A stretch of DNA of 64,000 nt from an uncultured delta proteobacterium (GTDB taxonomy: Bacteria; Myxococcota_A; Polyangia; Fen-1088). Location of the stretch: NCBI GenBank assembly GCA_963767925.1, contig CAVYGB010000008.1, positions 896,001 to 960,000 of the forward strand. The letters run 5' to 3'. Position numbers and translations under genes: made by a program. Below the pieces are notes generated by a model. The model made no database searches. It saw nothing but the letters and a program-made list of their open reading frames with translations, and was not told the DNA's origin. Positions 1 to 64,000 of the stretch are shown here, one piece after another. The number at the start of each line of letters is the position of its first letter. Positions within the stretch are counted from its first letter, which is position 1.

Positions 1-274
1 CGGATGCGATCCGGGCGGTCGTGCGGCTCAGCTCGATCCGATGATGCCGAAGGGCGAGCCGGATGCCGATCCGAGCGACCCAAGCCCCCAGTGCGAGCGC
101 CGGAACAGCGATGGCCAGCGACTGCCCGCTACCCCGGGTCGAGGCCGACACGAGGGACAGCCCGCCCAGCGCGACCAGCAGTCCGCCGAGCAGCAGCGGA
201 AATCCCGATACCTCGTTGAAACCGCCGCGCGCCGTTTCGATGACCAAGCTGTCTGCAGACCGCGCGATCTTCAA
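1..274 (-). CDS. Small two-TM membrane protein running off the window edge; possible immunity protein
   Basis: Manual translation from TTG at 274, after AGGAAGTAGGAA: MKIARSADSLVIETARGGFNEVSGFPLLLGGLLVALGGLSLVSAS..LAIAVPALALGAWVARIG. Open to the edge and absent from the ORF track. Confidence 0.5.
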   Translation of the reverse strand, partial: MKIARSADSLVIETARGGFNEVSGFPLLLGGLLVALGGLSLVSASTRGSGQSLAIAVPALALGAWVARIGIRLALRHHRIELSRTTARIAS

Positions 275-337
275 TTCCTACTTCCTAGGCCGCTTTCGAC
301 TCGTTTCTGCAAGATCCGAGGGCCGTCCGCCCGAGGA

Positions 338-1181
338 TCAACGCCCCGGCACCAGAAGCTCGCCATTCACGAACACCAGCCTCGGCTCGACGATGGGGAT
401 GACTGTCTGGGTGTTCGCCTGCGCCCAGGCGCCGACTCCAATTCCGATCCCGATCCCAAGGCCGCTTTCCATGGCCGGGCTGGTACTCGAACCCAACAGG
501 CCCGGCCGCGACACTGAAACCGCCGGAATCCTGCCAGGTCTCGTGGTTGCCATGGATGGTCCCGCTGTTCGAGACGGAGGTATTCACGCCGACGCCAACG
601 TTTACGCCCCATCCCGCAAGAGCCGAGCCGCCCAGCGAGATTCCCAGTCCACCGAAGCTATCCCACACCAGCCCCACCGAGCCGGTGGCGCCACCACCGA
701 GGCCGAACGGGCTCAGGGGCACGGCCACGCTGCCTTCGATCGCGATCCCGGCAACCGGTTGACCGTTGGCCTGACGGAAGCCCTCCGACGGAGAAGTCAA
801 CAGCTTCGGGGGTTGCAAGTGGGCAGGGATGCTCGCGTCCAGTGAAAGGGTCGGTTCGGAGGGCGGGTCGAAGCCATCAGTGCCGGCAGCGGGTGTCGAG
901 TCGACGCCACTCCTTTCGAGGTGGCCGTCCGGGGAGAGCCAGCCGCCGCGCTGCTCGATGGCGTTGAGCTGTGTCGAATATCTTTCCGGGGAACCAACCC
1001 CGCGCGCCCCGAGAAATACAGCCCGGAGCGCGCCGAGAAGGTACGGAACCAGTTCCTGCATTTGCCCGGGCGAGCGGACGGATGATGCTGCCCGGACCGT
1101 GCCGCCGATGAATTGCGCAGTTCCCCCGGCCGAATGGCCAGGGGCCGACGCTCGGGATGGTGGTCCCGCGATGTAGCGCAC
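338..1181 (-). pseudogene. Gly-rich protein resembling an Rhs/polymorphic-toxin C-terminal tip, frameshifted near 468
   Basis: GGGATGSVGLVWDSFGGLGISLGGSALAGWGVNVGVG..GFSVAAGPVGFEY in one frame continues as SGLGIGIGIGVGAWAQANTQTVIP in another frame, stopping at 338. Start uncertain. Confidence 0.35.
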
Positions 1182-1305
1182 AGTGTCTGTCGGCCGGGCC
1201 GGCTTTGACCGATGCCCACGTCTTCTTCTGGCGCATCCTGTTTGCGTGGGGAGGGCCGCGACTTGGCGCGCGCGGATGGAACCTGCTGATAACCTTGCCG
1301 CGCCA

Positions 1306-2297
1306 ATGACCGCCGGTCAGGTAGTTCCCCTCGCGAACGAGCGGCGCGATGGTCCGCAGATACTCGTCGTCGACGACAGTCCGGCGAACCTGGTGGCGGT
1401 CGAGGTGGCGCTGGCCGATGTGGGCGGGCGCTGGTGCAGGCCTCCTCCGGGGACGAGGCGCTGCGCGTCCTGCTGGACCACGACTTCGCGCTGATCCTCC
1501 TCGACGTGAAGATGCCCGACCTGAACGGGTTCGAGACCGCGCGGCTGATCCGCGAGCGCAAGCGCTCCCGGCACACGCCCATCATCTTCATCACCGCCTA
1601 CTCCCGCGACGATCAGGACGTGCTGGCGGCCTACAAGGTGGGCGCAGCAGGCGGCTGTTGCGGGAACAATGGACGACGCGGTGGCTATCGCCCGGGCAAT
1701 CCCGCCCGAGCTGTTGCCGCGCCTGTTCGACACGTACACCCAGGAGCGATCCGGCGACGGCGGTCTGGGCCTGGGCTTGGCGGTGGCCCGGAGGCTGGTC
1801 GAGCTGCACGGCGGCTCGATCCAGGTCCGCAGCGACGGACCCGGTCGGGGCAGCGAGTTCGTCGTGCGCCTGCTCCGCTCCGAGGAGGCGGAGGAGCCCG
1901 CCGCCGATGCGGGGGGCGCCACCGGAGCGGTGGAGGGCGGCCCGCCCCTGGTCGTGGCCGTCGTGGACGACAACGAGGACCTCCGCGAAGGGATGGCTGA
2001 GTTGCTCGCCCTCGTCGGCCACACCGTCGACGCGGCGAACGACGGCCAGAGCGGGATGACCTCGTGCTGCGGCTGCGACCGGACGTGGCGCTCATCGACA
2101 TCTCGATGCCGGACATCGATGGCTACGCGGTCGCCCGCCGCCTGCGGGAGGAGCTGGGCGAGGCCTGCCCCCGCCTGGTCGCCATGAGCGGCCACGGGCT
2201 CGAGGCCCACCGCCGCCGGGCCCGGGAGGCCGGCTTCGACGCCTACCTCATCAAGCCCTGTCCGCTCGAGGAGCTCGAGAAGACGCTGCGGCGCTGA
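1306..2297 (+). pseudogene. Degraded hybrid sensor kinase (REC - deleted HisKA - partial HATPase - REC)
   Basis: [11 protein letters not shown] / [15 protein letters not shown] (REC, frameshift ~1430); [26 protein letters not shown] (HATPase F/G2 boxes); VVDDNEDL / [12 protein letters not shown] (REC, frameshift ~2060). No H-box seen. Confidence 0.8.
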
Positions 2298-2361
2298 GAC
2301 CACGGCGCCCGCATCCAGGAGCACGCGGGGGAACGCCCCGACCGCCTGATAAGGAAGACCC

Positions 2362-3478
2362 ATAAAGAACGCATCACCCAGCAAGAAGGCGTCCGGACCA
2401 GACGGGCTCGACAATCGGCAGCTCCTCGCGGCGCTCCGTGGTTTGCGCCGCGACGAGTTCACCGTGCGCCTCCCCGACGAGCTGAGCGGCGTCGACGGCC
2501 AGATCTGCGAGACGTTCAACCAGGTCCGGAACATCGCCGAGGTGGCGCGGGCGGTCGCCAGCGGCGACTTGTCGAAGAAGATCACGGTGAGCGCGCGCGG
2601 CGAGGTGCTGGAGCTCAAGACCGTGCTCAACGCCATGGTCGACCAGCTCAACGCCTTCTCCGCCGAGGTGACCCGCGTCTCGCGCGAGGTCGGCGTCGAG
2701 GGACGCCTCGGCGGGCAGGCGGTAGTCACCGGCGTGCGTGGCGTGTGGAAGGAGCTGACCGACAACGTAAACCTGATGGGCAGCAACCTCACCGATCAGG
2801 TGCGGGACATCGCCACCGTGACGACGGCGGTGGCCAAGGGGGACCTCACCCGCAAGATCATGGTCGACGCCAAGGGGGAGATCCTCGAGCTCAAGAACAC
2901 CATCAACACGATGGTTGACCAGTTGAGCGCCTTCGCCGACCAGGTCACGCGGCTGGCCACCGAGGTCGGCACCGAGGGCAAGCTGGGCGGGCAGGCCGAC
3001 GTGCGTGGCGTGTCCGGCACCTGGCGCCACCTCACCCAAGCGGGACATGCTCCGCCGCCTCACCGAGACCGATCCTGCCCTCGTGGGCAACAAGGTGCTG
3101 CTGGTCGACGACGACGGACGCAATCTATTCGCCATCACGACCATCCTCGAGCAGCACGACATGAAGGTCGTCTACGCCGAGAACGGCCAGGAGGCACTCG
3201 ACCGGCTCGCGGAGGACGACGGCATCGAGATCGTCCTGATGGACATCATGATGCCCGAGATGGATGGCTACGAGGCGGCCCGGCGGATCCGGGCCCAGCC
3301 CAAATACGCCAAGCTGTCGATCATCGCCCTGACGGCCAAGGCCATGAAGGGCGACCGGGAGAAATGTATCAACGCCGGCGCCTCGGACTACATCACCAAG
3401 CCCATCGACGCCGACCAGCTCGTCTCGTTGCTCCGGGTGTGGCTCTATGACCTGACGCCGTTTCGCCGGCTCGCATAG
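2362..3478 (+). pseudogene. Poly-HAMP hybrid histidine kinase remnant joined out of frame to its terminal REC domain
   Basis: Alternating HAMP repeats ([29 protein letters not shown]) break at ~3037 into [40 protein letters not shown]. The apparent start codon reads ATA after AAGGAAG. Confidence 0.8.
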
Positions 3479-3518
3479 CAATGGCTGACCGACCGCCAGG
3501 CCGAAGCGCTCGAGGTGC

Positions 3519-5762
3519 TCACAGCTCGCGAAGGAGATTGAACCGGACCTGGCGGGTGTCGCCGAGGGTCACGAGGTCGTTGCTGAACGAGCCGCCGTAG
3601 ATCGTCCGGTCGGCGAGGTTGCGCACGTTGAGGGTCGCGCGCCAGCCTTTGCCCTCGTACTGCAGGGCCGCGTCGAAGACGGTGTAGCCGGGGATGGAGA
3701 AATTGTAGGAGTACCCCGTCCTCTCGCTGACACTGCGCAGGCCTAGCCCGACGCCCCAGCCCGTCAGGACACCGCTGTCCCGACGGTACATGAGCCAGGC
3801 GTTGGCCCCGTGTTTGGGCACGTTGTTGACGGTCCTGCCGACCTGGCCGGGCGTGTTGCTCCTGGTCACCACGGCATCGCTGAAGGCATAGGCCGCGTTC
3901 AGGTTTAAGCCGAAGCGCAGATCGGCGGCCATCTCGAGCTCGAGCCCCCTCACGCCCTGTTCGCCGGTTTGCACGTTGAACGCGGCGTTCGCAGGGTTGG
4001 GGGTCAGGACGTTCGTGCGTCGCAAGTCATACCCCGCCAAGGTGGCCACCTGACGTCCGCCTTCGCGTTCGAGCTTCACGCCGACCTCGATCTGTCTGCC
4101 GGTTTCCGGCTTGAATACCGCACCACCGCTGTCCAGCCCGGACACGGGCAGGAAGGAGTTGGCGAAGCTCGCGTAGGGGCCGACCCCGTCCAAGACCTCG
4201 ACGACCGCGCCGACCATGCCGGTGGTGGCGGCGTCCCTGGGCTGGTCGACGCCGCCGCTGACGTTGTTCGTTGTCTTCGTGATGAGGCGATCGTGCCGCA
4301 CGCCGTACGTGACGTGCAGCCGTTTGCCCACGTGAAGCCGGTCCCGGAGATACACGCCCAGCCCGCGGATGTCCTGCGAGCTGTCGTTGGAGGCGCCAGT
4401 ACACGGGGTGGACTCACGGAGCAGCCCGTAGACCGGCGCATAGAGGTCCACCGTGCCCAGGTCGGACGTTGCGCAGGTGAGCGCGGTCAGGCGGCCACGT
4501 TTGTAGCTCAGATCCACGCCGAAGGTCGGCTCGTGGGTACCCAGGGGTGAGTCGATCAGGCCATTGAGGTACGTGTCCAGCGCAAGCCCCTGGAAATCGT
4601 CGCGCTGGATGTTGCCGGTGCGTGCCTGGGTCCGCTCATCCGGCGCAACCATGCCGTGGAAGGAGGTGTTCCGCTGGTTCATCTGGTAGTTCTCCCAGCG
4701 GAAATTCTGGGTGACCTGCCAGCCGCCGCCGAAGCGGTGCTCAAGCGCGTAGCCCAGGCGCAGGCGCCTGGCGTCGTTGTGACCGAAGGAGGGGTCGCCG
4801 ATGAACAGACTGCGATCGACCGGCCCGTTCAGGTTCGGCAGCACCGTGCCCCTGGACGCCAGACCCTGGTTGCGCAGCCACTCCCGGTCCAGGTAACTGG
4901 CGAGGATGGTGAGGTTGGTCCGCTCGCCGAGCGCGGCGTTGAGCGAGGGCGCGATGTACCTGTTCTTGAAGAAGACATGGTCAGTGGCATCGTCGCTGTC
5001 GCTGAGCAGGCTCGCCACGCGGAACGCCGAGCGGCTGCCGGTCCAGAGCGGTCGGCCCAGGTCGGCGGTCACTTCCTTGAAGCCGAGGTTGCCCGCCGAG
5101 ACGCCCAGCGCCCCGAAGGCCTCGGCCTTGGGCCGCTTGCTGACCAGGTTGATGAGACCGCCTGGGCGAACGCGTCCGAACAGCACGGACGCGGAGCCCT
5201 TCAGAACTTCGATGCGCTCGGCGCCGAAGATCTCCTCGGCAGGGAGGTAGCCGGAGCGCATCGTGTCGAGGCCGTCGAGGTACTTCTCCTGGTTGCCTCC
5301 CACCTCGGCACCGCGGATGCCGAAGTCGTCGAAGCCGCGGTTTCCCCTCTCGCCCGACACCACCCCGGCCACGCCGGACAGGGCCTCGACCAGAGTCTTG
5401 ACCTGAGTCTGGTCGAGCCTCTCCCGGGTCAACACGGTGATGGACTGGGGGTACTCCAGGAGTCTGCTGCCGCCCTTGGTGGTGCTGATGACCGTCCCGG
5501 GCGTGACGCCCGGGACGACGCTGCCCTCGACCTTGACTGTGGGCAGCCGGGTGGCCGCGCTGGCCGCCTGGTCGGAGACCGCCCCGGCCGGGGCCGGGGT
5601 GGGCCCTGTCTCCATCGCGGGTGCGGGCGGACTCGCTTCCCTCTCGAAGCCCGCCTCGGCGGGGGCGGGCTGGGTCGGTTGCGCCCATGCGGCCTGGCAA
5701 ACCAGGGTTAGCGCGGCGGCAAGCAGGGGCGTTCGGAGCGGGATCTTTGTGTTTGTCGACAT
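3519..5762 (-). CDS. TonB-dependent siderophore receptor
   Basis: Signal peptide ending AWA; plug motifs PQSITVL, FGIRG, ERIEVLKGSASVLFG..PGGLINLVSKRP; barrel motifs FKPETG.QIEVGVK and NVRNL.D. Confidence 0.95.
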   Translation of the reverse strand: MSTNTKIPLRTPLLAAALTLVCQAAWAQPTQPAPAEAGFEREASPPAPAMETGPTPAPAGAVSDQAASAATRLPTVKVEGSVVPGVTPGTVISTTKGGSRLLEYPQSITVLTRERLDQTQVKTLVEALSGVAGVVSGERGNRGFDDFGIRGAEVGGNQEKYLDGLDTMRSGYLPAEEIFGAERIEVLKGSASVLFGRVRPGGLINLVSKRPKAEAFGALGVSAGNLGFKEVTADLGRPLWTGSRSAFRVASLLSDSDDATDHVFFKNRYIAPSLNAALGERTNLTILASYLDREWLRNQGLASRGTVLPNLNGPVDRSLFIGDPSFGHNDARRLRLGYALEHRFGGGWQVTQNFRWENYQMNQRNTSFHGMVAPDERTQARTGNIQRDDFQGLALDTYLNGLIDSPLGTHEPTFGVDLSYKRGRLTALTCATSDLGTVDLYAPVYGLLRESTPCTGASNDSSQDIRGLGVYLRDRLHVGKRLHVTYGVRHDRLITKTTNNVSGGVDQPRDAATTGMVGAVVEVLDGVGPYASFANSFLPVSGLDSGGAVFKPETGRQIEVGVKLEREGGRQVATLAGYDLRRTNVLTPNPANAAFNVQTGEQGVRGLELEMAADLRFGLNLNAAYAFSDAVVTRSNTPGQVGRTVNNVPKHGANAWLMYRRDSGVLTGWGVGLGLRSVSERTGYSYNFSIPGYTVFDAALQYEGKGWRATLNVRNLADRTIYGGSFSNDLVTLGDTRQVRFNLLREL

Positions 5763-5797
5763 GGTCAGTCCTCGAGCGTGTCGACTGGACCAATACT

Positions 5798-5816
5798 GCA
5801 AGTGACTCTCATTTTC
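5798..5816 (-). promoter_or_regulatory. Fur box upstream of the first TonB receptor
   Basis: GAAAATGAGAGTCACTTGC on the minus strand matches 13/19 of GATAATGATAATCATTATC, ~36 nt before the ATG. Confidence 0.65.
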
Positions 5817-5941
5817 AACTCACCGATGAAGGTTCGTAGCGATCGCACTCCGGGACCCTGGAAAGACCCCGGGGTCATCGCTCGGGATGCCTCCCGGGCG
5901 TTGCCTCGACGGCGGGACGAGGTGGCACTCGTCGGTCGAGG

Positions 5942-6619
5942 TCAGGCGCCGGTCGCCCGCAGGATGTACCCCTGGCCGCGGCGGGTCTCGATCAGGGACG
6001 GCTCGCCGGGTTCATCGATGCGACGTCGCAGTGTACAGACGGTCGAGTCGACCGCGTTGCTGGCGAGCTCCGTGTGGCCGTCGTAGACGTGCTCCTCGAT
6101 CTCGGCCCGGCTCACCACCTGTCCCCGCCGTGCCACCAGGTACTCCAGCACCGCGTATTCGCGGGGGGTCAGTGTGATCCCTCGGCCATCGCGGAGCACC
6201 TGGCGGGCGACCGTATCGATCTCCAGGCGCCCTATGACAACGCGGGGGCTCCGCTGGCCATGGCGCCGGCGCAGCAGCGCTTGAATGCGCGCCAGCAGCT
6301 CCTCGAAGGCAAACGGCTTGACCAGAAAGTCGTCGGCGCCGGCGCGCAGGCCGCGCACGCGGTCTTCGACCGTGTCGCGCGCGGTGAGGATGAGCACCAG
6401 CGCGTCCCCGTCACCGTCGCGCAGCCTTCGTAGCACACTCAGGCCGTCCAGGCCGGGCAACATGAGGTCCAGAACGATGACGTCGTAGGCATTGGTCTCG
6501 GCCAGGGCCAGTGCGCTAGTCCCTTCGATGGCGACGTCGAGCGCGAATCCCGCGCGCCTGAGGCCGGCGCCCACGTAACGTTGCAACAGAGGGGAGTCCT
6601 CTACCAGTAACAGTCGCAT
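5942..6619 (-). CDS. OmpR-family response regulator with no adjacent kinase
   Basis: MRLLLVED..VLDLMLPGLDG..LTARD..GADDFLVKPF receiver; LTPREY..IETRRGQGY winged helix. Confidence 0.95.
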   Translation of the reverse strand: MRLLLVEDSPLLQRYVGAGLRRAGFALDVAIEGTSALALAETNAYDVIVLDLMLPGLDGLSVLRRLRDGDGDALVLILTARDTVEDRVRGLRAGADDFLVKPFAFEELLARIQALLRRRHGQRSPRVVIGRLEIDTVARQVLRDGRGITLTPREYAVLEYLVARRGQVVSRAEIEEHVYDGHTELASNAVDSTVCTLRRRIDEPGEPSLIETRRGQGYILRATGA

Positions 6620-6784
6620 GTCCTGCCCAGCGAAGCGTATGCGCCGAAGGTGACCGGACCCTGACGGCTGCCAGAGTCCCTGAAGCTCCGCGCATCGAGT
6701 CGTGAGCCCGGCCGTCTTCGACTGCCCGCACCCGCAGGAGGGGTTCCCGGCGACGTCCCGGGGCCGGGGGAGGGCGCCGGCCGC

Positions 6785-7789
6785 TCAGGGGGTCCGGTAG
6801 ATTCGAACCTCGGCCGGCCTGTCGTCCTGGGCAGGCACCGCCACCGCAAAGAGCCGCAGCTCGGGCGAATAGGTCGAGGTCTTGGCGCCCTTGGCCGTGG
6901 GCGTGTTGCCCAGGAGCTCGTAGTCGTTGGGCCCCCTCTGGCGAATCATCGTGGCGAACCCCTCGCCCAGTGAGAGGAAGATCAGCTTGCGCCGCGGGTC
7001 GAATTGCATGTCGTCGGCGCCCTTGGGGACGGGGACCGAGGCGACAACCTTCCCCGACTCGGTGTCGAGCACCAGCAGAGCTCCCTCACGCGAGGCAACG
7101 AACAGGCGGTGGTTGGACTCATCGAGCGCCAGGGCATGGTTGTCGGACCGACCCTCGAGGGTGAAGGTCCCCAGTACCGTGGTGGCCTTCTTGTCGACCA
7201 CCGCCACCTTGCCCACCTTGGGCATGTTCACGAAGATGCGGTTACCCTTGCTCTCGATCTCGAAGGCGCAGGCCGGGCTCTCCAGGGCTACCTCCGTCAG
7301 CTTCGTCCCCTTGACCGGGTCGGTGACGGCCAGGTGGGCCTTTCCGTGGCCGACGTAGACGCGCTTGCTCCTTGGTTCGTAGCGGAGATTGTCCGTCGTC
7401 TCGTCGAGCTGGATCTCCTTTACCAGGGACAACGTCTTGAGGTCGAAGAACGAGCATTTGGCGTCACCCGACGTGCAGGTCGCGACCTGCTCGAGCTCGC
7501 GGATCACCTTCACGCCCTGGGGTGCCTTCAGCCCGGGGATGCTCCTCTCGACCGTGCCCGAGGCCAGGTCGATCACCTCGAGCGAGCCGTTCGACTTGGC
7601 GGCCACGAACAGGCGCTTGCTTGGCGCATCGAAGGCCAGGTGGTCGAAGCCGCCCTTGACGCCCGGGAGGGGGACCGTCTTGTCGAGCTGAAAGACCTCC
7701 TTGCCCTTCCTGGCGTCAGCCGCCGCGCTCGACCCAGGGCCGGTCAAGATTCCAAGGACGAGGCTGGCCACGACCGCTGAGAGCTTCAT
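6785..7789 (-). CDS. Secreted YncE/YVTN-like beta-propeller protein
   Basis: Signal peptide MKLSAVV..AAA; GGFDHLAFD..KRLFVA and repeated blade motifs (LALDESNHRLFVA, ADDMQFDP). Confidence 0.85.
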   Translation of the reverse strand: MKLSAVVASLVLGILTGPGSSAAADARKGKEVFQLDKTVPLPGVKGGFDHLAFDAPSKRLFVAAKSNGSLEVIDLASGTVERSIPGLKAPQGVKVIRELEQVATCTSGDAKCSFFDLKTLSLVKEIQLDETTDNLRYEPRSKRVYVGHGKAHLAVTDPVKGTKLTEVALESPACAFEIESKGNRIFVNMPKVGKVAVVDKKATTVLGTFTLEGRSDNHALALDESNHRLFVASREGALLVLDTESGKVVASVPVPKGADDMQFDPRRKLIFLSLGEGFATMIRQRGPNDYELLGNTPTAKGAKTSTYSPELRLFAVAVPAQDDRPAEVRIYRTP

Positions 7790-8012
7790 GGGATGTTTCT
7801 CCTCCGCGAGAGATACCCCGAGCCCAGGAAGATCGCCGAGCCAAAAAGCCAACGGTGCAAGACGGCCGTGTCTCCGGGCGCGTTAAGCATAACGAAGCGG
7901 TAATGTTCGCTGATTTCGTACATCTATTTCACTCGCCGCGCTCAACACTCGCCGGTCAGCCCAGGTAGATTCTGAGGCATCGCACCCCGCCCCGGTCGCG
8001 AGCAGTTGTTCA

Positions 8013-9071
8013 ATGCGCTGGCGTTTGGCTGTTGCAGGTATTAGCGGCCTTCTGCTCCTGGAGGTCGCCGCGCTTTGGGATCACCACGTGAACGTGGGGC
8101 AGGCCCTCGCGCGGCTGGACCACCTGCAGAACCGGTCCGAGGCCTTCTCCGGAGCGTGCGGCCTGACCGGTCTCGGCGGTGAGCTTCGCTCGGTTGGGTC
8201 GTCCCCGCTGCTCGCGAGCTGGCAAGACGTGGCTGGCTGCGGGGCCAGCTCCGCCACAGGTGGCGGTGCCGGTATCAAGTGGATCGGGCGAAGCGTGACC
8301 GGCGGCCTGTTCGGCGTGCAGTGCCAGGCGACCTATAGTCCGCTTCTTGCCGATCCCGCCAAGAGTGAACACCACTTTGTGGTCAACACACTCATCTCGC
8401 GGGAGCTGGGCGACCGCTGGAGTTTTGGCGTGAACGTCCCCTACGTCTACAAGTACCTGCGCGACCCCTACCAGCTCGACATCGACCTCTCGAACGGAGG
8501 GCTGGGCGATACATCTCTCCAGGTCACCCGCGAGATGGGACCGATCGCGGCGAGCGCGCTAACCGCCACCGTCGGTCTTCCCACTGGAAAGTCGGACACC
8601 CGCTTCCGCAACACGCTCCTGCGGCAGCACCAGCAACTGGGCTTCGGGAGGTTGACGGGCTCCCTGGCCCTCGACCACACGCTGGAAAAGACCTGGGGGC
8701 TGGTCGCGCTGGGCGGTCTGGCCGCCTATCGCGGCGGGGAGAACGAGCTCGGCAACTACCGGACCGCGAGCGGCAGCAGCTACGCCTTCGCCGGTGTCTA
8801 CCTGGGACCGTTCGTTCCGAGTTTCGGCCTGGCGACCACCTTCTTCGGGGGCTACGACCGCGATCGCACCGAGGAAGAGAACAGCGCCCTCTTCGTCGTG
8901 GCGGCCAACGCCAGCATCGAATGGTCCACCGACTGGATCGCGGTCCTGGTGGGCGCCTCGCTTCCCTACCAGTACGACGCGGTTTTCAAGAACAGCGAAG
9001 GATTGCCGAAGAGCCCCTGGCGCTGGGGGCAGTGGGTTCTCGGATTTGGAGTGACGGTTGCACCCTTTTGA
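8013..9071 (+). CDS. Predicted outer-membrane beta-barrel (SphA/MetA-transporter-like), copy 1
   Basis: VNVPYVYK, GLGD, GLPTG, QLGFG motifs; amphipathic strands; C-terminal Phe (VTVAPF). Paralog at 38322-39428. Confidence 0.6.
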   Translation: MRWRLAVAGISGLLLLEVAALWDHHVNVGQALARLDHLQNRSEAFSGACGLTGLGGELRSVGSSPLLASWQDVAGCGASSATGGGAGIKWIGRSVTGGLFGVQCQATYSPLLADPAKSEHHFVVNTLISRELGDRWSFGVNVPYVYKYLRDPYQLDIDLSNGGLGDTSLQVTREMGPIAASALTATVGLPTGKSDTRFRNTLLRQHQQLGFGRLTGSLALDHTLEKTWGLVALGGLAAYRGGENELGNYRTASGSSYAFAGVYLGPFVPSFGLATTFFGGYDRDRTEEENSALFVVAANASIEWSTDWIAVLVGASLPYQYDAVFKNSEGLPKSPWRWGQWVLGFGVTVAPF

Positions 9072-9083
9072 TGGAGAACACCG

Positions 9084-10211
9084 ATGAGACGCAGCCACCA
9101 ACCGTCTATCCTGTTTGGTTTCCTGCTGGGCCTGGTCCCGGCCACGCTTTCGTGCGGCCTGGACGAGCATCCGCAGGGCGGCGGCGAGCCACCTCCGGGT
9201 GATCCGGACCCTGGCGCTCCCGGACCGACTACCGTTCCACCGCCTTCAATCACGCCGACGCCCGGCCCCGCTCAACCCACCCCGGGCCCTCCGCCTCCCA
9301 GCGGGTCGCCGACTGCGACCCCCATGCCGAGCACGCCCGCGCCTCCGACCCCCGGCCCTGGCATGAACCCGGATCCGCCACCCCGACCACCCGGGCCGGT
9401 GCCACCGACCGAGCCGGCGGTGCCGGGCGTCACGATCAACGGCGTCTTCGTCCCGAAGGACAGAGCGATCGCGGTCATCCACTGGGGCCACTCCAACATG
9501 TACGGACAGGCGCGCAGTCCCGCCGACTTGCGCCCGTTCTTCTTCGACAGCGTTCCCGACGTCTGGTCCTATCGGGGCGGCGGCCGCTATGTGCCCGCCA
9601 AGGAGAAGACCGCTCTCTCCCCCGACGGTGACAGCAATAGCAATGCAGGGCCGGGCATGGCCATCTTGCGCACGCTTGTCGCGGCGGCGCCTCCCGGCGC
9701 GGGCTACCACTTCATCTCGATCGGTCGGGGCCAAGGCAGCGCCACCACCGCCCAGTACCTGAAGGGCGGGCTCTACTACTCGACCTTCATGAACCTGGCG
9801 CTGCAACTGAAGGGCAAGGTCACCTTCGCCGGCATGTTCGTCATGATGGGGATCACCGATCGGCACATGCCGACGGGGGAGCAGGCCGGATTCGCCGACC
9901 GCATGAAGCGGATCGTGGACGACATCCGCGCCGACCTGGGGGAGCCCAACTTGCCCGTGCTGCACACCGACTACGAGGTGACCTCCACCGGATCGCTCTC
10001 CATTACCACGGATTTTGCCCGCCGGGTCCGTCCGCTCATGTTGTCCCTGCCCGAGCGGATTTCCAACCTGGCGATCATCCCCTGCGAGGAGATTCCGCTC
10101 GAGGACGACCACCACTTCACGCTCGAAGGCCACAAGTTGTGGGCCGAGAGAGGCGTGGAGATCATGCGCAACCGCGGCTGGTTCCCCTGGCTCCAGCCCC
10201 CTCGACCGTAG
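9084..10211 (+). CDS. Lipoprotein with Pro-rich linker and CE6/SASA-like SGNH esterase domain, copy 1
   Basis: Lipobox TLSC; long Pro-rich tether; WGHSNM (GQSNM-like) and DDHH (DxxH). Confidence 0.75.
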   Translation: MRRSHQPSILFGFLLGLVPATLSCGLDEHPQGGGEPPPGDPDPGAPGPTTVPPPSITPTPGPAQPTPGPPPPSGSPTATPMPSTPAPPTPGPGMNPDPPPRPPGPVPPTEPAVPGVTINGVFVPKDRAIAVIHWGHSNMYGQARSPADLRPFFFDSVPDVWSYRGGGRYVPAKEKTALSPDGDSNSNAGPGMAILRTLVAAAPPGAGYHFISIGRGQGSATTAQYLKGGLYYSTFMNLALQLKGKVTFAGMFVMMGITDRHMPTGEQAGFADRMKRIVDDIRADLGEPNLPVLHTDYEVTSTGSLSITTDFARRVRPLMLSLPERISNLAIIPCEEIPLEDDHHFTLEGHKLWAERGVEIMRNRGWFPWLQPPRP

Positions 10212-10326
10212 CGCATCGGCAACGCGGTTCAGCATCGAAGTGCACGCGGACCTGGCCGACCAGAGGCGAGGTCGAACTCTCCGTAATGTAGCCGCGATAA
10301 GGTCCAGCCCTCCAGGGAGGTCGAAG

Positions 10327-10839
10327 ATGAAACGAATTGTTACCTCGTTCCTCGCGATCAGTGTCGCGCTGCTTGCGCCCGGCTGGCAAACGAGGGCAGC
10401 GGACAAGAAGGTCCAGAGGGCGGACGTGCCCAAGGCCGTGCTCGACGCCGTGTTTAGGAAATATCGGGGCGCCAGGCTCACGGGGTTCGAGCAGGGCGGT
10501 GAAGGAGGCAAGGTTCGCTACGAGGTCTCCGTGGACACCGGGGCGCTCAAGATGGACATCGAGCTCTCGGGCGAGGGAGTGATCATCGTCGAGGAGACCA
10601 GGATGAGGCCTGGCGAGCTGCCGAAGCCGGTCAAGGCCGGCCTGGCCGCCTCTCGGTACAAGGACTGGAAGATCTCCAGCGCCGGGAGGCTCGTGAAGGA
10701 CGAGCGAGCCGATCTCCCGTTCTACGAGCTGCTCTTGCAGAGCAAGGCGGCGAACAAGAGCACGGAGATGGAGGTGGTGTTCGACCGGGATGGACAGAGC
10801 GCGGAGGAGACGGATAAGTTTTCGAAAGGCGAGGACTGA
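10327..10839 (+). CDS. Secreted PepSY-like/BLIP-like (DUF2874-type) protein
   Basis: GGGAGG RBS; signal peptide; two repeats of (V/L)PK.V...Y....YE.....(D/E)G. Confidence 0.7.
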   Translation: MKRIVTSFLAISVALLAPGWQTRAADKKVQRADVPKAVLDAVFRKYRGARLTGFEQGGEGGKVRYEVSVDTGALKMDIELSGEGVIIVEETRMRPGELPKPVKAGLAASRYKDWKISSAGRLVKDERADLPFYELLLQSKAANKSTEMEVVFDRDGQSAEETDKFSKGED

Positions 10840-10878
10840 GGGCCGGGTCCTCCCGTTCCGCCTCAAGGAGTACGTGTG

Positions 10879-11730
10879 ATGATGACCAAGCACCTCCAAG
10901 ATCGCGCGGTTCCCGTCGAAGTAGGATGGCGGGTCCTGTTCGGTGTCCTGCTGGTCTCGAGCTGCACCGGGCCCGTGGTTCGCGGCCAGTCTGGCGAGTC
11001 TTCCGGCGGCCCGGGCGAGGTCCCTCGCGCCGACGCCGGTTTCACCCTGCCGTCCCCTCCCGCGGCGTCCGGGTCCGATCCGCCTTCGGGGGCGGCGGTC
11101 TGTGGCAGGTTGGTGGCCAGGGCCCGTGACTTTCAGAGCAGCCACCCCGATTTCGAGAAGGATGAGCTGCGCACGGGAGGCGTGCTCCGCGGCCTGGTCA
11201 ACGTCGATCTGGACTCCGACGGCAAGCCGGTCCACGCCACACCTGGCCCGACGCCCTCCACCACCGGCGCGGGGAACTTCGCTCAGTGGTACCGGGACAT
11301 CCCGGGGGTGAACCTCCGCTTCGAAGTTCCGCTCACCTTGATCGAGCAGCGCCCGGGGTCCTTCGTCTACGACAACCCGGCCTTCTTCCCGCTCGATGGC
11401 CGCGGCTGGCCGGGTGACGAGCGAGCCGGCCACAACTTCAGCTTCACGACCGAGATCAATACCACCTTCAAGTACCGGGGCGGCGAGCGCTTCACGTTCA
11501 CCGGTGACGACGACGTCTTCGTGTTCGTCAACCGCAAGCTGGCTGTGGACCTCGGGGGCGTACATGGCAAGCAGGCCGGTTCCGTGGATCTCGACCAGCA
11601 GCGTGCTGCCCTGGGAATCACGGTCGGTCAGAGCTACGCCCTCGACATCTTCCACGCGGAGAGGCACACCACCCAGTCCAACTTTCGCATCGAGACGTCG
11701 ATCGACTGCCTGGTCGTCTCGGTAGACTGA
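10879..11730 (+). CDS. Fibro-slime (PA14-like) domain lipoprotein
   Basis: Lipobox VSSC; RDF..HPDFE, FFPLD, HNFSFTTE, F.GDDDVFVFVN.KL.VDLGGVH, FHAERH. Confidence 0.9.
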   Translation: MMTKHLQDRAVPVEVGWRVLFGVLLVSSCTGPVVRGQSGESSGGPGEVPRADAGFTLPSPPAASGSDPPSGAAVCGRLVARARDFQSSHPDFEKDELRTGGVLRGLVNVDLDSDGKPVHATPGPTPSTTGAGNFAQWYRDIPGVNLRFEVPLTLIEQRPGSFVYDNPAFFPLDGRGWPGDERAGHNFSFTTEINTTFKYRGGERFTFTGDDDVFVFVNRKLAVDLGGVHGKQAGSVDLDQQRAALGITVGQSYALDIFHAERHTTQSNFRIETSIDCLVVSVD

Positions 11731-12138
11731 GCCGTTCGATCGAGCTCGACGGCGATGGCCGGCCGTCATCGCGGTGCTCAGCAGGGCTAGGGTAAGTCCT
11801 CGCGGAGCCGCCTCCTGACGTGGCGATCCTGGCGTGGGACCTTCGTGAAAACGAGGAGGTACCCGTGGACGCAGAGACCGCAGAATTTCGAGCTGAGGTG
11901 CAAGGGACGGCGCGGGACGCGGAGCAAGGGCGCGGCACCCTACGCGGAGGAGATGATCGGTAACCGCTGCACGGCCGGCACATGATGTGCCGGTACATTT
12001 CGGGGGCGCGATCTGCCGGTGCCCTGTTGGGCTGCAGGGCCGGATCCGGAGTCGCGCCATCTATGGGGCCACCTTTTACCGGGTCAACGGGGCCAGCGAT
12101 CCGACGGCCTGGCTCTCTCGTCCGCCAGGGTTTCTCGG

Positions 12139-14556
12139 CTAGTTGAGGTGAGCCGCGTCCGGGTCGAGCGCCTTCCAGCCCACGGTCGCCTTGACGAAGG
12201 CGGCCCGCCCCGGCTTCTGCACGCCCAGCACGTCGTAGACGGCCTGGTTCGTCAGGTTCGAGACGTCGAGGGCCAGGTCGAGGGTGTAGGCCGCCCGGCG
12301 GAAGGAATACACCGCTCCCGCGGAGTGGGTGAGCTGGGCCGGCACGCGGCGGGCATCGCCGGGTGCGCTGGTCTCCTCCCAGCCCGGCAAGAAGCCGTGC
12401 ACGTAGCGCGAGATCCAGGAGACGGACAGCCCGCTGCCGTCCGCCCGCGCCGCCCCGAGGTGCAGCACCGCCGAGGCGTTCGCGAACAGCCAGGGCCGGT
12501 TGGGGACCCGCTGGCCGGAGAACGGCGCAAAAGGGCCGCTGCCCGAGTCGTTCCGCTGCTCCTGCCAGGTGGCGTTGGCTTGCAGGGCGACGCGCCCCTC
12601 GGGCGAGAGCCAGCGCAACATGCCGTCCGCCCCGAGGGTACGGACGTTGAAGACGTTCTGGTTGAGCGAATGGATCCGGTCCTGCGCCAGCAGGAGCACG
12701 ACCATGTCGCGCGTCCAGCGCAGGAAGGCCGTCGCCTCGGCGGCAAGCGTCCCGCCGCCCGGGCCCAGGCGCCGCTCGATCAGGCTGCCGAGGTTGGCGT
12801 TGTGGCTGCTTTCGGGCATGAGCAGCAGGTTGGGCAGCACGAGGGAGCCGTCGCCGAACACCTCGTCCGGACGGGGGAGCCGGGTGGCGTATTCGTACGA
12901 CAGCTTGGCGAACAGGCCGCGCACGAGTCGGGCCCGGAGCACGTCGCCGAAGCCCAGGCGATGGATCTGGTCCTCGATGTGGCGGATCGAGTTGTCGAAG
13001 GTCCGCACCTGATCGCTCGACGGCCGGTAGAGGTACAGCTTGGCGAAGGTGCCGTTCTCGAGGCGATCGGCGTCGTCTCGTAGCTCGAGCTCGGCGCCGC
13101 TCACGAGCTGGAAGATCTCGCGGCGGGTGGTCAGCGGATCGATGCGGGCGGGATTGACCCGCAGCCGCTCGGCCCCGGTCCGCCACACCAGATCGGGCGC
13201 CACCATGAGGCGGGCCACCCGTCCGGGCGCCGGCTGCCAGGTGAGACTGGCCCGTCCGAGCACCCGGTGCTCGCCCTGGGTCAGATCGCTGGCGAAGGCG
13301 CTGAGCTCGCCCGAGCCGGCCGCCCGCTCGAAGATCTGGTTGCCGGACCAGTCGTGGACCCAGCGCGAGACGTCCCGGAAGTGGAGCCAGCGGCGGCTGT
13401 AGCCGGCGTGGGCGGCCACCGTGAGGGAGCGGCTGGCCAGGCGCGGCTGCTCGTAGCGCAGCAACCCGCCCAGCGCGCGCTGGCCGTACTCCGCCCCCCC
13501 GTAGGGCACGGTCATGTCGATGTTGTGCTGCAGGTCCTTGGCGAAGTCGGTGGCATGCACGCGCAGCAGCAACCGCCGGGCCCACCAGCGATCGGCGAAT
13601 CCGGTCTCGAACATCCCGCCCGCCGCCCGGAAGCCGTCGTGGAACCGGCGCACGCGCGCGGGCCGGAGGCGCCCGACCTCGTCGGGGACCCGCACGTCCA
13701 CCTGGTAGTCGTTGCGGGCGGTGTCGTAGAAGGCTGCGCCGCGCGCCACCAGCCCGCTGCTGTGCGGGCGGGTGCGGGCGTCCAGGGAGATCTGATGGGT
13801 GCCGAAGGCCCCGCCCGCGTAGGAGGCGGTCGCGGCCGTGACCGGTCGCGGCTGCTCGGTGATGAGGTCGACCGCGCCGCCGAGGGCGTCGGAGCCCAGC
13901 CGCAGGGGCACCACTCCCCGGTAGATGTCGATGCGCTCGATCCAGCCGAGCGGCACGGTCGAGATGCCGAGGCCGAAGCCGGAGGCCTCGAGCGGGACCC
14001 CGTCGACGTAGGTGCGGATCTGATCGTCGGTCAGCCCGTGCAGGGACAGGCGGGTGCTCGAGCCGAGCCCGCCGGTCCGCTGGACCGCTACCCCTTCCGT
14101 GCGGCCGAGGATCTCGCCGGTGTCCGCGGTCTGCCGGCGGGCCTCCCGGACATCGACGACCTTCACCGCCTGGGCGGACTCGCGCAGCCGCTGCGCCGAC
14201 GACCGGCCGCGAACCATCACCTCGTTCACCCGCCCGACGGGCTCGAGGGGGAGGGTGGGGCCCTCTGTGCCGGGCCGGGGTGGCTGGCTCTCCGGTGCCC
14301 TGGGCGGCGAGGGCTTTGCCACCACCTCGGCCGGGGGCGTCTCCGGCGTCTCTGCCGGGCGTCTGGCCCCGGGCCAGCGGTGCTCCGCCTGCGACCAACG
14401 GCCAGGCCAGCCCGACCAGGATGGCGCGGGCCCGCGAGCGAGGCCGACGCCAGGCACGCCCGGCGGGAGGCGGGCCCTTCCTCGGGAGCGTACCTGCTGG
14501 TTTGTCTTTTCGGCAGAGCGCAGGTTGTCACTTTCGCCGCGATCGCCGGGCCCCAT
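12139..14556 (-). CDS. TonB-dependent receptor; the N-terminal signal region appears frameshifted
   Basis: Plug GVAVQRTGGLGS..IERIDIYRGVVP..LGSDALGGAVD; barrel RLPRPDEVFGDG, PE.S.N, NLTN..YD..QKPGRA. The signal-like AILVGLAWPLVAGGAPLARGQ lies in a different frame (~14370-14430). Confidence 0.88.
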   Translation of the reverse strand: MGPGDRGESDNLRSAEKTNQQVRSRGRARLPPGVPGVGLARGPAPSWSGWPGRWSQAEHRWPGARRPAETPETPPAEVVAKPSPPRAPESQPPRPGTEGPTLPLEPVGRVNEVMVRGRSSAQRLRESAQAVKVVDVREARRQTADTGEILGRTEGVAVQRTGGLGSSTRLSLHGLTDDQIRTYVDGVPLEASGFGLGISTVPLGWIERIDIYRGVVPLRLGSDALGGAVDLITEQPRPVTAATASYAGGAFGTHQISLDARTRPHSSGLVARGAAFYDTARNDYQVDVRVPDEVGRLRPARVRRFHDGFRAAGGMFETGFADRWWARRLLLRVHATDFAKDLQHNIDMTVPYGGAEYGQRALGGLLRYEQPRLASRSLTVAAHAGYSRRWLHFRDVSRWVHDWSGNQIFERAAGSGELSAFASDLTQGEHRVLGRASLTWQPAPGRVARLMVAPDLVWRTGAERLRVNPARIDPLTTRREIFQLVSGAELELRDDADRLENGTFAKLYLYRPSSDQVRTFDNSIRHIEDQIHRLGFGDVLRARLVRGLFAKLSYEYATRLPRPDEVFGDGSLVLPNLLLMPESSHNANLGSLIERRLGPGGGTLAAEATAFLRWTRDMVVLLLAQDRIHSLNQNVFNVRTLGADGMLRWLSPEGRVALQANATWQEQRNDSGSGPFAPFSGQRVPNRPWLFANASAVLHLGAARADGSGLSVSWISRYVHGFLPGWEETSAPGDARRVPAQLTHSAGAVYSFRRAAYTLDLALDVSNLTNQAVYDVLGVQKPGRAAFVKATVGWKALDPDAAHLN

Positions 14557-14573
14557 GGTCGTGATGCGGAGAT

Positions 14574-14592
14574 GATTATGACAATCAGTTTC
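14574..14592. promoter_or_regulatory. Fur box upstream of the second TonB receptor
   Basis: GATTATGACAATCAGTTTC matches 15/19 of the Fur consensus. Confidence 0.8.
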
Positions 14593-14808
14593 GGCCGTCA
14601 ACGGCCCGGGCTCCCTGGCCGCGACGAAGAGGTTCGCCGCCGTCGACTCGTCGCGGGAGGTAGAGGTCCTGCGCCACGAATTTCCGCCCGGCGCTCAGGT
14701 TTCCATCATGAGCAGGCTGCAAGGATGGTCAGGTCGGCAGAGCGCCGATGGAGGCGCCAGATCTGGCCCGCGCTGGACGGGCCGGTCTTTGCGCTAGATT
14801 CGACGCCG

Positions 14809-15495
14809 ATGCGCTTGCTTCTGGTGGAGGACTCGCGCCGGCTACAGCGCTGGCTGGGGGCCGGGCTGCGTCGGGCTGGCCACGCGGTGGACGTCGCCGG
14901 CGACGGGGAGGAAGGGCTGCAGCTCGCGCTCAGCAACAACTACGATGTGATGGTGCTCGATCTGATGCTGCCGGGGTTGGACGGCTACAAGCTGCTCGAG
15001 AGGTTACGCGCCGAAGGGGACGAGGAGAACGCGGCGCACGTGCTGATCTTGACCGCCCGGGACACGGTAGAGGACAAGCTGCGCGGCTTCGAGCTGGGGG
15101 CCGACGACTACCTGGTCAAGCCCTTCGACCTGCAGGAGCTGCTGGCCCGGATCCAGGCGCTGGTCCGCCGGCGGCACGGGCGCACCAGCCCGCGCGTCAC
15201 TCTGGGAGCGCTCACCATCGACACCGCCGCCCGTCGGGTGTTCCGGGAGGGGGTCCCTCTGGCGCTGACCGCCCGGGAGTACGTGCTGCTGGAGTTTCTG
15301 GCGTTGCGGCGCGGTCAGGTGGTGTCCCGAGGGGACATCGAGGCGTGTCTGTTCGACGGGCGCAGCGAGCCAACCAGCAACGCGGTGGACGCGGCCATCG
15401 CGGCCCTGCGCCGGCGCATCGACGTTGCAGGCGAGTCCTCCGCCATCCAGACCTACCGGGGCCAGGGGTATTTGCTGCGGGGATCGGGGGAATGA
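14809..15495 (+). CDS. OmpR-family response regulator
   Basis: MRLLLVEDS..LDLMLPGLDG..GADDYLVKPF..TYRGQGY; ATGA overlap with the kinase. Confidence 0.95.
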   Translation: MRLLLVEDSRRLQRWLGAGLRRAGHAVDVAGDGEEGLQLALSNNYDVMVLDLMLPGLDGYKLLERLRAEGDEENAAHVLILTARDTVEDKLRGFELGADDYLVKPFDLQELLARIQALVRRRHGRTSPRVTLGALTIDTAARRVFREGVPLALTAREYVLLEFLALRRGQVVSRGDIEACLFDGRSEPTSNAVDAAIAALRRRIDVAGESSAIQTYRGQGYLLRGSGE

Positions 15496-16916
15496 GATCG
15501 ATCCGGCGCACGCTGCAGGCGAGCCTGGCGGTTGCGCTGGGGCTTCTGCTCGCGATGGCAGGGATTGCGCTGTCGTTGCATCTGCGCAGCCTGTTCGTCG
15601 CCCAGTTCGACTCGGGACTGGAGGCGAGCGCCCGGCTGCTCGCGGCGCTGGTCCACCTGCACCAGGGCGGTCAAGTGGACACCGAGTTCGAGGAGGCCTG
15701 GCTCCCCGAATACGAGCCGGGCCCGGACGCCGAGTACTTCGACCTGCGGGGGCCCGATGGCGATCGCATCGAAGCTTCGGCGTCACTGAAGCGGTCGTCG
15801 ATCGGCGACCTGCCGCCGGGCGACGCCCGCTTGCGGTCCTGGAACCTGCGGCTGCCCGACGGGCGGCCGGGACGTGCCCTGGCGTTCTCCTTCCGGGCGC
15901 GCATCGACGAACATCAGGACGAACCGGGATCGCCGATCCGGCTGTCCGATATGGTGTTGACGCTGGTGGCGGCGCGGGGGCGCGCCTCCCTGGACGCCGG
16001 CTTGCGCGGGGTGACGGCGGCGCTGGTGGCGCTGGGGGTCGCGCTGCTCATCGGGGTGCCGCTTGTCGTCGCGGCGGTGGTCCGACGCGGGTTGCGCCCG
16101 CTGGACGGCCTCGCCGATCGCATGAAGGACGTCGACGCCCGGCGGCTGGAGCTGGGCATCGCGGTGGAGACCATGCCCCACGAGCTGCGCCCGATCGTCG
16201 GGCGGCTGCAGGACCTGCTGGCCCGCCTGCAGGCCAGCTTCGAGCGCGAGCGGAGGTTCTCGGCGGACGTCGCCCACGAGCTTCGCACGCCCCTGGCGGA
16301 GATGCGCACCATCGCCGAGGTTAGCCTGGCCGAGGTCGATGGCGGCACTGAGGCGGGAGCCGCGCTGAGGGACCTGCGGGCGGCCACCTTGCAGATGGAG
16401 CGCATCGTTGTCACGCTGCTGGCCCTGGCCCGCTGTGAACAGGGGCGGCAACTGGTACAGCCCCGCGAGGTCGAGCTGGGGCAGGCGCTGAACGAGGCCT
16501 GGGCGCCGCTGGAAGACCCGGCGCGCGGAAAGAGGCTGCATCTGCGGCTGGACATGGCTGGGCCCCAGGGGGTGCGCACCGATCCCGCTCTGCTGGCGTC
16601 GATCTTCGGCAACCTGCTGTCGAACGCGGTCGCCTATACGCCCGAAGGGGGAGACATCGTGGCCACCGCCGCCCGCGTCCCGGGTGGGGTCAGGCTCCAG
16701 CTCGTCAACACGCAGCGGGACCTGGAACTCGAGGATCTCGACCCGATGTTCGAGCCGTTCTGGCGCAAGGAGCAGGCCCGCAGCAGCGGCAGCCACACCG
16801 GGCTCGGGCTGGCGCTGGTCGGCGCCCTGGCCAGGCTCATGCGCATCGAGATCGAGGCGACCCTGCCGCGCCCGGACCGCTTCTGCGTCACGCTCACGAT
16901 TCCGAGCACCCTCTGA
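15492..16916 (+). CDS. Membrane sensor histidine kinase (QseC/PmrB/CzcS-like)
   Basis: TM-periplasmic-TM-HAMP layout; FSADVAHELRTPL H-box; NLLSNAVAY; HTGLGLAL. Confidence 0.95.
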   Translation: MRSIRRTLQASLAVALGLLLAMAGIALSLHLRSLFVAQFDSGLEASARLLAALVHLHQGGQVDTEFEEAWLPEYEPGPDAEYFDLRGPDGDRIEASASLKRSSIGDLPPGDARLRSWNLRLPDGRPGRALAFSFRARIDEHQDEPGSPIRLSDMVLTLVAARGRASLDAGLRGVTAALVALGVALLIGVPLVVAAVVRRGLRPLDGLADRMKDVDARRLELGIAVETMPHELRPIVGRLQDLLARLQASFERERRFSADVAHELRTPLAEMRTIAEVSLAEVDGGTEAGAALRDLRAATLQMERIVVTLLALARCEQGRQLVQPREVELGQALNEAWAPLEDPARGKRLHLRLDMAGPQGVRTDPALLASIFGNLLSNAVAYTPEGGDIVATAARVPGGVRLQLVNTQRDLELEDLDPMFEPFWRKEQARSSGSHTGLGLALVGALARLMRIEIEATLPRPDRFCVTLTIPSTL

Positions 16917-16965
16917 CACCCTACCGGCGGGCCGCACGGGAGTCCGCTCGTGCGCGACGGGCGGG

Positions 16966-17670
16966 TCAGGGCAGGGGGAGCGGGTAGGTCTCTTCCGTAT
17001 CGAGCTGGACGTCGGCCTCGAACCAGCGGCCGAGGTAGGCGTCGAGGTGCTCGCGCGGGTCGGTCGCGAGGAGGTGGCCCCGGTAGGCGCCGCTCGCGTC
17101 CCGGAGGAGCTCCGTCAGGGTGGGGGCGTCACGGGCGCGCAGGCGGGCACGGCACACCGCCTGCGTCGGGTCGCGCGACGGGACGGCGAGGGGATCGGGC
17201 GTCTCGCCGGCGACGTCGCCCGAAGGGTCTGGTTCCCGGGTCCAGCCGCCGGCATCGAGGCAGCGAACGAAGGGCATCTCGGAGCTGGGCCGGCGGGCGA
17301 GCAGCGGCTCGAGGACGCGGCGGGCTGCCACCTCCTCCGCCCGGGGCGGGGGCTGCCTCGGCGGCGGCGGCGCGGGTGCGGTCTGCCCGCCCGTCGAGAA
17401 GATCGGTAGGCTCGGCGGCATGTCCTGGGGTGGTCCGACTGGCCGGCCCGCCGGGCGGCGCGTCTGGACGGCCGCCCCCCGGTACCTCGGCGCGGGCCGT
17501 GTTCTCTCCTCCGGATCGGCCGCGCGTCTCTCATCCGGCGCGACCGCCACGGGAGAGGAGGCGGGCTGACCGCCGTCACGCAAGCTGGTCACCGCCCAGG
17601 TGATCGCCATGGCCGCGCCCAGCACGCAGGTGGCCATGGCGATCTTGAGGGCCCGTTCTCCCAAATCCAC
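16966..17670 (-). CDS. Hypothetical membrane-anchored Pro-rich protein
   Basis: ACAGGA RBS and GTG start; N-terminal hydrophobic helix; directly downstream of the DHOR gene. Confidence 0.55.
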   Translation of the reverse strand: MDLGERALKIAMATCVLGAAMAITWAVTSLRDGGQPASSPVAVAPDERRAADPEERTRPAPRYRGAAVQTRRPAGRPVGPPQDMPPSLPIFSTGGQTAPAPPPPRQPPPRAEEVAARRVLEPLLARRPSSEMPFVRCLDAGGWTREPDPSGDVAGETPDPLAVPSRDPTQAVCRARLRARDAPTLTELLRDASGAYRGHLLATDPREHLDAYLGRWFEADVQLDTEETYPLPLP

Positions 17671-17702
17671 TCCTGTCGGTCAGCGCTCCGGCCGGGGCGG
17701 TC

Positions 17703-19406
17703 TCACTCCTCCTCGGCCCCTTCCGGCTCCTCCGGCAGGAAGAGCACGAGGTTGTTGAGGAAGGCGATCACCGCCTTCTTGTCGAGGGTTGGAAGCTGCA
17801 GGAAGGCGGTGCGAGAGGTCTCCCCTTCACCGCGGTGCCAGAGGATCGCCTCGGTGAGGGTGACCGCCCGGCCGTCGTGCAGGTACGGCGCGCTCGAGCC
17901 GACGCCCCACAGGGCGGTGGTCAGGAAGACCGACTTGCCCGTCCCCACCTCGTCGACCGGCTCGGCGAGCCCGTCCCCCAGATCGTGCCGCCGCAGGTCG
18001 GTGTAAGGCTCGATGACCGCGAATTGACCCTGGCGCTTGAAGCTGCCGAGGGGGGTTCGATCTTGACCCTGACCGACGTCGAACTTGTTGTCGGGCTGGT
18101 CGTTGGTGATGTCGAAGGTCACCGGCACCCGGACGTCGAGGCCGAGCTCGAAGGGGAGCCGGCCGCCCGGGAACAGGCGGTCGCGGTAGTCCGGCGAGGC
18201 CGACGGCTCCCGGAAGACCCGGTCGGCCACGACGAACGACGGGCGGTGGCACTGGTTGCACTGGATCTGATCGAAGAGCATCCGGCCACGCTGGATCACG
18301 GTGGCCTCCGCCGCCGGCAGGATGGGCACCAGCGCCGCCAGCTCCCGGTTGGCGCTCCGGATGGCCTGCAGCTCCAGCTTGCTCGTCGGCCGAGGCTGAC
18401 CGGCGATGTAGAGGGTCAAGGCGGTCACGTCACCGACCGACAGCTCCTCGCCCACGCCGTCCCGGTCGCCGTCGACGTTGGGGCGGTCGAAGAACTCGAC
18501 CGCTTGCATGCCGAGCTCGTTGTGCATGGCCCCCCGGTTGAAGTCCCGGAGGAAGGCCACCGAACCTTTCCACTGGAAGGGCCGCACCACCAGGTCGTCC
18601 GAGACGGCCTTCGTGGTGAAGCCCTGGGGCGGCAGGACCTGGATGGTGCAGCTCGTGGCCCCCGGCTTGCGCGAGACGACCGCCGATCCGAAGTCGACGC
18701 CCTTGATGTCGTTGAGGAACACCCGGCGGGCGGCGCAGGGCGGGCTCGAACGGGTGGGGTTGCGGCACTCGCAGTCGGCCGCGGCCTGGTCCCGGCGCTG
18801 CTGCAGCAGGGCGGTCATCTCCTCGGCGAGCTTCTGCTTGCCGGCCGCGCCGTGCACGTGGGGCGTGTTTCGCTGGATGTAGTTCTCGGTCAGGCCCGTG
18901 CGGAAGGGATCGCGGTGGACGTTGGCGCTCGCCGGGCCGGGGCCATCGGCGACGTTCTGGTTGTGGCATTCGATGCAGGCGGCGCCGTTGGGACCGGTGG
19001 CGCGCCCGGGGGCGTGCGAGAACCAGCCGTTGTCCTTCAGGTCGGGCCGCGGGAACCGGGTGTAGCGCTGCTGGGGGTTGACGTAGGCGCCGCCGCCGTC
19101 CAGCGCGTTGAACTGCAGCTCGAACAGCTCGTCGCCGTGATCGAAGGCCTTGGTGAATAGATCGATCCGCCGGGCGGCGACGTTGCCGACGGCCTGGGCC
19201 GTCTGGTTGAGGACGAGCTGGTCCTGGTGCTGGATCTCGGCGAAGGCCGGCTCGTCGACCTCGCGGAGGACGGTGAGATCTTCGGGCGCGATCGAATACG
19301 CGGTCATGCCGCCTCCGGCCGCGACGATCGCGACCAGGGCCAGTCGCACCGGGAGCGGCGCCGAGCCCATTCCACGCGACCGTCGGAGCGGTGTGAAGTC
19401 TTCCAT
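17703..19406 (-). CDS. Di-heme oxidoreductase (DHOR/DUF1111-like)
   Basis: GGAGGA RBS; CIECH and CNQCH heme-c motifs; RPFQWKG, HNELG, YTDL..HDLG, LWGVGSSAPYLHDGRA.TL.EAILWH.GE. Confidence 0.88.
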   Translation of the reverse strand: MEDFTPLRRSRGMGSAPLPVRLALVAIVAAGGGMTAYSIAPEDLTVLREVDEPAFAEIQHQDQLVLNQTAQAVGNVAARRIDLFTKAFDHGDELFELQFNALDGGGAYVNPQQRYTRFPRPDLKDNGWFSHAPGRATGPNGAACIECHNQNVADGPGPASANVHRDPFRTGLTENYIQRNTPHVHGAAGKQKLAEEMTALLQQRRDQAAADCECRNPTRSSPPCAARRVFLNDIKGVDFGSAVVSRKPGATSCTIQVLPPQGFTTKAVSDDLVVRPFQWKGSVAFLRDFNRGAMHNELGMQAVEFFDRPNVDGDRDGVGEELSVGDVTALTLYIAGQPRPTSKLELQAIRSANRELAALVPILPAAEATVIQRGRMLFDQIQCNQCHRPSFVVADRVFREPSASPDYRDRLFPGGRLPFELGLDVRVPVTFDITNDQPDNKFDVGQGQDRTPLGSFKRQGQFAVIEPYTDLRRHDLGDGLAEPVDEVGTGKSVFLTTALWGVGSSAPYLHDGRAVTLTEAILWHRGEGETSRTAFLQLPTLDKKAVIAFLNNLVLFLPEEPEGAEEE

Positions 19407-19619
19407 GGTGTCCTCCGCTTGTTTCACCCGATCGCTGGCGACGCGGGTCAGGGCGAGCCCTCGTCGAGGGACGCGCGGGAATCCGCCGGGCGAGTCAGGG
19501 CTTCGGACGTTTGGGGCCGACTCTAAGAAAATTCTTCAAAAAGAATCGCGCGCGGTTCGAACCTCGGATCTCGTCGAGGCGGAATCCACAGCGCGCCGGG
19601 ATGCGTGTGGATACGAGAA

Positions 19620-20636
19620 TCAGTTGCAAAATCCCGTGTCGGTGCCGCGAGGAATATCGCAAATGCCACTGATGCATTCGGCGGGAGCCAGGCAGCTCTG
19701 CCCATTCGCGCACGATTGGCCATCCATTGCCACGCTCGAGCAGGTGCCGACGGCGCCCTGACCCAGCACGCAGTCGGCGCTCGCCTCGCAAAGCAGGACC
19801 CCCGGACCGCCGCAGGCCTGGCCGGCCCTCGCGAAGCCGATCGCCGCACAGCGATTCCCGGCGCAGACCAGGCCCTTGTGGGCGGCGCACGAGTCGCGGC
19901 CCTGGCAGGCGCCATCCACGGCCTCGATCTGCGCTGCGCAGGCCTGACCCGCGCAAAACGAGCCGAATTTGCACGGCTGATCCGCGCTGCAGGCCATCCC
20001 GGGCGCGGAGGGGGCCGCGCAGGCGCCATTGACACTGCACTCGAGCCCGGGTCCACATTCGGCCGATTCGGCACAGGGGGCGCTCACCGGACCGAGTGGC
20101 GTGCAGCTCCCGCAGTTGATGCCCCTCGTGCGCTTGCAGAAGCCGCTGCCACACTGAAAGTCGCTGGCGCAGCCGTCCCCGTTGCCGCGGCGGCCCTTGA
20201 GGAGGCAGGAGGCGACCCCGCGGGAGGAGAAGGAATCGCAAGCCGCGCCGCCGAGCTCACCAGCGCAGGCCATCAGGAGAGGCGAGGTGATCTGCGAGCC
20301 GGGCGCGCCGGCGCCCGCGCTGCAGGCAACCGCCCTGCGAGCGGCGCAGGTGGCCATGTCGCCGAACGCATCCCGGAGCTCCGCCGGGGAGCATGCGCCC
20401 AGCTTCGCGCAGACGGCGCGTCCGTAAGCCGCGCACGCTGCCACCACGTCGGGGGGCACCGCCACCGATCCAACGCCACCCCGGGGCGGCTGGCCGCCGT
20501 TTGCGGGCGACACGAGGGCTCCGTCGTCACCCCCGCAACCCACCTGCGGAAAGCCGATCGAAGCTACGAAGACGGCGGCGAAGGCCCGGCAGGCGAACGG
20601 GCTCGCAGCGACACCACGCTTGAAGCACCAATACAT
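19620..20636 (-). CDS. Cys-rich secreted lipoprotein
   Basis: GGGAGG RBS; QVGC lipobox-like motif; repeated G..C.....C..G..C modules. Confidence 0.75.
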   Translation of the reverse strand: MYWCFKRGVAASPFACRAFAAVFVASIGFPQVGCGGDDGALVSPANGGQPPRGGVGSVAVPPDVVAACAAYGRAVCAKLGACSPAELRDAFGDMATCAARRAVACSAGAGAPGSQITSPLLMACAGELGGAACDSFSSRGVASCLLKGRRGNGDGCASDFQCGSGFCKRTRGINCGSCTPLGPVSAPCAESAECGPGLECSVNGACAAPSAPGMACSADQPCKFGSFCAGQACAAQIEAVDGACQGRDSCAAHKGLVCAGNRCAAIGFARAGQACGGPGVLLCEASADCVLGQGAVGTCSSVAMDGQSCANGQSCLAPAECISGICDIPRGTDTGFCN

Positions 20637-21013
20637 CGGTACCCTCCCAGGAAACGAGAGTTGCGGGGCTAGCGGGACACTAGGAGCGTCTCCGGAAGCA
20701 GTCAAGGTAGCGCGGGGATCCTTCCCGGCCGCGACTGCCCTCCCCGGGTCTTCCAAGCTCGCCCGACGCAGACGGCAGACCCCCGGAAGAGCCCGGCATG
20801 TGGGGCTTTTGGGGTGACATCCCGCCCTGTCCGCCCAGGCGCCGCGGCCTCGAAAATAGGGCGGCTGCGCTCAGGTTCCTGTCATGTTCCCGGCCAAAGC
20901 TGTGCCGCCTCGAGCAAGAACGGGTGACGCCGCAACCGTGTTTGGTCATTGGCAACGTCGTGTTCGACGTTTCTCTTCCTGGACAGGTAAATGGAACGAA
21001 CGCTGCAAACGAC

Positions 21014-22345
21014 ATGGACCGATTTCTCTGGCTGGTATTTGTCTCGTTCGCGACTGCTTCGATGGCTGCCTGTGCGCCGCACTCGGCCCACGACCGGCAG
21101 AGCGTGTCGCGCGAGCTCTCGGCCTTCTCGGGCAACGGGCTGAGGACGGATCCTGCCGCCCAGCCGAAGCTGCCCCCCGGCGTGGTCCTCGAGGACGGGC
21201 TGACGGAGGACGAGGCGGTCGCGGTGGCCCTGTGGAACAACGCTGGCTTTCAAGCGGAGCTAGCCACCTTGGGGATCGCCCGCGCCGACCTCGTCGACGC
21301 GGGCATGATCCAGAACCCGCTGTTGTCGCTGTTTCTGCCCTGGGGTCCCCGCCAGGCGGAGCTGACCGTGAGCTTGCCGCTGCAGGCGCTGTGGCAACGA
21401 GGGCGGCGGGTCGAGGCGGCGCAGCTGGACGTCGAGCGGGTGGCCAGCGGGCTGGTTGCCGCCGGGCTCGATCTGGTTCGCGACACGAAGATCACCTACG
21501 CCACGCTCGGGCTGGCGCAGGAGCGCGAGCGGCTGGGGCGCGAGGCGGTCGGCCTGCGGGGACGGGTTGCCGCGATCTCCGAGGCCCGGCTGCGCGCGGG
21601 GGACGTCAGCGTCCTCGAGGCGGGCGTGGTCCGGCTGGATGCGCGGCAGGCCGACGAGGAGCTGCTGCGGGCGCTGCTGGCGGTGGCCAGCGCCCGGGCG
21701 GCGCTGATCCGTCAGCTCGGGCTCGAGGGGACGCAGTCGGGCCTGAGGATCGGCGCGCTGGCGGTCGAGGCGCGCACCATCGGGAGCCTGGAGGCAGCGG
21801 TGCAAGTGGCCATGGCGGCGCGCCCCGACCTCCGGGCGGCCGAGCTGGCCATCGAGGCGGCGGGCGCGCGCCTGGGCTGGGAGAAGACGCGCATCGTGAG
21901 CAACCTCGACGCGGCCGCCAAGGCGACCGGCGGCAACGGGGAGTGGGTGGTCGGTCCAGGGATCTCGCTCGAGATCCCGCTGTTCAACCTGAACCAGGGG
22001 CCGCGGGCGCGGGCCCACGCCGAGATCGAGCGGGCCATCTGGCACTACGCCGCCACCCGGCACCGCCTGCTGCAGGAGGTGCACGACGCCCACCAGCGGT
22101 ACGCCCACACGGCCCAGGCCGAGGCGCTGTTGCGCAAGGAGATCCTGCCGGGGCTGGACGAGAACCTCGCGCGCGCGGAGAAGGCCTACGCCGCCGGCGA
22201 GGTGTCGTACCTGTTCGTGCTCGAGACGATGCGCCAGCGGCTGGAAGCCGGTTTACGCGCCGCTGACGCCACCGCCGAGCTAGCGCGGGCAGCGGCCCAG
22301 CTCGATCGCAGCATCGGGAGGAAACGTGTCGCAAAGAATCCCTGA
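21014..22345 (+). CDS. TolC/CzcC-family outer-membrane factor
   Basis: Lipobox MAAC; NP.L, RPDL.A, IPLFNLNQG, Y.AGE.SYL.VL; first gene of an RND operon. Confidence 0.9.
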   Translation: MDRFLWLVFVSFATASMAACAPHSAHDRQSVSRELSAFSGNGLRTDPAAQPKLPPGVVLEDGLTEDEAVAVALWNNAGFQAELATLGIARADLVDAGMIQNPLLSLFLPWGPRQAELTVSLPLQALWQRGRRVEAAQLDVERVASGLVAAGLDLVRDTKITYATLGLAQERERLGREAVGLRGRVAAISEARLRAGDVSVLEAGVVRLDARQADEELLRALLAVASARAALIRQLGLEGTQSGLRIGALAVEARTIGSLEAAVQVAMAARPDLRAAELAIEAAGARLGWEKTRIVSNLDAAAKATGGNGEWVVGPGISLEIPLFNLNQGPRARAHAEIERAIWHYAATRHRLLQEVHDAHQRYAHTAQAEALLRKEILPGLDENLARAEKAYAAGEVSYLFVLETMRQRLEAGLRAADATAELARAAAQLDRSIGRKRVAKNP

Positions 22346-23510
22346 AGATCTCCGCCGTGGTTTCGAGCACCGGTCGTTCCGCTGGCTCGCCCTGGCCCTG
22401 GTTGGGCTGGCGGCCTGTGGCAAGGTGGCGCCCAGCAAGGCGGCGCCCCCCGCCACGGTGTCCAATCCGCCCAAGGAGACCGATCTCACCACCGTCACGC
22501 TGACCGAGAAGGCCGACCAGCGCCTCGGGATCCGGACGGTGGCGGTGGCCCGGCGGAGCATCCCCCGCACGCGCGCCATGGGGGGCGAGATCCTGGTGCC
22601 GCCGGGTCAGGCGCTCACCGTCTCGGCTCCGGTGGCAGGGACGGTCCTGGCGGTGGCCGCGACTTTGCCCGCCGCGGGCAGCGAGGTCCGCCGCGGGCAG
22701 GTGGTCATGCGCCTGTATCCGCTGCCCGCCTCCTCGGATCTGACCTCCGCGGCGGTCCGGCTGGACACGGCCCGCAAGCGAGCGGTCCGGGCCGAGCAGC
22801 TCCTCAAGGATGAGGCCGGCAGCCAGCGTTCGGTGGAAGAGGCGCAGGCCGAGCTGGCGATGGCAGAAGCGCAGTCGGCGGCAGTCCGCCCCCGCCCGAG
22901 CAGCGGAGCCCGCAAGGGGGCGCTGGGGGTCGAGTCGCCGCAGGCCGGCGTGCTGCGGGACGTGTTCGTGGGCCCCGGGCAGTCGGTGGCCGCGGGCGCC
23001 CCCCTGTTCCAGGTGGAGGCGAGCAGCGTCCTCTGGGTGCGGGTGCCGGTCTACGTGGGGGATCTGGGGGGCGTGCAGGTGGGCAAGGCGGTGGAGGTGC
23101 AGCCGCTGGGCGCGGCCGCCGCGGCCGGTGTGCACACGGCCGTGCCCGCGGCGGCGCCGCCCTCGGCCAACCCGGAGGCCGCGAGCAGCGACCTCATCTT
23201 CCAGCTCGACAACAGCGCGGGCCTGTTCCGGCCGGGGCAGCGGGTCCGGGTGGCGCTCCCCCTGGTGGGCAGCGAGGAGGGGCTGGTGGTCCCCTGGTCA
23301 GCGGTGATCCACGACATTCACGGCGGCACCTGGGTGTACGAGCTGATCGCCCCCCGCGTCTACCGGCGGGTACGGGTGGAGGTGAAACACCTGGCCGGCA
23401 GTGACGCCGAGGCGCTGGCCGTGCTGGGCCGTGGTCCGGCGCCAGGCCGGAACGTCGTCGCGGTGGGCGCGGCCGAGCTGTTCGGGACCGAGTTCGGGAA
23501 CGGCAAATGA
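22326..23510 (+). CDS. RND periplasmic adaptor (CzcB-like)
   Basis: Lipobox LAAC; VSAPVAG and VESPQAG lipoyl halves; FRPGQRV; VPWSAV. Confidence 0.9.
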
Positions 23511-26500
23511 TGGCCTGGCTCGTCGAGCGGGCGCTGCGCCTGCGTCTGCTCGTGCTCTGCCTGACGGCGCTGCTGCTGGCGGGCGGCTGGCAGCTCGTGC
23601 GCTCTACCCCCCTCGACGTGTTCCCCGAGTTCGCCGCGCCCATCGTCGAGATCCAGACCGAGGCGCCCGGGCTCTCGACAACCGAGGTCGAGAGCCTGAT
23701 CACCGTGCCGCTCGAGAGCGCGTTGAGTGGGACCTCCTGGCTGCAGACGCTGCGCTCCAAGTCCGTGCTCGGCCTCTCCTCGGTGCTGCTCATCTTCGAG
23801 CCGGGGACCGATCTGATGCGCGCCCGCCAGCTCGTGGGTGAGCGGCTGAGCACGGCCTCGCAGCAGCTTCCGGCGGTCTCCCGGCCCCCGGTCATCCTCT
23901 CGCCGCTCTCCTCGATGAGCCGGGCCCTCAAGATCGGCATCTCCTCGAAGACGCTCGATCAGGTCGGCATGACCACCCTCGCGCGCTGGACCATCCGGCC
24001 TCGCCTGATGGCCATCCCCGGGGTGGCCAACGTGGCCATCTGGGGCCAGCGCGATCGCCAGGTGCAGGTGCTTGTCGATCCGGACCGGCTGGCGGCGCAC
24101 AAGGTGACGCTGGCCGAGGTGGTGGCGGTGACCCGGGAGGCCACCCAGCCGGCCGCCGGCGGCTTCATCGATACGCCCAACCAGCGCCTGTCGGTGAGCC
24201 ACCTGCAGGCGATCTCGGGGGCCGAGGACCTGGCCCGGGTGCCGGTCGCCTTCCGGAAGGGGTCGCCGCTGCGCCTGGGCGACGTCGCCGAGGTGGTGGA
24301 GGGGCACCAGGCACCCATCGGCGACGCCATCATCAACGACGGCCCGGGCCTCCTGCTCATCGTCGAGAAGCAGCCCTGGGGGAACACCCTCGAGGTCACC
24401 CGCAAGGTCGAGGAGGCCCTGGCGGCGATGCGGCCTGGACTCACGGACCTGGAGATCGACTCGACCATCTTCCGCCCTGCCACCTACATCGAGACCTCGC
24501 TGCGCAACTTGCGCACGGCTATCTTGATCGGCTGCTTGCTGGTGGTGGCCATCCTGGTGCTTTTTCTCTGGGACTGGCGCACGGCCTTCATCAGCGTGCT
24601 GGCCATCCCCCTGTCGCTGCTGGCGGCCGGGCTGGTCCTGTATCTGCGGGGGGGCACCATCAACACCATGGTGCTGGCGGGCCTGGTCATCGCGCTCGGC
24701 GAGGTGGTCGACGACGCCATCATCGACGTCGAGAACATCGTGCGCCGCTTGCGGGCCAACGTCGTCGCCGGCGCGCCGGCCAGCCCGTTCACGGTGATCC
24801 TCAAGGCCTCGCTGGAGGTGCGCAGCGCGGTCGTGTACGCGACCCTGATCGTCGCGCTGGTCTTCATACCCGTCTTCTTGCTCGACGGTCTGGCGGGGGC
24901 TTTCTTCCGACCACTGGCGGTCTCCTACCTGCTGGCCGTGCTGGCCTCGCTGGGAGTGGCCGTCGTGGTCACGCCGGCGCTGGCCTACCTGCTGCTGCCG
25001 GGGGCCATCCGGGCCGGCGAGGAGGTCGGCCGCCGGGGGTCCCCGCTCTTGCCGCTGCTTCGGCGTCGCTACCGGGCGCTGCTCCCCAAGCTCGTGGCGC
25101 GGCCCAAGATGGCGCTGGGGATCATCGGGGGCCTGCTCGGGCTCAGCTTCCTGACCGTGCCGTTCCTGGGCGAGGACTTCCTGCCGCACTTCAAGGAGCT
25201 GGACTTCCTCATGCACTGGGTGGAAAAGCCGGGCACCTCGCTGGAGGCGGGCCAGCGCATCACCCTGGCTGCCAGCCGCGAGCTGCGGGCGGTGCCGGGC
25301 GTTCGCAACTTCGGCTCACACATCGGGCGGGCCGAGGTGGCCGATGAGGTGGTGGGGCCCAACTTCACCGAGCTGTGGATCAGCCTCGATCCCGAGGTGG
25401 ACTACGACAGCACGGTGGCCAAGGTGCAGGAGATCGTCGACGGCTACCCCGGGCTGTATCGAGATCTCCTGACCTACCTCAAAGAGCGGATCAAGGAGGT
25501 CCTCACCGGCGCGGGCGGCTCGCTCGTCGTGCGGATCTTTGGTCCCAACCTGGATGGCCTGCGGGAGCAGGCGGCGGCCGTGGCGAAGGCCATCACGGGC
25601 GTCCCCGGGCTCGTCGACCTCAAGGTCGAGCCCCAGGTGCTGGTGCCGCAGATCGAGGTGGCCTATCGCGCCGAGGCGGCCGAGCCCTTCGGCCTGCACC
25701 CGGGCGACGTGCGGCGCGCCGCGACCACCATCGTGCAGGGGACCAAGGTGGGCGAGATCTACGAAGATCAGAAGATCTTCGACGTCGTCGTGTGGGGCGC
25801 GCCGGCGCACCGCCGCTCGCCCGAGTCGCTGCGCGAGCTGCCCATCGACACGCGCACCGGCGGGCAGGTGCCGCTGGGTGAGCTGGCCGACGTGCGGGTG
25901 GCCCCGGCCCCCAACGTGATCCAGCGAGAGAACGCCTCTCGCCGGATCGACGTCACCGCCAACGTGCGCGGCCGGGACCTCGGCAGCGTGGCCCGGGAGA
26001 TCGAGCGCCGGGTGCAGACGCTGTCGTTCCCCGCCGGTTACCACCCGGAGATGCTCGGGGAATACGCCGCCCGTCAGGCCTCCAGCCGGCGGCTGCTGGT
26101 CGCCGGGCTGCTGGCGCTGCTCGGAATCTTCCTGGTCTTGCACCTGGACTTCGGTTCGACCCGGACGGCCTTGCTGGTCTTCGCCAGTCTTCCGTTCGCC
26201 CTGGTGGGAGGGGTGGTCGGCGTGTTGCTGACCGGCGGAACCCTCTCGCTGGGCTCGCTGGTCGGCTTCATCACCGTGCTCGGCATCGCCGCGCGCAACG
26301 GCATCATGCTGGTGAGCCACTTCCGCCACCTCGAGCGCGAGGAGGGGATGCCCTTCGGTCAGGAGCTGGTGCTGCGCGGCGCCGAGGAGCGCCTGGCGCC
26401 CATCCTGATGACCGCGCTCGCCACCGGCCTGGCCCTGCTCCCGATCGCCGTGGGCGGTCTGCGCCCGGGTCAGGAGATCGAACACCCCCTGGCGGTGGTC

Positions 26501-26584
26501 ATCCTCGGCGGGCTGGCCACCTCGACGGTGCTCAACCTGTTTTTCATGCCCGCGCTGTACCTGCGCTACGGCCGGGGCCGATAG
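23507..26584 (+). CDS. Heavy-metal-family RND permease (CzcA/CusA-like)
   Basis: 1025 aa; [57 protein letters not shown]. Confidence 0.95.
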
Positions 26585-26649
26585 GACGGGCTAGTGCACC
26601 AGGGACTGCTTTCGAAGTAGTCGGGTTCCCTCGCTTCGCTCGGGCCCGA

Positions 26650-27636
26650 CTAGGCGAAGCAGTCGTCGTGGGCGTGCATCTGGCGATCGAGGGCCAGCTT
26701 GTGTTTCACCGACAGCTCGCCGGACAGCGAGCGCATCTCGGCCCGGGGCAGCGCCTTGAAGGCCCGGGCTATCTGGACGTTCTCCTCGAGGTGCTCGAGC
26801 TTCGGCATGCCGACCACCGCGGTGGCCACCGGCAGCGACAGCGAGTAGCGAAGCAGCTTGTTCGGGGGGGCGGCGCCGACCAGGGCGTCCTGCCCGAAGA
26901 TCTTCATGGCGATGATGCCCATCTTCTTCGCCCGGGCCACCGGCAAGGCCACGGTCTCGAAGCTGATCGGCAGGTCGCTGTTCGGAGCCTTGCCGGCGGG
27001 GCTGGGCTTCATCCCCTGGAGCGCGGCATTGAGGGCCATCTGCGTGCAGTCGAAGTCGTGACGCTCGAGCGCGGTCTTGAGCACGAGGGGGTTGGTGTGG
27101 CAGCTGATGCCGATGAAGCGGGCGACCTTCTGATCGCGCATCTTGCGCAGGACCGCCAGCACGCCGTCCTTGGCCTCGATGGCCGCCAGATCGTCCTCCC
27201 CCTTGAGGTCGTGGATGTGGAGCAGATCGACGTGGTCAGTCTGAAGACGTTTCAGGCTGCCCTCGATGATGGCCATGGCCTCATCGCCCTTGCGCTTGCT
27301 CACCTTGGTCGCCAGGAAGACGTCCTTGCGTCGGTCCTTCATCACCTTGCCCACCCGCTCCTCGCTCAGCCCGTTGCCGTAGACGAAGGCCGTGTCCATG
27401 TAGGTGATGCCGAGATCGAACGCGCGATGGAGGGCGGCGAGCGCCTTGTCCTCGTCCTTGTACATGAGGAAGCGGCTGCCTCCACCCATCGCCAGGATCG
27501 AGACCCGCACGCCGGTCTTGCCCAGCACCCGCGTCGGCAGTCGCCCCTCCGAGGCTCTTGCTTGCCCGCGCCAGGTCGCCCCGGCCGCCACGCTGACTCC
27601 GGTACCCTTCAGAAAGCGTCGTCTCGAGAGCGTCAT
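26650..27636 (-). CDS. Tat-exported aldo/keto reductase
   Basis: SRRRFLK Tat motif; R.LGKTG, DTA..Y, FLATK, SLKRLQTDHVDLLHIH, IAMK. Confidence 0.92.
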   Translation of the reverse strand: MTLSRRRFLKGTGVSVAAGATWRGQARASEGRLPTRVLGKTGVRVSILAMGGGSRFLMYKDEDKALAALHRAFDLGITYMDTAFVYGNGLSEERVGKVMKDRRKDVFLATKVSKRKGDEAMAIIEGSLKRLQTDHVDLLHIHDLKGEDDLAAIEAKDGVLAVLRKMRDQKVARFIGISCHTNPLVLKTALERHDFDCTQMALNAALQGMKPSPAGKAPNSDLPISFETVALPVARAKKMGIIAMKIFGQDALVGAAPPNKLLRYSLSLPVATAVVGMPKLEHLEENVQIARAFKALPRAEMRSLSGELSVKHKLALDRQMHAHDDCFA

Positions 27637-27779
27637 GCGGGCCTCCTCGCAGGAATAGTCCAGACCATATTACATCGGCCCTCTCCGCACGCCGGCAATC
27701 GGCGCGGGCGGAACGGCAGGGGGGCGGAAGCGCCGGGGGGCGAAAGCCGGCTCGCATCCGCGGCCCCCCCCGCGGCCCG

Positions 27780-28145
27780 TCATTCGTATTTGATGGTCGA
27801 GGCCGTCAGGAGCTTCTTGCCTTTGCTCTCGTGGACCTTTCCCGTGACCGTGGCGGCCTTCGGGGTCCCGCTGCAGACCATCTCGTGATTGTCCTTGGCG
27901 GTCTTGTTGTCGGCCAGGTAGTACCGCGTCTCCTTGCCCCCCTCGGCGACCTTGAGGACGTTCTGGCACTTTTCGCTCTCGTGCAGGGCGCATTTGGCGC
28001 AGACCATCTCACCTTTGAGGGTCAGCTCGGCGGCGGCCTTGGCCTCGCTCTTGTGAGTCTTGTCCTTGGCGTCGCCGGCATACGCGGGCGGGCCTGCCAG
28101 AACGGCAGACAACAGCAGCATCGAGACAGACAGGGCAGTCTTCAT
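27780..28145 (-). CDS. Small secreted Cys/His protein (DUF6370-like)
   Basis: Signal peptide ending AYA; LKGEMVCAKC..KC and HEMVC. Confidence 0.7.
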   Translation of the reverse strand: MKTALSVSMLLLSAVLAGPPAYAGDAKDKTHKSEAKAAAELTLKGEMVCAKCALHESEKCQNVLKVAEGGKETRYYLADNKTAKDNHEMVCSGTPKAATVTGKVHESKGKKLLTASTIKYE

Positions 28146-28302
28146 TTCTTTCCTCCCGGGCCGCGCGGGGCGCGGTCCGTCAACAACGTCGGTTTGTGGA
28201 TCGAGAACACCCGGACCGGCCAGCCCCTGGGGTCACCACCAGCAGTAGTGACCCATCTCGGGTCTCGCTGCCGCTTTCCTCACACACCCGCCCGCCCATT
28301 CC

Positions 28303-28890
28303 TCAGCGGTGGAGCAGCTTGAGGCCGATCTGGGGGCCCATGCCCAGGGTGTGGCCGAGCTGGATGTTCAGGTAGCCCAGGGGCTCGAGCAGGCGGGCGT
28401 TCCGGAGCGGGCCGGCGTCGACCGGGTCGAAGCCGATCTCCCGGGCCAGCTCCAGGATGGCCGCGCGGGAGGCGGCGTCGTCGCCGGCGGCGAAGGCGGT
28501 CAGGGGGTCGCTGCCGAGACGGCCCGTCTCCATGTGCTGGGCGAAGACGGTGTTGAAGGCCTTGACCACGTGGGCCCGCGGCACGCGCCGCTGCAGCTCC
28601 TCGGCCCCGCTGGTCGTGAACCCGAGCGCCAGATTCATGTCGGCGTCGAGGGCGTTGGTCACGTCGACCACCGGCTTGCCGTCGAGGAAACGGCCGGTGG
28701 TCTCGACCACGTCGGCCAGGGCTGCGAAGGGGACGGCGAGGATCACGATCTGCGCCCAGTCCGCGGCCTCGGCCAGGGCGTTCTTGTCTTTGCCCACCGC
28801 CTTGACCTCGTGACCCGCCCGCCGCAAGCCGCGGCTCAGGGCGCTGCCCACCTTGCCAATGCCGACGATTCCGATGCGATCGAGCGCCAT
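28303..28890 (-). CDS. NADPH-dependent F420 reductase-family oxidoreductase
   Basis: GGAGG RBS; GIVGIGKVG Rossmann motif; ILAVP, VVDVTN, TSGAEE, VVKAFNT, GF.PVDAGPL.NAR. Confidence 0.88.
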   Translation of the reverse strand: MALDRIGIVGIGKVGSALSRGLRRAGHEVKAVGKDKNALAEAADWAQIVILAVPFAALADVVETTGRFLDGKPVVDVTNALDADMNLALGFTTSGAEELQRRVPRAHVVKAFNTVFAQHMETGRLGSDPLTAFAAGDDAASRAAILELAREIGFDPVDAGPLRNARLLEPLGYLNIQLGHTLGMGPQIGLKLLHR

Positions 28891-29119
28891 GTTGCCTCCG
28901 GCGGGTTGTCCGTGGCCACCGGCACCGTCGCCGCCGTCCACGCCGATCAGTGTCGTCCCTGCCAGCGCCGGCGCCATCCGGCCGCACCCCCATTCCCGTG
29001 TCGCGTTCCGGATGTCCTGCCAGGCGCCCGTGACGCCGGTCAAGCCGCGACGGACTGCCCCGTCAACGGATGACTCGCACCGCTGGCTTTCCGCGCCTCC
29101 CTGCGCGAAGCTCGGCGCG

Positions 29120-30027
29120 ATGGTCAGCCCCTGGCGCTACCTCGAGCCCGCGCCCCCGCCCCCGCCCGGGCGACATCTCGATCACCTGTTTTAGGGTTTG
29201 ATGCAGCCGGTGCTGGCTGGCCGGCTGCTCGTTCGCGAGCGGTCGCTGCTGCGGGCGGCGCTGGTTCCGGTGGGATGGCTCGCCGCCTTCTGCGCGGGCT
29301 GGGGGCTCCTCCACTTCGACGGTGGGCCGGCCGCGATGGTTCGCCACTTCTATCAGAGCTTCGCCTTCCTGGCGCCCGTCCCGTCGGTGCTGCTGGCGGC
29401 GCACTACGCGCGCATGGTGGTGCGAGCCCGGACCTGCCTGGGCTTGCCGCCGCCGCGCCGAGGCTGGAGACCTTGTGGCGGCGTCTTCGCCACGCGCTCG
29501 CCCAGGCGGTGCTGATCGGGGTGGCCATCGCGCCGGCGACTTTGCTGCTCGACCAGGTGCCCCTGCTCGGTGCGACGCTGGTCCGGGTGGCGGCGGGCGG
29601 GTGAGCGCTGCACTGGATCGTTGTCGAGGCCTTCGACGCCAGCCGGGTGGCCGAGGCGGAGCGGGCAGGGCAGGCGCCCGGAGAGGTGAGCGCTCCGGGC
29701 GACCGTGCACCCTGGTTCGTGCGGGCGCTCTCGCGGGCGGCCGCCCGGTTGCCGGTGGGGGGCTGGCCGGCCCGGCGGTTTGCCCGGTTCTGCGACAGGC
29801 TGGCCCGTCCCTGGCGTGAGGACATCGCGGTGGTCGAGGGGCACCCCTTGCTGGTGCTGGGCTTCGGGGTGGCAACCGCCGCGCTGCTGGCGACGCCCGT
29901 GCTCAACCTGTTCTTCCGCCCCATCGTGCTGGTGGGCGCGGTCCACGTGCTCGGGCACTTTGCGCTCGAAGGCCCCGCTCAGGACGTCGCCGGCGTGGGC
30001 GACGGGTTGGTGCTGCCCCCGGGCTGA
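29120..30027 (+). pseudogene. Multi-TM (EI24/CysZ-like) membrane protein pseudogene
   Basis: Continuous hydrophobic reading broken by TAG at 29192-29194, a frameshift near 29455 and TGA at 29602-29604; ends in PVLNLFFRPIVLVGA. Confidence 0.6.
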
Positions 30028-30108
30028 GCACCTCCAGCATTTGCGACGTGCTCCAGACGAGCGTGGGCTTTCACGCCACGGTGGCACCGTCTGGATCGTT
30101 GTGGTCGA

Positions 30109-32400
30109 TCACATCGCTCCGACGTAGCCGAGCGCCTCGAGCTGGCGCTTCAGCTCGGGGTCGAATTTCACGCGGGAGGCCTCGAAACGGCGCTGGGGGG
30201 GGTGGGCGTCGCGGAAGCGAGCGGCCTTGTCGGGGGTGGCCAGCGCCTCGGCCAGATGTTGCTCGCAGAGCCGACGGGCGACAGGCGCCTGGGCGGCGAT
30301 GTCGACGCGCTCGGCGGGGTCGGCGACCAGGTCGAACAGCCTGCGGCCGCCGGAGGCGCTGGCCAGCAGCTTCCACGACCCCACCATCACGGCCCGCTGG
30401 ACTTCGAGGAACTCGCTGAGCGCGTAGCTGGGGATACTCGGGGGTCGCCCGGCCAGGGTAGGGAGCAGCGAGACGCCGTCCAGCCCTGGCCGGGGTGACA
30501 GACTCAAGGTCTCGAGGATGGTTGGCAGCAGGTCGACCAGCTCCACGACGGCGTGCACGCGGCTGGCCTCGAAGCGGGAAGGGTAACGGAGCAGCAGCGG
30601 CGAGCGGATGAGCTCCTGGTAGAGCGTGTGCCCGTGTCCGTGGCGGCCGTGGTCGGCGATCTCTTCACCATGGTCGTTCGTCACGACCACCAGGGTCTGA
30701 TCCAGGAGCTTCGAGGCGGTCAGGGCGTCCAGGAACGTGCCGAGGTGCAGGTCGTGGTAGCTGATCTCGCCGTGGTAGAGGGCCCGCATCCAGCGGACGT
30801 CGGCGGCCGTGGCGGGCTTCTTGCCCTGGGAGATGGCCGCCTGCTCGAAGCCGTCGACCGTGGGGCCGAGAGGACCTCGGTAGGGTTCCGGGTGGTACAT
30901 CCGGACCTGCTCGGGTGGGGGGCCGTAGGTCACGTGGGGATCGATGGTCTGGAGGTATAGGAAGAAGCGGCGTCCCTGGTTGGCCTCGAGCCAGGTGAGG
31001 GCGTCGGAGAAGACGTGTTCGGCCTCGGAGGGGCGGTTCTCGCGGATGTAGTTGCGATAGGTGTCCCATCCCCGCCGGAAGCCGAACTTCTCGCTGCAAT
31101 ATCCATTGGCGATGAAGGCGGCGGTGGCGAAGCCCTGCGCCTTGAGGATCTCCGGCAGGATCGCCACGTCTTCGCTGAGGACGTCCGGCTCGCGCTTCGC
31201 GCCATGGGTCGAAGGATAAAGTCCCGACAGGATGGTCGCGACCGATGGCTTGGTCCAGTTCTCGTTGGCGTACGCGTTCAGGAACACCGCGGAGGTGCGG
31301 GCGAGCCGGTCGAAGGAGGGTGTCTTCACCCGTGAGCGCGGATTGAAGGGGGTGAAGACGTCGGCCCGGGCCGTGTCCATCACGAGGACGATGACCCCTC
31401 GGGGCCGTGGCGCGGGCGGCGGGGCGGGCGTGGGAGGCGCCGACCTCGGGACCATGATCTCGGGGTCGCCCCAACCTGAGGCCGTGTCACCTTCGGTCTC
31501 GAGCTCCAGCCGGACGGCCTTCTGGTCGAAAGCGCTCAGATCCACGACGGCCTCCCGCCACCGTCCCGGCGTCGCCCGATCCTGGAAGAGCTGCTGGCGC
31601 CGCCGGCCATCCACCAGGACCTTGATCGTAAAGAGCGTGTCGCCCGCGCTGCCATAGTCGAAGACCAGGGCCGCTCCGGGCGGAGGCTGCAGGTGAAAGG
31701 CGTAAGTTCGCGAGGTGGGCGCCCGCAGGGCCCGCAGGGTGCGACCGCCGATGGCGAGCGGAGCCACCCGGGTGAAGGCCTCGGCAGGAGAGGTGGCCCC
31801 CGCGCTGCGGGGCAACCACAGCCAGTCGATCTCGACCCGACGTTTGCCGGGCTGGCGAGCGAGCTCAAGCTTGAGGTCATGCCAGCCGGGGGCCGGTCGC
31901 GGGCGGCCGACCGGCAAGCGGAGTTCGGTCCAGCCCGAACCAAGAGAGGCGCTTCCGATCGGTCTGTCATCCAGCCGCACGGTGACATCGAGGGGCCTAC
32001 CGGGAGAACGCAGCCGCGCCACCACCTTCCTGACGGGCAGATGGTCCGGTTCAAGGAAGAACCGCACCGCGAGCGACCGGCCCGTCACGGCCGCGAAGGT
32101 CGTACCACCGGGGTCGGTGGCGCGCTGGCTCGATCCGTTCTTCCAACCACCCTGGATGTATTTGTGCTGGTCGCCGGTTCCGAAGTCGACGAGCAGGCCA
32201 CCGGCCGACAGCTCGGCTCTTTGTGCCTCGTTGACCAGGGAGCGGACGCCCTCGCGCCGGGGACGTTCGCTGGGCGTGTCGCGGTTGGGCGTGGCTTCCG
32301 CCGCGCGCGGAATCTCGACCGGTGTCGGACCGTCGGCCCGGCAGGCCGCCACGCCGGCGGCGCACAGGACGAACGCAGGCCAGGGGCGCCGTCGTGGCAT
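30109..32400 (-). CDS. Lipoprotein with beta-sandwich domains and a sulfatase/alkaline-phosphatase-superfamily domain
   Basis: Lipobox VAAC; VMDTARAD, WTKPSVATILSGLYP, DPH..Y, DHGEE..HG..HGH.LY.E. Confidence 0.88.
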   Translation of the reverse strand: MPRRRPWPAFVLCAAGVAACRADGPTPVEIPRAAEATPNRDTPSERPRREGVRSLVNEAQRAELSAGGLLVDFGTGDQHKYIQGGWKNGSSQRATDPGGTTFAAVTGRSLAVRFFLEPDHLPVRKVVARLRSPGRPLDVTVRLDDRPIGSASLGSGWTELRLPVGRPRPAPGWHDLKLELARQPGKRRVEIDWLWLPRSAGATSPAEAFTRVAPLAIGGRTLRALRAPTSRTYAFHLQPPPGAALVFDYGSAGDTLFTIKVLVDGRRRQQLFQDRATPGRWREAVVDLSAFDQKAVRLELETEGDTASGWGDPEIMVPRSAPPTPAPPPAPRPRGVIVLVMDTARADVFTPFNPRSRVKTPSFDRLARTSAVFLNAYANENWTKPSVATILSGLYPSTHGAKREPDVLSEDVAILPEILKAQGFATAAFIANGYCSEKFGFRRGWDTYRNYIRENRPSEAEHVFSDALTWLEANQGRRFFLYLQTIDPHVTYGPPPEQVRMYHPEPYRGPLGPTVDGFEQAAISQGKKPATAADVRWMRALYHGEISYHDLHLGTFLDALTASKLLDQTLVVVTNDHGEEIADHGRHGHGHTLYQELIRSPLLLRYPSRFEASRVHAVVELVDLLPTILETLSLSPRPGLDGVSLLPTLAGRPPSIPSYALSEFLEVQRAVMVGSWKLLASASGGRRLFDLVADPAERVDIAAQAPVARRLCEQHLAEALATPDKAARFRDAHPPQRRFEASRVKFDPELKRQLEALGYVGAM

Positions 32401-32586
32401 CACGACCGTCTCACGACGACGCGCATCGGAGTCCCCCGGGGGTTGACCTCGACCCGGTCGCGAAGTGCCGCCGTGGCCGTCCCGGATCGGGTGGTCGTGA
32501 GGCTGGCCAGGGCGGCAACGGGCAATACGGGCGCGCGTGACGAACGTTGCGGCAATCTCCCTCCCATGGTTGTCGACTATCCCAGG

Positions 32587-32602
32587 AGCAGACGGCATGC
32601 CA
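32587..32602 (-). promoter_or_regulatory. Putative sigma54 promoter of the sulfatase-like gene
   Basis: TGGCATG-CCGT-CTGCT with GG-N10-GC spacing intact, ~190 nt upstream of the ATG. Confidence 0.4.
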
Positions 32603-32767
32603 CGCACTCGGAGGTGCGTTGCCGGCCGAAGCCGGACGGGGCGCAGGGATGGTCGGAGCTGCGGCGTGGCGAGGCGCCACACGTGGCGAACCGCCACGGC
32701 CCCTGCGATCCCCGTTCAAGCCCTGAGCCGTCCGGAGGTGCCTCGCCGGCACGAGGTCGACACCCGG

Positions 32768-32940
32768 ACGGCCTCGGCGTCGTCAGAAATCTGGCCGTCC
32801 AGGGCCGGAGCCCGCGTTTCATCCTGATGACCGCCTTCAGCGAGCGAGCGCTGCACGCGGAAGCTCGGCGGCTGGGCGCTCTAGCCAGCCGTGTTCGACA
32901 AGCCCTTCGATCTCGATGACCTGCGTCGCGCGTCCGTCAC
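32768..32940 (+). pseudogene. Fragment: C-terminal half of a receiver domain
   Basis: DGLGVVRNL..PRFILMTAF...ARRLGA, then frameshifted VFDKPFDLDDL. The N-terminal half is absent. Confidence 0.55.
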
Positions 32941-33003
32941 GTCGCCCTTCGACTGGCGCTCACCTGGTCCGCGCGGCGAGGTCCAGCAACCGCTCGCACC
33001 AGG

Positions 33004-34959
<1,956 letters not shown>

Positions 34960-35001
34960 GGCTCCTTGGTCGGGCGGGTGGGGGCGGGCGGTTGCGAGGA
35001 T

Positions 35002-35949
35002 TCAGCGCTGGTGGCCGGGCCGGACATCGATGGTCGGATGGCGGGACACCAGCGACCGGAGGTTGGCCAGGGCGGTGGCGTTGCCAGGCCCGTCCATCGA
35101 GAAGCTGCCGGGCTCGACCCCGTTGTCCCAGCCCCAGCGGGTGTGGCAGGTGTCGCCGGTGAGAAGGACCGGGCCGCGGGGCGTGCGCACCAGGTAGGCC
35201 GTGCTGCCGGCGGTGTGGCCGGGGACCCAGATGGCGGCCACCGAACCGTCTCCGAAGACGTCGATCACGCCCGCCTGGCGCTGGTCGGGGTCGGGGGTGA
35301 AGGCCCATTGCCGGAGCTCGCCGTGGCCCTCGAGCACGGAGTCCGTCGATCCCCGGCCGAACAGGTTGAGGAACGCCCGCTGGCTGGCCTCTCCGGGGCC
35401 CGTGTAGATGGCGGTGCCCCGCGGGACGTCGGGCAGGCCGATGATGTGATCGAGGTGCAGGTGGGTCAACAGCACGCCGGCCACGGGCTGTCCGAGGCGG
35501 GCCACCAGGGTCGCGGTATCGACGCCGAGGCGCATCTGTTCGGGGTGCAGGACCTTGCGCACGATCCAGCCCACTCCGAGGCTGCCTGCGTCCTCGACGA
35601 AGCGCCGGCTCACGCCGGTGTCCACGAGGAAGACACCCTGGGTCGGGTGGCGCAGCACGTGGGCATAGACCTGGATGGGCTCCTCGCCGTCCGTGAGCCG
35701 GGCGGTCTTCGCCTTCGGGTGGTCGAGGTTGATGAGGCCGGCGCGCGCGACCTTCCAGTCGGCGCCCACCACCGTCTCCACCTCGACTGGCCCAGGCTGA
35801 TCGACGACCGCCTCCAGGCCGCCGCTCGACCAGAGCTTGCCGAGGGTCGCCCGCCCGCTGGGGTGGGTGCTGGCGGCGCAGCCTCCCGGGCCGGCCCCGA
35901 TGGCGGCGAGCAGCGCTCCGAGAACTACGAGTCGTCCGGGCATGGTCAT
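35002..35949 (-). CDS. Secreted metallo-beta-lactamase-fold hydrolase (AHL-lactonase-like)
   Basis: LVDTG, THLHLDH, DVFGDG, PGHTAG, LLTGD, PGHQ; N-terminal signal with GGC. Confidence 0.85.
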   Translation of the reverse strand: MTMPGRLVVLGALLAAIGAGPGGCAASTHPSGRATLGKLWSSGGLEAVVDQPGPVEVETVVGADWKVARAGLINLDHPKAKTARLTDGEEPIQVYAHVLRHPTQGVFLVDTGVSRRFVEDAGSLGVGWIVRKVLHPEQMRLGVDTATLVARLGQPVAGVLLTHLHLDHIIGLPDVPRGTAIYTGPGEASQRAFLNLFGRGSTDSVLEGHGELRQWAFTPDPDQRQAGVIDVFGDGSVAAIWVPGHTAGSTAYLVRTPRGPVLLTGDTCHTRWGWDNGVEPGSFSMDGPGNATALANLRSLVSRHPTIDVRPGHQR

Positions 35950-36127
35950 GACCTCCAGCCGCCAACTGTTGGCCGTTTCCGATCCAGAGACCATCTGTTA
36001 TCTTCGCTCCCGTTCTTCGACCCCCCGGAGCTCTGGCGCCAAGGGGCGCGCTGAACGCGTCCGGCAGGGGGCGGGCTACTTGCTCCGACCGTAGCGCGAC
36101 GCCCCTGGGCCGGCGGGGCGGAGAGGA

Positions 36128-37036
36128 TCAGGGCAGGAGGGCCCAGTCGATGGCGGCGCTCAGCAGGCGGAGGCCGGCGGCGCCCAGGTTCGGGGCGGCG
36201 TCGTCGGTGGCGAAGAAGCCGACCCGGCGGTCGGCGGCCACCACGGTGGCCATCATCGCGCCCTTGGGGTAGCCGAAGATCGCGACCTGATCGACGCTGC
36301 CTGGAATCGCCGCTACCGGCTCGGCGGCGGGCGCGGGCCGACCCCAACCCAGGTTCGAGGAGGCGCCCACCACGGCGATGGTGCCCTGAAGGCCAGCGGC
36401 CATCGGGTGGCCGGGCATCAGGATGGTCAAGGAACCACCCACCGATCGACCGAGGCCCGCCCCGGGGGCGCCGGTCATGCCCATGGTGTCGTAGACCGCG
36501 GCCTCGCTGCTGAGCAGGGGGACCATCACGTCCCGGTACTTCGTGGCCAGGGTGTTCGAGGAGCAGCTCCCGGAGAGCACGACGAGGCTGACGCCCGTCA
36601 CGTTGACGGCGGCGTTGTCGTCGACGACCCGCACGGTGAGCCCCCGGCCGAGCAGCGCGGTCCGGAGGCGGTTGTCGCCGCCGGACAACGTGCCCGGGAC
36701 ACCGACAACGAGCAGCGCGATCCGGGCGGCGGGCGCCTCCGCGGCGGCCTCCGTCGGTCCGTCGGCGATGGCGTTGACCTCGGGCTGGGCCGGCGGGCGG
36801 TCCGGCGAGGGGGCATCGACCCGAGGCGCCCGATCGATGCGGGCATCGACGGCGTCGACCCCGCCCTCCCGGCGGGGTGGCCCGTCCCTACCGGGAGGGG
36901 CTCCCGGTCCATCGGCGCTGGCGGGGGCGATCCGCGCGTCTTCCGAGACCGGGTCGATCACGCCGGCGCGGTCGACTCCCTGGGGAGCGCAGGCGATCGT
37001 GAGGAGCAAGCCAGCAAGGAATCGAAGCGGGGGCAT
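36128..37036 (-). CDS. Lipoprotein with low-complexity linker and an alpha/beta (class-I GATase/ThuA-like) C-terminal domain
   Basis: Lipobox TIAC; Pro/Asp/Ala linker; LVVLS..VPLL..E..HPMAAGL..RRVGFF..AAIDWA. Confidence 0.6.
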   Translation of the reverse strand: MPPLRFLAGLLLTIACAPQGVDRAGVIDPVSEDARIAPASADGPGAPPGRDGPPRREGGVDAVDARIDRAPRVDAPSPDRPPAQPEVNAIADGPTEAAAEAPAARIALLVVGVPGTLSGGDNRLRTALLGRGLTVRVVDDNAAVNVTGVSLVVLSGSCSSNTLATKYRDVMVPLLSSEAAVYDTMGMTGAPGAGLGRSVGGSLTILMPGHPMAAGLQGTIAVVGASSNLGWGRPAPAAEPVAAIPGSVDQVAIFGYPKGAMMATVVAADRRVGFFATDDAAPNLGAAGLRLLSAAIDWALLP

Positions 37037-37180
37037 GGGGCACCTTGATAGCGGTTGGGTTGGTCAGGAGGGGTGAGCTGGCTCCTCCCGCCAGGCAAGC
37101 TTACACCCCGGAAGATCCCGCGGGCAGAGAGCATACCCTCCAGTAACAGAGGTGCGGTCTGCCGCGGGGGCACGGCCGGC

Positions 37181-38311
37181 CTACTGACTGGCCCAGGGGA
37201 GGAACGCACGGTCGGCCATGATCATGAAGGCCCGTTCGGCCCACAGCTTCTGGCCAGCCATGTTCAGGTGTCGGTCGTCTTCCATGGAGAGTCCGACGGT
37301 CGGAATGACCGCCGAGCGCGGGTCCCGCTCGGGCAACATCCGGAGCTGCGGGCGCACAATCCGGCCATATTCGCCATTGGGCGCGTAGATGCCCGTGCCG
37401 TCTTCGTTCCAGTCACCCACAAGCAACGGAAGGTCGGGGACGCCGAGGTCGGCGCGGACCTCGTTGATGATGCCGAGGATGCAGTCGCCGGTGCTGGCCA
37501 GGCCCTGGGAGCCGGTGTGGTACTCGGTGATGCCGAACATGGTGAACAGCCCGCCGAAGGTGACCTTGCCCTTCAGCTCGAGCGCTTCGTCCATGTACTC
37601 GCGGTACAGGGGGCGGCCCTTCCGGAAGTTGGGGCAATAGCCGATGGTGCTGCCGCTGTGGCCGTGCCCGATGGAGATCATGTACGCGTCGGGCGCCTGC
37701 TCGAGGCCCAGGCGCAAGATGGCCATGCCCGGCCCCGACTTGCCCGCCGATCCCTCGTCGCCGGCGGTGTTGGGCTCGCGCGCTTGCACGAAGCGCCCGC
37801 CGCGCTGGTAGACCCAGAGCTGGGGGTGGGGATCGAACATGAACGGGCGAAGGCTGGCTGGACCGGTGGCTCGACCGGCCATGTCGGAGTGGCCGATGTG
37901 CAGGAACACGATCGCCTTCTCCCGGGGTACGAATCGTCCTCCGATTGTGACCCCGACGGTGGCGGCCGGTGGGCCGGCGTCCACGGCAGGGGGAACGTTC
38001 GCGGCGGCGTCGCCCCTCACCGGGCCCGCGTCGGCGACCGGCCCGGCTCCGCCCGAGCCACCGGCCGGCCCGGCGGATCCCGCGGCGCCCGCGGTCGCCG
38101 GGGGAGCGACGGGACCGGACGTGCCTCCGGATCCCGCGGCGCCCGTCGACCCCGAAGCGCCCCCCGTCCCGGGAGGTGGCGGGGCCGGGTTGGGCGCCGC
38201 CGGGTTCTCTGGCTCCAGCTCGGGGTAGGGGTGCACCTTGACGCCGCAGGCGGCGGACAGCCCGACGACAGCGATCAGAAGGTGGAGGCGGCAGGGGAGC
38301 GAGATCGTCAT
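37181..38311 (-). CDS. Lipoprotein with CE6/SASA-like SGNH esterase domain, copy 2
   Basis: GAAGGA RBS; SAAC lipobox; Gly/Pro linker; IGHSDM and DDRH; paralog of 9084-10211. Confidence 0.75.
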   Translation of the reverse strand: MTISLPCRLHLLIAVVGLSAACGVKVHPYPELEPENPAAPNPAPPPPGTGGASGSTGAAGSGGTSGPVAPPATAGAAGSAGPAGGSGGAGPVADAGPVRGDAAANVPPAVDAGPPAATVGVTIGGRFVPREKAIVFLHIGHSDMAGRATGPASLRPFMFDPHPQLWVYQRGGRFVQAREPNTAGDEGSAGKSGPGMAILRLGLEQAPDAYMISIGHGHSGSTIGYCPNFRKGRPLYREYMDEALELKGKVTFGGLFTMFGITEYHTGSQGLASTGDCILGIINEVRADLGVPDLPLLVGDWNEDGTGIYAPNGEYGRIVRPQLRMLPERDPRSAVIPTVGLSMEDDRHLNMAGQKLWAERAFMIMADRAFLPWASQ

Positions 38312-38321
38312 GGGTGTCCTT

Positions 38322-39428
38322 CTAGAAGGGTGACAGCGCGAGGCCGACACCAGCGGTCCAGGGTTGCAGGCCGCTGACGTGGTAGGGGAGGGAGGCGCCC
38401 ACCAGGAGGGCGACCCAGTCCGTCGACCACTCCAGCGAGGCGTTGGCAGACAGCATCCAGGGCGGTCGATCGTCCGAGGCCAGCCCGCGGTCGCGGTCGG
38501 CGCCCCAGAACGCCGTGGCCGAGACCCCGATCGCCGGCACGACCGGACCGAGCAGGTAGCCGGCGTAGCTGTAGACGGTTCCAGAGGGGGCCCGGAAGTT
38601 CTCCAGCTGGTTGGCCCGGCCGGGATACGAGACCACGCCGCCGATGACCACCGGGCCCCACAGGTTGTCGAGGACGTGGTCGACGAGCAGACCGCCGCTG
38701 GGCTCCCCCACGCCGAGCTGGCGATCCTGGCGGAGGTAGTTGCCGAGGTGACTCGCCTGATGGCTGCCGGTCGGCAAGCCCAGCGAGAGGGTGACGGTCG
38801 TGGCGGCGATGGGGCCGAAGCGCCTGCTCAGGAGCAGGTTGACGTCGCCGAGGCCCTTGTTGGAAAGATCGAACCGCAGGCCGAAGGGGTCGGTGTGATA
38901 TTTGTAAAGATACGGGACCACCACGCCGACGTTCCAGCGGTCGCCGAGGTCGGCGCTGATCTGATTCTGGACCGAGTAGACGTAACCGTCGGAGAACCTG
39001 GTGTAGCTCACCTGGCTCTGCACGTTGACCAGGCCACCCGAGACATTGCGACCGATCCATTTTATCCCGCCGATGCCGGTGGAGCTGCCCGCCCCGCAAC
39101 CGGCCACCGAATGCCAGGTGGCGAGGAGGACGCCCGACCGCGTCGGAGGCAGGGGCGCGCGGGCTGACGCGAGCCGAACGCTGGCCGTCATCGCCCGGTC
39201 GGTTCGGTGCATCAGCACCGCCAGGCGCCGCTCGATATCGCGCAGCTCGGCGGCAAGCGAGCCCAGAAACACGCCCAGGATGGCGACCGCCAACGCAGCG
39301 CCCACCCGGCCCCAGGGGACTACCGACGAGTTCCGATGCGATGTGGAGAGGATCAACGGATCGAAAGGCACACCCAGCAGTGGCGTGAGGGGCACGGGAT
39401 CCTTCAAATGACCGAGCGCGGCCGCCAT
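38322..39428 (-). CDS. Predicted outer-membrane beta-barrel, copy 2 (start uncertain)
   Basis: IKWIGRNVSGGL, VVPYLYKY, KGLGD, GLPTG, EWSTDW; C-terminal LALSPF. Confidence 0.6.
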   Translation of the reverse strand: MAAALGHLKDPVPLTPLLGVPFDPLILSTSHRNSSVVPWGRVGAALAVAILGVFLGSLAAELRDIERRLAVLMHRTDRAMTASVRLASARAPLPPTRSGVLLATWHSVAGCGAGSSTGIGGIKWIGRNVSGGLVNVQSQVSYTRFSDGYVYSVQNQISADLGDRWNVGVVVPYLYKYHTDPFGLRFDLSNKGLGDVNLLLSRRFGPIAATTVTLSLGLPTGSHQASHLGNYLRQDRQLGVGEPSGGLLVDHVLDNLWGPVVIGGVVSYPGRANQLENFRAPSGTVYSYAGYLLGPVVPAIGVSATAFWGADRDRGLASDDRPPWMLSANASLEWSTDWVALLVGASLPYHVSGLQPWTAGVGLALSPF

Positions 39429-39480
39429 TGTGATCGCCCCCTGAAACGGAGACGCTCGGCGGCGGTATCCGGCGCGTGGA

Positions 39481-40221
39481 TCAGCGGCCGGCCAGGAATT
39501 TGAAGCGCTGGAAGAGCGGCTCCGGGACGTTGCGGACCACCGCCATGATCGCCCGCCAGTACCCCGGGACGTAGGCCTCCTGCCGCCCGCCCTCGATGCC
39601 GGCCACGACGCCGGCCGCTACCCGGGTGGGGGTGGCGAAGAGGGCGTGTTTTCGGTGGCCGGTGGTCATCGGCGAGTCGACGGGTCCCAGCTTGAAGGTG
39701 TGGACCGCCGTCCCCGCGGCGAACAGCCGGCTGCGCAGACCCTGCATGAACACGTTCAGCGCCGCCTTGGAGGCGCCGTAAGTGAAGTTGCGCGGGCGCC
39801 CCCGTTCGCCCGCCACCGAGGAGAGGACGGCCAGGTGGCCCCCTCGAGCGGCCTCGAAGTGCCGGGCCAGCGGGACGAGCAGCGACACCATCGAGAGGAA
39901 GTTGGTGCGGATCACCTTCTCCGCCTCGGCGTAGTCCCGTTCGGTGGCGAGCTGGTCGCCCAGCCAGCCGTGGGCGGCGATGGCCCAGTCGAGGCCGCCC
40001 AGGCGTTCGATGGCCCGGGCCACCCGGTCGGCGTTGGCCTCGGTGTCGTCGAAGTCGGCCACCTCTGCCCCCACCACCGCCCCGGCCAGGGAGGCGACGA
40101 GGGCGTCGAGCTTCTCCTGGGAGCGGCCTCCCAGCAGATACAGGCGGTGGCCGCGGGCGGCCAGCAGGCGGGCGATCTCGCCGGCGATGGCCGAGGTGGC
40201 GCCCAGGATGAGCGTCCGCAT
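39481..40221 (-). CDS. DprE2-like short-chain dehydrogenase, second copy
   Basis: ILGATSAIA, SSVAGERGR..N..YGASK, KLGPVDSPMT; TGATG overlap with the upstream SDR. Confidence 0.88.
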   Translation of the reverse strand: MRTLILGATSAIAGEIARLLAARGHRLYLLGGRSQEKLDALVASLAGAVVGAEVADFDDTEANADRVARAIERLGGLDWAIAAHGWLGDQLATERDYAEAEKVIRTNFLSMVSLLVPLARHFEAARGGHLAVLSSVAGERGRPRNFTYGASKAALNVFMQGLRSRLFAAGTAVHTFKLGPVDSPMTTGHRKHALFATPTRVAAGVVAGIEGGRQEAYVPGYWRAIMAVVRNVPEPLFQRFKFLAGR

Positions 40222-40958
40222 CAGAACCCGATCTTCCGCATCACGAAGCGGGGCAGTGCCCGGATCACCGCCATGATCAGCGACCAGATGGCGGGCGCGT
40301 AGACCACCGGCGTGCCGCGGTCGATGGCCCGCAGGACCCGGCGGGCGACGTCGTCGGGCTCCCCCGCGAAGGGGGGCGGTCGCAACCCCGCGGTCATGTC
40401 GGTCTTCACGAAGCCCGGCTTGACGCAGATGGTGCGCAGCCCTTCGCCGTGGAACTTGTGGTCGAGGGCTTCGAGGTAACGGGTCAGCCCCGCCTTGGCG
40501 GCGCCATAGAACAGCACGGGCTTGCGGCCGCGTTCGCCCGCCACCGAGCTGAACACGCACAGGGTCCCGCCCCCCCGGGCCAGCAGCCGCTTGCGGGCCT
40601 CCTCGCAGAACAGGATGGTATTGGTGAAGTCGGCGGTGAGCAGCCGCTCGAGCGCGTGGCTGCTCTCTTCCAGCTCCTGCTGGGGGGCGAACAGCCCGGC
40701 GGTCACCACCACCACCTCGATGCCGCCGAGGGTGGCCTCGGCCTGGGCCAGCGCCGGCGCGAAGGTCTCGGGCCGCATGAGGTCGCAGGCGGCGGTTCCC
40801 ACCGCGGCCAGCTCGCCGCGGATCTCCAGGTCGCGGGCGCTCTTCTCGCTGGCGGCCGGATCCCTTCCCAGCAGGAAGAGCTGGTCTCCGCGAGCGGCCA
40901 TCTGGCGGGCCAGAGCCCGGCCCATGCCCCGCGTCCCTCCGAGCAGGACCACCTTCAT
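40221..40958 (-). CDS. DprE2-like short-chain dehydrogenase, first copy
   Basis: LLGGTRGMG, SSVAGERGR...YGAAK, KPGFVKTDMT; ATGA overlap with the DprE1-like gene. Confidence 0.88.
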   Translation of the reverse strand: MKVVLLGGTRGMGRALARQMAARGDQLFLLGRDPAASEKSARDLEIRGELAAVGTAACDLMRPETFAPALAQAEATLGGIEVVVVTAGLFAPQQELEESSHALERLLTADFTNTILFCEEARKRLLARGGGTLCVFSSVAGERGRKPVLFYGAAKAGLTRYLEALDHKFHGEGLRTICVKPGFVKTDMTAGLRPPPFAGEPDDVARRVLRAIDRGTPVVYAPAIWSLIMAVIRALPRFVMRKIGF

Positions 40959-42439
40959 GGCCGCGGGCGCCCCGTCTCCCCGTCGCCATCCAGCAGGCGC
41001 GCCGACAGGGTGCTGCGCAAGTGTCCCTGCGGATCCCAGCGGCGGCGCACCTCCTGCCAGAGGGGCAGGCGGGGATCCATCTGCCGCAGGTGGGTGCGCC
41101 TCGTGAAGGCGTCCTTGGCGAGATAGATCCGACCCCCCTCGGCGATGACCAGCTCGTTGAGCGCGTCGACCACCGACTGGGTCCAGAACCGGACGGGAAA
41201 ATCCACGGCGATGGAGATCCCGGGCTTCGGGAAAGAGAGCAGCCCCTGTCCCTCGGCGCCGCAGTCCTTGATCACACAGAGGGGAGAGGCCACCCCCTGC
41301 TCGCTGATGATCTCCATCAAGCGGTGCAGGGCCCGGCGCCCGGCCGCGTGCGGGATCACGCACTGGTACTGGGTCAGCCCCGGCCTCCCGTACAGGCGGT
41401 GCCAGTTGTGCAGGCCGTCCAGGGGATAGAAAAACGCGTTGGGGTGCACGATGCCCCGCCGCCGCCGGGGGGCCCAGTAGTAGGCGGCGTTGAACAGGCG
41501 GCTGGTCGGGCGGGAGATCGCCCAGCGGGGCAGGCAAAACGGCACCGGCAGTCCGCCGCCCGCGGGGGGCGCATGGGCGGGCGCCTCGTGCGGCTCGGCC
41601 CAGCGCCCGCAGAACAGGATGCCCCGGCCCAGGGCGCGGCCCCGCGCCAGGCAGTCGATCCAGCCGGCCGTGAAGGGCCAGCGGGAGGCCGCGTCGCTCA
41701 GCCGGTCGACGAAGGCGTCGATGCCGTCGACCCGCTGGTTTTCGCCCCAGATCCAGGGCGAGGGGATGGGGACCATCTTGAAGGCCACCTCGAGGACGTG
41801 GCCGGTCAGGCCCATGCCACCGAGGGTGGCGCGGAACAGATCGGGCAGCACGGTGGGCGAACACTCCACGATCCGCCCGTCGGCCAGCCGCAGGCGCAAG
41901 GCCGTCACGTGGGCCCCGAAACAGCCGGCCTGGTGGTGGTTCTTGCCGTGCACGTCGGCGGCCACCATCCCGCCGAGCGTGACGAACTTGGTGCCGGGCG
42001 AGACGGGCACGAACCAGCGCCGCGGCAACATGATCCGGTAGATCTCTTCGAGCGAGAGCCCGGCCTCGGCGCGCAAGATCCCGGTCTGCGGATCGAAGGC
42101 CAGGAACCGGTTGGCCGGGGGTGAGCCGGCCACCCGATCACCCGGCGCCGGGAGCGAAGCGTCGCCGTAAGACCGGCCCAGCCCGCGGGATAGCCGAGCG
42201 TCGCGCGTCGCGCCCTCGAAGTCCTCGCTGAGGACCTCGCGCCCGGGTACGATCGGCTGGCGGCCCCAGCCCGTCAGATCGGTCAACGGGATGTCGCGCT
42301 CGCGGGGGGACGGGCCGGGGTCGACCGGCGCAGGCACGAGGTTGAGGGTGTTGGGGATCGCCAGGGTCCGCTCCCGTCGGAAAATCGCGCTCTCATTTAC
42401 ACCATGTGCGCGCCGGATGCTACCGGCGCCACGCGGCAC
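40955..42439 (-). CDS. DprE1-like FAD-binding oxidoreductase (start uncertain)
   Basis: GWGR, RGLGRSYGDAS, PVSPGTKFVTLGGMVAADVHGKNHH, FFYPLD, QYQ, GGRIYLAKD. Confidence 0.9.
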   Translation of the reverse strand: MPRGAGSIRRAHGVNESAIFRRERTLAIPNTLNLVPAPVDPGPSPRERDIPLTDLTGWGRQPIVPGREVLSEDFEGATRDARLSRGLGRSYGDASLPAPGDRVAGSPPANRFLAFDPQTGILRAEAGLSLEEIYRIMLPRRWFVPVSPGTKFVTLGGMVAADVHGKNHHQAGCFGAHVTALRLRLADGRIVECSPTVLPDLFRATLGGMGLTGHVLEVAFKMVPIPSPWIWGENQRVDGIDAFVDRLSDAASRWPFTAGWIDCLARGRALGRGILFCGRWAEPHEAPAHAPPAGGGLPVPFCLPRWAISRPTSRLFNAAYYWAPRRRRGIVHPNAFFYPLDGLHNWHRLYGRPGLTQYQCVIPHAAGRRALHRLMEIISEQGVASPLCVIKDCGAEGQGLLSFPKPGISIAVDFPVRFWTQSVVDALNELVIAEGGRIYLAKDAFTRRTHLRQMDPRLPLWQEVRRRWDPQGHLRSTLSARLLDGDGETGRPRP

Positions 42440-42502
42440 GTCCTTCCCTGTAGGGGCCTTCCAAGTTTTTCACCGCCCGACCCCGCGGCGGTTCCGCAGA
42501 GA

Positions 42503-43594
42503 TCACCGGTTGCTGTCGGCGTTCGTCCCCGCGATCCGGAGGACGGTCTGGCCTCGGGTGTGGCCCTCGCCCACGTGGTTGAGCGCGGCGGCCACCTCGC
42601 TCAGCGGGTAGCGGCGCTCGATGACCGGCCGGGCCTTGCCGGCTTCGATGATCGTCTTCAGCGCCAGGAGGTCGGCCTGGTTGGGAGTCACGACGAAGGT
42701 CTTGAGCCGCTGGCGGGTGAACAACGACGTCACGAGCAAGGTCCCGATCCGGAAGAGCCAGCGCCAGGTGGAGTTTCCCCCGGAGCAAGAGACGAAGGTG
42801 CCGGTCTCGGTGAGCACCTTTCGGCAGTCGGACACGGAACGGTTGCCGACCGTGTCCAGCAGGAGGTCGAAGCGGGCCCCGCCCTCGACGAAGTCCTGCT
42901 TCGTGTAGTCGATTACCTCGTCGGCGCCGAGGGCCCGGGCCATCTCCAGGTTGCGGGTGCTGCACACCGCGGTCACCCTCGCCCCGAGCGCCTTGGCGAT
43001 CTGGACCGCCCAGGTGCCCACGCCCCCCGAGGCGCCGTTGATCAGGACCCGCTGGCCGGCCCGCAGGCGTCCGAGGTCGCGCAGCGCCTGCAGGGGGGTG
43101 ACGCCCCAGGGGGCGGCCGCCGCCTCCTCGAACGACAGGTTGTTCGGCTTGGGGGCGATCAGGCGGGCGGACACCACGACGTAGTCGGCGTAGGCGCCGC
43201 CGAGGGCCTCGCCGTAGACGGCGTCGCCCGGCCGGAAGGCCGTGACCTTCGCCCCGACCGCCTCCACCTGGCCGGCCAAGGCCATGCCGGGCACCCTTTT
43301 CCTGGGGTGAGGAAAGCCGCCAAAGGGGGTGAGGCGGATGATGTACGGCTTGCCGGTCACGATGTGGTGATCACCCACGCTCGCGCCCGCCGCTTGCACC
43401 CGCACGAGCACCTCGTCCTCTCCCGGGACCGGTCGTGCGACCTCGCCCAGCGTGAGGACGTCCGGGGTGCCGTAGCGCCGATGCACGACGGCCCGCATGG
43501 TGCGAGCCTCCGCGGCGACGGCGGAGGTGGCGGCGCTGGTGGGGGCGCTGGTGCTGGGGACGAGGGGCGTCTTCATCTCGGTGACGGCGTGCAT
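42503..43594 (-). CDS. Zinc-independent MDR NAD(P)H oxidoreductase
   Basis: YGTPDVL, VLINGASGGVG, LGADEVIDY, PVIE..YPL; no Zn-binding Cys cluster. Confidence 0.9.
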   Translation of the reverse strand: MHAVTEMKTPLVPSTSAPTSAATSAVAAEARTMRAVVHRRYGTPDVLTLGEVARPVPGEDEVLVRVQAAGASVGDHHIVTGKPYIIRLTPFGGFPHPRKRVPGMALAGQVEAVGAKVTAFRPGDAVYGEALGGAYADYVVVSARLIAPKPNNLSFEEAAAAPWGVTPLQALRDLGRLRAGQRVLINGASGGVGTWAVQIAKALGARVTAVCSTRNLEMARALGADEVIDYTKQDFVEGGARFDLLLDTVGNRSVSDCRKVLTETGTFVSCSGGNSTWRWLFRIGTLLVTSLFTRQRLKTFVVTPNQADLLALKTIIEAGKARPVIERRYPLSEVAAALNHVGEGHTRGQTVLRIAGTNADSNR

Positions 43595-43635
43595 GGGTCT
43601 TCCCTTTCACTGGCGGATATGCGATTCACTCTTCT

Positions 43636-43697
43636 TACGTACACCGTACGTTGAACGTACGGTGTACGTATGTCAAGAGTAACTTACGGTGTACGTA
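43636..43697. promoter_or_regulatory. Three palindromic TetR operators
   Basis: 43636-43652 and 43654-43670 form a perfect 17-bp inverted pair (AACGTACGGTGTACGTA); 43681-43697 is a 16/17 copy; all lie between the divergent genes. Confidence 0.8.
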
Positions 43698-43723
43698 TCC
43701 CCGGTCGCGACGAGAAGACCCAG

Positions 43724-44419
43724 ATGACGGAAAAGACCCGAAAAGCAGCCATCCGCCGCGCCCCGTTGAGCCGGGAGAAGGTGCTGCAGGCGGCGCTGCG
43801 CATGGCGGATCGGAGCAGCCTCGAAGCGCTCTCGATGCGCAACCTGGCCCAGGCGCTGAAGGTCAAGCCGATGTCGCTCTACAATCACGTGGCCAGCAAG
43901 GAGGACCTCCTGGACGGCCTGGTGGAGCTGGTGGCGGGCGAGATCGAGGTGCCGGCGATCGGCGGCGACTGGAAGGTGGCCCTGCGCCAGCGGGCGCGTT
44001 CGGCCCACGCGGTCCTCATGCGGCACCCCTGGGCGACGATGTTGTTCGTCGCGCGGATGAACATCGGTCCCTGCATGTTGCGCTACGTGGACGCGACCAT
44101 CGGCTGCCTGCGCGCGGCCGGCTTCTCCTATCCGATGGCCGATCACGCCTGGAACGCGGTCGACGCGTACATCTACGGCTTCACCCTCCAGAAGCTGAAC
44201 TTCCCGCTCGATCCCTCCGAATACGGGCCGGCCGCCCAGCAGTTCCTCCCCCTGATCCCGGTCGAGCGGTTCCCCTACCTGCACGGGATGTCCCAGGAGG
44301 TGATCGCCGGCCGCCACGACGGCATGCACCAGCTCGAGTTCGGCCTCGAGCACATCCTCGATGGACTCGAGCGGATGTGGGAGGGGAGCGGAGGCCCCGC
44401 GATCCGCGTCGGCAAGTGA
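43724..44419 (+). CDS. TetR-family regulator with TetR_C domain
   Basis: LSREKVL..ALSMRNLA..LKV..MSLYNHVASKEDLL HTH; RHPW; EFGLE.ILDGL. Confidence 0.93.
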   Translation: MTEKTRKAAIRRAPLSREKVLQAALRMADRSSLEALSMRNLAQALKVKPMSLYNHVASKEDLLDGLVELVAGEIEVPAIGGDWKVALRQRARSAHAVLMRHPWATMLFVARMNIGPCMLRYVDATIGCLRAAGFSYPMADHAWNAVDAYIYGFTLQKLNFPLDPSEYGPAAQQFLPLIPVERFPYLHGMSQEVIAGRHDGMHQLEFGLEHILDGLERMWEGSGGPAIRVGK

Positions 44420-44461
44420 ACCGGACCGGGCGGCGCTCGCCGCCGCCGGGCCTCCGGAGCC

Positions 44462-45994
44462 TCAGCGCTTCCGGATCCGGGGCAGCGCCCGCCGGGCCGC
44501 CATGCGGGCCAGGTCGACCCGCCCGGGCCGGGTCATCCGGGCCAGCTCCTCGAAGCGCCGTCGTCCCGCTCGCGTGCGATCCAGGTTGATGGCGGGGTGG
44601 GCCCGGTAGGCCCGGGAGAGGGCCTGCACCACGTCGGGCAACGTGGGGGCCAGGTTCACCGACTCGGTGAAGTCCCGGGACAGATCGTAGAGCTCGGCGG
44701 CGGCCGTCTTCCGCTGCACGAGGACCTTGAAGGGCCACTGGATGACGGCGAACTGGTCGGTCTCGTTGAGGACCAGGGTGCGCGGCTGCTCGTCGAGGGG
44801 GACCTTGACCAGGCTGGGCAGCAGGCTCCGGCCGGCGTCCATCGAGGGGGGGACGCGCAGGCCGAGCAGGTCGAGCAGCGTGATCGGCACGTCGAGCAGG
44901 CTGGCCGGGCGGGGGTCGTCGCCCCCCTCGAGTCCGGGGATGGCGATGGCCAGCGGGACGTGGACCAGTGGGTTGTAAAGGACGCGCCCGTGGTTCTCGG
45001 GCAAGCGGGGATCTTCCTGGAGGCTCTCGCCGTGGTCGGACGCGAAGACAACGATTGTGTCGTCGGCCAATCCCCGGCTGGCGATCCCCTCGAAGAGGCG
45101 GCCCAGGGCGGCGTCGGTGATCCCCAGGAGCGCGGCGTATTTCTCGGCGGAGTCCCGGGCTGCGCGCCCTTCGTTCTGGCTGGCGATCGCCGGGAGGTTG
45201 GCGGGGAACTGGTGGTGCTCGTGAAGGTCGAAGTAGTGGAGCCACAGGAAGAAGGGACCGCTCCGCTCCGGGCTGGCGCCGTCCAGCCAGCGGTCGATGA
45301 ACGACAGCCCCAGGTTCGTCGTGCGGTACGAGCTGACGCCCTGGGGGACGTTGGGCTTGCCGGGATCGGTCACGAGGATGTCGTGGCCCCGCAGACCGCG
45401 GGTCAACATCGTCTTGCTGGTGGCGCGCACCACCTCCCTCGGCAACACGGCGTGGCTGCGGAGCCCAGCGGCGCTCAGGATCTCGGGCAGCGTGAAGTCG
45501 GCGCCCGACATGGGATCCAGGCTTCCGGTGAGGAGCCCACCCATGCACAGGTCGGTCCCTGCGGCGGGGGCGAAGGTGTTGGTGAACCAGCGCGCGCGCT
45601 GTCGGAGAGCGGCGATGTTGGGCAGTCGGGCCAGGGTGGCCGGGTCCCCCAGCGGCTCCGCCCGCAGGGCGTCGACAACCACGAGGAGGATGTTCATGTC
45701 CCGGGCCCGCGCCAGCAGCGAGGCGACCTCCGGGTCCCGGCGCCAGCGTCGTCCGCGGGGCCGGGGGGCGTCCGCGCCTGGCAACAGCCCCGGCGGTCGG
45801 TCCTCCGGGCCGGGAGGAAGGGTGGCCGGGCCCGCGCTGCCGATGCGGACGGCGGGGGGGCCGGGATCGCTCTTCTCGCAGCTCGGACAGGCGACCGGGG
45901 CCGGGACCGGGTTGGCGCGCGCCGGGTCCATCGGCCAGGGCATTGCGCAGAGCAGCGCCGCAGCCGCCAGCGCCGGGAATGAGCGAACCTTCAT
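44462..45994 (-). CDS. Secreted sulfatase-like (alkaline-phosphatase superfamily) protein
   Basis: NILLVVVDALR, FFLWLHYFDLH, SDHGE..HG..LY..LVHVPL; no CxPxR motif. Confidence 0.85.
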   Translation of the reverse strand: MKVRSFPALAAAALLCAMPWPMDPARANPVPAPVACPSCEKSDPGPPAVRIGSAGPATLPPGPEDRPPGLLPGADAPRPRGRRWRRDPEVASLLARARDMNILLVVVDALRAEPLGDPATLARLPNIAALRQRARWFTNTFAPAAGTDLCMGGLLTGSLDPMSGADFTLPEILSAAGLRSHAVLPREVVRATSKTMLTRGLRGHDILVTDPGKPNVPQGVSSYRTTNLGLSFIDRWLDGASPERSGPFFLWLHYFDLHEHHQFPANLPAIASQNEGRAARDSAEKYAALLGITDAALGRLFEGIASRGLADDTIVVFASDHGESLQEDPRLPENHGRVLYNPLVHVPLAIAIPGLEGGDDPRPASLLDVPITLLDLLGLRVPPSMDAGRSLLPSLVKVPLDEQPRTLVLNETDQFAVIQWPFKVLVQRKTAAAELYDLSRDFTESVNLAPTLPDVVQALSRAYRAHPAINLDRTRAGRRRFEELARMTRPGRVDLARMAARRALPRIRKR

Positions 45995-46142
45995 ACGGGC
46001 TTCGGATACTACATACAACGCCATCCCCTCCGCGATACCGCCGATGGGCGCGCTTCGTCGGAGGGCGCGTCCAGGCCCGCGCTCCGCGAGCCGCCCGGTC
46101 CGGTCGCGATGGGATACCCTGGTGGCATGGCGGGAGGGTGGC

Positions 46143-47324
46143 GTGGCAAGGCGTGAGGGCGCCTGGGTGGTGGGGCGGCCGCAGTACCTCCCGGACTACC
46201 AGCGGGCGTTCCAGCGACGCGGGTTCGCCATGGAGCTGGTCGACCCGGAGCAAGTCCTGGCCCGGCTGGCGGAGAGCGCCGTGCGGCCGACCTTCGTCGT
46301 CGATTGTGCGCCCCTGTCGCCGCTACACGCGCGCGTTCGGGAGGTGGGCGTCACCGTCGTCAACTTGCCCTTCGACCAGTGGTACTTCTCGCCCCGGATC
46401 ACGTTGCCGCCCTGCGAGGCGATGCCCGCCGAGCACCTGGTGTTCACGCTGGCGCCGGAGCAGGTCGCGCCCTTCCGGGCCGCCGGATATGCCCACGTGG
46501 AGCATATGTTGTTCGGCGTCGACATCGAGCACTTCGACGAGCGGCCGCTCGACGAGGCGGACGCCGCGCGCTACCGGGCCGAGGTCTGTTTCGTGGGCAG
46601 CTCCCTGCGCGACCACGTCCCGGTGGACGCGTTCACCCAGACGCTGCGCAAGCACCCCGACAACCCCGCGGTCCGGGACTGGATCGCGGAGCTGTCCCGG
46701 CGGGTGGCGCCGTTCGACTACCGCCTGCCGGAGATCCTGCAGGAGATGGAGCGCGAGGCCGAGCTGTCGATCGGCGACAGCTGGGAGCTCACCCCTGCGA
46801 AGGAGAGCTGGTGCATCCTCGGCGGGATCAAGCTGTCGGAGCGCGAGCGGCTGGGGGTGGTCCGGGCCCTCTCCCGGTTCGACCTGGCGCTGTACGGATC
46901 GCCCGACTGGCGCGCGCAGCTCGCGGGGGACGCGGCGCTGGGCTGTTACCGGGGCGAGGCAGACTGGGGGGAGGAGCTGCCGAAGGTCATCAAGGGCGCG
47001 GCGGCGAACGTCAACGTCTCGAAGGCGATGTTTCCCACCGGGGTCTGCCCGCGCATCTTCGAGACGCTGGCCTGCGGGCGGCTGCTGCTGTCCAACCCCA
47101 TCCCGGCGGTGCTGGCTACCTTCGAGGAGGACCGGGAGATCGTCGCTTACCGCTCGTATGCCGAGCTGATCGACAAGGTCCGCCACTACCTCGCCCACCC
47201 CGACGCGGCGGCCGAGATCGGCCGGCGGGGCCGGGCGGCCATCGTGGCCCGGCACGGTGTCCAGGCCCGGGTCGATCGCATCGTCCAGGTCCTCGAGGAA
47301 CGGGGCCTGGTGCGCCGGGTGTAG
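46143..47324 (+). CDS. CgeB/Glyco_trans_1_2-like glycosyltransferase
   Basis: GGAGG plus GTG; VCFVGS, LYG..DW, NVNV..RIFE.LACG..LLS, F....EIV.Y....ELIDK..HYL.HP. Confidence 0.8.
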   Translation: MARREGAWVVGRPQYLPDYQRAFQRRGFAMELVDPEQVLARLAESAVRPTFVVDCAPLSPLHARVREVGVTVVNLPFDQWYFSPRITLPPCEAMPAEHLVFTLAPEQVAPFRAAGYAHVEHMLFGVDIEHFDERPLDEADAARYRAEVCFVGSSLRDHVPVDAFTQTLRKHPDNPAVRDWIAELSRRVAPFDYRLPEILQEMEREAELSIGDSWELTPAKESWCILGGIKLSERERLGVVRALSRFDLALYGSPDWRAQLAGDAALGCYRGEADWGEELPKVIKGAAANVNVSKAMFPTGVCPRIFETLACGRLLLSNPIPAVLATFEEDREIVAYRSYAELIDKVRHYLAHPDAAAEIGRRGRAAIVARHGVQARVDRIVQVLEERGLVRRV

Positions 47325-47728
47325 CTTCACTCGTCCCGACGGCGGTGGGCCGCGAGGGCGACGGCCCCCGTCGCGCGCAAGGAGTGCCGGTGGCTGAAGG
47401 TGGCTGGCGGACGCAGCGGCCATGGCCTTTCTCCGATGCAGGGGAACCCAGGAAAGCCGCGGCGTCCGCGTTCTGCGGGCAGGGCGATGCCCGGCCCGCC
47501 AGCGACGCCGGCGGTCTCTTCCCCTACTGGGCAGGAGGACTTTTTCGCCTGACGTCTTCCGCCAGGCAGAGGCGGCAGCCGCAGCTCCCGCTGGCGGCAA
47601 CCCCCGCCTCACGGCAGTCTCCAGACCGTGGAGGGACCGCCGGTCGAGGCCAGCGGCCACTCGGGACTGTCTCGCCTCGTCGCCGGCCTCCCTGGAATGG
47701 CGGTGGGGCCGGCGCCGGCGAGACGGGG

Positions 47729-49546
47729 CTAGGCGCCGCCGTCGGGGGGACCGCAGGTGGCGGTGGCGCTGGTGGGTGCCCCGCTGCAGGCCAGGCCGCC
47801 CTGGCAGGGCGTCTGCCCGTCACCCGAGCAGCAGCTCTGGCCCATGCCACCGCAGGGGCGGCAGGCCTCCATCGCGCAGCGGAAGCCAGCCTGGCAGGCC
47901 GGGCCGCTGATGCAGCAGGGCTGTCCCGTGCCGCCGCAGGTGGCGCAGGTCCCGGTCACCCCCGTGTCGGAGTTGCGGCCGCTGCAGCCGAGTCCGGCCC
48001 CGCAGTCGCCTTCGTCGCCGATCCCGCAGCAGGCCTGGCCGGCCGCGCCGCAGGCTCCGCACTTGCGTCCGGTGGGCGCGAGGATGCACGAGGTGGCCGT
48101 TGCGCACTCCATGACCCCGCCGCCGCCGCTGCAGCAGGCCTGGTCCGCGGCGCCGCAGGCGCCACAGGTGCCGGGGTTGCTGCCGATCCGGCCCGCACAG
48201 CCCAGGCCGGTGCTGCAGCCGCCGCCGCCGCCGGTGCCGCAGCAGGGCTGGCCCATGCCCCCGCACGCGCGGCAGGTGTTGCCGGCCGCGGCCACCACGC
48301 AGTCCATACCGCTCTGGCAGGCATCGCCGTCTTCGCAGCAGGTCTGGCCAGGCCCACCGCACGCCTGGCACATCCCCAGGGCTGTCGCGCTCCGGCCGAC
48401 GCAGGTCTGCCCGGTCTGGCAGTCCCCGCCGCCGCCGGTGCCGCAGCAGGGCTGGCCCGCGCCGCCGCAGGTGCCGCACTTGTTGCCCGCGGCGTTGCGC
48501 AGGCAGCCCAGGGCGCCTTCACAGGCCCGCCCGTCGCCGCAGCAGGCCTGGTCGTTCTTGCCGCAGGCCTGGCAGGTGCCCCCGGCGCCCATGGTCGCGC
48601 CCAGGCAGGTGAGGCCGGTCTGACAGTTGGCGCCCGGGCAACACGCGCCGCCGGCGGCGCCGCAGGTGGCGCAGGTGGCCTCCACCGCGCCGGGGGGATC
48701 GGAGCAGCCCAGCCCGCTGTTGCAGGAATCGTCCTCGCAGCAGCGCCCGCCCGCGGTCCCGCAGGGCAGGCAGCGATCCGGCGCGCCCGCCACGCCGTCG
48801 GCGCAGACCAGGCCGCCGTTGCAGACGTCGTCGGCGCAGCAGGCCTGATCGGCCGCTCCGCACTTGGCGCAGAGGTCGGGCTGTCCCATCGCTCCGTCGA
48901 TACAGGCCAGGCCGGTGCCGCAGGCGTTGGCGTCCGAGCCCTGACAGCAGGTCTGCCCGTCCGCACCACAGCCAACGCACATGCCGGCGGTACAGCGGGC
49001 CGAGTCGCCGGTGCAGAACCCACCGCTCAGCGCGCCGCCGTCACCCGGGGTGCCGCCGCAACAGGTCTGGCCGCTGGCCCCGCAGGGGGCGCCGCTGGCG
49101 CTCGCACAGGAGCCGGCGGTGCAGGTGCCGCTGGCGCCCGCGCTGGAACAGGACTGCCCGGCCGCGATGCAGACGCGGGCGCTCCCTCCGCTCGAGGTGG
49201 GGACGCAGCAGGCGGCCCCTTCACACACGTTCGAGGCACAGCAGGCCTGTCCGGGCGCACCGCAGGGCCCGGGCGCGGCCGGTCCGCCGGTGCCCCCCAT
49301 GGGCGCGCCGGCGCCCCCCATGGGCGCGGGGCTGCCGCCCACCGGGGCGGGGCCGCCGTCGCTCCCGCCGCTGCCGGCAGCGCCCCCCGCCGGGCTGTCG
49401 CCCCCGCCACAGGAGAGGCCCGGTCCGACCGCGGCCCATCCCAGCAGCACCACCGTCGCCGCCCTCAGGCTCCAGGCGAGGGACGGACGGTGACGGCGGG
49501 CGGCCTGGGTGGGGGTCAGTTGCTCTGGGCAAGGCTTGGTCGTCAT
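47729..49546 (-). CDS. Cys-rich tandem-repeat lipoprotein
   Basis: GGAGGA RBS; LSC lipobox; about 14 CGxxxxxCC units. Confidence 0.85.
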   Translation of the reverse strand: MTTKPCPEQLTPTQAARRHRPSLAWSLRAATVVLLGWAAVGPGLSCGGGDSPAGGAAGSGGSDGGPAPVGGSPAPMGGAGAPMGGTGGPAAPGPCGAPGQACCASNVCEGAACCVPTSSGGSARVCIAAGQSCSSAGASGTCTAGSCASASGAPCGASGQTCCGGTPGDGGALSGGFCTGDSARCTAGMCVGCGADGQTCCQGSDANACGTGLACIDGAMGQPDLCAKCGAADQACCADDVCNGGLVCADGVAGAPDRCLPCGTAGGRCCEDDSCNSGLGCSDPPGAVEATCATCGAAGGACCPGANCQTGLTCLGATMGAGGTCQACGKNDQACCGDGRACEGALGCLRNAAGNKCGTCGGAGQPCCGTGGGGDCQTGQTCVGRSATALGMCQACGGPGQTCCEDGDACQSGMDCVVAAAGNTCRACGGMGQPCCGTGGGGGCSTGLGCAGRIGSNPGTCGACGAADQACCSGGGGVMECATATSCILAPTGRKCGACGAAGQACCGIGDEGDCGAGLGCSGRNSDTGVTGTCATCGGTGQPCCISGPACQAGFRCAMEACRPCGGMGQSCCSGDGQTPCQGGLACSGAPTSATATCGPPDGGA

Positions 49547-49758
49547 CCTGGGTCCTCCTCGGGTGCGGGTGAGCGGCCTCCAGATTAGTGCCGCGATCCG
49601 CGTCGATGTCGTCAAAGGTACGGGATTGGCGCACGGTCGCGCAGGGCCGGACAGGATAGACCGAAAATGCTCAAAGAAACCGCTGGGCAACGTTCCTGGA
49701 GCAGCGCGCCCGGTCTTTTACCGGGACCCGCTGAGGAGGGGCGGCGCGGCAGGAACCG

Positions 49759-52700
49759 TCACTGTTCGCGGCAGTCGGCCGGGATCTCGACCGGGCCGAA
49801 GGCGTAGGGCCGAGCCTGCTTGATCACGAGGGAGCGGGTGGGTCCCACCAGCTTCCACTCCGATTCCATGGCGAACCAGCGGTTGGCGCTGCTCGGATCG
49901 ATGCGGGGGGCGAAGTGGCTGTGCACCGCCCGCATGAGGCAGGCGATGCGGGCGACCTCCGCGGGCTGCAGCACCGGGGTGGCGATCAGGCTGCTGCGCG
50001 ACAGATAGGTGGACGGCGGATCTTTCCACCAGGCGTAAGTCATCGACTCGCTCGCCACGCCGGGGGCCGGGTTGGTGACGCTGGCCTCACCGGCCTGGGC
50101 GTTGAGGTAGTGGACGCTCCCGTAGATCGGGTTGCTGATGTCGCGGCTGACCGCCACCCCGTTGGCCCGCTCCACCCCGTCGTAGGCCTGATGAACCAGC
50201 ACCGCCATCGCCACCTGGCTCTGGTCGACGTTGCCGAGCTCGCGCTCGTCGTAGGCCCGCTCGGCCCACAGGCTGGCCCACACCGCCCGCAGGCCGTCGG
50301 CGAGCACCCGCTCGGGATCGCCGAGCGCGGCGCTCACCGAGGTGTAGAGGCCCGCCCCGCTGAAGCTCGGCAGGTCTTCGGTGTTGCTGCTCGAGCGCAG
50401 ACGGAAGCGCGCCTCGCCGAAGGCGGCCCGGGCGCCGCTCTCCACCTGCGCCAGGAGGGCCGCGTCGACGGGGTGGCTCAGGATGGCGCTGCGAACCTGC
50501 TCGAGGGCGGTGGCCCGGATGGCGGCGTCGCGGGCGAACTCCGGCCGCGCCCGCCAGCCTTGGAGCAGGGCCCGGGCGCCGCTGCCCTCGAAGTGCTCGA
50601 GCGAATGGACCACGGGCAACGCGTAGGCCACCGGCGGCACCGGCACCGGTCCCGGGCAATCGGCCTCGGTCGACTGCACGCGCATCAGCTCCGCGAGCTG
50701 CGCCGCCTTGGCCCCCAGCGCGGGCAGGCGGTCCAGGCCATGTAGCCGCAGGTCCTGCAGGCCCCGCAAGGTGAGATCGATCCGGGGCAGGATCTTCTCG
50801 CCCCGGGGCTTGCGGGACTCCCAGAAGGCCTGGGCCTCGGTTGTCGTCGCCGCGCGCACGGTGAAGCCCCCGCCGTCGACCTGCAGGCGGACCAGCGTCT
50901 CGAACAGGGGGGCCAGGCGGGCGTCCTGACGGGCGGAGACCAGGGCCATGTTGGGCGTGCCCCGGTTCCGGGTCAGCACCCCCACGTGGGACAGGGGGGT
51001 CTGGAAGGCCTCCGTGATCAGCCCGCCGACAAGCGGCACGTCGTTGGGGACGTCATCGGTGACAACGATGACATCGGGACCCAGCCGGGCCCGGGCCAGC
51101 TCGGCGGCCGGAACGAAACGCAGGACCCCGAAGCCCAGACCGGGCGTGATGGGCTGGAAGGTCTGATCCCGGAACGGCGCATTCGGCTCGAGCAGGGGCA
51201 AGGTCCCTTCGATCGCCTTCAGAAGCGCCACTTGCCGTCCCTGGGCCCGGACCGCCCAGGCGCTCGGTCGGGGGGTGCGGGCTGCTACCGCGAAGAAGGC
51301 CCGCCGCATCTGCTCGGCGCTGATCAGATCGGAGCTATCGAACTCCAGGGTCTGGACCCCGGAGCCGCCGTGGCGAACCAGGGTGGCCAGCAGGAAACGC
51401 CGGCCCGCGGTCTGGAAGTACTCTCGATCGGAGAAGGCCCGCCACCCGACATCGAAGGTGGCGGCCTGCGCCGGGTCGCAGCGATCCAGCCGCGGCTCGC
51501 CGAAGATGCGCTCGCGGATGAAGGTGTAGTGCAGCGACCATTGCCGGGCAGCGAGGAAATGCACGGTGTCCCCCGCCGCCATGTCCACCACCACCTTGGA
51601 GGCCAGCCCCTCCAGCCCGGTGCCACCTTCGCCCAGGGCCTGCAGGTCGCCCGGCGTGAGGAGCTGGCGCACCCGGTCGCCCACCTCGCGCGCGGGCAGC
51701 GGGCCGCAGCGGTCGTTTGTCGCTCCGGGCGTGGCCCGGGCGCAGAGCCGGTAGGCCACCGCGCCGCCCGCGTCGTCGCTGGCGAGCGCCAGGGTGGCTC
51801 CCTCTGGTAGCGCCAGGAAGTCGAGCCGGTGCAAGGGGGTGGCGTCGGCCCGGCGGAAGATCGTCACCACGCCCTCCATCTGCGAGGACGTGGCGCTCGC
51901 GCCGAACAGGGCGGCCAGGGTGCCGGCGGGCAGCGGGACCATCAGCCGCTCGCCGGGTGCGATCGATCCGCCGCGGGGCCAGGCCAGCTCGATCCCGTCG
52001 CGCTCGCCCGCCCAGGCGCTGCCCGGCTCCAGGCGGGTCATGCGCAGGGTGTGGCCGGCGAGGTCCAGCGCGGTGGCGTCGAGGTTGGCCACCTCGACGA
52101 AGCCGCTGGGGCGCAGGGCGATCTCGGTGACGGCCAGGCTTCCGGCCGGCTGACCGAAGCCGCCGGGCCAGGTGAACCCGGCGAACCGCACCTCCTCCGG
52201 CAGCTCGGTGGGCAAGGGCGGCCCGCAGGTGGGGCCGTTGACCCGGCCCGGACTGGCGTAGCGGCAGATCGCGAAGCCGCCGCCGTCGGGGAACCGGGCG
52301 TAGGCCACGTTGGTCTCGAGCGCGGGATAGTCGATGGCGTCGGCCAGCGCCCCCCCCACCTCGCGCAGCTCGACCCGTCCCCCGCGGGCGGCCAGCCGGA
52401 AGCCGAGGTGGGCCGGGCCCTGCTCGGGCGATCCGTCGGCCCACAGGAGCGCGGTCTCTCCCGGCGCCAGCCGGCGCGCGGGCAGGGGGTGGGGACGCCC
52501 GCCGTCGCTCAAGGTGAACCCGGCCAGGTCGATCGGCGCGGAGCTGCCGTTGCGCAGCTCGATCCAGTCGTCGGCCTGTCCGACCTCGTCGATCTGGAAG
52601 CCGTCGTCGTCGGCGCACAGCTCGTTGATCCGGAGGCCGGCCCCCGCCGCGCTGTCCCCCGATCCGTCCCGCGAGCCGTCGGCCGGCCCACCGTCGCCTC

Positions 52701-52821
52701 CACCGGGCCGCGGCGGTGGCGATTGCCCGCCGCAACCGATGTCGGGCAGCGCTGCCGCGACAAGCGTCAGAATTGCGAGAGTCCGTCCGGCCCGGGCCGG
52801 GGTTGTCGGGGTGAACGGCAT
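49759..52821 (-). CDS. Lipoprotein: two lamin-tail domains, phospho-His swivel domain and PPDK-type ATP-grasp domain
   Basis: GAGG RBS; IGC lipobox-like motif; INEL..DWIELRN and VTEI..FVEV.N (LTD); ITEAFQTPLSHVGVLTRNRGTP; GAKAA.L, RSSSNTEDL..FSGAGLY.S, E.EWK..IKQARP. Confidence 0.8.
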   Translation of the reverse strand: MPFTPTTPARAGRTLAILTLVAAALPDIGCGGQSPPPRPGGGDGGPADGSRDGSGDSAAGAGLRINELCADDDGFQIDEVGQADDWIELRNGSSAPIDLAGFTLSDGGRPHPLPARRLAPGETALLWADGSPEQGPAHLGFRLAARGGRVELREVGGALADAIDYPALETNVAYARFPDGGGFAICRYASPGRVNGPTCGPPLPTELPEEVRFAGFTWPGGFGQPAGSLAVTEIALRPSGFVEVANLDATALDLAGHTLRMTRLEPGSAWAGERDGIELAWPRGGSIAPGERLMVPLPAGTLAALFGASATSSQMEGVVTIFRRADATPLHRLDFLALPEGATLALASDDAGGAVAYRLCARATPGATNDRCGPLPAREVGDRVRQLLTPGDLQALGEGGTGLEGLASKVVVDMAAGDTVHFLAARQWSLHYTFIRERIFGEPRLDRCDPAQAATFDVGWRAFSDREYFQTAGRRFLLATLVRHGGSGVQTLEFDSSDLISAEQMRRAFFAVAARTPRPSAWAVRAQGRQVALLKAIEGTLPLLEPNAPFRDQTFQPITPGLGFGVLRFVPAAELARARLGPDVIVVTDDVPNDVPLVGGLITEAFQTPLSHVGVLTRNRGTPNMALVSARQDARLAPLFETLVRLQVDGGGFTVRAATTTEAQAFWESRKPRGEKILPRIDLTLRGLQDLRLHGLDRLPALGAKAAQLAELMRVQSTEADCPGPVPVPPVAYALPVVHSLEHFEGSGARALLQGWRARPEFARDAAIRATALEQVRSAILSHPVDAALLAQVESGARAAFGEARFRLRSSSNTEDLPSFSGAGLYTSVSAALGDPERVLADGLRAVWASLWAERAYDERELGNVDQSQVAMAVLVHQAYDGVERANGVAVSRDISNPIYGSVHYLNAQAGEASVTNPAPGVASESMTYAWWKDPPSTYLSRSSLIATPVLQPAEVARIACLMRAVHSHFAPRIDPSSANRWFAMESEWKLVGPTRSLVIKQARPYAFGPVEIPADCREQ

Positions 52822-53034
52822 GGAATCTTCCTCGCTCCCACCCCACAGCAAGGGTCGGGCCGGACCCCGGGCCCTCGAGCGGGGCACCGGCGGGAGGTGG
52901 CCGCCGGTACGCCCCCGTCCCACGACCGGAATGTCGCGATCCGGTCGTGATCTCCATCGGCACCCGGGCGCGAATCCCGAGCGAGCCCGGGGGATCCTGC
53001 CGCTGGTCGACAAACCGTGGCACAATGACCGGCG

Positions 53035-53340
53035 TTGAAGCGGGTCATCCTCGTCGTCGCGTTCGCGCTGTTCGCCGTGCAGGCGAGCGGTCTCGCCCAG
53101 GGGGTGGAGATCCCGTGCGCGGAGCGCTGCCAGGACGACGGGCCCGATGGCCGCTGCGCCCCCACCTGCCAGGATTGTCTCTGCTGCGCCCAGGTCCGGG
53201 TGTACCCGGCGGGCGCACCCACCGCGCTGGTCCCCACGCAGCCGGTCGCGCGGATCGCCTGGCCGGCGCAAGCGACGCCGGCTTCGCCCGACCCGGGTGA
53301 GATCCTGCGGGTCCCCAAGGGCGCTCCGATCCGAACCTGA
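53035..53340 (+). CDS. Small secreted Cys-rich leader-like protein upstream of the metal RND operon (CutF/CruR/DUF2946-like)
   Basis: Signal peptide; CAERC, CAPTCQDCLCC; Pro-rich tail ending SPDPGEILRVP. Confidence 0.65.
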   Translation: MKRVILVVAFALFAVQASGLAQGVEIPCAERCQDDGPDGRCAPTCQDCLCCAQVRVYPAGAPTALVPTQPVARIAWPAQATPASPDPGEILRVPKGAPIRT

Positions 53341-53501
53341 AGCGCCTGGCTGCCGCCAGGACAGAACGCCAGAGGTGACCCGGGGAGTCCCCGGGCGGCA
53401 CCCTGCGATGGTCAGCGTCCGCCGATCGCGCGCGCCTGTGCGTGCCGGCCGGGCGCGCCCGAACCACCCGATCCATCCGCGCCCACGTCGAGAGATCCAC
53501 C

Positions 53502-54725
53502 ATGTCCCGCAAGCTCCTGTCCGCGACGGCGGCGGCGTTGTTCACGCTGCCCGCCTGGCCAACCTCTGCCCAGCCGTCCCTCACCCTCGATCGGGCCCTC
53601 GTCCTGGCCCGGGAGCGGGCGCCGGCCGTGCTGGCCGCCCGGCTGCAGATCGAGGAGGCCCGGGGCCACCTCTCCGGAGCGCGCGCCTGGCTCGCCGAGA
53701 ATCCGACCCTGAGCGGAGGGCTGGGCCGGCGCCTCGGCGTCGGCCCCGCCCGCCCCCTGGAGGCGCAGGTCGAGCTGAGCCAGCCGGTCGAGCTCGGCGG
53801 GCGCCGCGCAGCCCGGATCGAGGCCGCCGACGCCGGGGTGGCGGCGGCCGCCGCCGGCAGCGAGGGGACGCTCCGGGAGACGGAGGCGCAGGTGGCGCGG
53901 GCCTTCTTCCGGGCTCTGTTCGCGGCCGAGCGGGCCCGGCTGGCGGCGGCGACCCAGGAGACGGCGGCCCACTCGGCGCGGGCGCTCGAGCGCAGGCATC
54001 AGGTGGGCGACGTGCCGATCCTCGAGGTGAACCTGGCCCGGACCGCCCTGGCGCGGGCGTCGGCCGAGGTCCGGGGTGCGCGGGCGCTCGAGCTGGCGGC
54101 GCTGGGGGACCTCGAGGTCCTCCTCGGCCTCGAGCCGGGGGCCAGCGTCGCGGTGTCGGGCCGCCTCGAGGATCAGCGCCGCTACGACCTCCCGCGCCTG
54201 CTCGAGCGGTCCGGACAGCGCTCCGACACGCGGGCGCTGCTGGCGGAGGCCCGGGCGGCGCGCGCCCAGGCGTCCCTGGCCCGGGCCGAGCGCTGGCCGC
54301 GCCTGGGCCTGGGCGGCTCGTTCGAGCGCGAGGACGGCGAGGACCTCGTGCTCGGGACGCTGTCGCTGGAGCTCCCCGTCTTCCAGCGCGGGCAGGGCCT
54401 GCGGGCGGCGGCGGAGGCCCGGGCCCGGCGCCTGGCCGGGCAGGCCGAGGCCACCCGGCGGGCAGCCGAGGCGGCGGTGCGGGTGGCGTTCGAGGTCCAC
54501 CAGCAGCGCCTGGCCGCCGCGCGCGCGCTGCAGGAGGTCCTGCCGCTGGTGGCCGACAACGAGGCGCTGGCCAGCCGCAGCCTGGAGGCCGGCCAGCTCT
54601 CCCTGGCCGACTGGCTGGTGGTCCGCCGGGAGGCGCTCGAGACCCGCCGGGAGTACCTCGAGCGCCTGCTGGAAGCGGCCGACGCCGGGGTGGGGCTGGC
54701 GCTGGCCGCCGGGGTGTCGCCATGA
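53502..54725 (+). CDS. TolC/CzcC-family outer-membrane factor
   Basis: ENPTL, LSQPVELGG.R.ARI, LPVFQRGQG, EAGQLSL; ATGA overlap with the adaptor gene. Confidence 0.9.
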   Translation: MSRKLLSATAAALFTLPAWPTSAQPSLTLDRALVLARERAPAVLAARLQIEEARGHLSGARAWLAENPTLSGGLGRRLGVGPARPLEAQVELSQPVELGGRRAARIEAADAGVAAAAAGSEGTLRETEAQVARAFFRALFAAERARLAAATQETAAHSARALERRHQVGDVPILEVNLARTALARASAEVRGARALELAALGDLEVLLGLEPGASVAVSGRLEDQRRYDLPRLLERSGQRSDTRALLAEARAARAQASLARAERWPRLGLGGSFEREDGEDLVLGTLSLELPVFQRGQGLRAAAEARARRLAGQAEATRRAAEAAVRVAFEVHQQRLAAARALQEVLPLVADNEALASRSLEAGQLSLADWLVVRREALETRREYLERLLEAADAGVGLALAAGVSP

Positions 54726-55933
54726 CCCGGCCGCGGCTCTCCGCGCTGCTGATCGCCGCCGCGACCCTGGCGGTGGGGGCCTGCAAGCGCGGGCATGAAG
54801 ACGGGCACGGGGACGACGATCACCCGCCCCGGGCCGGCGAGGCCGCCGGCGAGCACGCGCCGGTGAAGGCGGCCGATCCCGGGCTGCTGCGGGTCGATCC
54901 CGAGATGGTGCGCGACCTGCGCATCACGACCGCCCGGGTCGAGAGCCGGCCCGGCGACGAGGGGGTCACCCTGCTGGGCGAGCTGCAGGTCGATCAGGAG
55001 CGCTACGCCGAGGTGGGCGTCCCGGTGAGCGGGCGGATCCACCGCCTGCTCGCCGCGCCCGGCGATCGCGTGAAGGCCGGACAGGTGCTCGCCGAGGTCG
55101 AGAGCGTCGAGCTCGGCAAGGTCCGGGCGGCCGAGGTGGGGGCCCGGGCCCGGGCCGAGCTGGCCCGCCTGACTCTCGAGCGCAAGGGCCGCCTGGTGGC
55201 CGAGCGGATCCTGGCCGAGCGCGAGCTGGAGGAGGCCCAGGCCGACGCGAAGGCGGCGGAGGCCGAGCTGCGGGCCGCCCGCAGCACGCTCTCGGCGCTG
55301 GGGAGCGCGGCCGCCGGCGAGGGGGGAGGGGGGGCCCGCTTCGCCCTGCGCACGCCGGTCGCCGGCACGGTCCTCGAGCGGGAGGTGGCGCGCGGGCAAA
55401 GTGTCGACCCCGACAAGCGGCTGTTTCGCATCGCCGACCTCGGCAACCTCTGGTTGACCGTGCACGCCTTCGAGCGCGACGCCCTCCGGGTGCGCACCGG
55501 GGCCCAGGCCCGGGTGACCTTCCCCGCGCTGCCGGGACGGACCTTCAAGGGGCAGGTCTCCTGGGTCGGCAGCCAGGTCGACGTCACCTCCCGGACCATC
55601 CCGGTGCGGGTGACGGTGCCCAACCCCGAAGCGCTGCTCCGCCCGGGGATGTCGGCGAGCGCGTTCATCCTGGTGGGCGATCCCGCCAGCAAGGTCATCA
55701 CCGTGCCGGCGGCCTCCCTGCAGCGGCTCGATCGGGACTGGGTGGTGTTTCTCCCCGCCGACGCGCGCCACAGCTTCCAGGTGCGGCGGGTGGGCCGGGG
55801 CCGCGACCTCGGAGGCGAGGTCGAGATCGTGTCGAACCTGTCGGCCGGCGAGGTGGTGGTCGTCGATGGGGCCTTCCTGCTCAAGGCCGAGGCGGAGAAG
55901 GCCCGCGGCATGGGCGAGCGACACGAGCACTGA
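54722..55933 (+). CDS. CzcB-like RND periplasmic adaptor with His-rich termini
   Basis: Lipobox VGAC; HEDGHGDDDH; LRTPVAG, IADL..LW, LRPGM; ends in HEH. Confidence 0.92.
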   Translation: MTRPRLSALLIAAATLAVGACKRGHEDGHGDDDHPPRAGEAAGEHAPVKAADPGLLRVDPEMVRDLRITTARVESRPGDEGVTLLGELQVDQERYAEVGVPVSGRIHRLLAAPGDRVKAGQVLAEVESVELGKVRAAEVGARARAELARLTLERKGRLVAERILAERELEEAQADAKAAEAELRAARSTLSALGSAAAGEGGGGARFALRTPVAGTVLEREVARGQSVDPDKRLFRIADLGNLWLTVHAFERDALRVRTGAQARVTFPALPGRTFKGQVSWVGSQVDVTSRTIPVRVTVPNPEALLRPGMSASAFILVGDPASKVITVPAASLQRLDRDWVVFLPADARHSFQVRRVGRGRDLGGEVEIVSNLSAGEVVVVDGAFLLKAEAEKARGMGERHEH

Positions 55934-55941
55934 GGAACGCC

Positions 55942-58900
55942 ATGACCCTCGTCGACCGCGTCGTCGCGACAAGCTTTCGCCGGGCCCCGGTGGTCCTGGT
56001 CCTGGTCCTGGCCGGGGCCGCCGCCGGCGTGCTCGGGTTCGGGCAGCTCCGCCGGGACGTGTTTCCCGACCTCTCGGCGCCGGTGTTCAACGTCATCGTG
56101 CAGAACGCCGCCATGGGCGCCGAGGAGCTGGAGATCGGAGTGGCCGTCCCGCTCGAGGCGGCCCTCGCCGGTCTGCCCGACGTCCGCCGCATCCGCTCGA
56201 GCTCCCAGCTCGGCGTGGCCCAGGTGACCATCGAGTTCGAGGCCCGGGCCGACTACCACCGGGCCCGCCAGCTCGTGGCCGAGCGGGTCGCCCAGGCGGC
56301 CCCCCAGCTCCCCGCGGGGACCGACCGGCCCCTGGTCTCCAGCCTGACCGGCCGGCTCAACGAGATCCTGGAGTTCACCCTGGAGGCCCGCCCCGGGGTG
56401 GCCGACCTGATGACCTTGCGCGACCTGGCCGAGTTCGAGGTGCAGAACCGCCTGCTGGCGGTGCCGGGGGTGGCGGCGGTCGAGATCCTGGGCGGCTACC
56501 TCCGGCAGTTCCAGATCCTCCTCGATCCCGATCGCCTGGCCGCGCGGGGCGTGACCCTCGACGAGGTCATGCACGCCGCCGAGGGAGCCAACCTCGACGC
56601 CTCGGGCGGCTTCCTGGTGCGCGGGCCGACCGAGTGGTCGGTGCGGGCCATGGCGCGGGCCGGTCGGGTCGAGGACATCCGCTCGACGGTCGTGGCGGTG
56701 CGGGGAGGGACCCCGGTCAACCTCGGCGACGTGGCCGAGGTGCGGGAGGGGCCGGCGGTGCGGCGGGGCATCGCCCACCGCCTGCGGGGAGAGGTGGTGA
56801 GCTGCCGGGTGGTCAAGCAGTTCGGGGCCGACACGGTCAAGGTGGCGGACGAGGTGCGCCGGGCCATCGCCGAGCTGGCCGTCGGGCTGCCCCGGGGAGT
56901 GGCCTTGCGGGTTGTGTACGACCAGGCCGATCTGGTGCGGGCCTCGCTCGACGGGGTGGGGCGGGCGGTGCTGGCGGGCGCGGCCTTCGTGGTCCTCGTC
57001 ATCTTCCTGCTGCTCGGCAACCTGCGGGCCGCCCTCGTCGTGACGGTCACCATCCCGCTGTCGCTCGCCCTGGCCGGGCTGGTCCTCGAGCAGATCGGCG
57101 TGGGCCTCAACGCCATGACCCTGGGGGGGCTGGCGGTGGCGGTCGGCCTCCTGGTGGACGCCTCGATCATCGTCACCGAAAACGTGGTCCACAGGCTGAA
57201 CCAGGAAGGCAGCGCCGATCGGCGGGAGCGGGTGATCGCAGCCGCCCAGGAGGTCGGCCGCCCCATCGCCTTCGCCACCCTGATCGTCGTCGCCGTCTTC
57301 GCGCCCCTCATCGGGCTGACCGGCCTGGAGGGGCGCATGTACCAGCCGCTGGCCATCGCGGTCATCGCCTCGGTGCTGGCCGCGCTGGCGCTGTCGTTGA
57401 CCCTGGTGCCCCTGCTGGCGAGCCTGCTCATCCGCGGCCGGCCCGGCGCTGGCCCGGACGGGGGCGACGTCTGGCTGATCCGGGCGGTGAAGGCCCGCTA
57501 CCGGCCGCTGCTCGCCTGGTGCCTGCGGCGGGCCGGGCTGGTGCGCCTGGCGACGCTGGGGTTGACCCTGCCGGCGGTCGCCCTGGCCCTGACCATCGGC
57601 ACCGACTTCATGCCCCGGATCGACGAAGGCGCCCTGCTGCTGCAGACCGTGCTGCCCGCGGAGGCCTCGCTCGACGAGGTCGACCGGCTCAACCACCGGG
57701 TCGAGGACGTGTTGCGGAACTTCTCCGAGGTCGACGACGTCGTCCGCCGCACCGGCCGGGCGGAGCGCACGGAGGATCCCATGCCCCACACCGTCTCGGA
57801 CGTGCTGGTGGTGCTGCATCCCGATCGAGCTCGCTCCCGCGAGGAGCTGGAGCGGGCCATGCGGGCCGCCCTGGCGAAGGTCCCGGGGGTGTCGGTCCTG
57901 TTCACCACCCCGCTCGGCATGCGCATCGACGAGGGGCTGGGCGGCACCCCCGCCGACCTCGCGGTCCGGATCTTCGGCACCGATCTCACGGTGCTCGGGC
58001 AGCTCGCCGGGCAGGCCGAGGCCATCATGACCCGGGTGCGGGGGCTGGCCGACCTGCGCAGCGAGCAGCTCGGCGGCTTGCCCCAGCTCCGGGTCAACGT
58101 AGATCGGGCGGCGGTGGCCCGGGTGGGCCTCACCCCCGGCGACGTGGTGCGGGCCGTGCGCATCGGGCTGGTTGGCGAGCAGGTCTCGGAGATCTGGGTG
58201 GGGCAGCGGCGCTTCGATCTCATCGTGAGGTTGCAGGACGAGCGCCGGAGCAGCGCCGAGTCGATCCGGGCCCTGTTCATCGACGGCCATGACGGCACCC
58301 GCATCCCGCTGGGCCAGCTCGCCGAGATCGAAGAGGCCTTCGGCGCCGGGGCCATCCGGCGGGAGGCGGGTAGCCGCCGGATCGCGGTGGAGGCCTCGGT
58401 GGGGGGACGGGACCTCGGCGGCGCGGCGGCGGAGGTGCGGCGCGCGCTCGCCGCCGACCTGAAGCTGCCCCCCGGCTATTTCTTCGACGTGGGCGGGCGG
58501 GCCGAGAGCCAGGCCCGGGCCACCCGCGCGCTGGTCGTCGCCCTGGCCCTGGCCCTGGTGGCGGTCTTCCTCCTGCTCTACCTGGCTCTCGGCAGCCTGG
58601 CCGAGGTGCTCGTCATCCTGGCGACCCTGCCCGACGCGTTCGTCGGTGGCATCCTGGCGCTGCTGATCGCGGGGGAGACCTGGAACGTCTCCTCCCTGGT
58701 GGGCCTCATCGGCCTGTTCGGGATCGCCGTGCAGAACGGGCTGGTGCTCGTCTCGCAGACCCGCGACCTGCTGGCCGCGGGCCTGCCCTTCGATAGGGCG
58801 CTGTCGGAGGCCTGCCTGGGCCGGGTGCGGCCCAAGCTGATGACGGCGGCCACCGCGATCCTCGGCCTCTTGCCCCTGCTGGTGTTGCCCCTGCACGGCA

Positions 58901-59046
58901 CCGAGATCGAGCGGCCGCTGGCGGTGGTCATGATCGGCGGCCTCGTCACCTCGACCCTCTTCACCTTGCTGGCGTTGCCGACTTTCTATGTTCTGGTCAA
59001 TCAGCTGCGGGTTTCCTGGCGGTCGCGGCGAGGCAAGAACGCGTGA
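55942..59046 (+). CDS. CzcA/CusA-family heavy-metal RND permease
   Basis: 1034 aa; DVFPDL, GLLVDASIIVTEN, GRAERTEDPM, GIAVQNG, RVRPKLMTA. Confidence 0.95.
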   Translation: MTLVDRVVATSFRRAPVVLVLVLAGAAAGVLGFGQLRRDVFPDLSAPVFNVIVQNAAMGAEELEIGVAVPLEAALAGLPDVRRIRSSSQLGVAQVTIEFEARADYHRARQLVAERVAQAAPQLPAGTDRPLVSSLTGRLNEILEFTLEARPGVADLMTLRDLAEFEVQNRLLAVPGVAAVEILGGYLRQFQILLDPDRLAARGVTLDEVMHAAEGANLDASGGFLVRGPTEWSVRAMARAGRVEDIRSTVVAVRGGTPVNLGDVAEVREGPAVRRGIAHRLRGEVVSCRVVKQFGADTVKVADEVRRAIAELAVGLPRGVALRVVYDQADLVRASLDGVGRAVLAGAAFVVLVIFLLLGNLRAALVVTVTIPLSLALAGLVLEQIGVGLNAMTLGGLAVAVGLLVDASIIVTENVVHRLNQEGSADRRERVIAAAQEVGRPIAFATLIVVAVFAPLIGLTGLEGRMYQPLAIAVIASVLAALALSLTLVPLLASLLIRGRPGAGPDGGDVWLIRAVKARYRPLLAWCLRRAGLVRLATLGLTLPAVALALTIGTDFMPRIDEGALLLQTVLPAEASLDEVDRLNHRVEDVLRNFSEVDDVVRRTGRAERTEDPMPHTVSDVLVVLHPDRARSREELERAMRAALAKVPGVSVLFTTPLGMRIDEGLGGTPADLAVRIFGTDLTVLGQLAGQAEAIMTRVRGLADLRSEQLGGLPQLRVNVDRAAVARVGLTPGDVVRAVRIGLVGEQVSEIWVGQRRFDLIVRLQDERRSSAESIRALFIDGHDGTRIPLGQLAEIEEAFGAGAIRREAGSRRIAVEASVGGRDLGGAAAEVRRALAADLKLPPGYFFDVGGRAESQARATRALVVALALALVAVFLLLYLALGSLAEVLVILATLPDAFVGGILALLIAGETWNVSSLVGLIGLFGIAVQNGLVLVSQTRDLLAAGLPFDRALSEACLGRVRPKLMTAATAILGLLPLLVLPLHGTEIERPLAVVMIGGLVTSTLFTLLALPTFYVLVNQLRVSWRSRRGKNA

Positions 59047-60185
59047 CGGCGGGGAGCCGGGCGGGCCTCAAGTGTCCGTGCACAGGCGTCGATGTATGCC
59101 CCGTGGGCGGGGTGCTTTCGGCGGGGCGCGGGCGGGGGCATCTCCTCGGCCTGCTCCTGCTGGTGGCCTGCGGAGGTGAGCCGATCGATCCGGCCCGAGA
59201 TGGCGGGATCGGCGCCGATGCCCCGGGCGGGGGTGGGGCGCCGGGAGGGGGGCTGTTCCCGGCCAGCGCGCCCTGGTACCGGGACATCCGGCAGGCGCCC
59301 CTCGATCGCGAGTCGGCCCAGATTGTCGCTGGCCTGCAGGCCCGGGGAGGCTTCGGGACCGGGAGCGTGCGCATCGACTTCTCGATCGAGGTGTTGCGGG
59401 CCGAGCCGGGGCTCGCCGGCCGCACCTTCCAGCCCAGCGACGACTTCTTCGAGCCGGACTGCGACCACCTGCCGGTGCCGCTGCCGCCCGGCGGCCGGCT
59501 GGAAGGCGAACGCAGCTACGCCTGCGCGGACGACGGGGACTGCCACCTCATCGTCGTGCAGGGCAGCCGGCTGTTCGAGATGTGGCGGGCCGACGTCAGC
59601 GGCGGGCAGGCCAGCGGCGGCACCTTCGCCGGGGGCTGCCTGGCGGTCTGGGATCTGGGCCGGGACTACTGGCAGGCCGACGCCACCAGCGCTGCGTTCG
59701 GGCGGGGGGACCAGTGCACGAGCGCCGATGCCGCCGGCTACCCCATCGCCGACCTGCTGTTCGACGCCGACGAGGTGAAGGCGGGCGAGATCCGGCACGC
59801 CATCCGCTTCATCTTGCCCAACGATCGCATCCGCAAGGGTGAGTTCGTCCGCCCGGCCACCCACTCGGGCGCCGGGCGCGGCACGCCCAGCAGCGACACC
59901 GTCCCCTATGGCGCCCGCTTCCGGCTCAAGGCCGGCTTCGACCTGGCCCGCCTGCCCAGCGAAGGCGCGCGGGTGGTGGCCCGGGCGCTCCAGCGCTACG
60001 GGATGTTCCTCGCCGATGGCGGCAACATCGCCCTCACCGGCCGCTCCGACAGCGGGACCAGCGCCAAGTGGAGCGGCCTGCTCGGCACGCGTGACCTGGC
60101 CGCGCTGGCGGTGAGCGACTTCGAGGTGGTGGACGGCGGCCCGCGCATCCCGCTGACCCTCGACTGCCGGCGCACCCCGCTCTGA
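59043..60185 (+). CDS. Secreted lipoprotein of unknown function (start uncertain)
   Basis: Lipobox LVAC; DGDCHL, LFEMW, SADAAG.P, IRHAIRF, PATH, PYGARFRLK, ALQRYGM.LADGG. Confidence 0.7.
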   Translation: MTAGSRAGLKCPCTGVDVCPVGGVLSAGRGRGHLLGLLLLVACGGEPIDPARDGGIGADAPGGGGAPGGGLFPASAPWYRDIRQAPLDRESAQIVAGLQARGGFGTGSVRIDFSIEVLRAEPGLAGRTFQPSDDFFEPDCDHLPVPLPPGGRLEGERSYACADDGDCHLIVVQGSRLFEMWRADVSGGQASGGTFAGGCLAVWDLGRDYWQADATSAAFGRGDQCTSADAAGYPIADLLFDADEVKAGEIRHAIRFILPNDRIRKGEFVRPATHSGAGRGTPSSDTVPYGARFRLKAGFDLARLPSEGARVVARALQRYGMFLADGGNIALTGRSDSGTSAKWSGLLGTRDLAALAVSDFEVVDGGPRIPLTLDCRRTPL

Positions 60186-60243
60186 CCCCTGGAGCCCGGT
60201 CGGACAGCCGTCTCGCGGAGGTGGACACCTGTCCGCCGTCGAT

Positions 60244-60273
60244 CCGGACATTCCCGGACGTTCCCGGACGTTC
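60244..60273 (+). repeat. Three tandem 10-bp repeats CCGGAC(A/G)TTC
   Basis: ccggacattc ccggacgttc ccggacgttc in the intergenic region. Confidence 0.85.
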
Positions 60274-60308
60274 GCCTCTGGTCGCGGCGGACCGGCGGGG
60301 GAACCGCG

Positions 60309-60324
60309 TGGCACGCCTCTTGAT
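60309..60324 (+). promoter_or_regulatory. Putative sigma54 promoter
   Basis: TGGCACG-CCTC-TTGAT: perfect -24 element, -12 reads GA instead of GC; ~48 nt before ATG 60372. Confidence 0.45.
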
Positions 60325-60371
60325 GAGGAGCGGGCCAGGTCCCGATCACCTCTCACCGAAAGCAAGCCACC

Positions 60372-61762
60372 ATGACAAACCTCCCCACGCGCCTGCTGGT
60401 CTCCTCGGCCCTCCTCCTCGCCGCGCCTCTCCTCGGCGCCGGCTGTGGCGACGATCCGTCCGCCCCCGCCCAGCCGTCCGGGTCACCCGGCGAGCCGCCC
60501 ACCTACGCGAAGGACGTGGCCCCCATCCTCGAGGCCAAGTGCACCAAGTGCCACCGCGAGGGCGGCATCGGCCCCTTCCGGCTCACCAGCTACGAGCAGG
60601 CCCGCACGATGGCCTTGCCGATGGCGGCGGCGACCCGGGCCGGCACCATGCCGCCCTATTACATCACCCACGACGGGACCTGCGGCGACTTCGACGACCA
60701 CGAGGCGCTGAGCCCCGGCGAGATCGAGACCCTCTACGCCTGGGCCACCGGCGGGCAGAAGGAGGGCACCCCGGTGGCCCTCCCCCCGGCGGCGTCGGTC
60801 ACGAGCCTTCGGGCCAACGTCGAGCTGCGCACGCCGACCATCAGCCCCGTTGCCCAGGGTGGGCCGCTCGCGATGAACGACGAATACCGCTGCTTTCCCA
60901 TGGAGAGCGGGGGCGGCGCGGATCGCTTCCTGATCGGCTACGACATCGTCCCGGGCAATCCGGCCATCGTGCACCACGTGGAGGCCTTCTTCGTGAACGC
61001 CGAGCAGCGGAACAGCGCGGGCAAGACCGGAGCGGAGGTCATGCAGGCCCTCGACGACGCCGACCCGGACCGACCGGGCTGGCCCTGCTTCAGCTCGGCG
61101 GCCGACGACCTCGGCGATCAGAACATCCCGATCATCTGGGCGCCCGGCCAGGGACCCATCGTGTTCCCGGCGGGCATGGGGTGCGGCAGCGCAAGAGCGA
61201 TCGTCTGATCGTCCAGGTGCACTACAACCTCGGCCACGCCGGCCACGGCCACGGGGTGGCGGCCGCGGGCGCCTCGGACTCGACGACCCTCCGGCTCCAG
61301 TACGCCGACTCGGTCGAGCGCCAGGCGGTGGTGATGCCGATCGACCTCTTCCTCTCGACAATCGCCCAGCCGGAGCCGGCCTCCCTCCCTCCGGGGATGC
61401 CCTCCACCCGCTTCACCGGCCGGATGACGGGCGCCGACATCGGGCTCGGCTCGGAGGTCCCTTGGGTCGAGGTCGTCAGCATGATGCCGCACATGCACGG
61501 GCGCGGGCTGGGCCAGGAGATGCGCTTCCGCCAGCCAGGCGAGCCGAGCCAGTGCACCTCGAAGCTCGAGCGCTGGAACTTCAACTGGCAGAAGGTCTAC
61601 TTCTACCAGGGCACGCGCCCGCGCATCACCGCCGGCACCGAGATCGAGGTGTCCTGTGACTACGACACCTCGCGGGACACCTCCCCCGTGTTTCCCGGCT
61701 GGGGCACCGAAAACGAGATGTGCAGCGCCATCATGATGGTCGCCTTGCCTCCCGGCCTGTGA
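60372..61762 (+). CDS. Lipoprotein: c-type heme domain fused to copper type II (PHM/DBM-like) monooxygenase; one frameshift near 61180
   Basis: Lipobox GAGC; CTKCH; IVHH; then in the shifted frame QVHYN, PHMH..G, WNFNWQ..Y, C.YD, GWGTENEMC. Confidence 0.8.
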
Positions 61763-61776
61763 GCCTCCGGGGCAGC

Positions 61777-62145
61777 TCAACCGCCCGTCGGGCGCGGACC
61801 GTCGCTGTCGCGGTTCGCGCCCACGACCATTTCGGGAGGATCGAGGTAGAGCTCCTCCGGCGGCAGCGGCATCAACACCCAGAGCGCGATGTAGACGATG
61901 AGGCCGGAGCCCCCGATGACCGTCGCCAGGATGAAGGCCAGCCGGATCAGCGTCACCGAGATGCCGAACTCCTCGGCCAGGCCGGCGCAGACCCCGGCGA
62001 TCTTCCGGCCCCGGCGGGACCGCTGCCAGGAGCGCGGGGCAGAGCCGCTCTCGAGCCGGCTGCTGCAGTAGCGGCACTTGATGGCCTCGACGCGGATCTC
62101 CTCGGCACAGTAGGGGCATCGCTTGGTCGACATGGCGTCAGACAT
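61777..62145 (-). CDS. Zinc-ribbon plus PspC-domain protein
   Basis: CPYC..CRYC; RS..GRKIAGVCAGLAE.FGI..LIRL; terminal TM helix. Confidence 0.88.
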   Translation of the reverse strand: MSDAMSTKRCPYCAEEIRVEAIKCRYCSSRLESGSAPRSWQRSRRGRKIAGVCAGLAEEFGISVTLIRLAFILATVIGGSGLIVYIALWVLMPLPPEELYLDPPEMVVGANRDSDGPRPTGG

Positions 62146-62611
62146 GGATCTCCTCCGGTAAACGCAGGCGCTGTCGGGCCGCCAGCAGCGGCACCGAGGC
62201 GCAAGCCAGGGCGAGCAGCAAGGCCAGGAACAGGGCGAGGCTGCCCACCAGGTACGACGTCAGGTAGACGGGCAGAAAGCCGCTCAGCAGGGAATGGGCG
62301 GTGCGCACGACCTGGGCGTTGGCCGCGACGACGAGAGGCAAGAGCGCCGCCATGGCCGTCAGCGCCCAGACCAGCCGACGGCGGGGCTCGCGCACCCGGG
62401 CGGCGTTTTCGGCCAGCAGGGGCGCGGCCGCCGCCAGGATCCGCTCGAGGCTGCCCGGGCGCGGATCGGCGACCGGGTAGGCCTGCAGCCGCTGGCCCAG
62501 GGCGATCGCCTGTCCGGCGCCCGCCGCGCAGCGGAGGCAGCCCGATCGGTGAATCGTCGCCCCGGGCGATCCCCCCAGCACGAGCGCGGTCTCGGCCTCT
62601 TCGCAGGTCAT
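62138..62611 (-). CDS. Zinc-binding (ZAS) membrane anti-sigma factor
   Basis: MTCEE..HRSGCLRC (HxxxCxxC) and two TM helices; ATGA overlap with the sigma gene. Confidence 0.75.
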   Translation of the reverse strand: MTCEEAETALVLGGSPGATIHRSGCLRCAAGAGQAIALGQRLQAYPVADPRPGSLERILAAAAPLLAENAARVREPRRRLVWALTAMAALLPLVVAANAQVVRTAHSLLSGFLPVYLTSYLVGSLALFLALLLALACASVPLLAARQRLRLPEEIHV

Positions 62612-63144
62612 GCGGCTTCTTCTTTCCCCAGGAGGGCCGCCAGCCGGGCGACGGCCTGGTGCAGGCGGCTCTTCACGGTGCCGCGCGGGCACTCCAGGAT
62701 GGCGGCGGTCTCCTCCTCGGAAAAGCCGTGGTAATAGCGCAGGATCATCGCGCTCCTCTGGGCCTCGGGCAGGCGCGCGACGAGTGCCCGCGCGTCGAGG
62801 GCGTCGTCGGGAGAGGGGCTGTCCGTCCCCGCGCCGAGCACGCGCTCGGCGGTCTCCGGCGCGACGGGTGGCTCGGCCGCCCGGCGGCCCTGGTCGCGGC
62901 ACAGGTTGAGCGCGATCTGGAACAGCCAGGTGGAGAACCGCCGGGAGGGGTCGAAGCGGGGCGCGGCCCGCACCACCCGGAGCCAGGTCTCCTGCCGCAG
63001 GTCCTCCAGGTTCTGCGCCGGCTGGCCCCCGGTGTGGCGGGACAGGAAGGCATGGAGGCGCCGGTCCCAGCGACCGAGCAGATCGGCCAGGGCGCGGCCG
63101 TCGCCCCTGGCCAACCGGCCGACGAGGTCCTCGTCGCTCGCCAT
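62608..63144 (-). CDS. ECF sigma factor (SigW/RpoE-like)
   Basis: EDL.QETWLRV, FSTWLFQIA.NLCRD, LP..QR, GTVKSRLH. Confidence 0.93.
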   Translation of the reverse strand: MASDEDLVGRLARGDGRALADLLGRWDRRLHAFLSRHTGGQPAQNLEDLRQETWLRVVRAAPRFDPSRRFSTWLFQIALNLCRDQGRRAAEPPVAPETAERVLGAGTDSPSPDDALDARALVARLPEAQRSAMILRYYHGFSEEETAAILECPRGTVKSRLHQAVARLAALLGKEEAA

Positions 63145-63166
63145 GCGCGGGCCATCATGGCACGGC

Positions 63167-63559
63167 CTACTGGGTCCAGGTCCCGGCGTCGCCGCCGCTG
63201 GCGGGCTTGTTGCCGAACAGCTTGCGGACCATGTCGCTCAGGCGGGTAACCGCGCGCACGAGCGGAGGCTCGTGCCCCGGCTCGCGCGGGATCACCAGCC
63301 AGAGGCCCACGTAGGCGACCGCGCCAACCAGGTGGAGCAGGGTCAGCACCACGAAGGACAGGCGGATGGGGGTCACCGGCAAGGCCAGCGACTGGGCCAG
63401 GGCCGTGCACACGCCGGCGACCTTCTTGTCCGGGTGGGCCCGGTGCCAGCGCTGCGGATCGCGCAGGTTGAGCCGGCTGCGGCAGTGCGGGCAGAGCACG
63501 GCGCGGGGGGAGATGTTCTCGGCGCAGTAGGGGCAGGGCCGGGTCTGGTCGTCGTCCAT
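63167..63559 (-). CDS. Zinc-ribbon plus PspC-domain protein
   Basis: GGAGG RBS; CPYC..CPHC; DKKVAGVC.ALA..IRL; TM helix. Confidence 0.85.
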   Translation of the reverse strand: MDDDQTRPCPYCAENISPRAVLCPHCRSRLNLRDPQRWHRAHPDKKVAGVCTALAQSLALPVTPIRLSFVVLTLLHLVGAVAYVGLWLVIPREPGHEPPLVRAVTRLSDMVRKLFGNKPASGGDAGTWTQ

Positions 63560-63585
63560 GTTGGCGTTGGCCTCCATGCCCGTAA

Positions 63586-63611
63586 TACGCAGCTCCGGCC
63601 CCCCAGGTTCA
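63586..63611 (-). promoter_or_regulatory. ECF (SigW-like) promoter
   Basis: TGAACC-N16-CGTA immediately upstream of the pspC-sigma operon. Confidence 0.7.
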
Positions 63612-63697
63612 ATCGCTCCGGAGAATCTCGAAGTTTTCTCCAAGGCCGCGAAAGGACGGGCCTTTTTTCGGGAGGCCCGACCCCTGGTCTGCGCGAT

Positions 63698-64000
63698 CTA
63701 GAAGAACCCGCGGGTGCGCCGGCGGCGGGGCTTCTTGCCCAGGAGCGCGCCGAGCAGGCCGCGGGTCACCTCCCGGGCGATGGTGCGGGCCACCGGCGAC
63801 CGGAGCGCGTCCGTCCAGGACGAGTCTTCCTGCGGCTCGGGCTCGGCACGCGGGCGCCGCGGCTCCGGGGCCTCGCCGTAGGCCTCGGTGTCGACCGGGT
63901 CGGCGGCCTCCTTCTCGGCCTGAAAGCGGCGGGACAGCAGCTCGTGGGCGCTGACCCGGTCGACCGGTGTCCGGTAGTGCCGGACCTGCTCGGTCTCGAG
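63698..64000 (-). CDS. C-terminus of a DUF853/HerA-like ATPase (partial)
   Basis: Y..PVDRVSAHELL....SPVARTIAREVTRGLLGALLG then stop; runs off the window edge. Confidence 0.7.
   Translation of the reverse strand, partial: LETEQVRHYRTPVDRVSAHELLSRRFQAEKEAADPVDTEAYGEAPEPRRPRAEPEPQEDSSWTDALRSPVARTIAREVTRGLLGALLGKKPRRRRTRGFF

Follow-up and report, generated by a model that had tools for sequence, protein, structure and literature searches.

A predicted surface-anchored dikinase with relatives beside VTC-DUF4956 genes: a tentative case for ATP regeneration outside the cytoplasm

Introduction

What could a dikinase do outside the cytoplasm, and from where would secreted bacterial kinases draw their phosphoryl donor? 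The periplasm and the surface of the cell are usually regarded as free of ATP. Genomes such as the one considered here encode many secreted CotH kinases, together with exported dikinases, up to several of them, whose active sites are intact. The gene described below, termed P0001, lies in a stretch of 64,000 nucleotides from an uncultured bacterium of the class Polyangia (the window), and its product has, as judged from sequence and structural models, the look of an intact swivel-histidine dikinase and carries a lipoprotein-type signal. The known enzymes of this type use ATP up, and the formation of ATP is energetically uphill unless polyphosphate supplies both phosphates. We nevertheless propose, tentatively, that P0001 is an extracytoplasmic polyphosphate/AMP dikinase regenerating ATP, because its relatives repeatedly adjoin presumed polyphosphate-exporter genes. 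We know of no enzyme of the dikinase kind that recharges AMP to ATP with exported polyphosphate.

Gene and domain organisation

The features of P0001 are gathered in Table 1. The gene is a single uninterrupted frame, with a GC content by codon position of 0.74/0.55/0.92, as against 0.81/0.65/0.75 in the in-frame stretch upstream of its ATG. Given this difference and a GAGG motif 8 nt ahead of the ATG, this ATG is the likely start; a longer TTG-started frame (to 53271) was ruled out by codon bias. Neither a promoter nor a terminator consensus was recognised at the gene, no plasmid match was obtained, and no RNA holder is listed for it.

Table 1. Features of the P0001 gene and protein within the window
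Feature	Position	Strand	Residues	Basis
Dikinase gene P0001	49759..52821	(-)	1020 aa, stop codon included	translation
Lipoprotein-type signal peptide (putative)	52732..52821	(-)	1-30	sequence; heuristic only
Gly/Pro/Asp-rich linker	52648..52731	(-)	31-58	sequence
Lamin-tail domain 1 (LTD1)	52222..52647	(-)	~59-200	Pfam PF00932, E 1.7e-11
Divergent lamin-tail-like domain 2 (LTD2)	51697..52149	(-)	~225-375	PF00932, E 0.0017
Domain X	51154..51687	(-)	~379-556	conservation; AlphaFold pLDDT 94.2
Swivel phospho-histidine domain	50806..51153	(-)	~557-672	conservation; AlphaFold model fold matches
PPDK/PEPS/RPH-type ATP-grasp domain	49792..50772	(-)	~684-1010	PF01326; 5hv1 match

A hydrophobic stretch precedes Cys30 (codon 52732-52734), which is conserved at 90% or more among 62 homologues. 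The heuristic search for a signal peptide with a lipobox cysteine was positive, as expected from the first-pass annotation, with an atypical lipobox carrying Asp at -3. P0001 is likely to be a surface-anchored enzyme of a soil-type bacterium. The two lamin-tail-like domains noticed at first sight were both retrieved, LTD1 clearly and LTD2 weakly (19.1 bits, under the cut-off of 34.3). LTD1 shares 38% identity with the LTD of a CotH protein encoded in the same genome (L030:6577-8163) and belongs, by sequence, to the LTD type found in LTD-CotH kinases, in line with the lamin-tail/CotH link suspected earlier. The protein ends after its ATP-grasp domain and, as had been pointed out, lacks a pyruvate-binding TIM barrel.

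The histidine and ATP-grasp domains

His612, whose codon falls at 50986-50988 as originally located, is 98% conserved among 254 sequences, in which Q607 and R620 are also conserved, and it opens helix 234-242 of the AlphaFold model. Residues 554-666 of this model match the swivel domains 2wqd (Z 10.3, rmsd 4.2, 114 aligned residues) and 2e28 (Z 10.2, rmsd 3.1, 102 aligned), as well as the PPDK carrier domain 2fm4 (Z 8.5, rmsd 3.1, 101 aligned), in keeping with the swivel fold first proposed for this segment. The PF00391 profile, which had been named as a check, gave no match by sequence in P0001. Family-wide, PF22973 matches the His domain of 24 of 75 members at E<=1 (best 6.7e-7), mostly under its curated cut-off of 27 bits, compared with two of 75 for PF00391; P0001 itself gives no PF22973 match at E<=0.05 and its same-genome paralogue reaches 15.9 bits. 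On these profiles, the family His domain looks nearer to that of glucan water dikinase (GWD, PF22973) than to that of PEP synthase (PF00391).

The C-terminal PPDK/PEP-synthase ATP-grasp assignment was confirmed by PF01326: PPDK_N covers residues 701-897 (E 3.5e-17), and the profile is present in all 75 members. The closest structural neighbours of this domain are RPH (5hv1: Z 30.9, rmsd 2.0, 295 aligned residues) and HpeI (Z 22.8). Residues K705, R809, E988, Q1002 and R1004 are 98-100% conserved in the 254 sequences and line up with their equivalents in cytoplasmic PEP-synthase/RPH-like proteins of the same genome. As far as sequence and model can tell, the hallmarks of the swivel-His dikinase superfamily (PPDK/PEPS/RPH/GWD) are present, namely an ATP-grasp with intact nucleotide-site residues and a swivel His. 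By analogy with RPH, PPDK and GWD chemistry, His612 is very probably phosphorylated via the ATP-grasp site and would then swivel to domain X.

Comparison with known dikinases

P0001 shares with RPH (5hv1/5hv3; NF041857) its ATP-grasp fold, the swivel His and the lack of a TIM barrel. However, RPH is cytoplasmic and arranged in the order ATP, rifampin-binding, His, whereas P0001 has its His domain before the ATP domain, a predicted export signal and no rifampin-binding domain; its NF041857 score is 47.1 for a cut-off of 999 bits. The likeness to PEP synthase and PPDK (PF01326) lies in the ATP-grasp residues and the swivel fold (2ols, 2fm4), but P0001 has no pyruvate-binding barrel, a permuted order with the ATP domain at the C-terminus, and a predicted export signal, and scores 42 against 739.75 bits with the PEP-synthase profile TIGR01418. 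The arrangement acceptor domain, His domain, ATP domain is that of GWD1/PWD (StGWD1; PDB 9HA9, 9QVI; PF22973), so the His-before-ATP-grasp order initially assigned agrees between the P0001 model and GWD, which also has an RPH-like ATP domain (PMC13553574, section 13). In contrast to GWD/PWD, P0001 is bacterial and predicted to be exported, carries LTDs and has no N-terminal starch-binding CBM, Pfam detecting no CBM in P0001 or in 45 scanned proteins (44 from the family plus a CotH protein).

Domain X

The domain of no assigned kind, first estimated at about 250 residues, measures about 180. Its model is an alpha/beta fold of five strands and five helices (AlphaFold pLDDT about 94), with K409, H431, F463, Y468, R474, E493 and D498 conserved at 85-100% in the 254 sequences; it is the presumed donor/acceptor site. 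The central domain of StGWD1 is described in PMC13553574 as an all-helical block of 444 residues (483-926) with 20 helices, which domain X does not resemble, judging from length and secondary structure. No Pfam match was found for domain X, a sequence search of the PDB gave spurious-looking matches only (Sec4, E 0.011), Foldseek returned no match at E<=0.001, and in a VIA comparison with 48,161 chains no match attained Z>=5, the highest value being 4.2, and no resemblance to a polyphosphate-binding fold appeared. The GWD central domain is not listed in this VIA result, which by itself does not exclude a GWD likeness. Similarities to polyphosphate kinase 1 (1xdo, Z 3.6; 2o8r, Z 2.9) and to a phosphohistidine phosphatase (Z 3.9) were at noise level and were set aside. 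Two ESM Atlas searches gave leads below 0.9 only, to a Myxococcota cluster (0.81) and to a green-algal PF22973 cluster (0.76-0.77). Just three or four basic residues are conserved. Domain X keeps its basic and acidic residues beneath widely differing tether domains, which would fit one small anionic co-substrate.

Family distribution and predicted export

P0001 belongs to a large, uncharacterised family, with 1825 50%-clusters at E<=1e-30 in myxobacteria, Fibrobacterota and Bacteroidota (Olleya and Aquipluma among the latter). No description of it was found in the literature searched; most subscription papers and supplements lay outside this search and may mention it. Public records read "PEP/pyruvate-binding domain-containing protein" or "phosphoenolpyruvate synthase", much as anticipated, and these names apparently stem from the ATP-grasp domain alone. 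The N-terminus is hydrophobic in 76 of the 84 short representatives and in 92 of the 107 proteins of LTD size, compared with 56 of 955 internal control windows, and a T9SS tail is present in four long forms, so most full-length members bear predicted export signals. Among longer proteins (1447-4130 aa), the search retrieved seven family fusions and no GWD. The matches between E 1e-30 and 1e-54 (16 genomes) are probably distant or ordinary PEP-synthase-like proteins and were set apart; VTC is found in six of these 16 genomes, with no link. The cut-offs of 1e-55 and 1e-120 were picked after the match list was known.

Genomic context

The recurring link to VTC and DUF4956 genes was absent from the first-pass annotation. 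A VTC gene lies within 10 kb of the dikinase at eight of 148 listed loci (seven genomes), where at most 0.57 would be expected, a count drawn from the 150 of 242 matches that were listed. Among these listed matches the positional enrichment is 14-fold and spans several clades and two phyla, 140 of the 148 loci being more than 10 kb from VTC. The VTC polyphosphate-polymerase clusters also hold DUF4956, HlyD/TolC, porin O/P and CotH kinase genes. Pfam-confirmed examples are L143-L149, L151, L156 (from the second phylum), L165, L167 and L117, the LTD-fused form being represented by L004 and L025; at L165, DUF4956, HlyD/TolC and CotH adjoin the dikinase and the VTC gene lies elsewhere in the genome. 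In 15 VTC proteins from these neighbourhoods, the tunnel-type residues, both basic and acidic, are invariant. In the dikinase tree the VTC-linked copies are spread over at least four distinct clades, in a reading which left out one out-of-frame row (L073_VTC) and an unverified VTC flag on L110.

At 109 loci taken regardless of VTC, DUF4956 adjoins the dikinase five times (about three of them independent; expectation 0.17) and a gene resembling porin O/P nine times (expectation 0.26); CotH adjacency is not enriched (3 versus 1.5 expected), and 97 of these loci have none of these neighbours. The profiles used for neighbour searches derive in part from the loci themselves, and key matches were verified against Pfam.

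At the genome level, VTC is present in 50 of the 56 genomes that carry a close dikinase core, compared with 28 of the 107 that lack any match. The dikinase also co-occurs with MopE, a control family unrelated to it (56/56 versus 74/107), so that part of the VTC signal reflects lineage. The VTC link persists on stratification, at 43/49 versus 27/44 within MopE-rich genomes and with a within-family permutation p of 0.006-0.025, and in the second phylum VTC occurs in 13 of 13 carriers versus 56 of 88 others. VTC was not found, even with a phylum-specific profile, in the carriers G072 and G111 (both 99% complete), G106, G146, G141 and G066, and G111 and G141 gave no CotH match either.

P0001 itself has no VTC, DUF4956 or CotH neighbour in the window; its neighbours encode a Cys-rich protein, a glycosyltransferase-like protein, a sulfatase and an RND efflux set. 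The two VTC genes of its genome lie on other contigs (C13 and C2), and CotH is represented there by at least ten Pfam matches, or 18 by our own profile.

Proposed mechanism

In the mechanism which we tentatively favour, a VTC-DUF4956 machine would make and export polyphosphate, which would bind domain X. With AMP or ATP sitting in the ATP-grasp domain, His612 would shuttle phosphoryl groups to and from polyphosphate, probably through a pyrophospho-His intermediate, with the net direction AMP + polyP(n) -> ATP + polyP(n-2). The resulting ATP would feed secreted kinases such as CotH, outside the cytoplasm, and the lamin-tail domains would likely tether P0001 where LTD-bearing CotH kinases sit. 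Class III PPK2 enzymes have a P-loop kinase fold, unrelated to that of P0001, and no phospho-His. As a functional analogy only, they nevertheless provide a precedent for the proposed net reaction, forming ATP from AMP and polyphosphate with 30-80% of it by pyrophosphorylation (PMC8776046). In yeast, VTC couples polyphosphate synthesis to membrane passage, according to PMC9911596; no demonstration that a bacterial VTC makes or exports polyphosphate was met with in the papers found.

The CotH/VTC/DUF4956 trio of the dikinase clusters is also known as a pel accessory set (S. intermedius SIR_1592-1594). In the passages on it in 10.1101/768473 and PMC12345266 it is described beside pel operons only, with no function assigned and no dikinase mentioned, and PMC12345266 states it to be absent outside the pel locus. 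The dikinase clusters, unlike these, lack pel and contain HlyD/TolC or porins.

A wider scheme, in itself doubtful, would be an extracytoplasmic energy circuit: VTC-DUF4956, with HlyD/TolC or porins, would export polyphosphate, and lipoprotein or T9SS-exported dikinases, combining a new-fold polyphosphate-binding domain with a pyrophospho-histidine swivel, would provide ATP for CotH-like secreted kinases. The family might also be the bacterial sister group that gave rise to the GWD/PWD His-ATP module.

The polyphosphate/AMP reading would need a source of extracellular AMP, and CotH kinases would release ADP and not AMP, which speaks against it. So do the absence of VTC, DUF4956 and CotH beside P0001 and of VTC near most listed loci, the carriers in which no VTC was found, and the small number of conserved basic residues in domain X.

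Alternative readings

The main rival, itself somewhat unlikely, is an ATP-consuming "X, water dikinase" that would phosphorylate a partner protein or some small molecule of the envelope. This is the direction in which RPH and GWD work, the two enzymes nearest by structure and by profile (PMC13553574, introduction and section 13). The acceptor could for instance be LipoA, a Cys-rich lipoprotein with an invariant His-Gly, which adjoins the short form at 24 of 138 loci: its invariant His would receive the beta-phosphate in an extracytoplasmic phosphorelay, ATP coming by another route of the same phosphate module. The paralogue L029 and its own LipoA are predicted to bind (score 0.78, best of three controls 0.00; the mark is reached by 116 of 157 solved complexes and two of 215 mismatched pairs), with runs agreeing in at least 75% of contacts and a partner pLDDT of at least 82. 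The predicted interface flanks the invariant residues of domain X and includes LipoA residues 181-185, but leaves the swivel His outside. LipoA, moreover, is found mainly in one part of the tree and is absent beside P0001 and all LTD-fused loci, whereas the domain X residues are conserved family-wide, and the ATP supply is left unexplained. LipoA had no solved relative in a PDB sequence search and no Pfam match. Its predicted docking beside domain X of L029 fits a protein acceptor equally well.

An exported small-molecule phosphotransferase working without polyphosphate, be it a detoxifier akin to RPH or an enzyme of the PEP-synthase type with a novel acceptor domain, is unlikely. The structural proximity of the ATP-grasp domain to RPH and HpeI would suit it, as would the orphan state of most loci and the several carrier genomes without VTC, but it does not explain the positional VTC enrichment, and the RPH and PEPS NCBIfam scores are far under cut-off.

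Less probable still is a surface glycan, water dikinase acting like GWD/PWD on an extracellular polysaccharide. Besides the GWD-like domain order and the nearness of the His domain to PF22973, it draws on reports that CotH/VTC/DUF4956 genes flank pel operons in Gram-positive bacteria and that two of the three mutants lower Pel-dependent aggregation (10.1101/768473 and PMC12345266). Against it stand the missing CBM, the dissimilarity of domain X to the GWD central domain and the lack of recurring glycoside-hydrolase or polysaccharide-synthesis neighbours, glycosyltransferase-like genes occurring at just five of 138 scattered loci. Of the original proposal of a dikinase phosphorylating a surface glycan or another acceptor, the exported dikinase type with GWD/PWD order is supported, and no support emerged for the glycan acceptor. 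Its suggestion that ATP might come from lysed prey fits poorly, since the family also occurs in Bacteroidota and Fibrobacterota, whose carriers are not known to be predators.

The opposite direction, in which ATP would be used to extend or prime surface polyphosphate, rests on the same gene context and is thermodynamically easier, but would need steady extracytoplasmic ATP and would duplicate the presumed job of VTC, and is very improbable. That P0001 is cytoplasmic or catalytically dead, with a spurious signal, is hardly credible despite its atypical lipobox and a relative, P0199, without the His and RSS motifs, given the family-wide export signals and T9SS tails and the near-invariant catalytic residues.

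Significance

Whichever the direction, the existence of so large a family of exported dikinases implies that phosphoryl chemistry at the nucleotide level takes place outside the cytoplasm, and the VTC-DUF4956 link makes the question of the phosphoryl donor of secreted bacterial kinases testable with one purified protein. Should the polyphosphate/AMP reading be true, the family would provide a one-step AMP-to-ATP regeneration enzyme. It also offers a domain without structural match and, for the GWD histidine domain, a close relative in bacteria. Among its cultured carriers are Sorangium cellulosum So ce56, Olleya and Aquipluma.

The gene and its family

The dikinase gene (49759-52821, minus strand) is a single open frame whose translation gives 1020 residues, with a GC bias of the coding type and a GAGG 8 nt 5' of its ATG. 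The signal, lamin-tail domains (LTD), His domain and ATP-grasp domain described in the first-pass annotation are all retained, while domain X, between the LTDs and the His domain, is shorter than had been proposed (~180 residues measured). The NCBIfam models of rifampin phosphotransferase (RPH), PEP synthase, PigC and RedH match only within the ATP domain, with scores far under their cut-offs.

Residues 379-1020 used as a query retrieved 1066 proteins among 7998 scored candidates. LTD and PPDK_N are combined in 108 of the best 120 of these 1066, and the named sources are mostly Polyangia/Myxococcota, which suggests that the window's genome is itself myxobacterial; further carriers were found on genome contigs of Sorangium cellulosum So ce56 and Fibrobacter/Chitinispirillaceae. 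When 1.84 billion representatives were searched with a profile, 1825 clusters matched at E<=1e-30, the weaker tail of which will take in ordinary PEP-synthase-like proteins. The majority of the 150 matches listed of these 1825 are proteins of ~640 aa with signal, domain X, His domain and ATP-grasp and without LTD; other forms carry extra CarboxypepD_reg, fn3, Calx-beta, CARDB, FG-GAP or T9SS-tail domains. Among the named members are proteins of Olleya and Aquipluma that are annotated just as 'PEP/pyruvate-binding domain', as had been anticipated, or as 'phosphoenolpyruvate synthase'.

The window's genome encodes three members, each with a lipoprotein-like N-terminus, and in its phylum a match is present in 94 of 201 genomes at E<=1e-30 and in 56 at E<=1e-120. 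A simple hydrophobicity rule called an N-terminal signal in 76/84 short representatives and 92/107 LTD-size proteins, versus 56/955 internal windows, many of the misses resembling truncated gene calls. The family is real and widespread, and appears to be intact and exported. It is apparently undescribed so far: no account of an exported dikinase was found in the literature searched, which consisted mainly of listings and abstract openings.

Some members have unusual layouts. P0138 (3227 aa) carries two full cores on one chain and P0220 a partial second core; P0199, in which the architecture is kept and both the His and the RSS motif are missing, is possibly a pseudo-enzyme.

Features of the dikinase protein (residue numbers), of fetched loci (L, with positions within each locus) and of the window
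Feature	Location	Strand	Description and basis
N-terminal signal	ends at Cys30	-	hydrophobic; sequence
Linker	after Cys30	-	Gly/Pro/Asp composition; sequence
LTD1	after linker		Pfam, clear match, E 1.7e-11
LTD2	after LTD1		Pfam, weak match, E 0.0017
Domain X	~379-556		no Pfam match
His domain	~557-672	-	His612 codon at 50986-50988
PPDK_N ATP-grasp	C-terminal, last domain		Pfam
Dikinase paralogue	L029:7258-9321		LipoA downstream
LipoA (example)	L029:9642-10490 (window's genome, contig C10)		Cys-rich lipoprotein
Cluster	L145	all one strand	DUF4956-HlyD-OEP-VTC-LipoA-DUF1554-dikinase; Pfam-confirmed
Cluster	L146		dikinase-VTC-DUF4956-HlyD-OEP; Pfam-confirmed
Cluster	L143		dikinase-LipoA-CotH-porin-CotH-(unknown)-VTC-DUF4956-CotH; Pfam-confirmed
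Cluster	L151		VTC-DUF4956-HlyD-OEP-dikinase-(lipoprotein)-LTD/CotH; Pfam-confirmed
Cluster	L165 (So ce56)		LipoA-DUF1554-dikinase-DUF4956-HlyD-OEP-CotH; Pfam-confirmed
Cluster	L156		VTC-type with dikinase, second phylum; Pfam-confirmed
Second VTC cluster type	L155 (window's genome, C2:1918000-1937000)		porin-like gene, ~570-600-aa thymidylate-kinase-like P-loop protein, VTC, Na+/Pi-cotransporter fusion
P-loop gene of second type	L110:7856-9667		dikinase gene directly upstream
HlyD adaptors with propeller	L146:5383-7533, L149:17453-19465, L165:11202-13328, L156:12651-13592		phytase-like or similar beta-propeller-type domain
DUF2252/metallophosphoesterase sites	L148:7932-9155, L167:1203-2321, L145:2-1471, L149:12261-13817		near VTC/dikinase clusters
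Cys-repeat protein	47729-49690	-	frame of 653 aa, probably starting near 49546; signal-like segment; no Pfam/NCBIfam match
Efflux-type set	53035-59046	+	small Cys-containing ORF, OEP, HlyD/CusB-type adaptor, AcrB/CzcA-type RND transporter
Copper-monooxygenase-like lipoprotein	60372-61762	+	apparently split between frames 60372-61208 and end of 60221-61762
Oxidoreductase genes	39481-42439	-	FAD-linked oxidase, then two short-chain dehydrogenases

Structure and active site

The core could be modelled with a pLDDT of 94.9 and a pTM of 0.92 (AlphaFold2, 135-row alignment). The modelled ATP domain is structurally closest to that of RPH (5hv1; Z 30.9, rmsd 2.0, 295 aligned), followed by HpeI and PPDK; passages of a study of the glucan, water dikinase (GWD) StGWD1 likewise report RPH as the best alignment of its ATP domain (PMC13553574). 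The His domain model resembles known swivel domains, namely those of Enzyme I (Z 10.3), pyruvate kinase (Z 10.2) and PPDK (Z 8.5). By profile, 24 of 75 members match PF22973 of GWD (best 6.7e-7) versus 2 of 75 for PF00391, which places the predicted His domain nearer to GWD's.

Over 254 sequences, dereplicated at 70% identity, the ATP-grasp residues K705, R809, E988, Q1002 and R1004 are 98-100% conserved, as are His612 (98%), Q607 and R620 (both 100%) in the His domain. Domain X keeps K409 (94%), H431 (100%), F463 (95%), Y468 (99%) and R474 (96%), together with the acidic E493 (85%) and D498 (93%). Modelled alone, it is an alpha/beta domain (pLDDT 94.2) for which structure comparison of the model gave no clear PDB match; on this model it is a domain without known fold.

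The GWD-like architecture initially proposed holds for domain order and His-domain type. In contrast, the window dikinase has neither a carbohydrate-binding module (CBM) nor a GWD-type central domain, which in StGWD1 comprises 444 aa and 20 helices according to passages of PMC13553574, and on both counts it falls outside GWD. By analogy, the protein would work in the manner of GWD and RPH. GWD is regarded as a hallmark of starch-making eukaryotes in passages of 10.64898/2026.09.25.754361, which name no bacterial relatives.

Association with polyphosphate genes

Recurrent neighbours in 138 dikinase loci are the lipoprotein LipoA, SGL beta-propellers, stand-alone LTD proteins, DUF1554, porin O/P-like proteins and DUF4956. 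An LTD is fused to or adjoins the dikinase in 60 of 109 loci fetched without regard to VTC, the polyphosphate (polyP) polymerase gene, and LTD1 shares 38% identity with the LTD found in a CotH (secreted kinase) protein of the same genome; in these 109 loci CotH adjacency showed no enrichment.

Comparison of dikinase and VTC match positions placed a VTC gene within 10 kb in 8 of 148 listed loci (7 genomes), versus at most 0.57 expected. The VTC-linked copies are spread over at least four clades of the tree, and the LTD-fused form of the window gene has genes of this kind as neighbours in L025 and in L004, to which L073 and L075 are closely related. The neighbouring VTC proteins have invariant basic and acidic residues, and their genes are accompanied by adaptors and outer-membrane channels (OEP/TolC).

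At genome level, VTC is present in 50/56 genomes with a close core versus 28/107 without match, and CotH in 52/56 versus 30/107. Part of the VTC signal reflects lineage, since the unrelated MopE control family co-occurs as well (56/56 versus 74/107). The link is kept among MopE-rich genomes (43/49 versus 27/44) and also when genomes are compared inside size classes or inside families (permutation p 0.006-0.025; 161 genomes with family label); in the phylum of L023, VTC occurs in 13/13 carriers versus 56/88 others. The majority of dikinase loci do not lie near VTC, which, like the lack of enrichment of CotH beside the gene, counts against an obligate link; so does the finding of no VTC in six carrier genomes that are 89-99% complete, two of them also without a CotH match. 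The tie to this candidate polyP export system is significant but partial. Passages of 10.1101/768473 and PMC12345266 describe a CotH, polyP-polymerase and DUF4956 trio, of unknown function, beside Gram-positive pel operons.

A second type of VTC cluster was also observed. The HlyD adaptors of VTC-DUF4956 clusters often have a propeller domain fused to them or following them, and DUF2252 proteins and metallophosphoesterases recur nearby. In the cultured strain So ce56 there are four family members, each of a different subtype (L165, L012, L176, L177). One sits inside the DUF4956-HlyD-OEP-CotH cluster and another has an LTD gene after it, while the strain's VTC-DUF4956 pair is a separate locus, L175.

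LipoA, a predicted partner

LipoA adjoins short-form dikinase genes in 24 of 138 loci. Its alignment shows a Cys-rich lipoprotein with an invariant His-Gly and Arg, and searches of Pfam and the PDB gave no match. Co-folding of the L029 paralogue with its downstream LipoA scored 0.78, the best of three controls reaching 0.00; the mark for this score is reached by 116/157 solved complexes and 2/215 mismatched pairs. At least 75% of contacts agree between runs, with a partner pLDDT of at least 82. The predicted interface joins the invariant His-Gly loop of LipoA to residues flanking the invariant His, Tyr, Arg and Asp of domain X and to part of the ATP domain. The models support binding of LipoA by this paralogue; the prediction is the paralogue's, as no LipoA gene lies next to the window dikinase. 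LipoA could serve as a scaffold or accept the phosphoryl group.

Proposed reaction

By analogy with RPH, PPDK and GWD, His612 is very probably phosphorylated at the ATP-grasp site, from where it would swivel to domain X. A pyrophospho-His intermediate belongs to PPDK-type chemistry. The basic and acidic set of domain X, conserved under many different tethers, indicates that it would bind one small anionic co-substrate. The sole recurring enzymatic context of the family is the VTC-DUF4956 module. Passages of PMC9911596 describe how yeast VTC couples polyP synthesis to passage across the membrane, and those of PMC8776046 how class III PPK2 converts AMP and polyP to ATP, in part via pyrophosphoryl transfer. 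Because of this residue set, this context and the VTC, PPK2 and PPDK precedents, it is tentatively put forward, as the leading candidate function, that the dikinase converts AMP to ATP outside the cytoplasm and is driven by polyP. Were ATP truly made there from polyP, which is possible and rather doubtful, the activity would be categorically new.

In the main rival reading, itself somewhat unlikely, the enzyme would be an ATP-consuming kinase acting on a partner protein, for example LipoA, or on a small acceptor. A small-molecule phosphotransferase unrelated to polyP, which the many loci away from VTC speak for and the VTC association speaks against, is improbable. The glycan acceptor originally suggested fits the GWD-like domain order; the absence of a CBM, of a GWD central domain and of polysaccharide gene context makes a glycan at domain X, and hence a glycan kinase, decidedly unlikely. 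Extension of polyP from ATP would share the VTC context and is very improbable, and an inactive or cytoplasmic protein, set beside the conserved residues and signals, is scarcely plausible.

Neighbourhood in the window

The context of the window gene was judged uninformative: downstream lie a Cys-rich protein without Pfam match, then glycosyltransferase-like and sulfatase genes. The frame of this Cys-rich repeat protein directly follows the dikinase on the same strand. The RND set, upstream and divergent, resembles an ordinary metal-efflux set. The split of the copper-monooxygenase-like gene is possibly a frameshift or sequencing error, and the oxidoreductase genes resemble those of the DprE1/DprE2 type.
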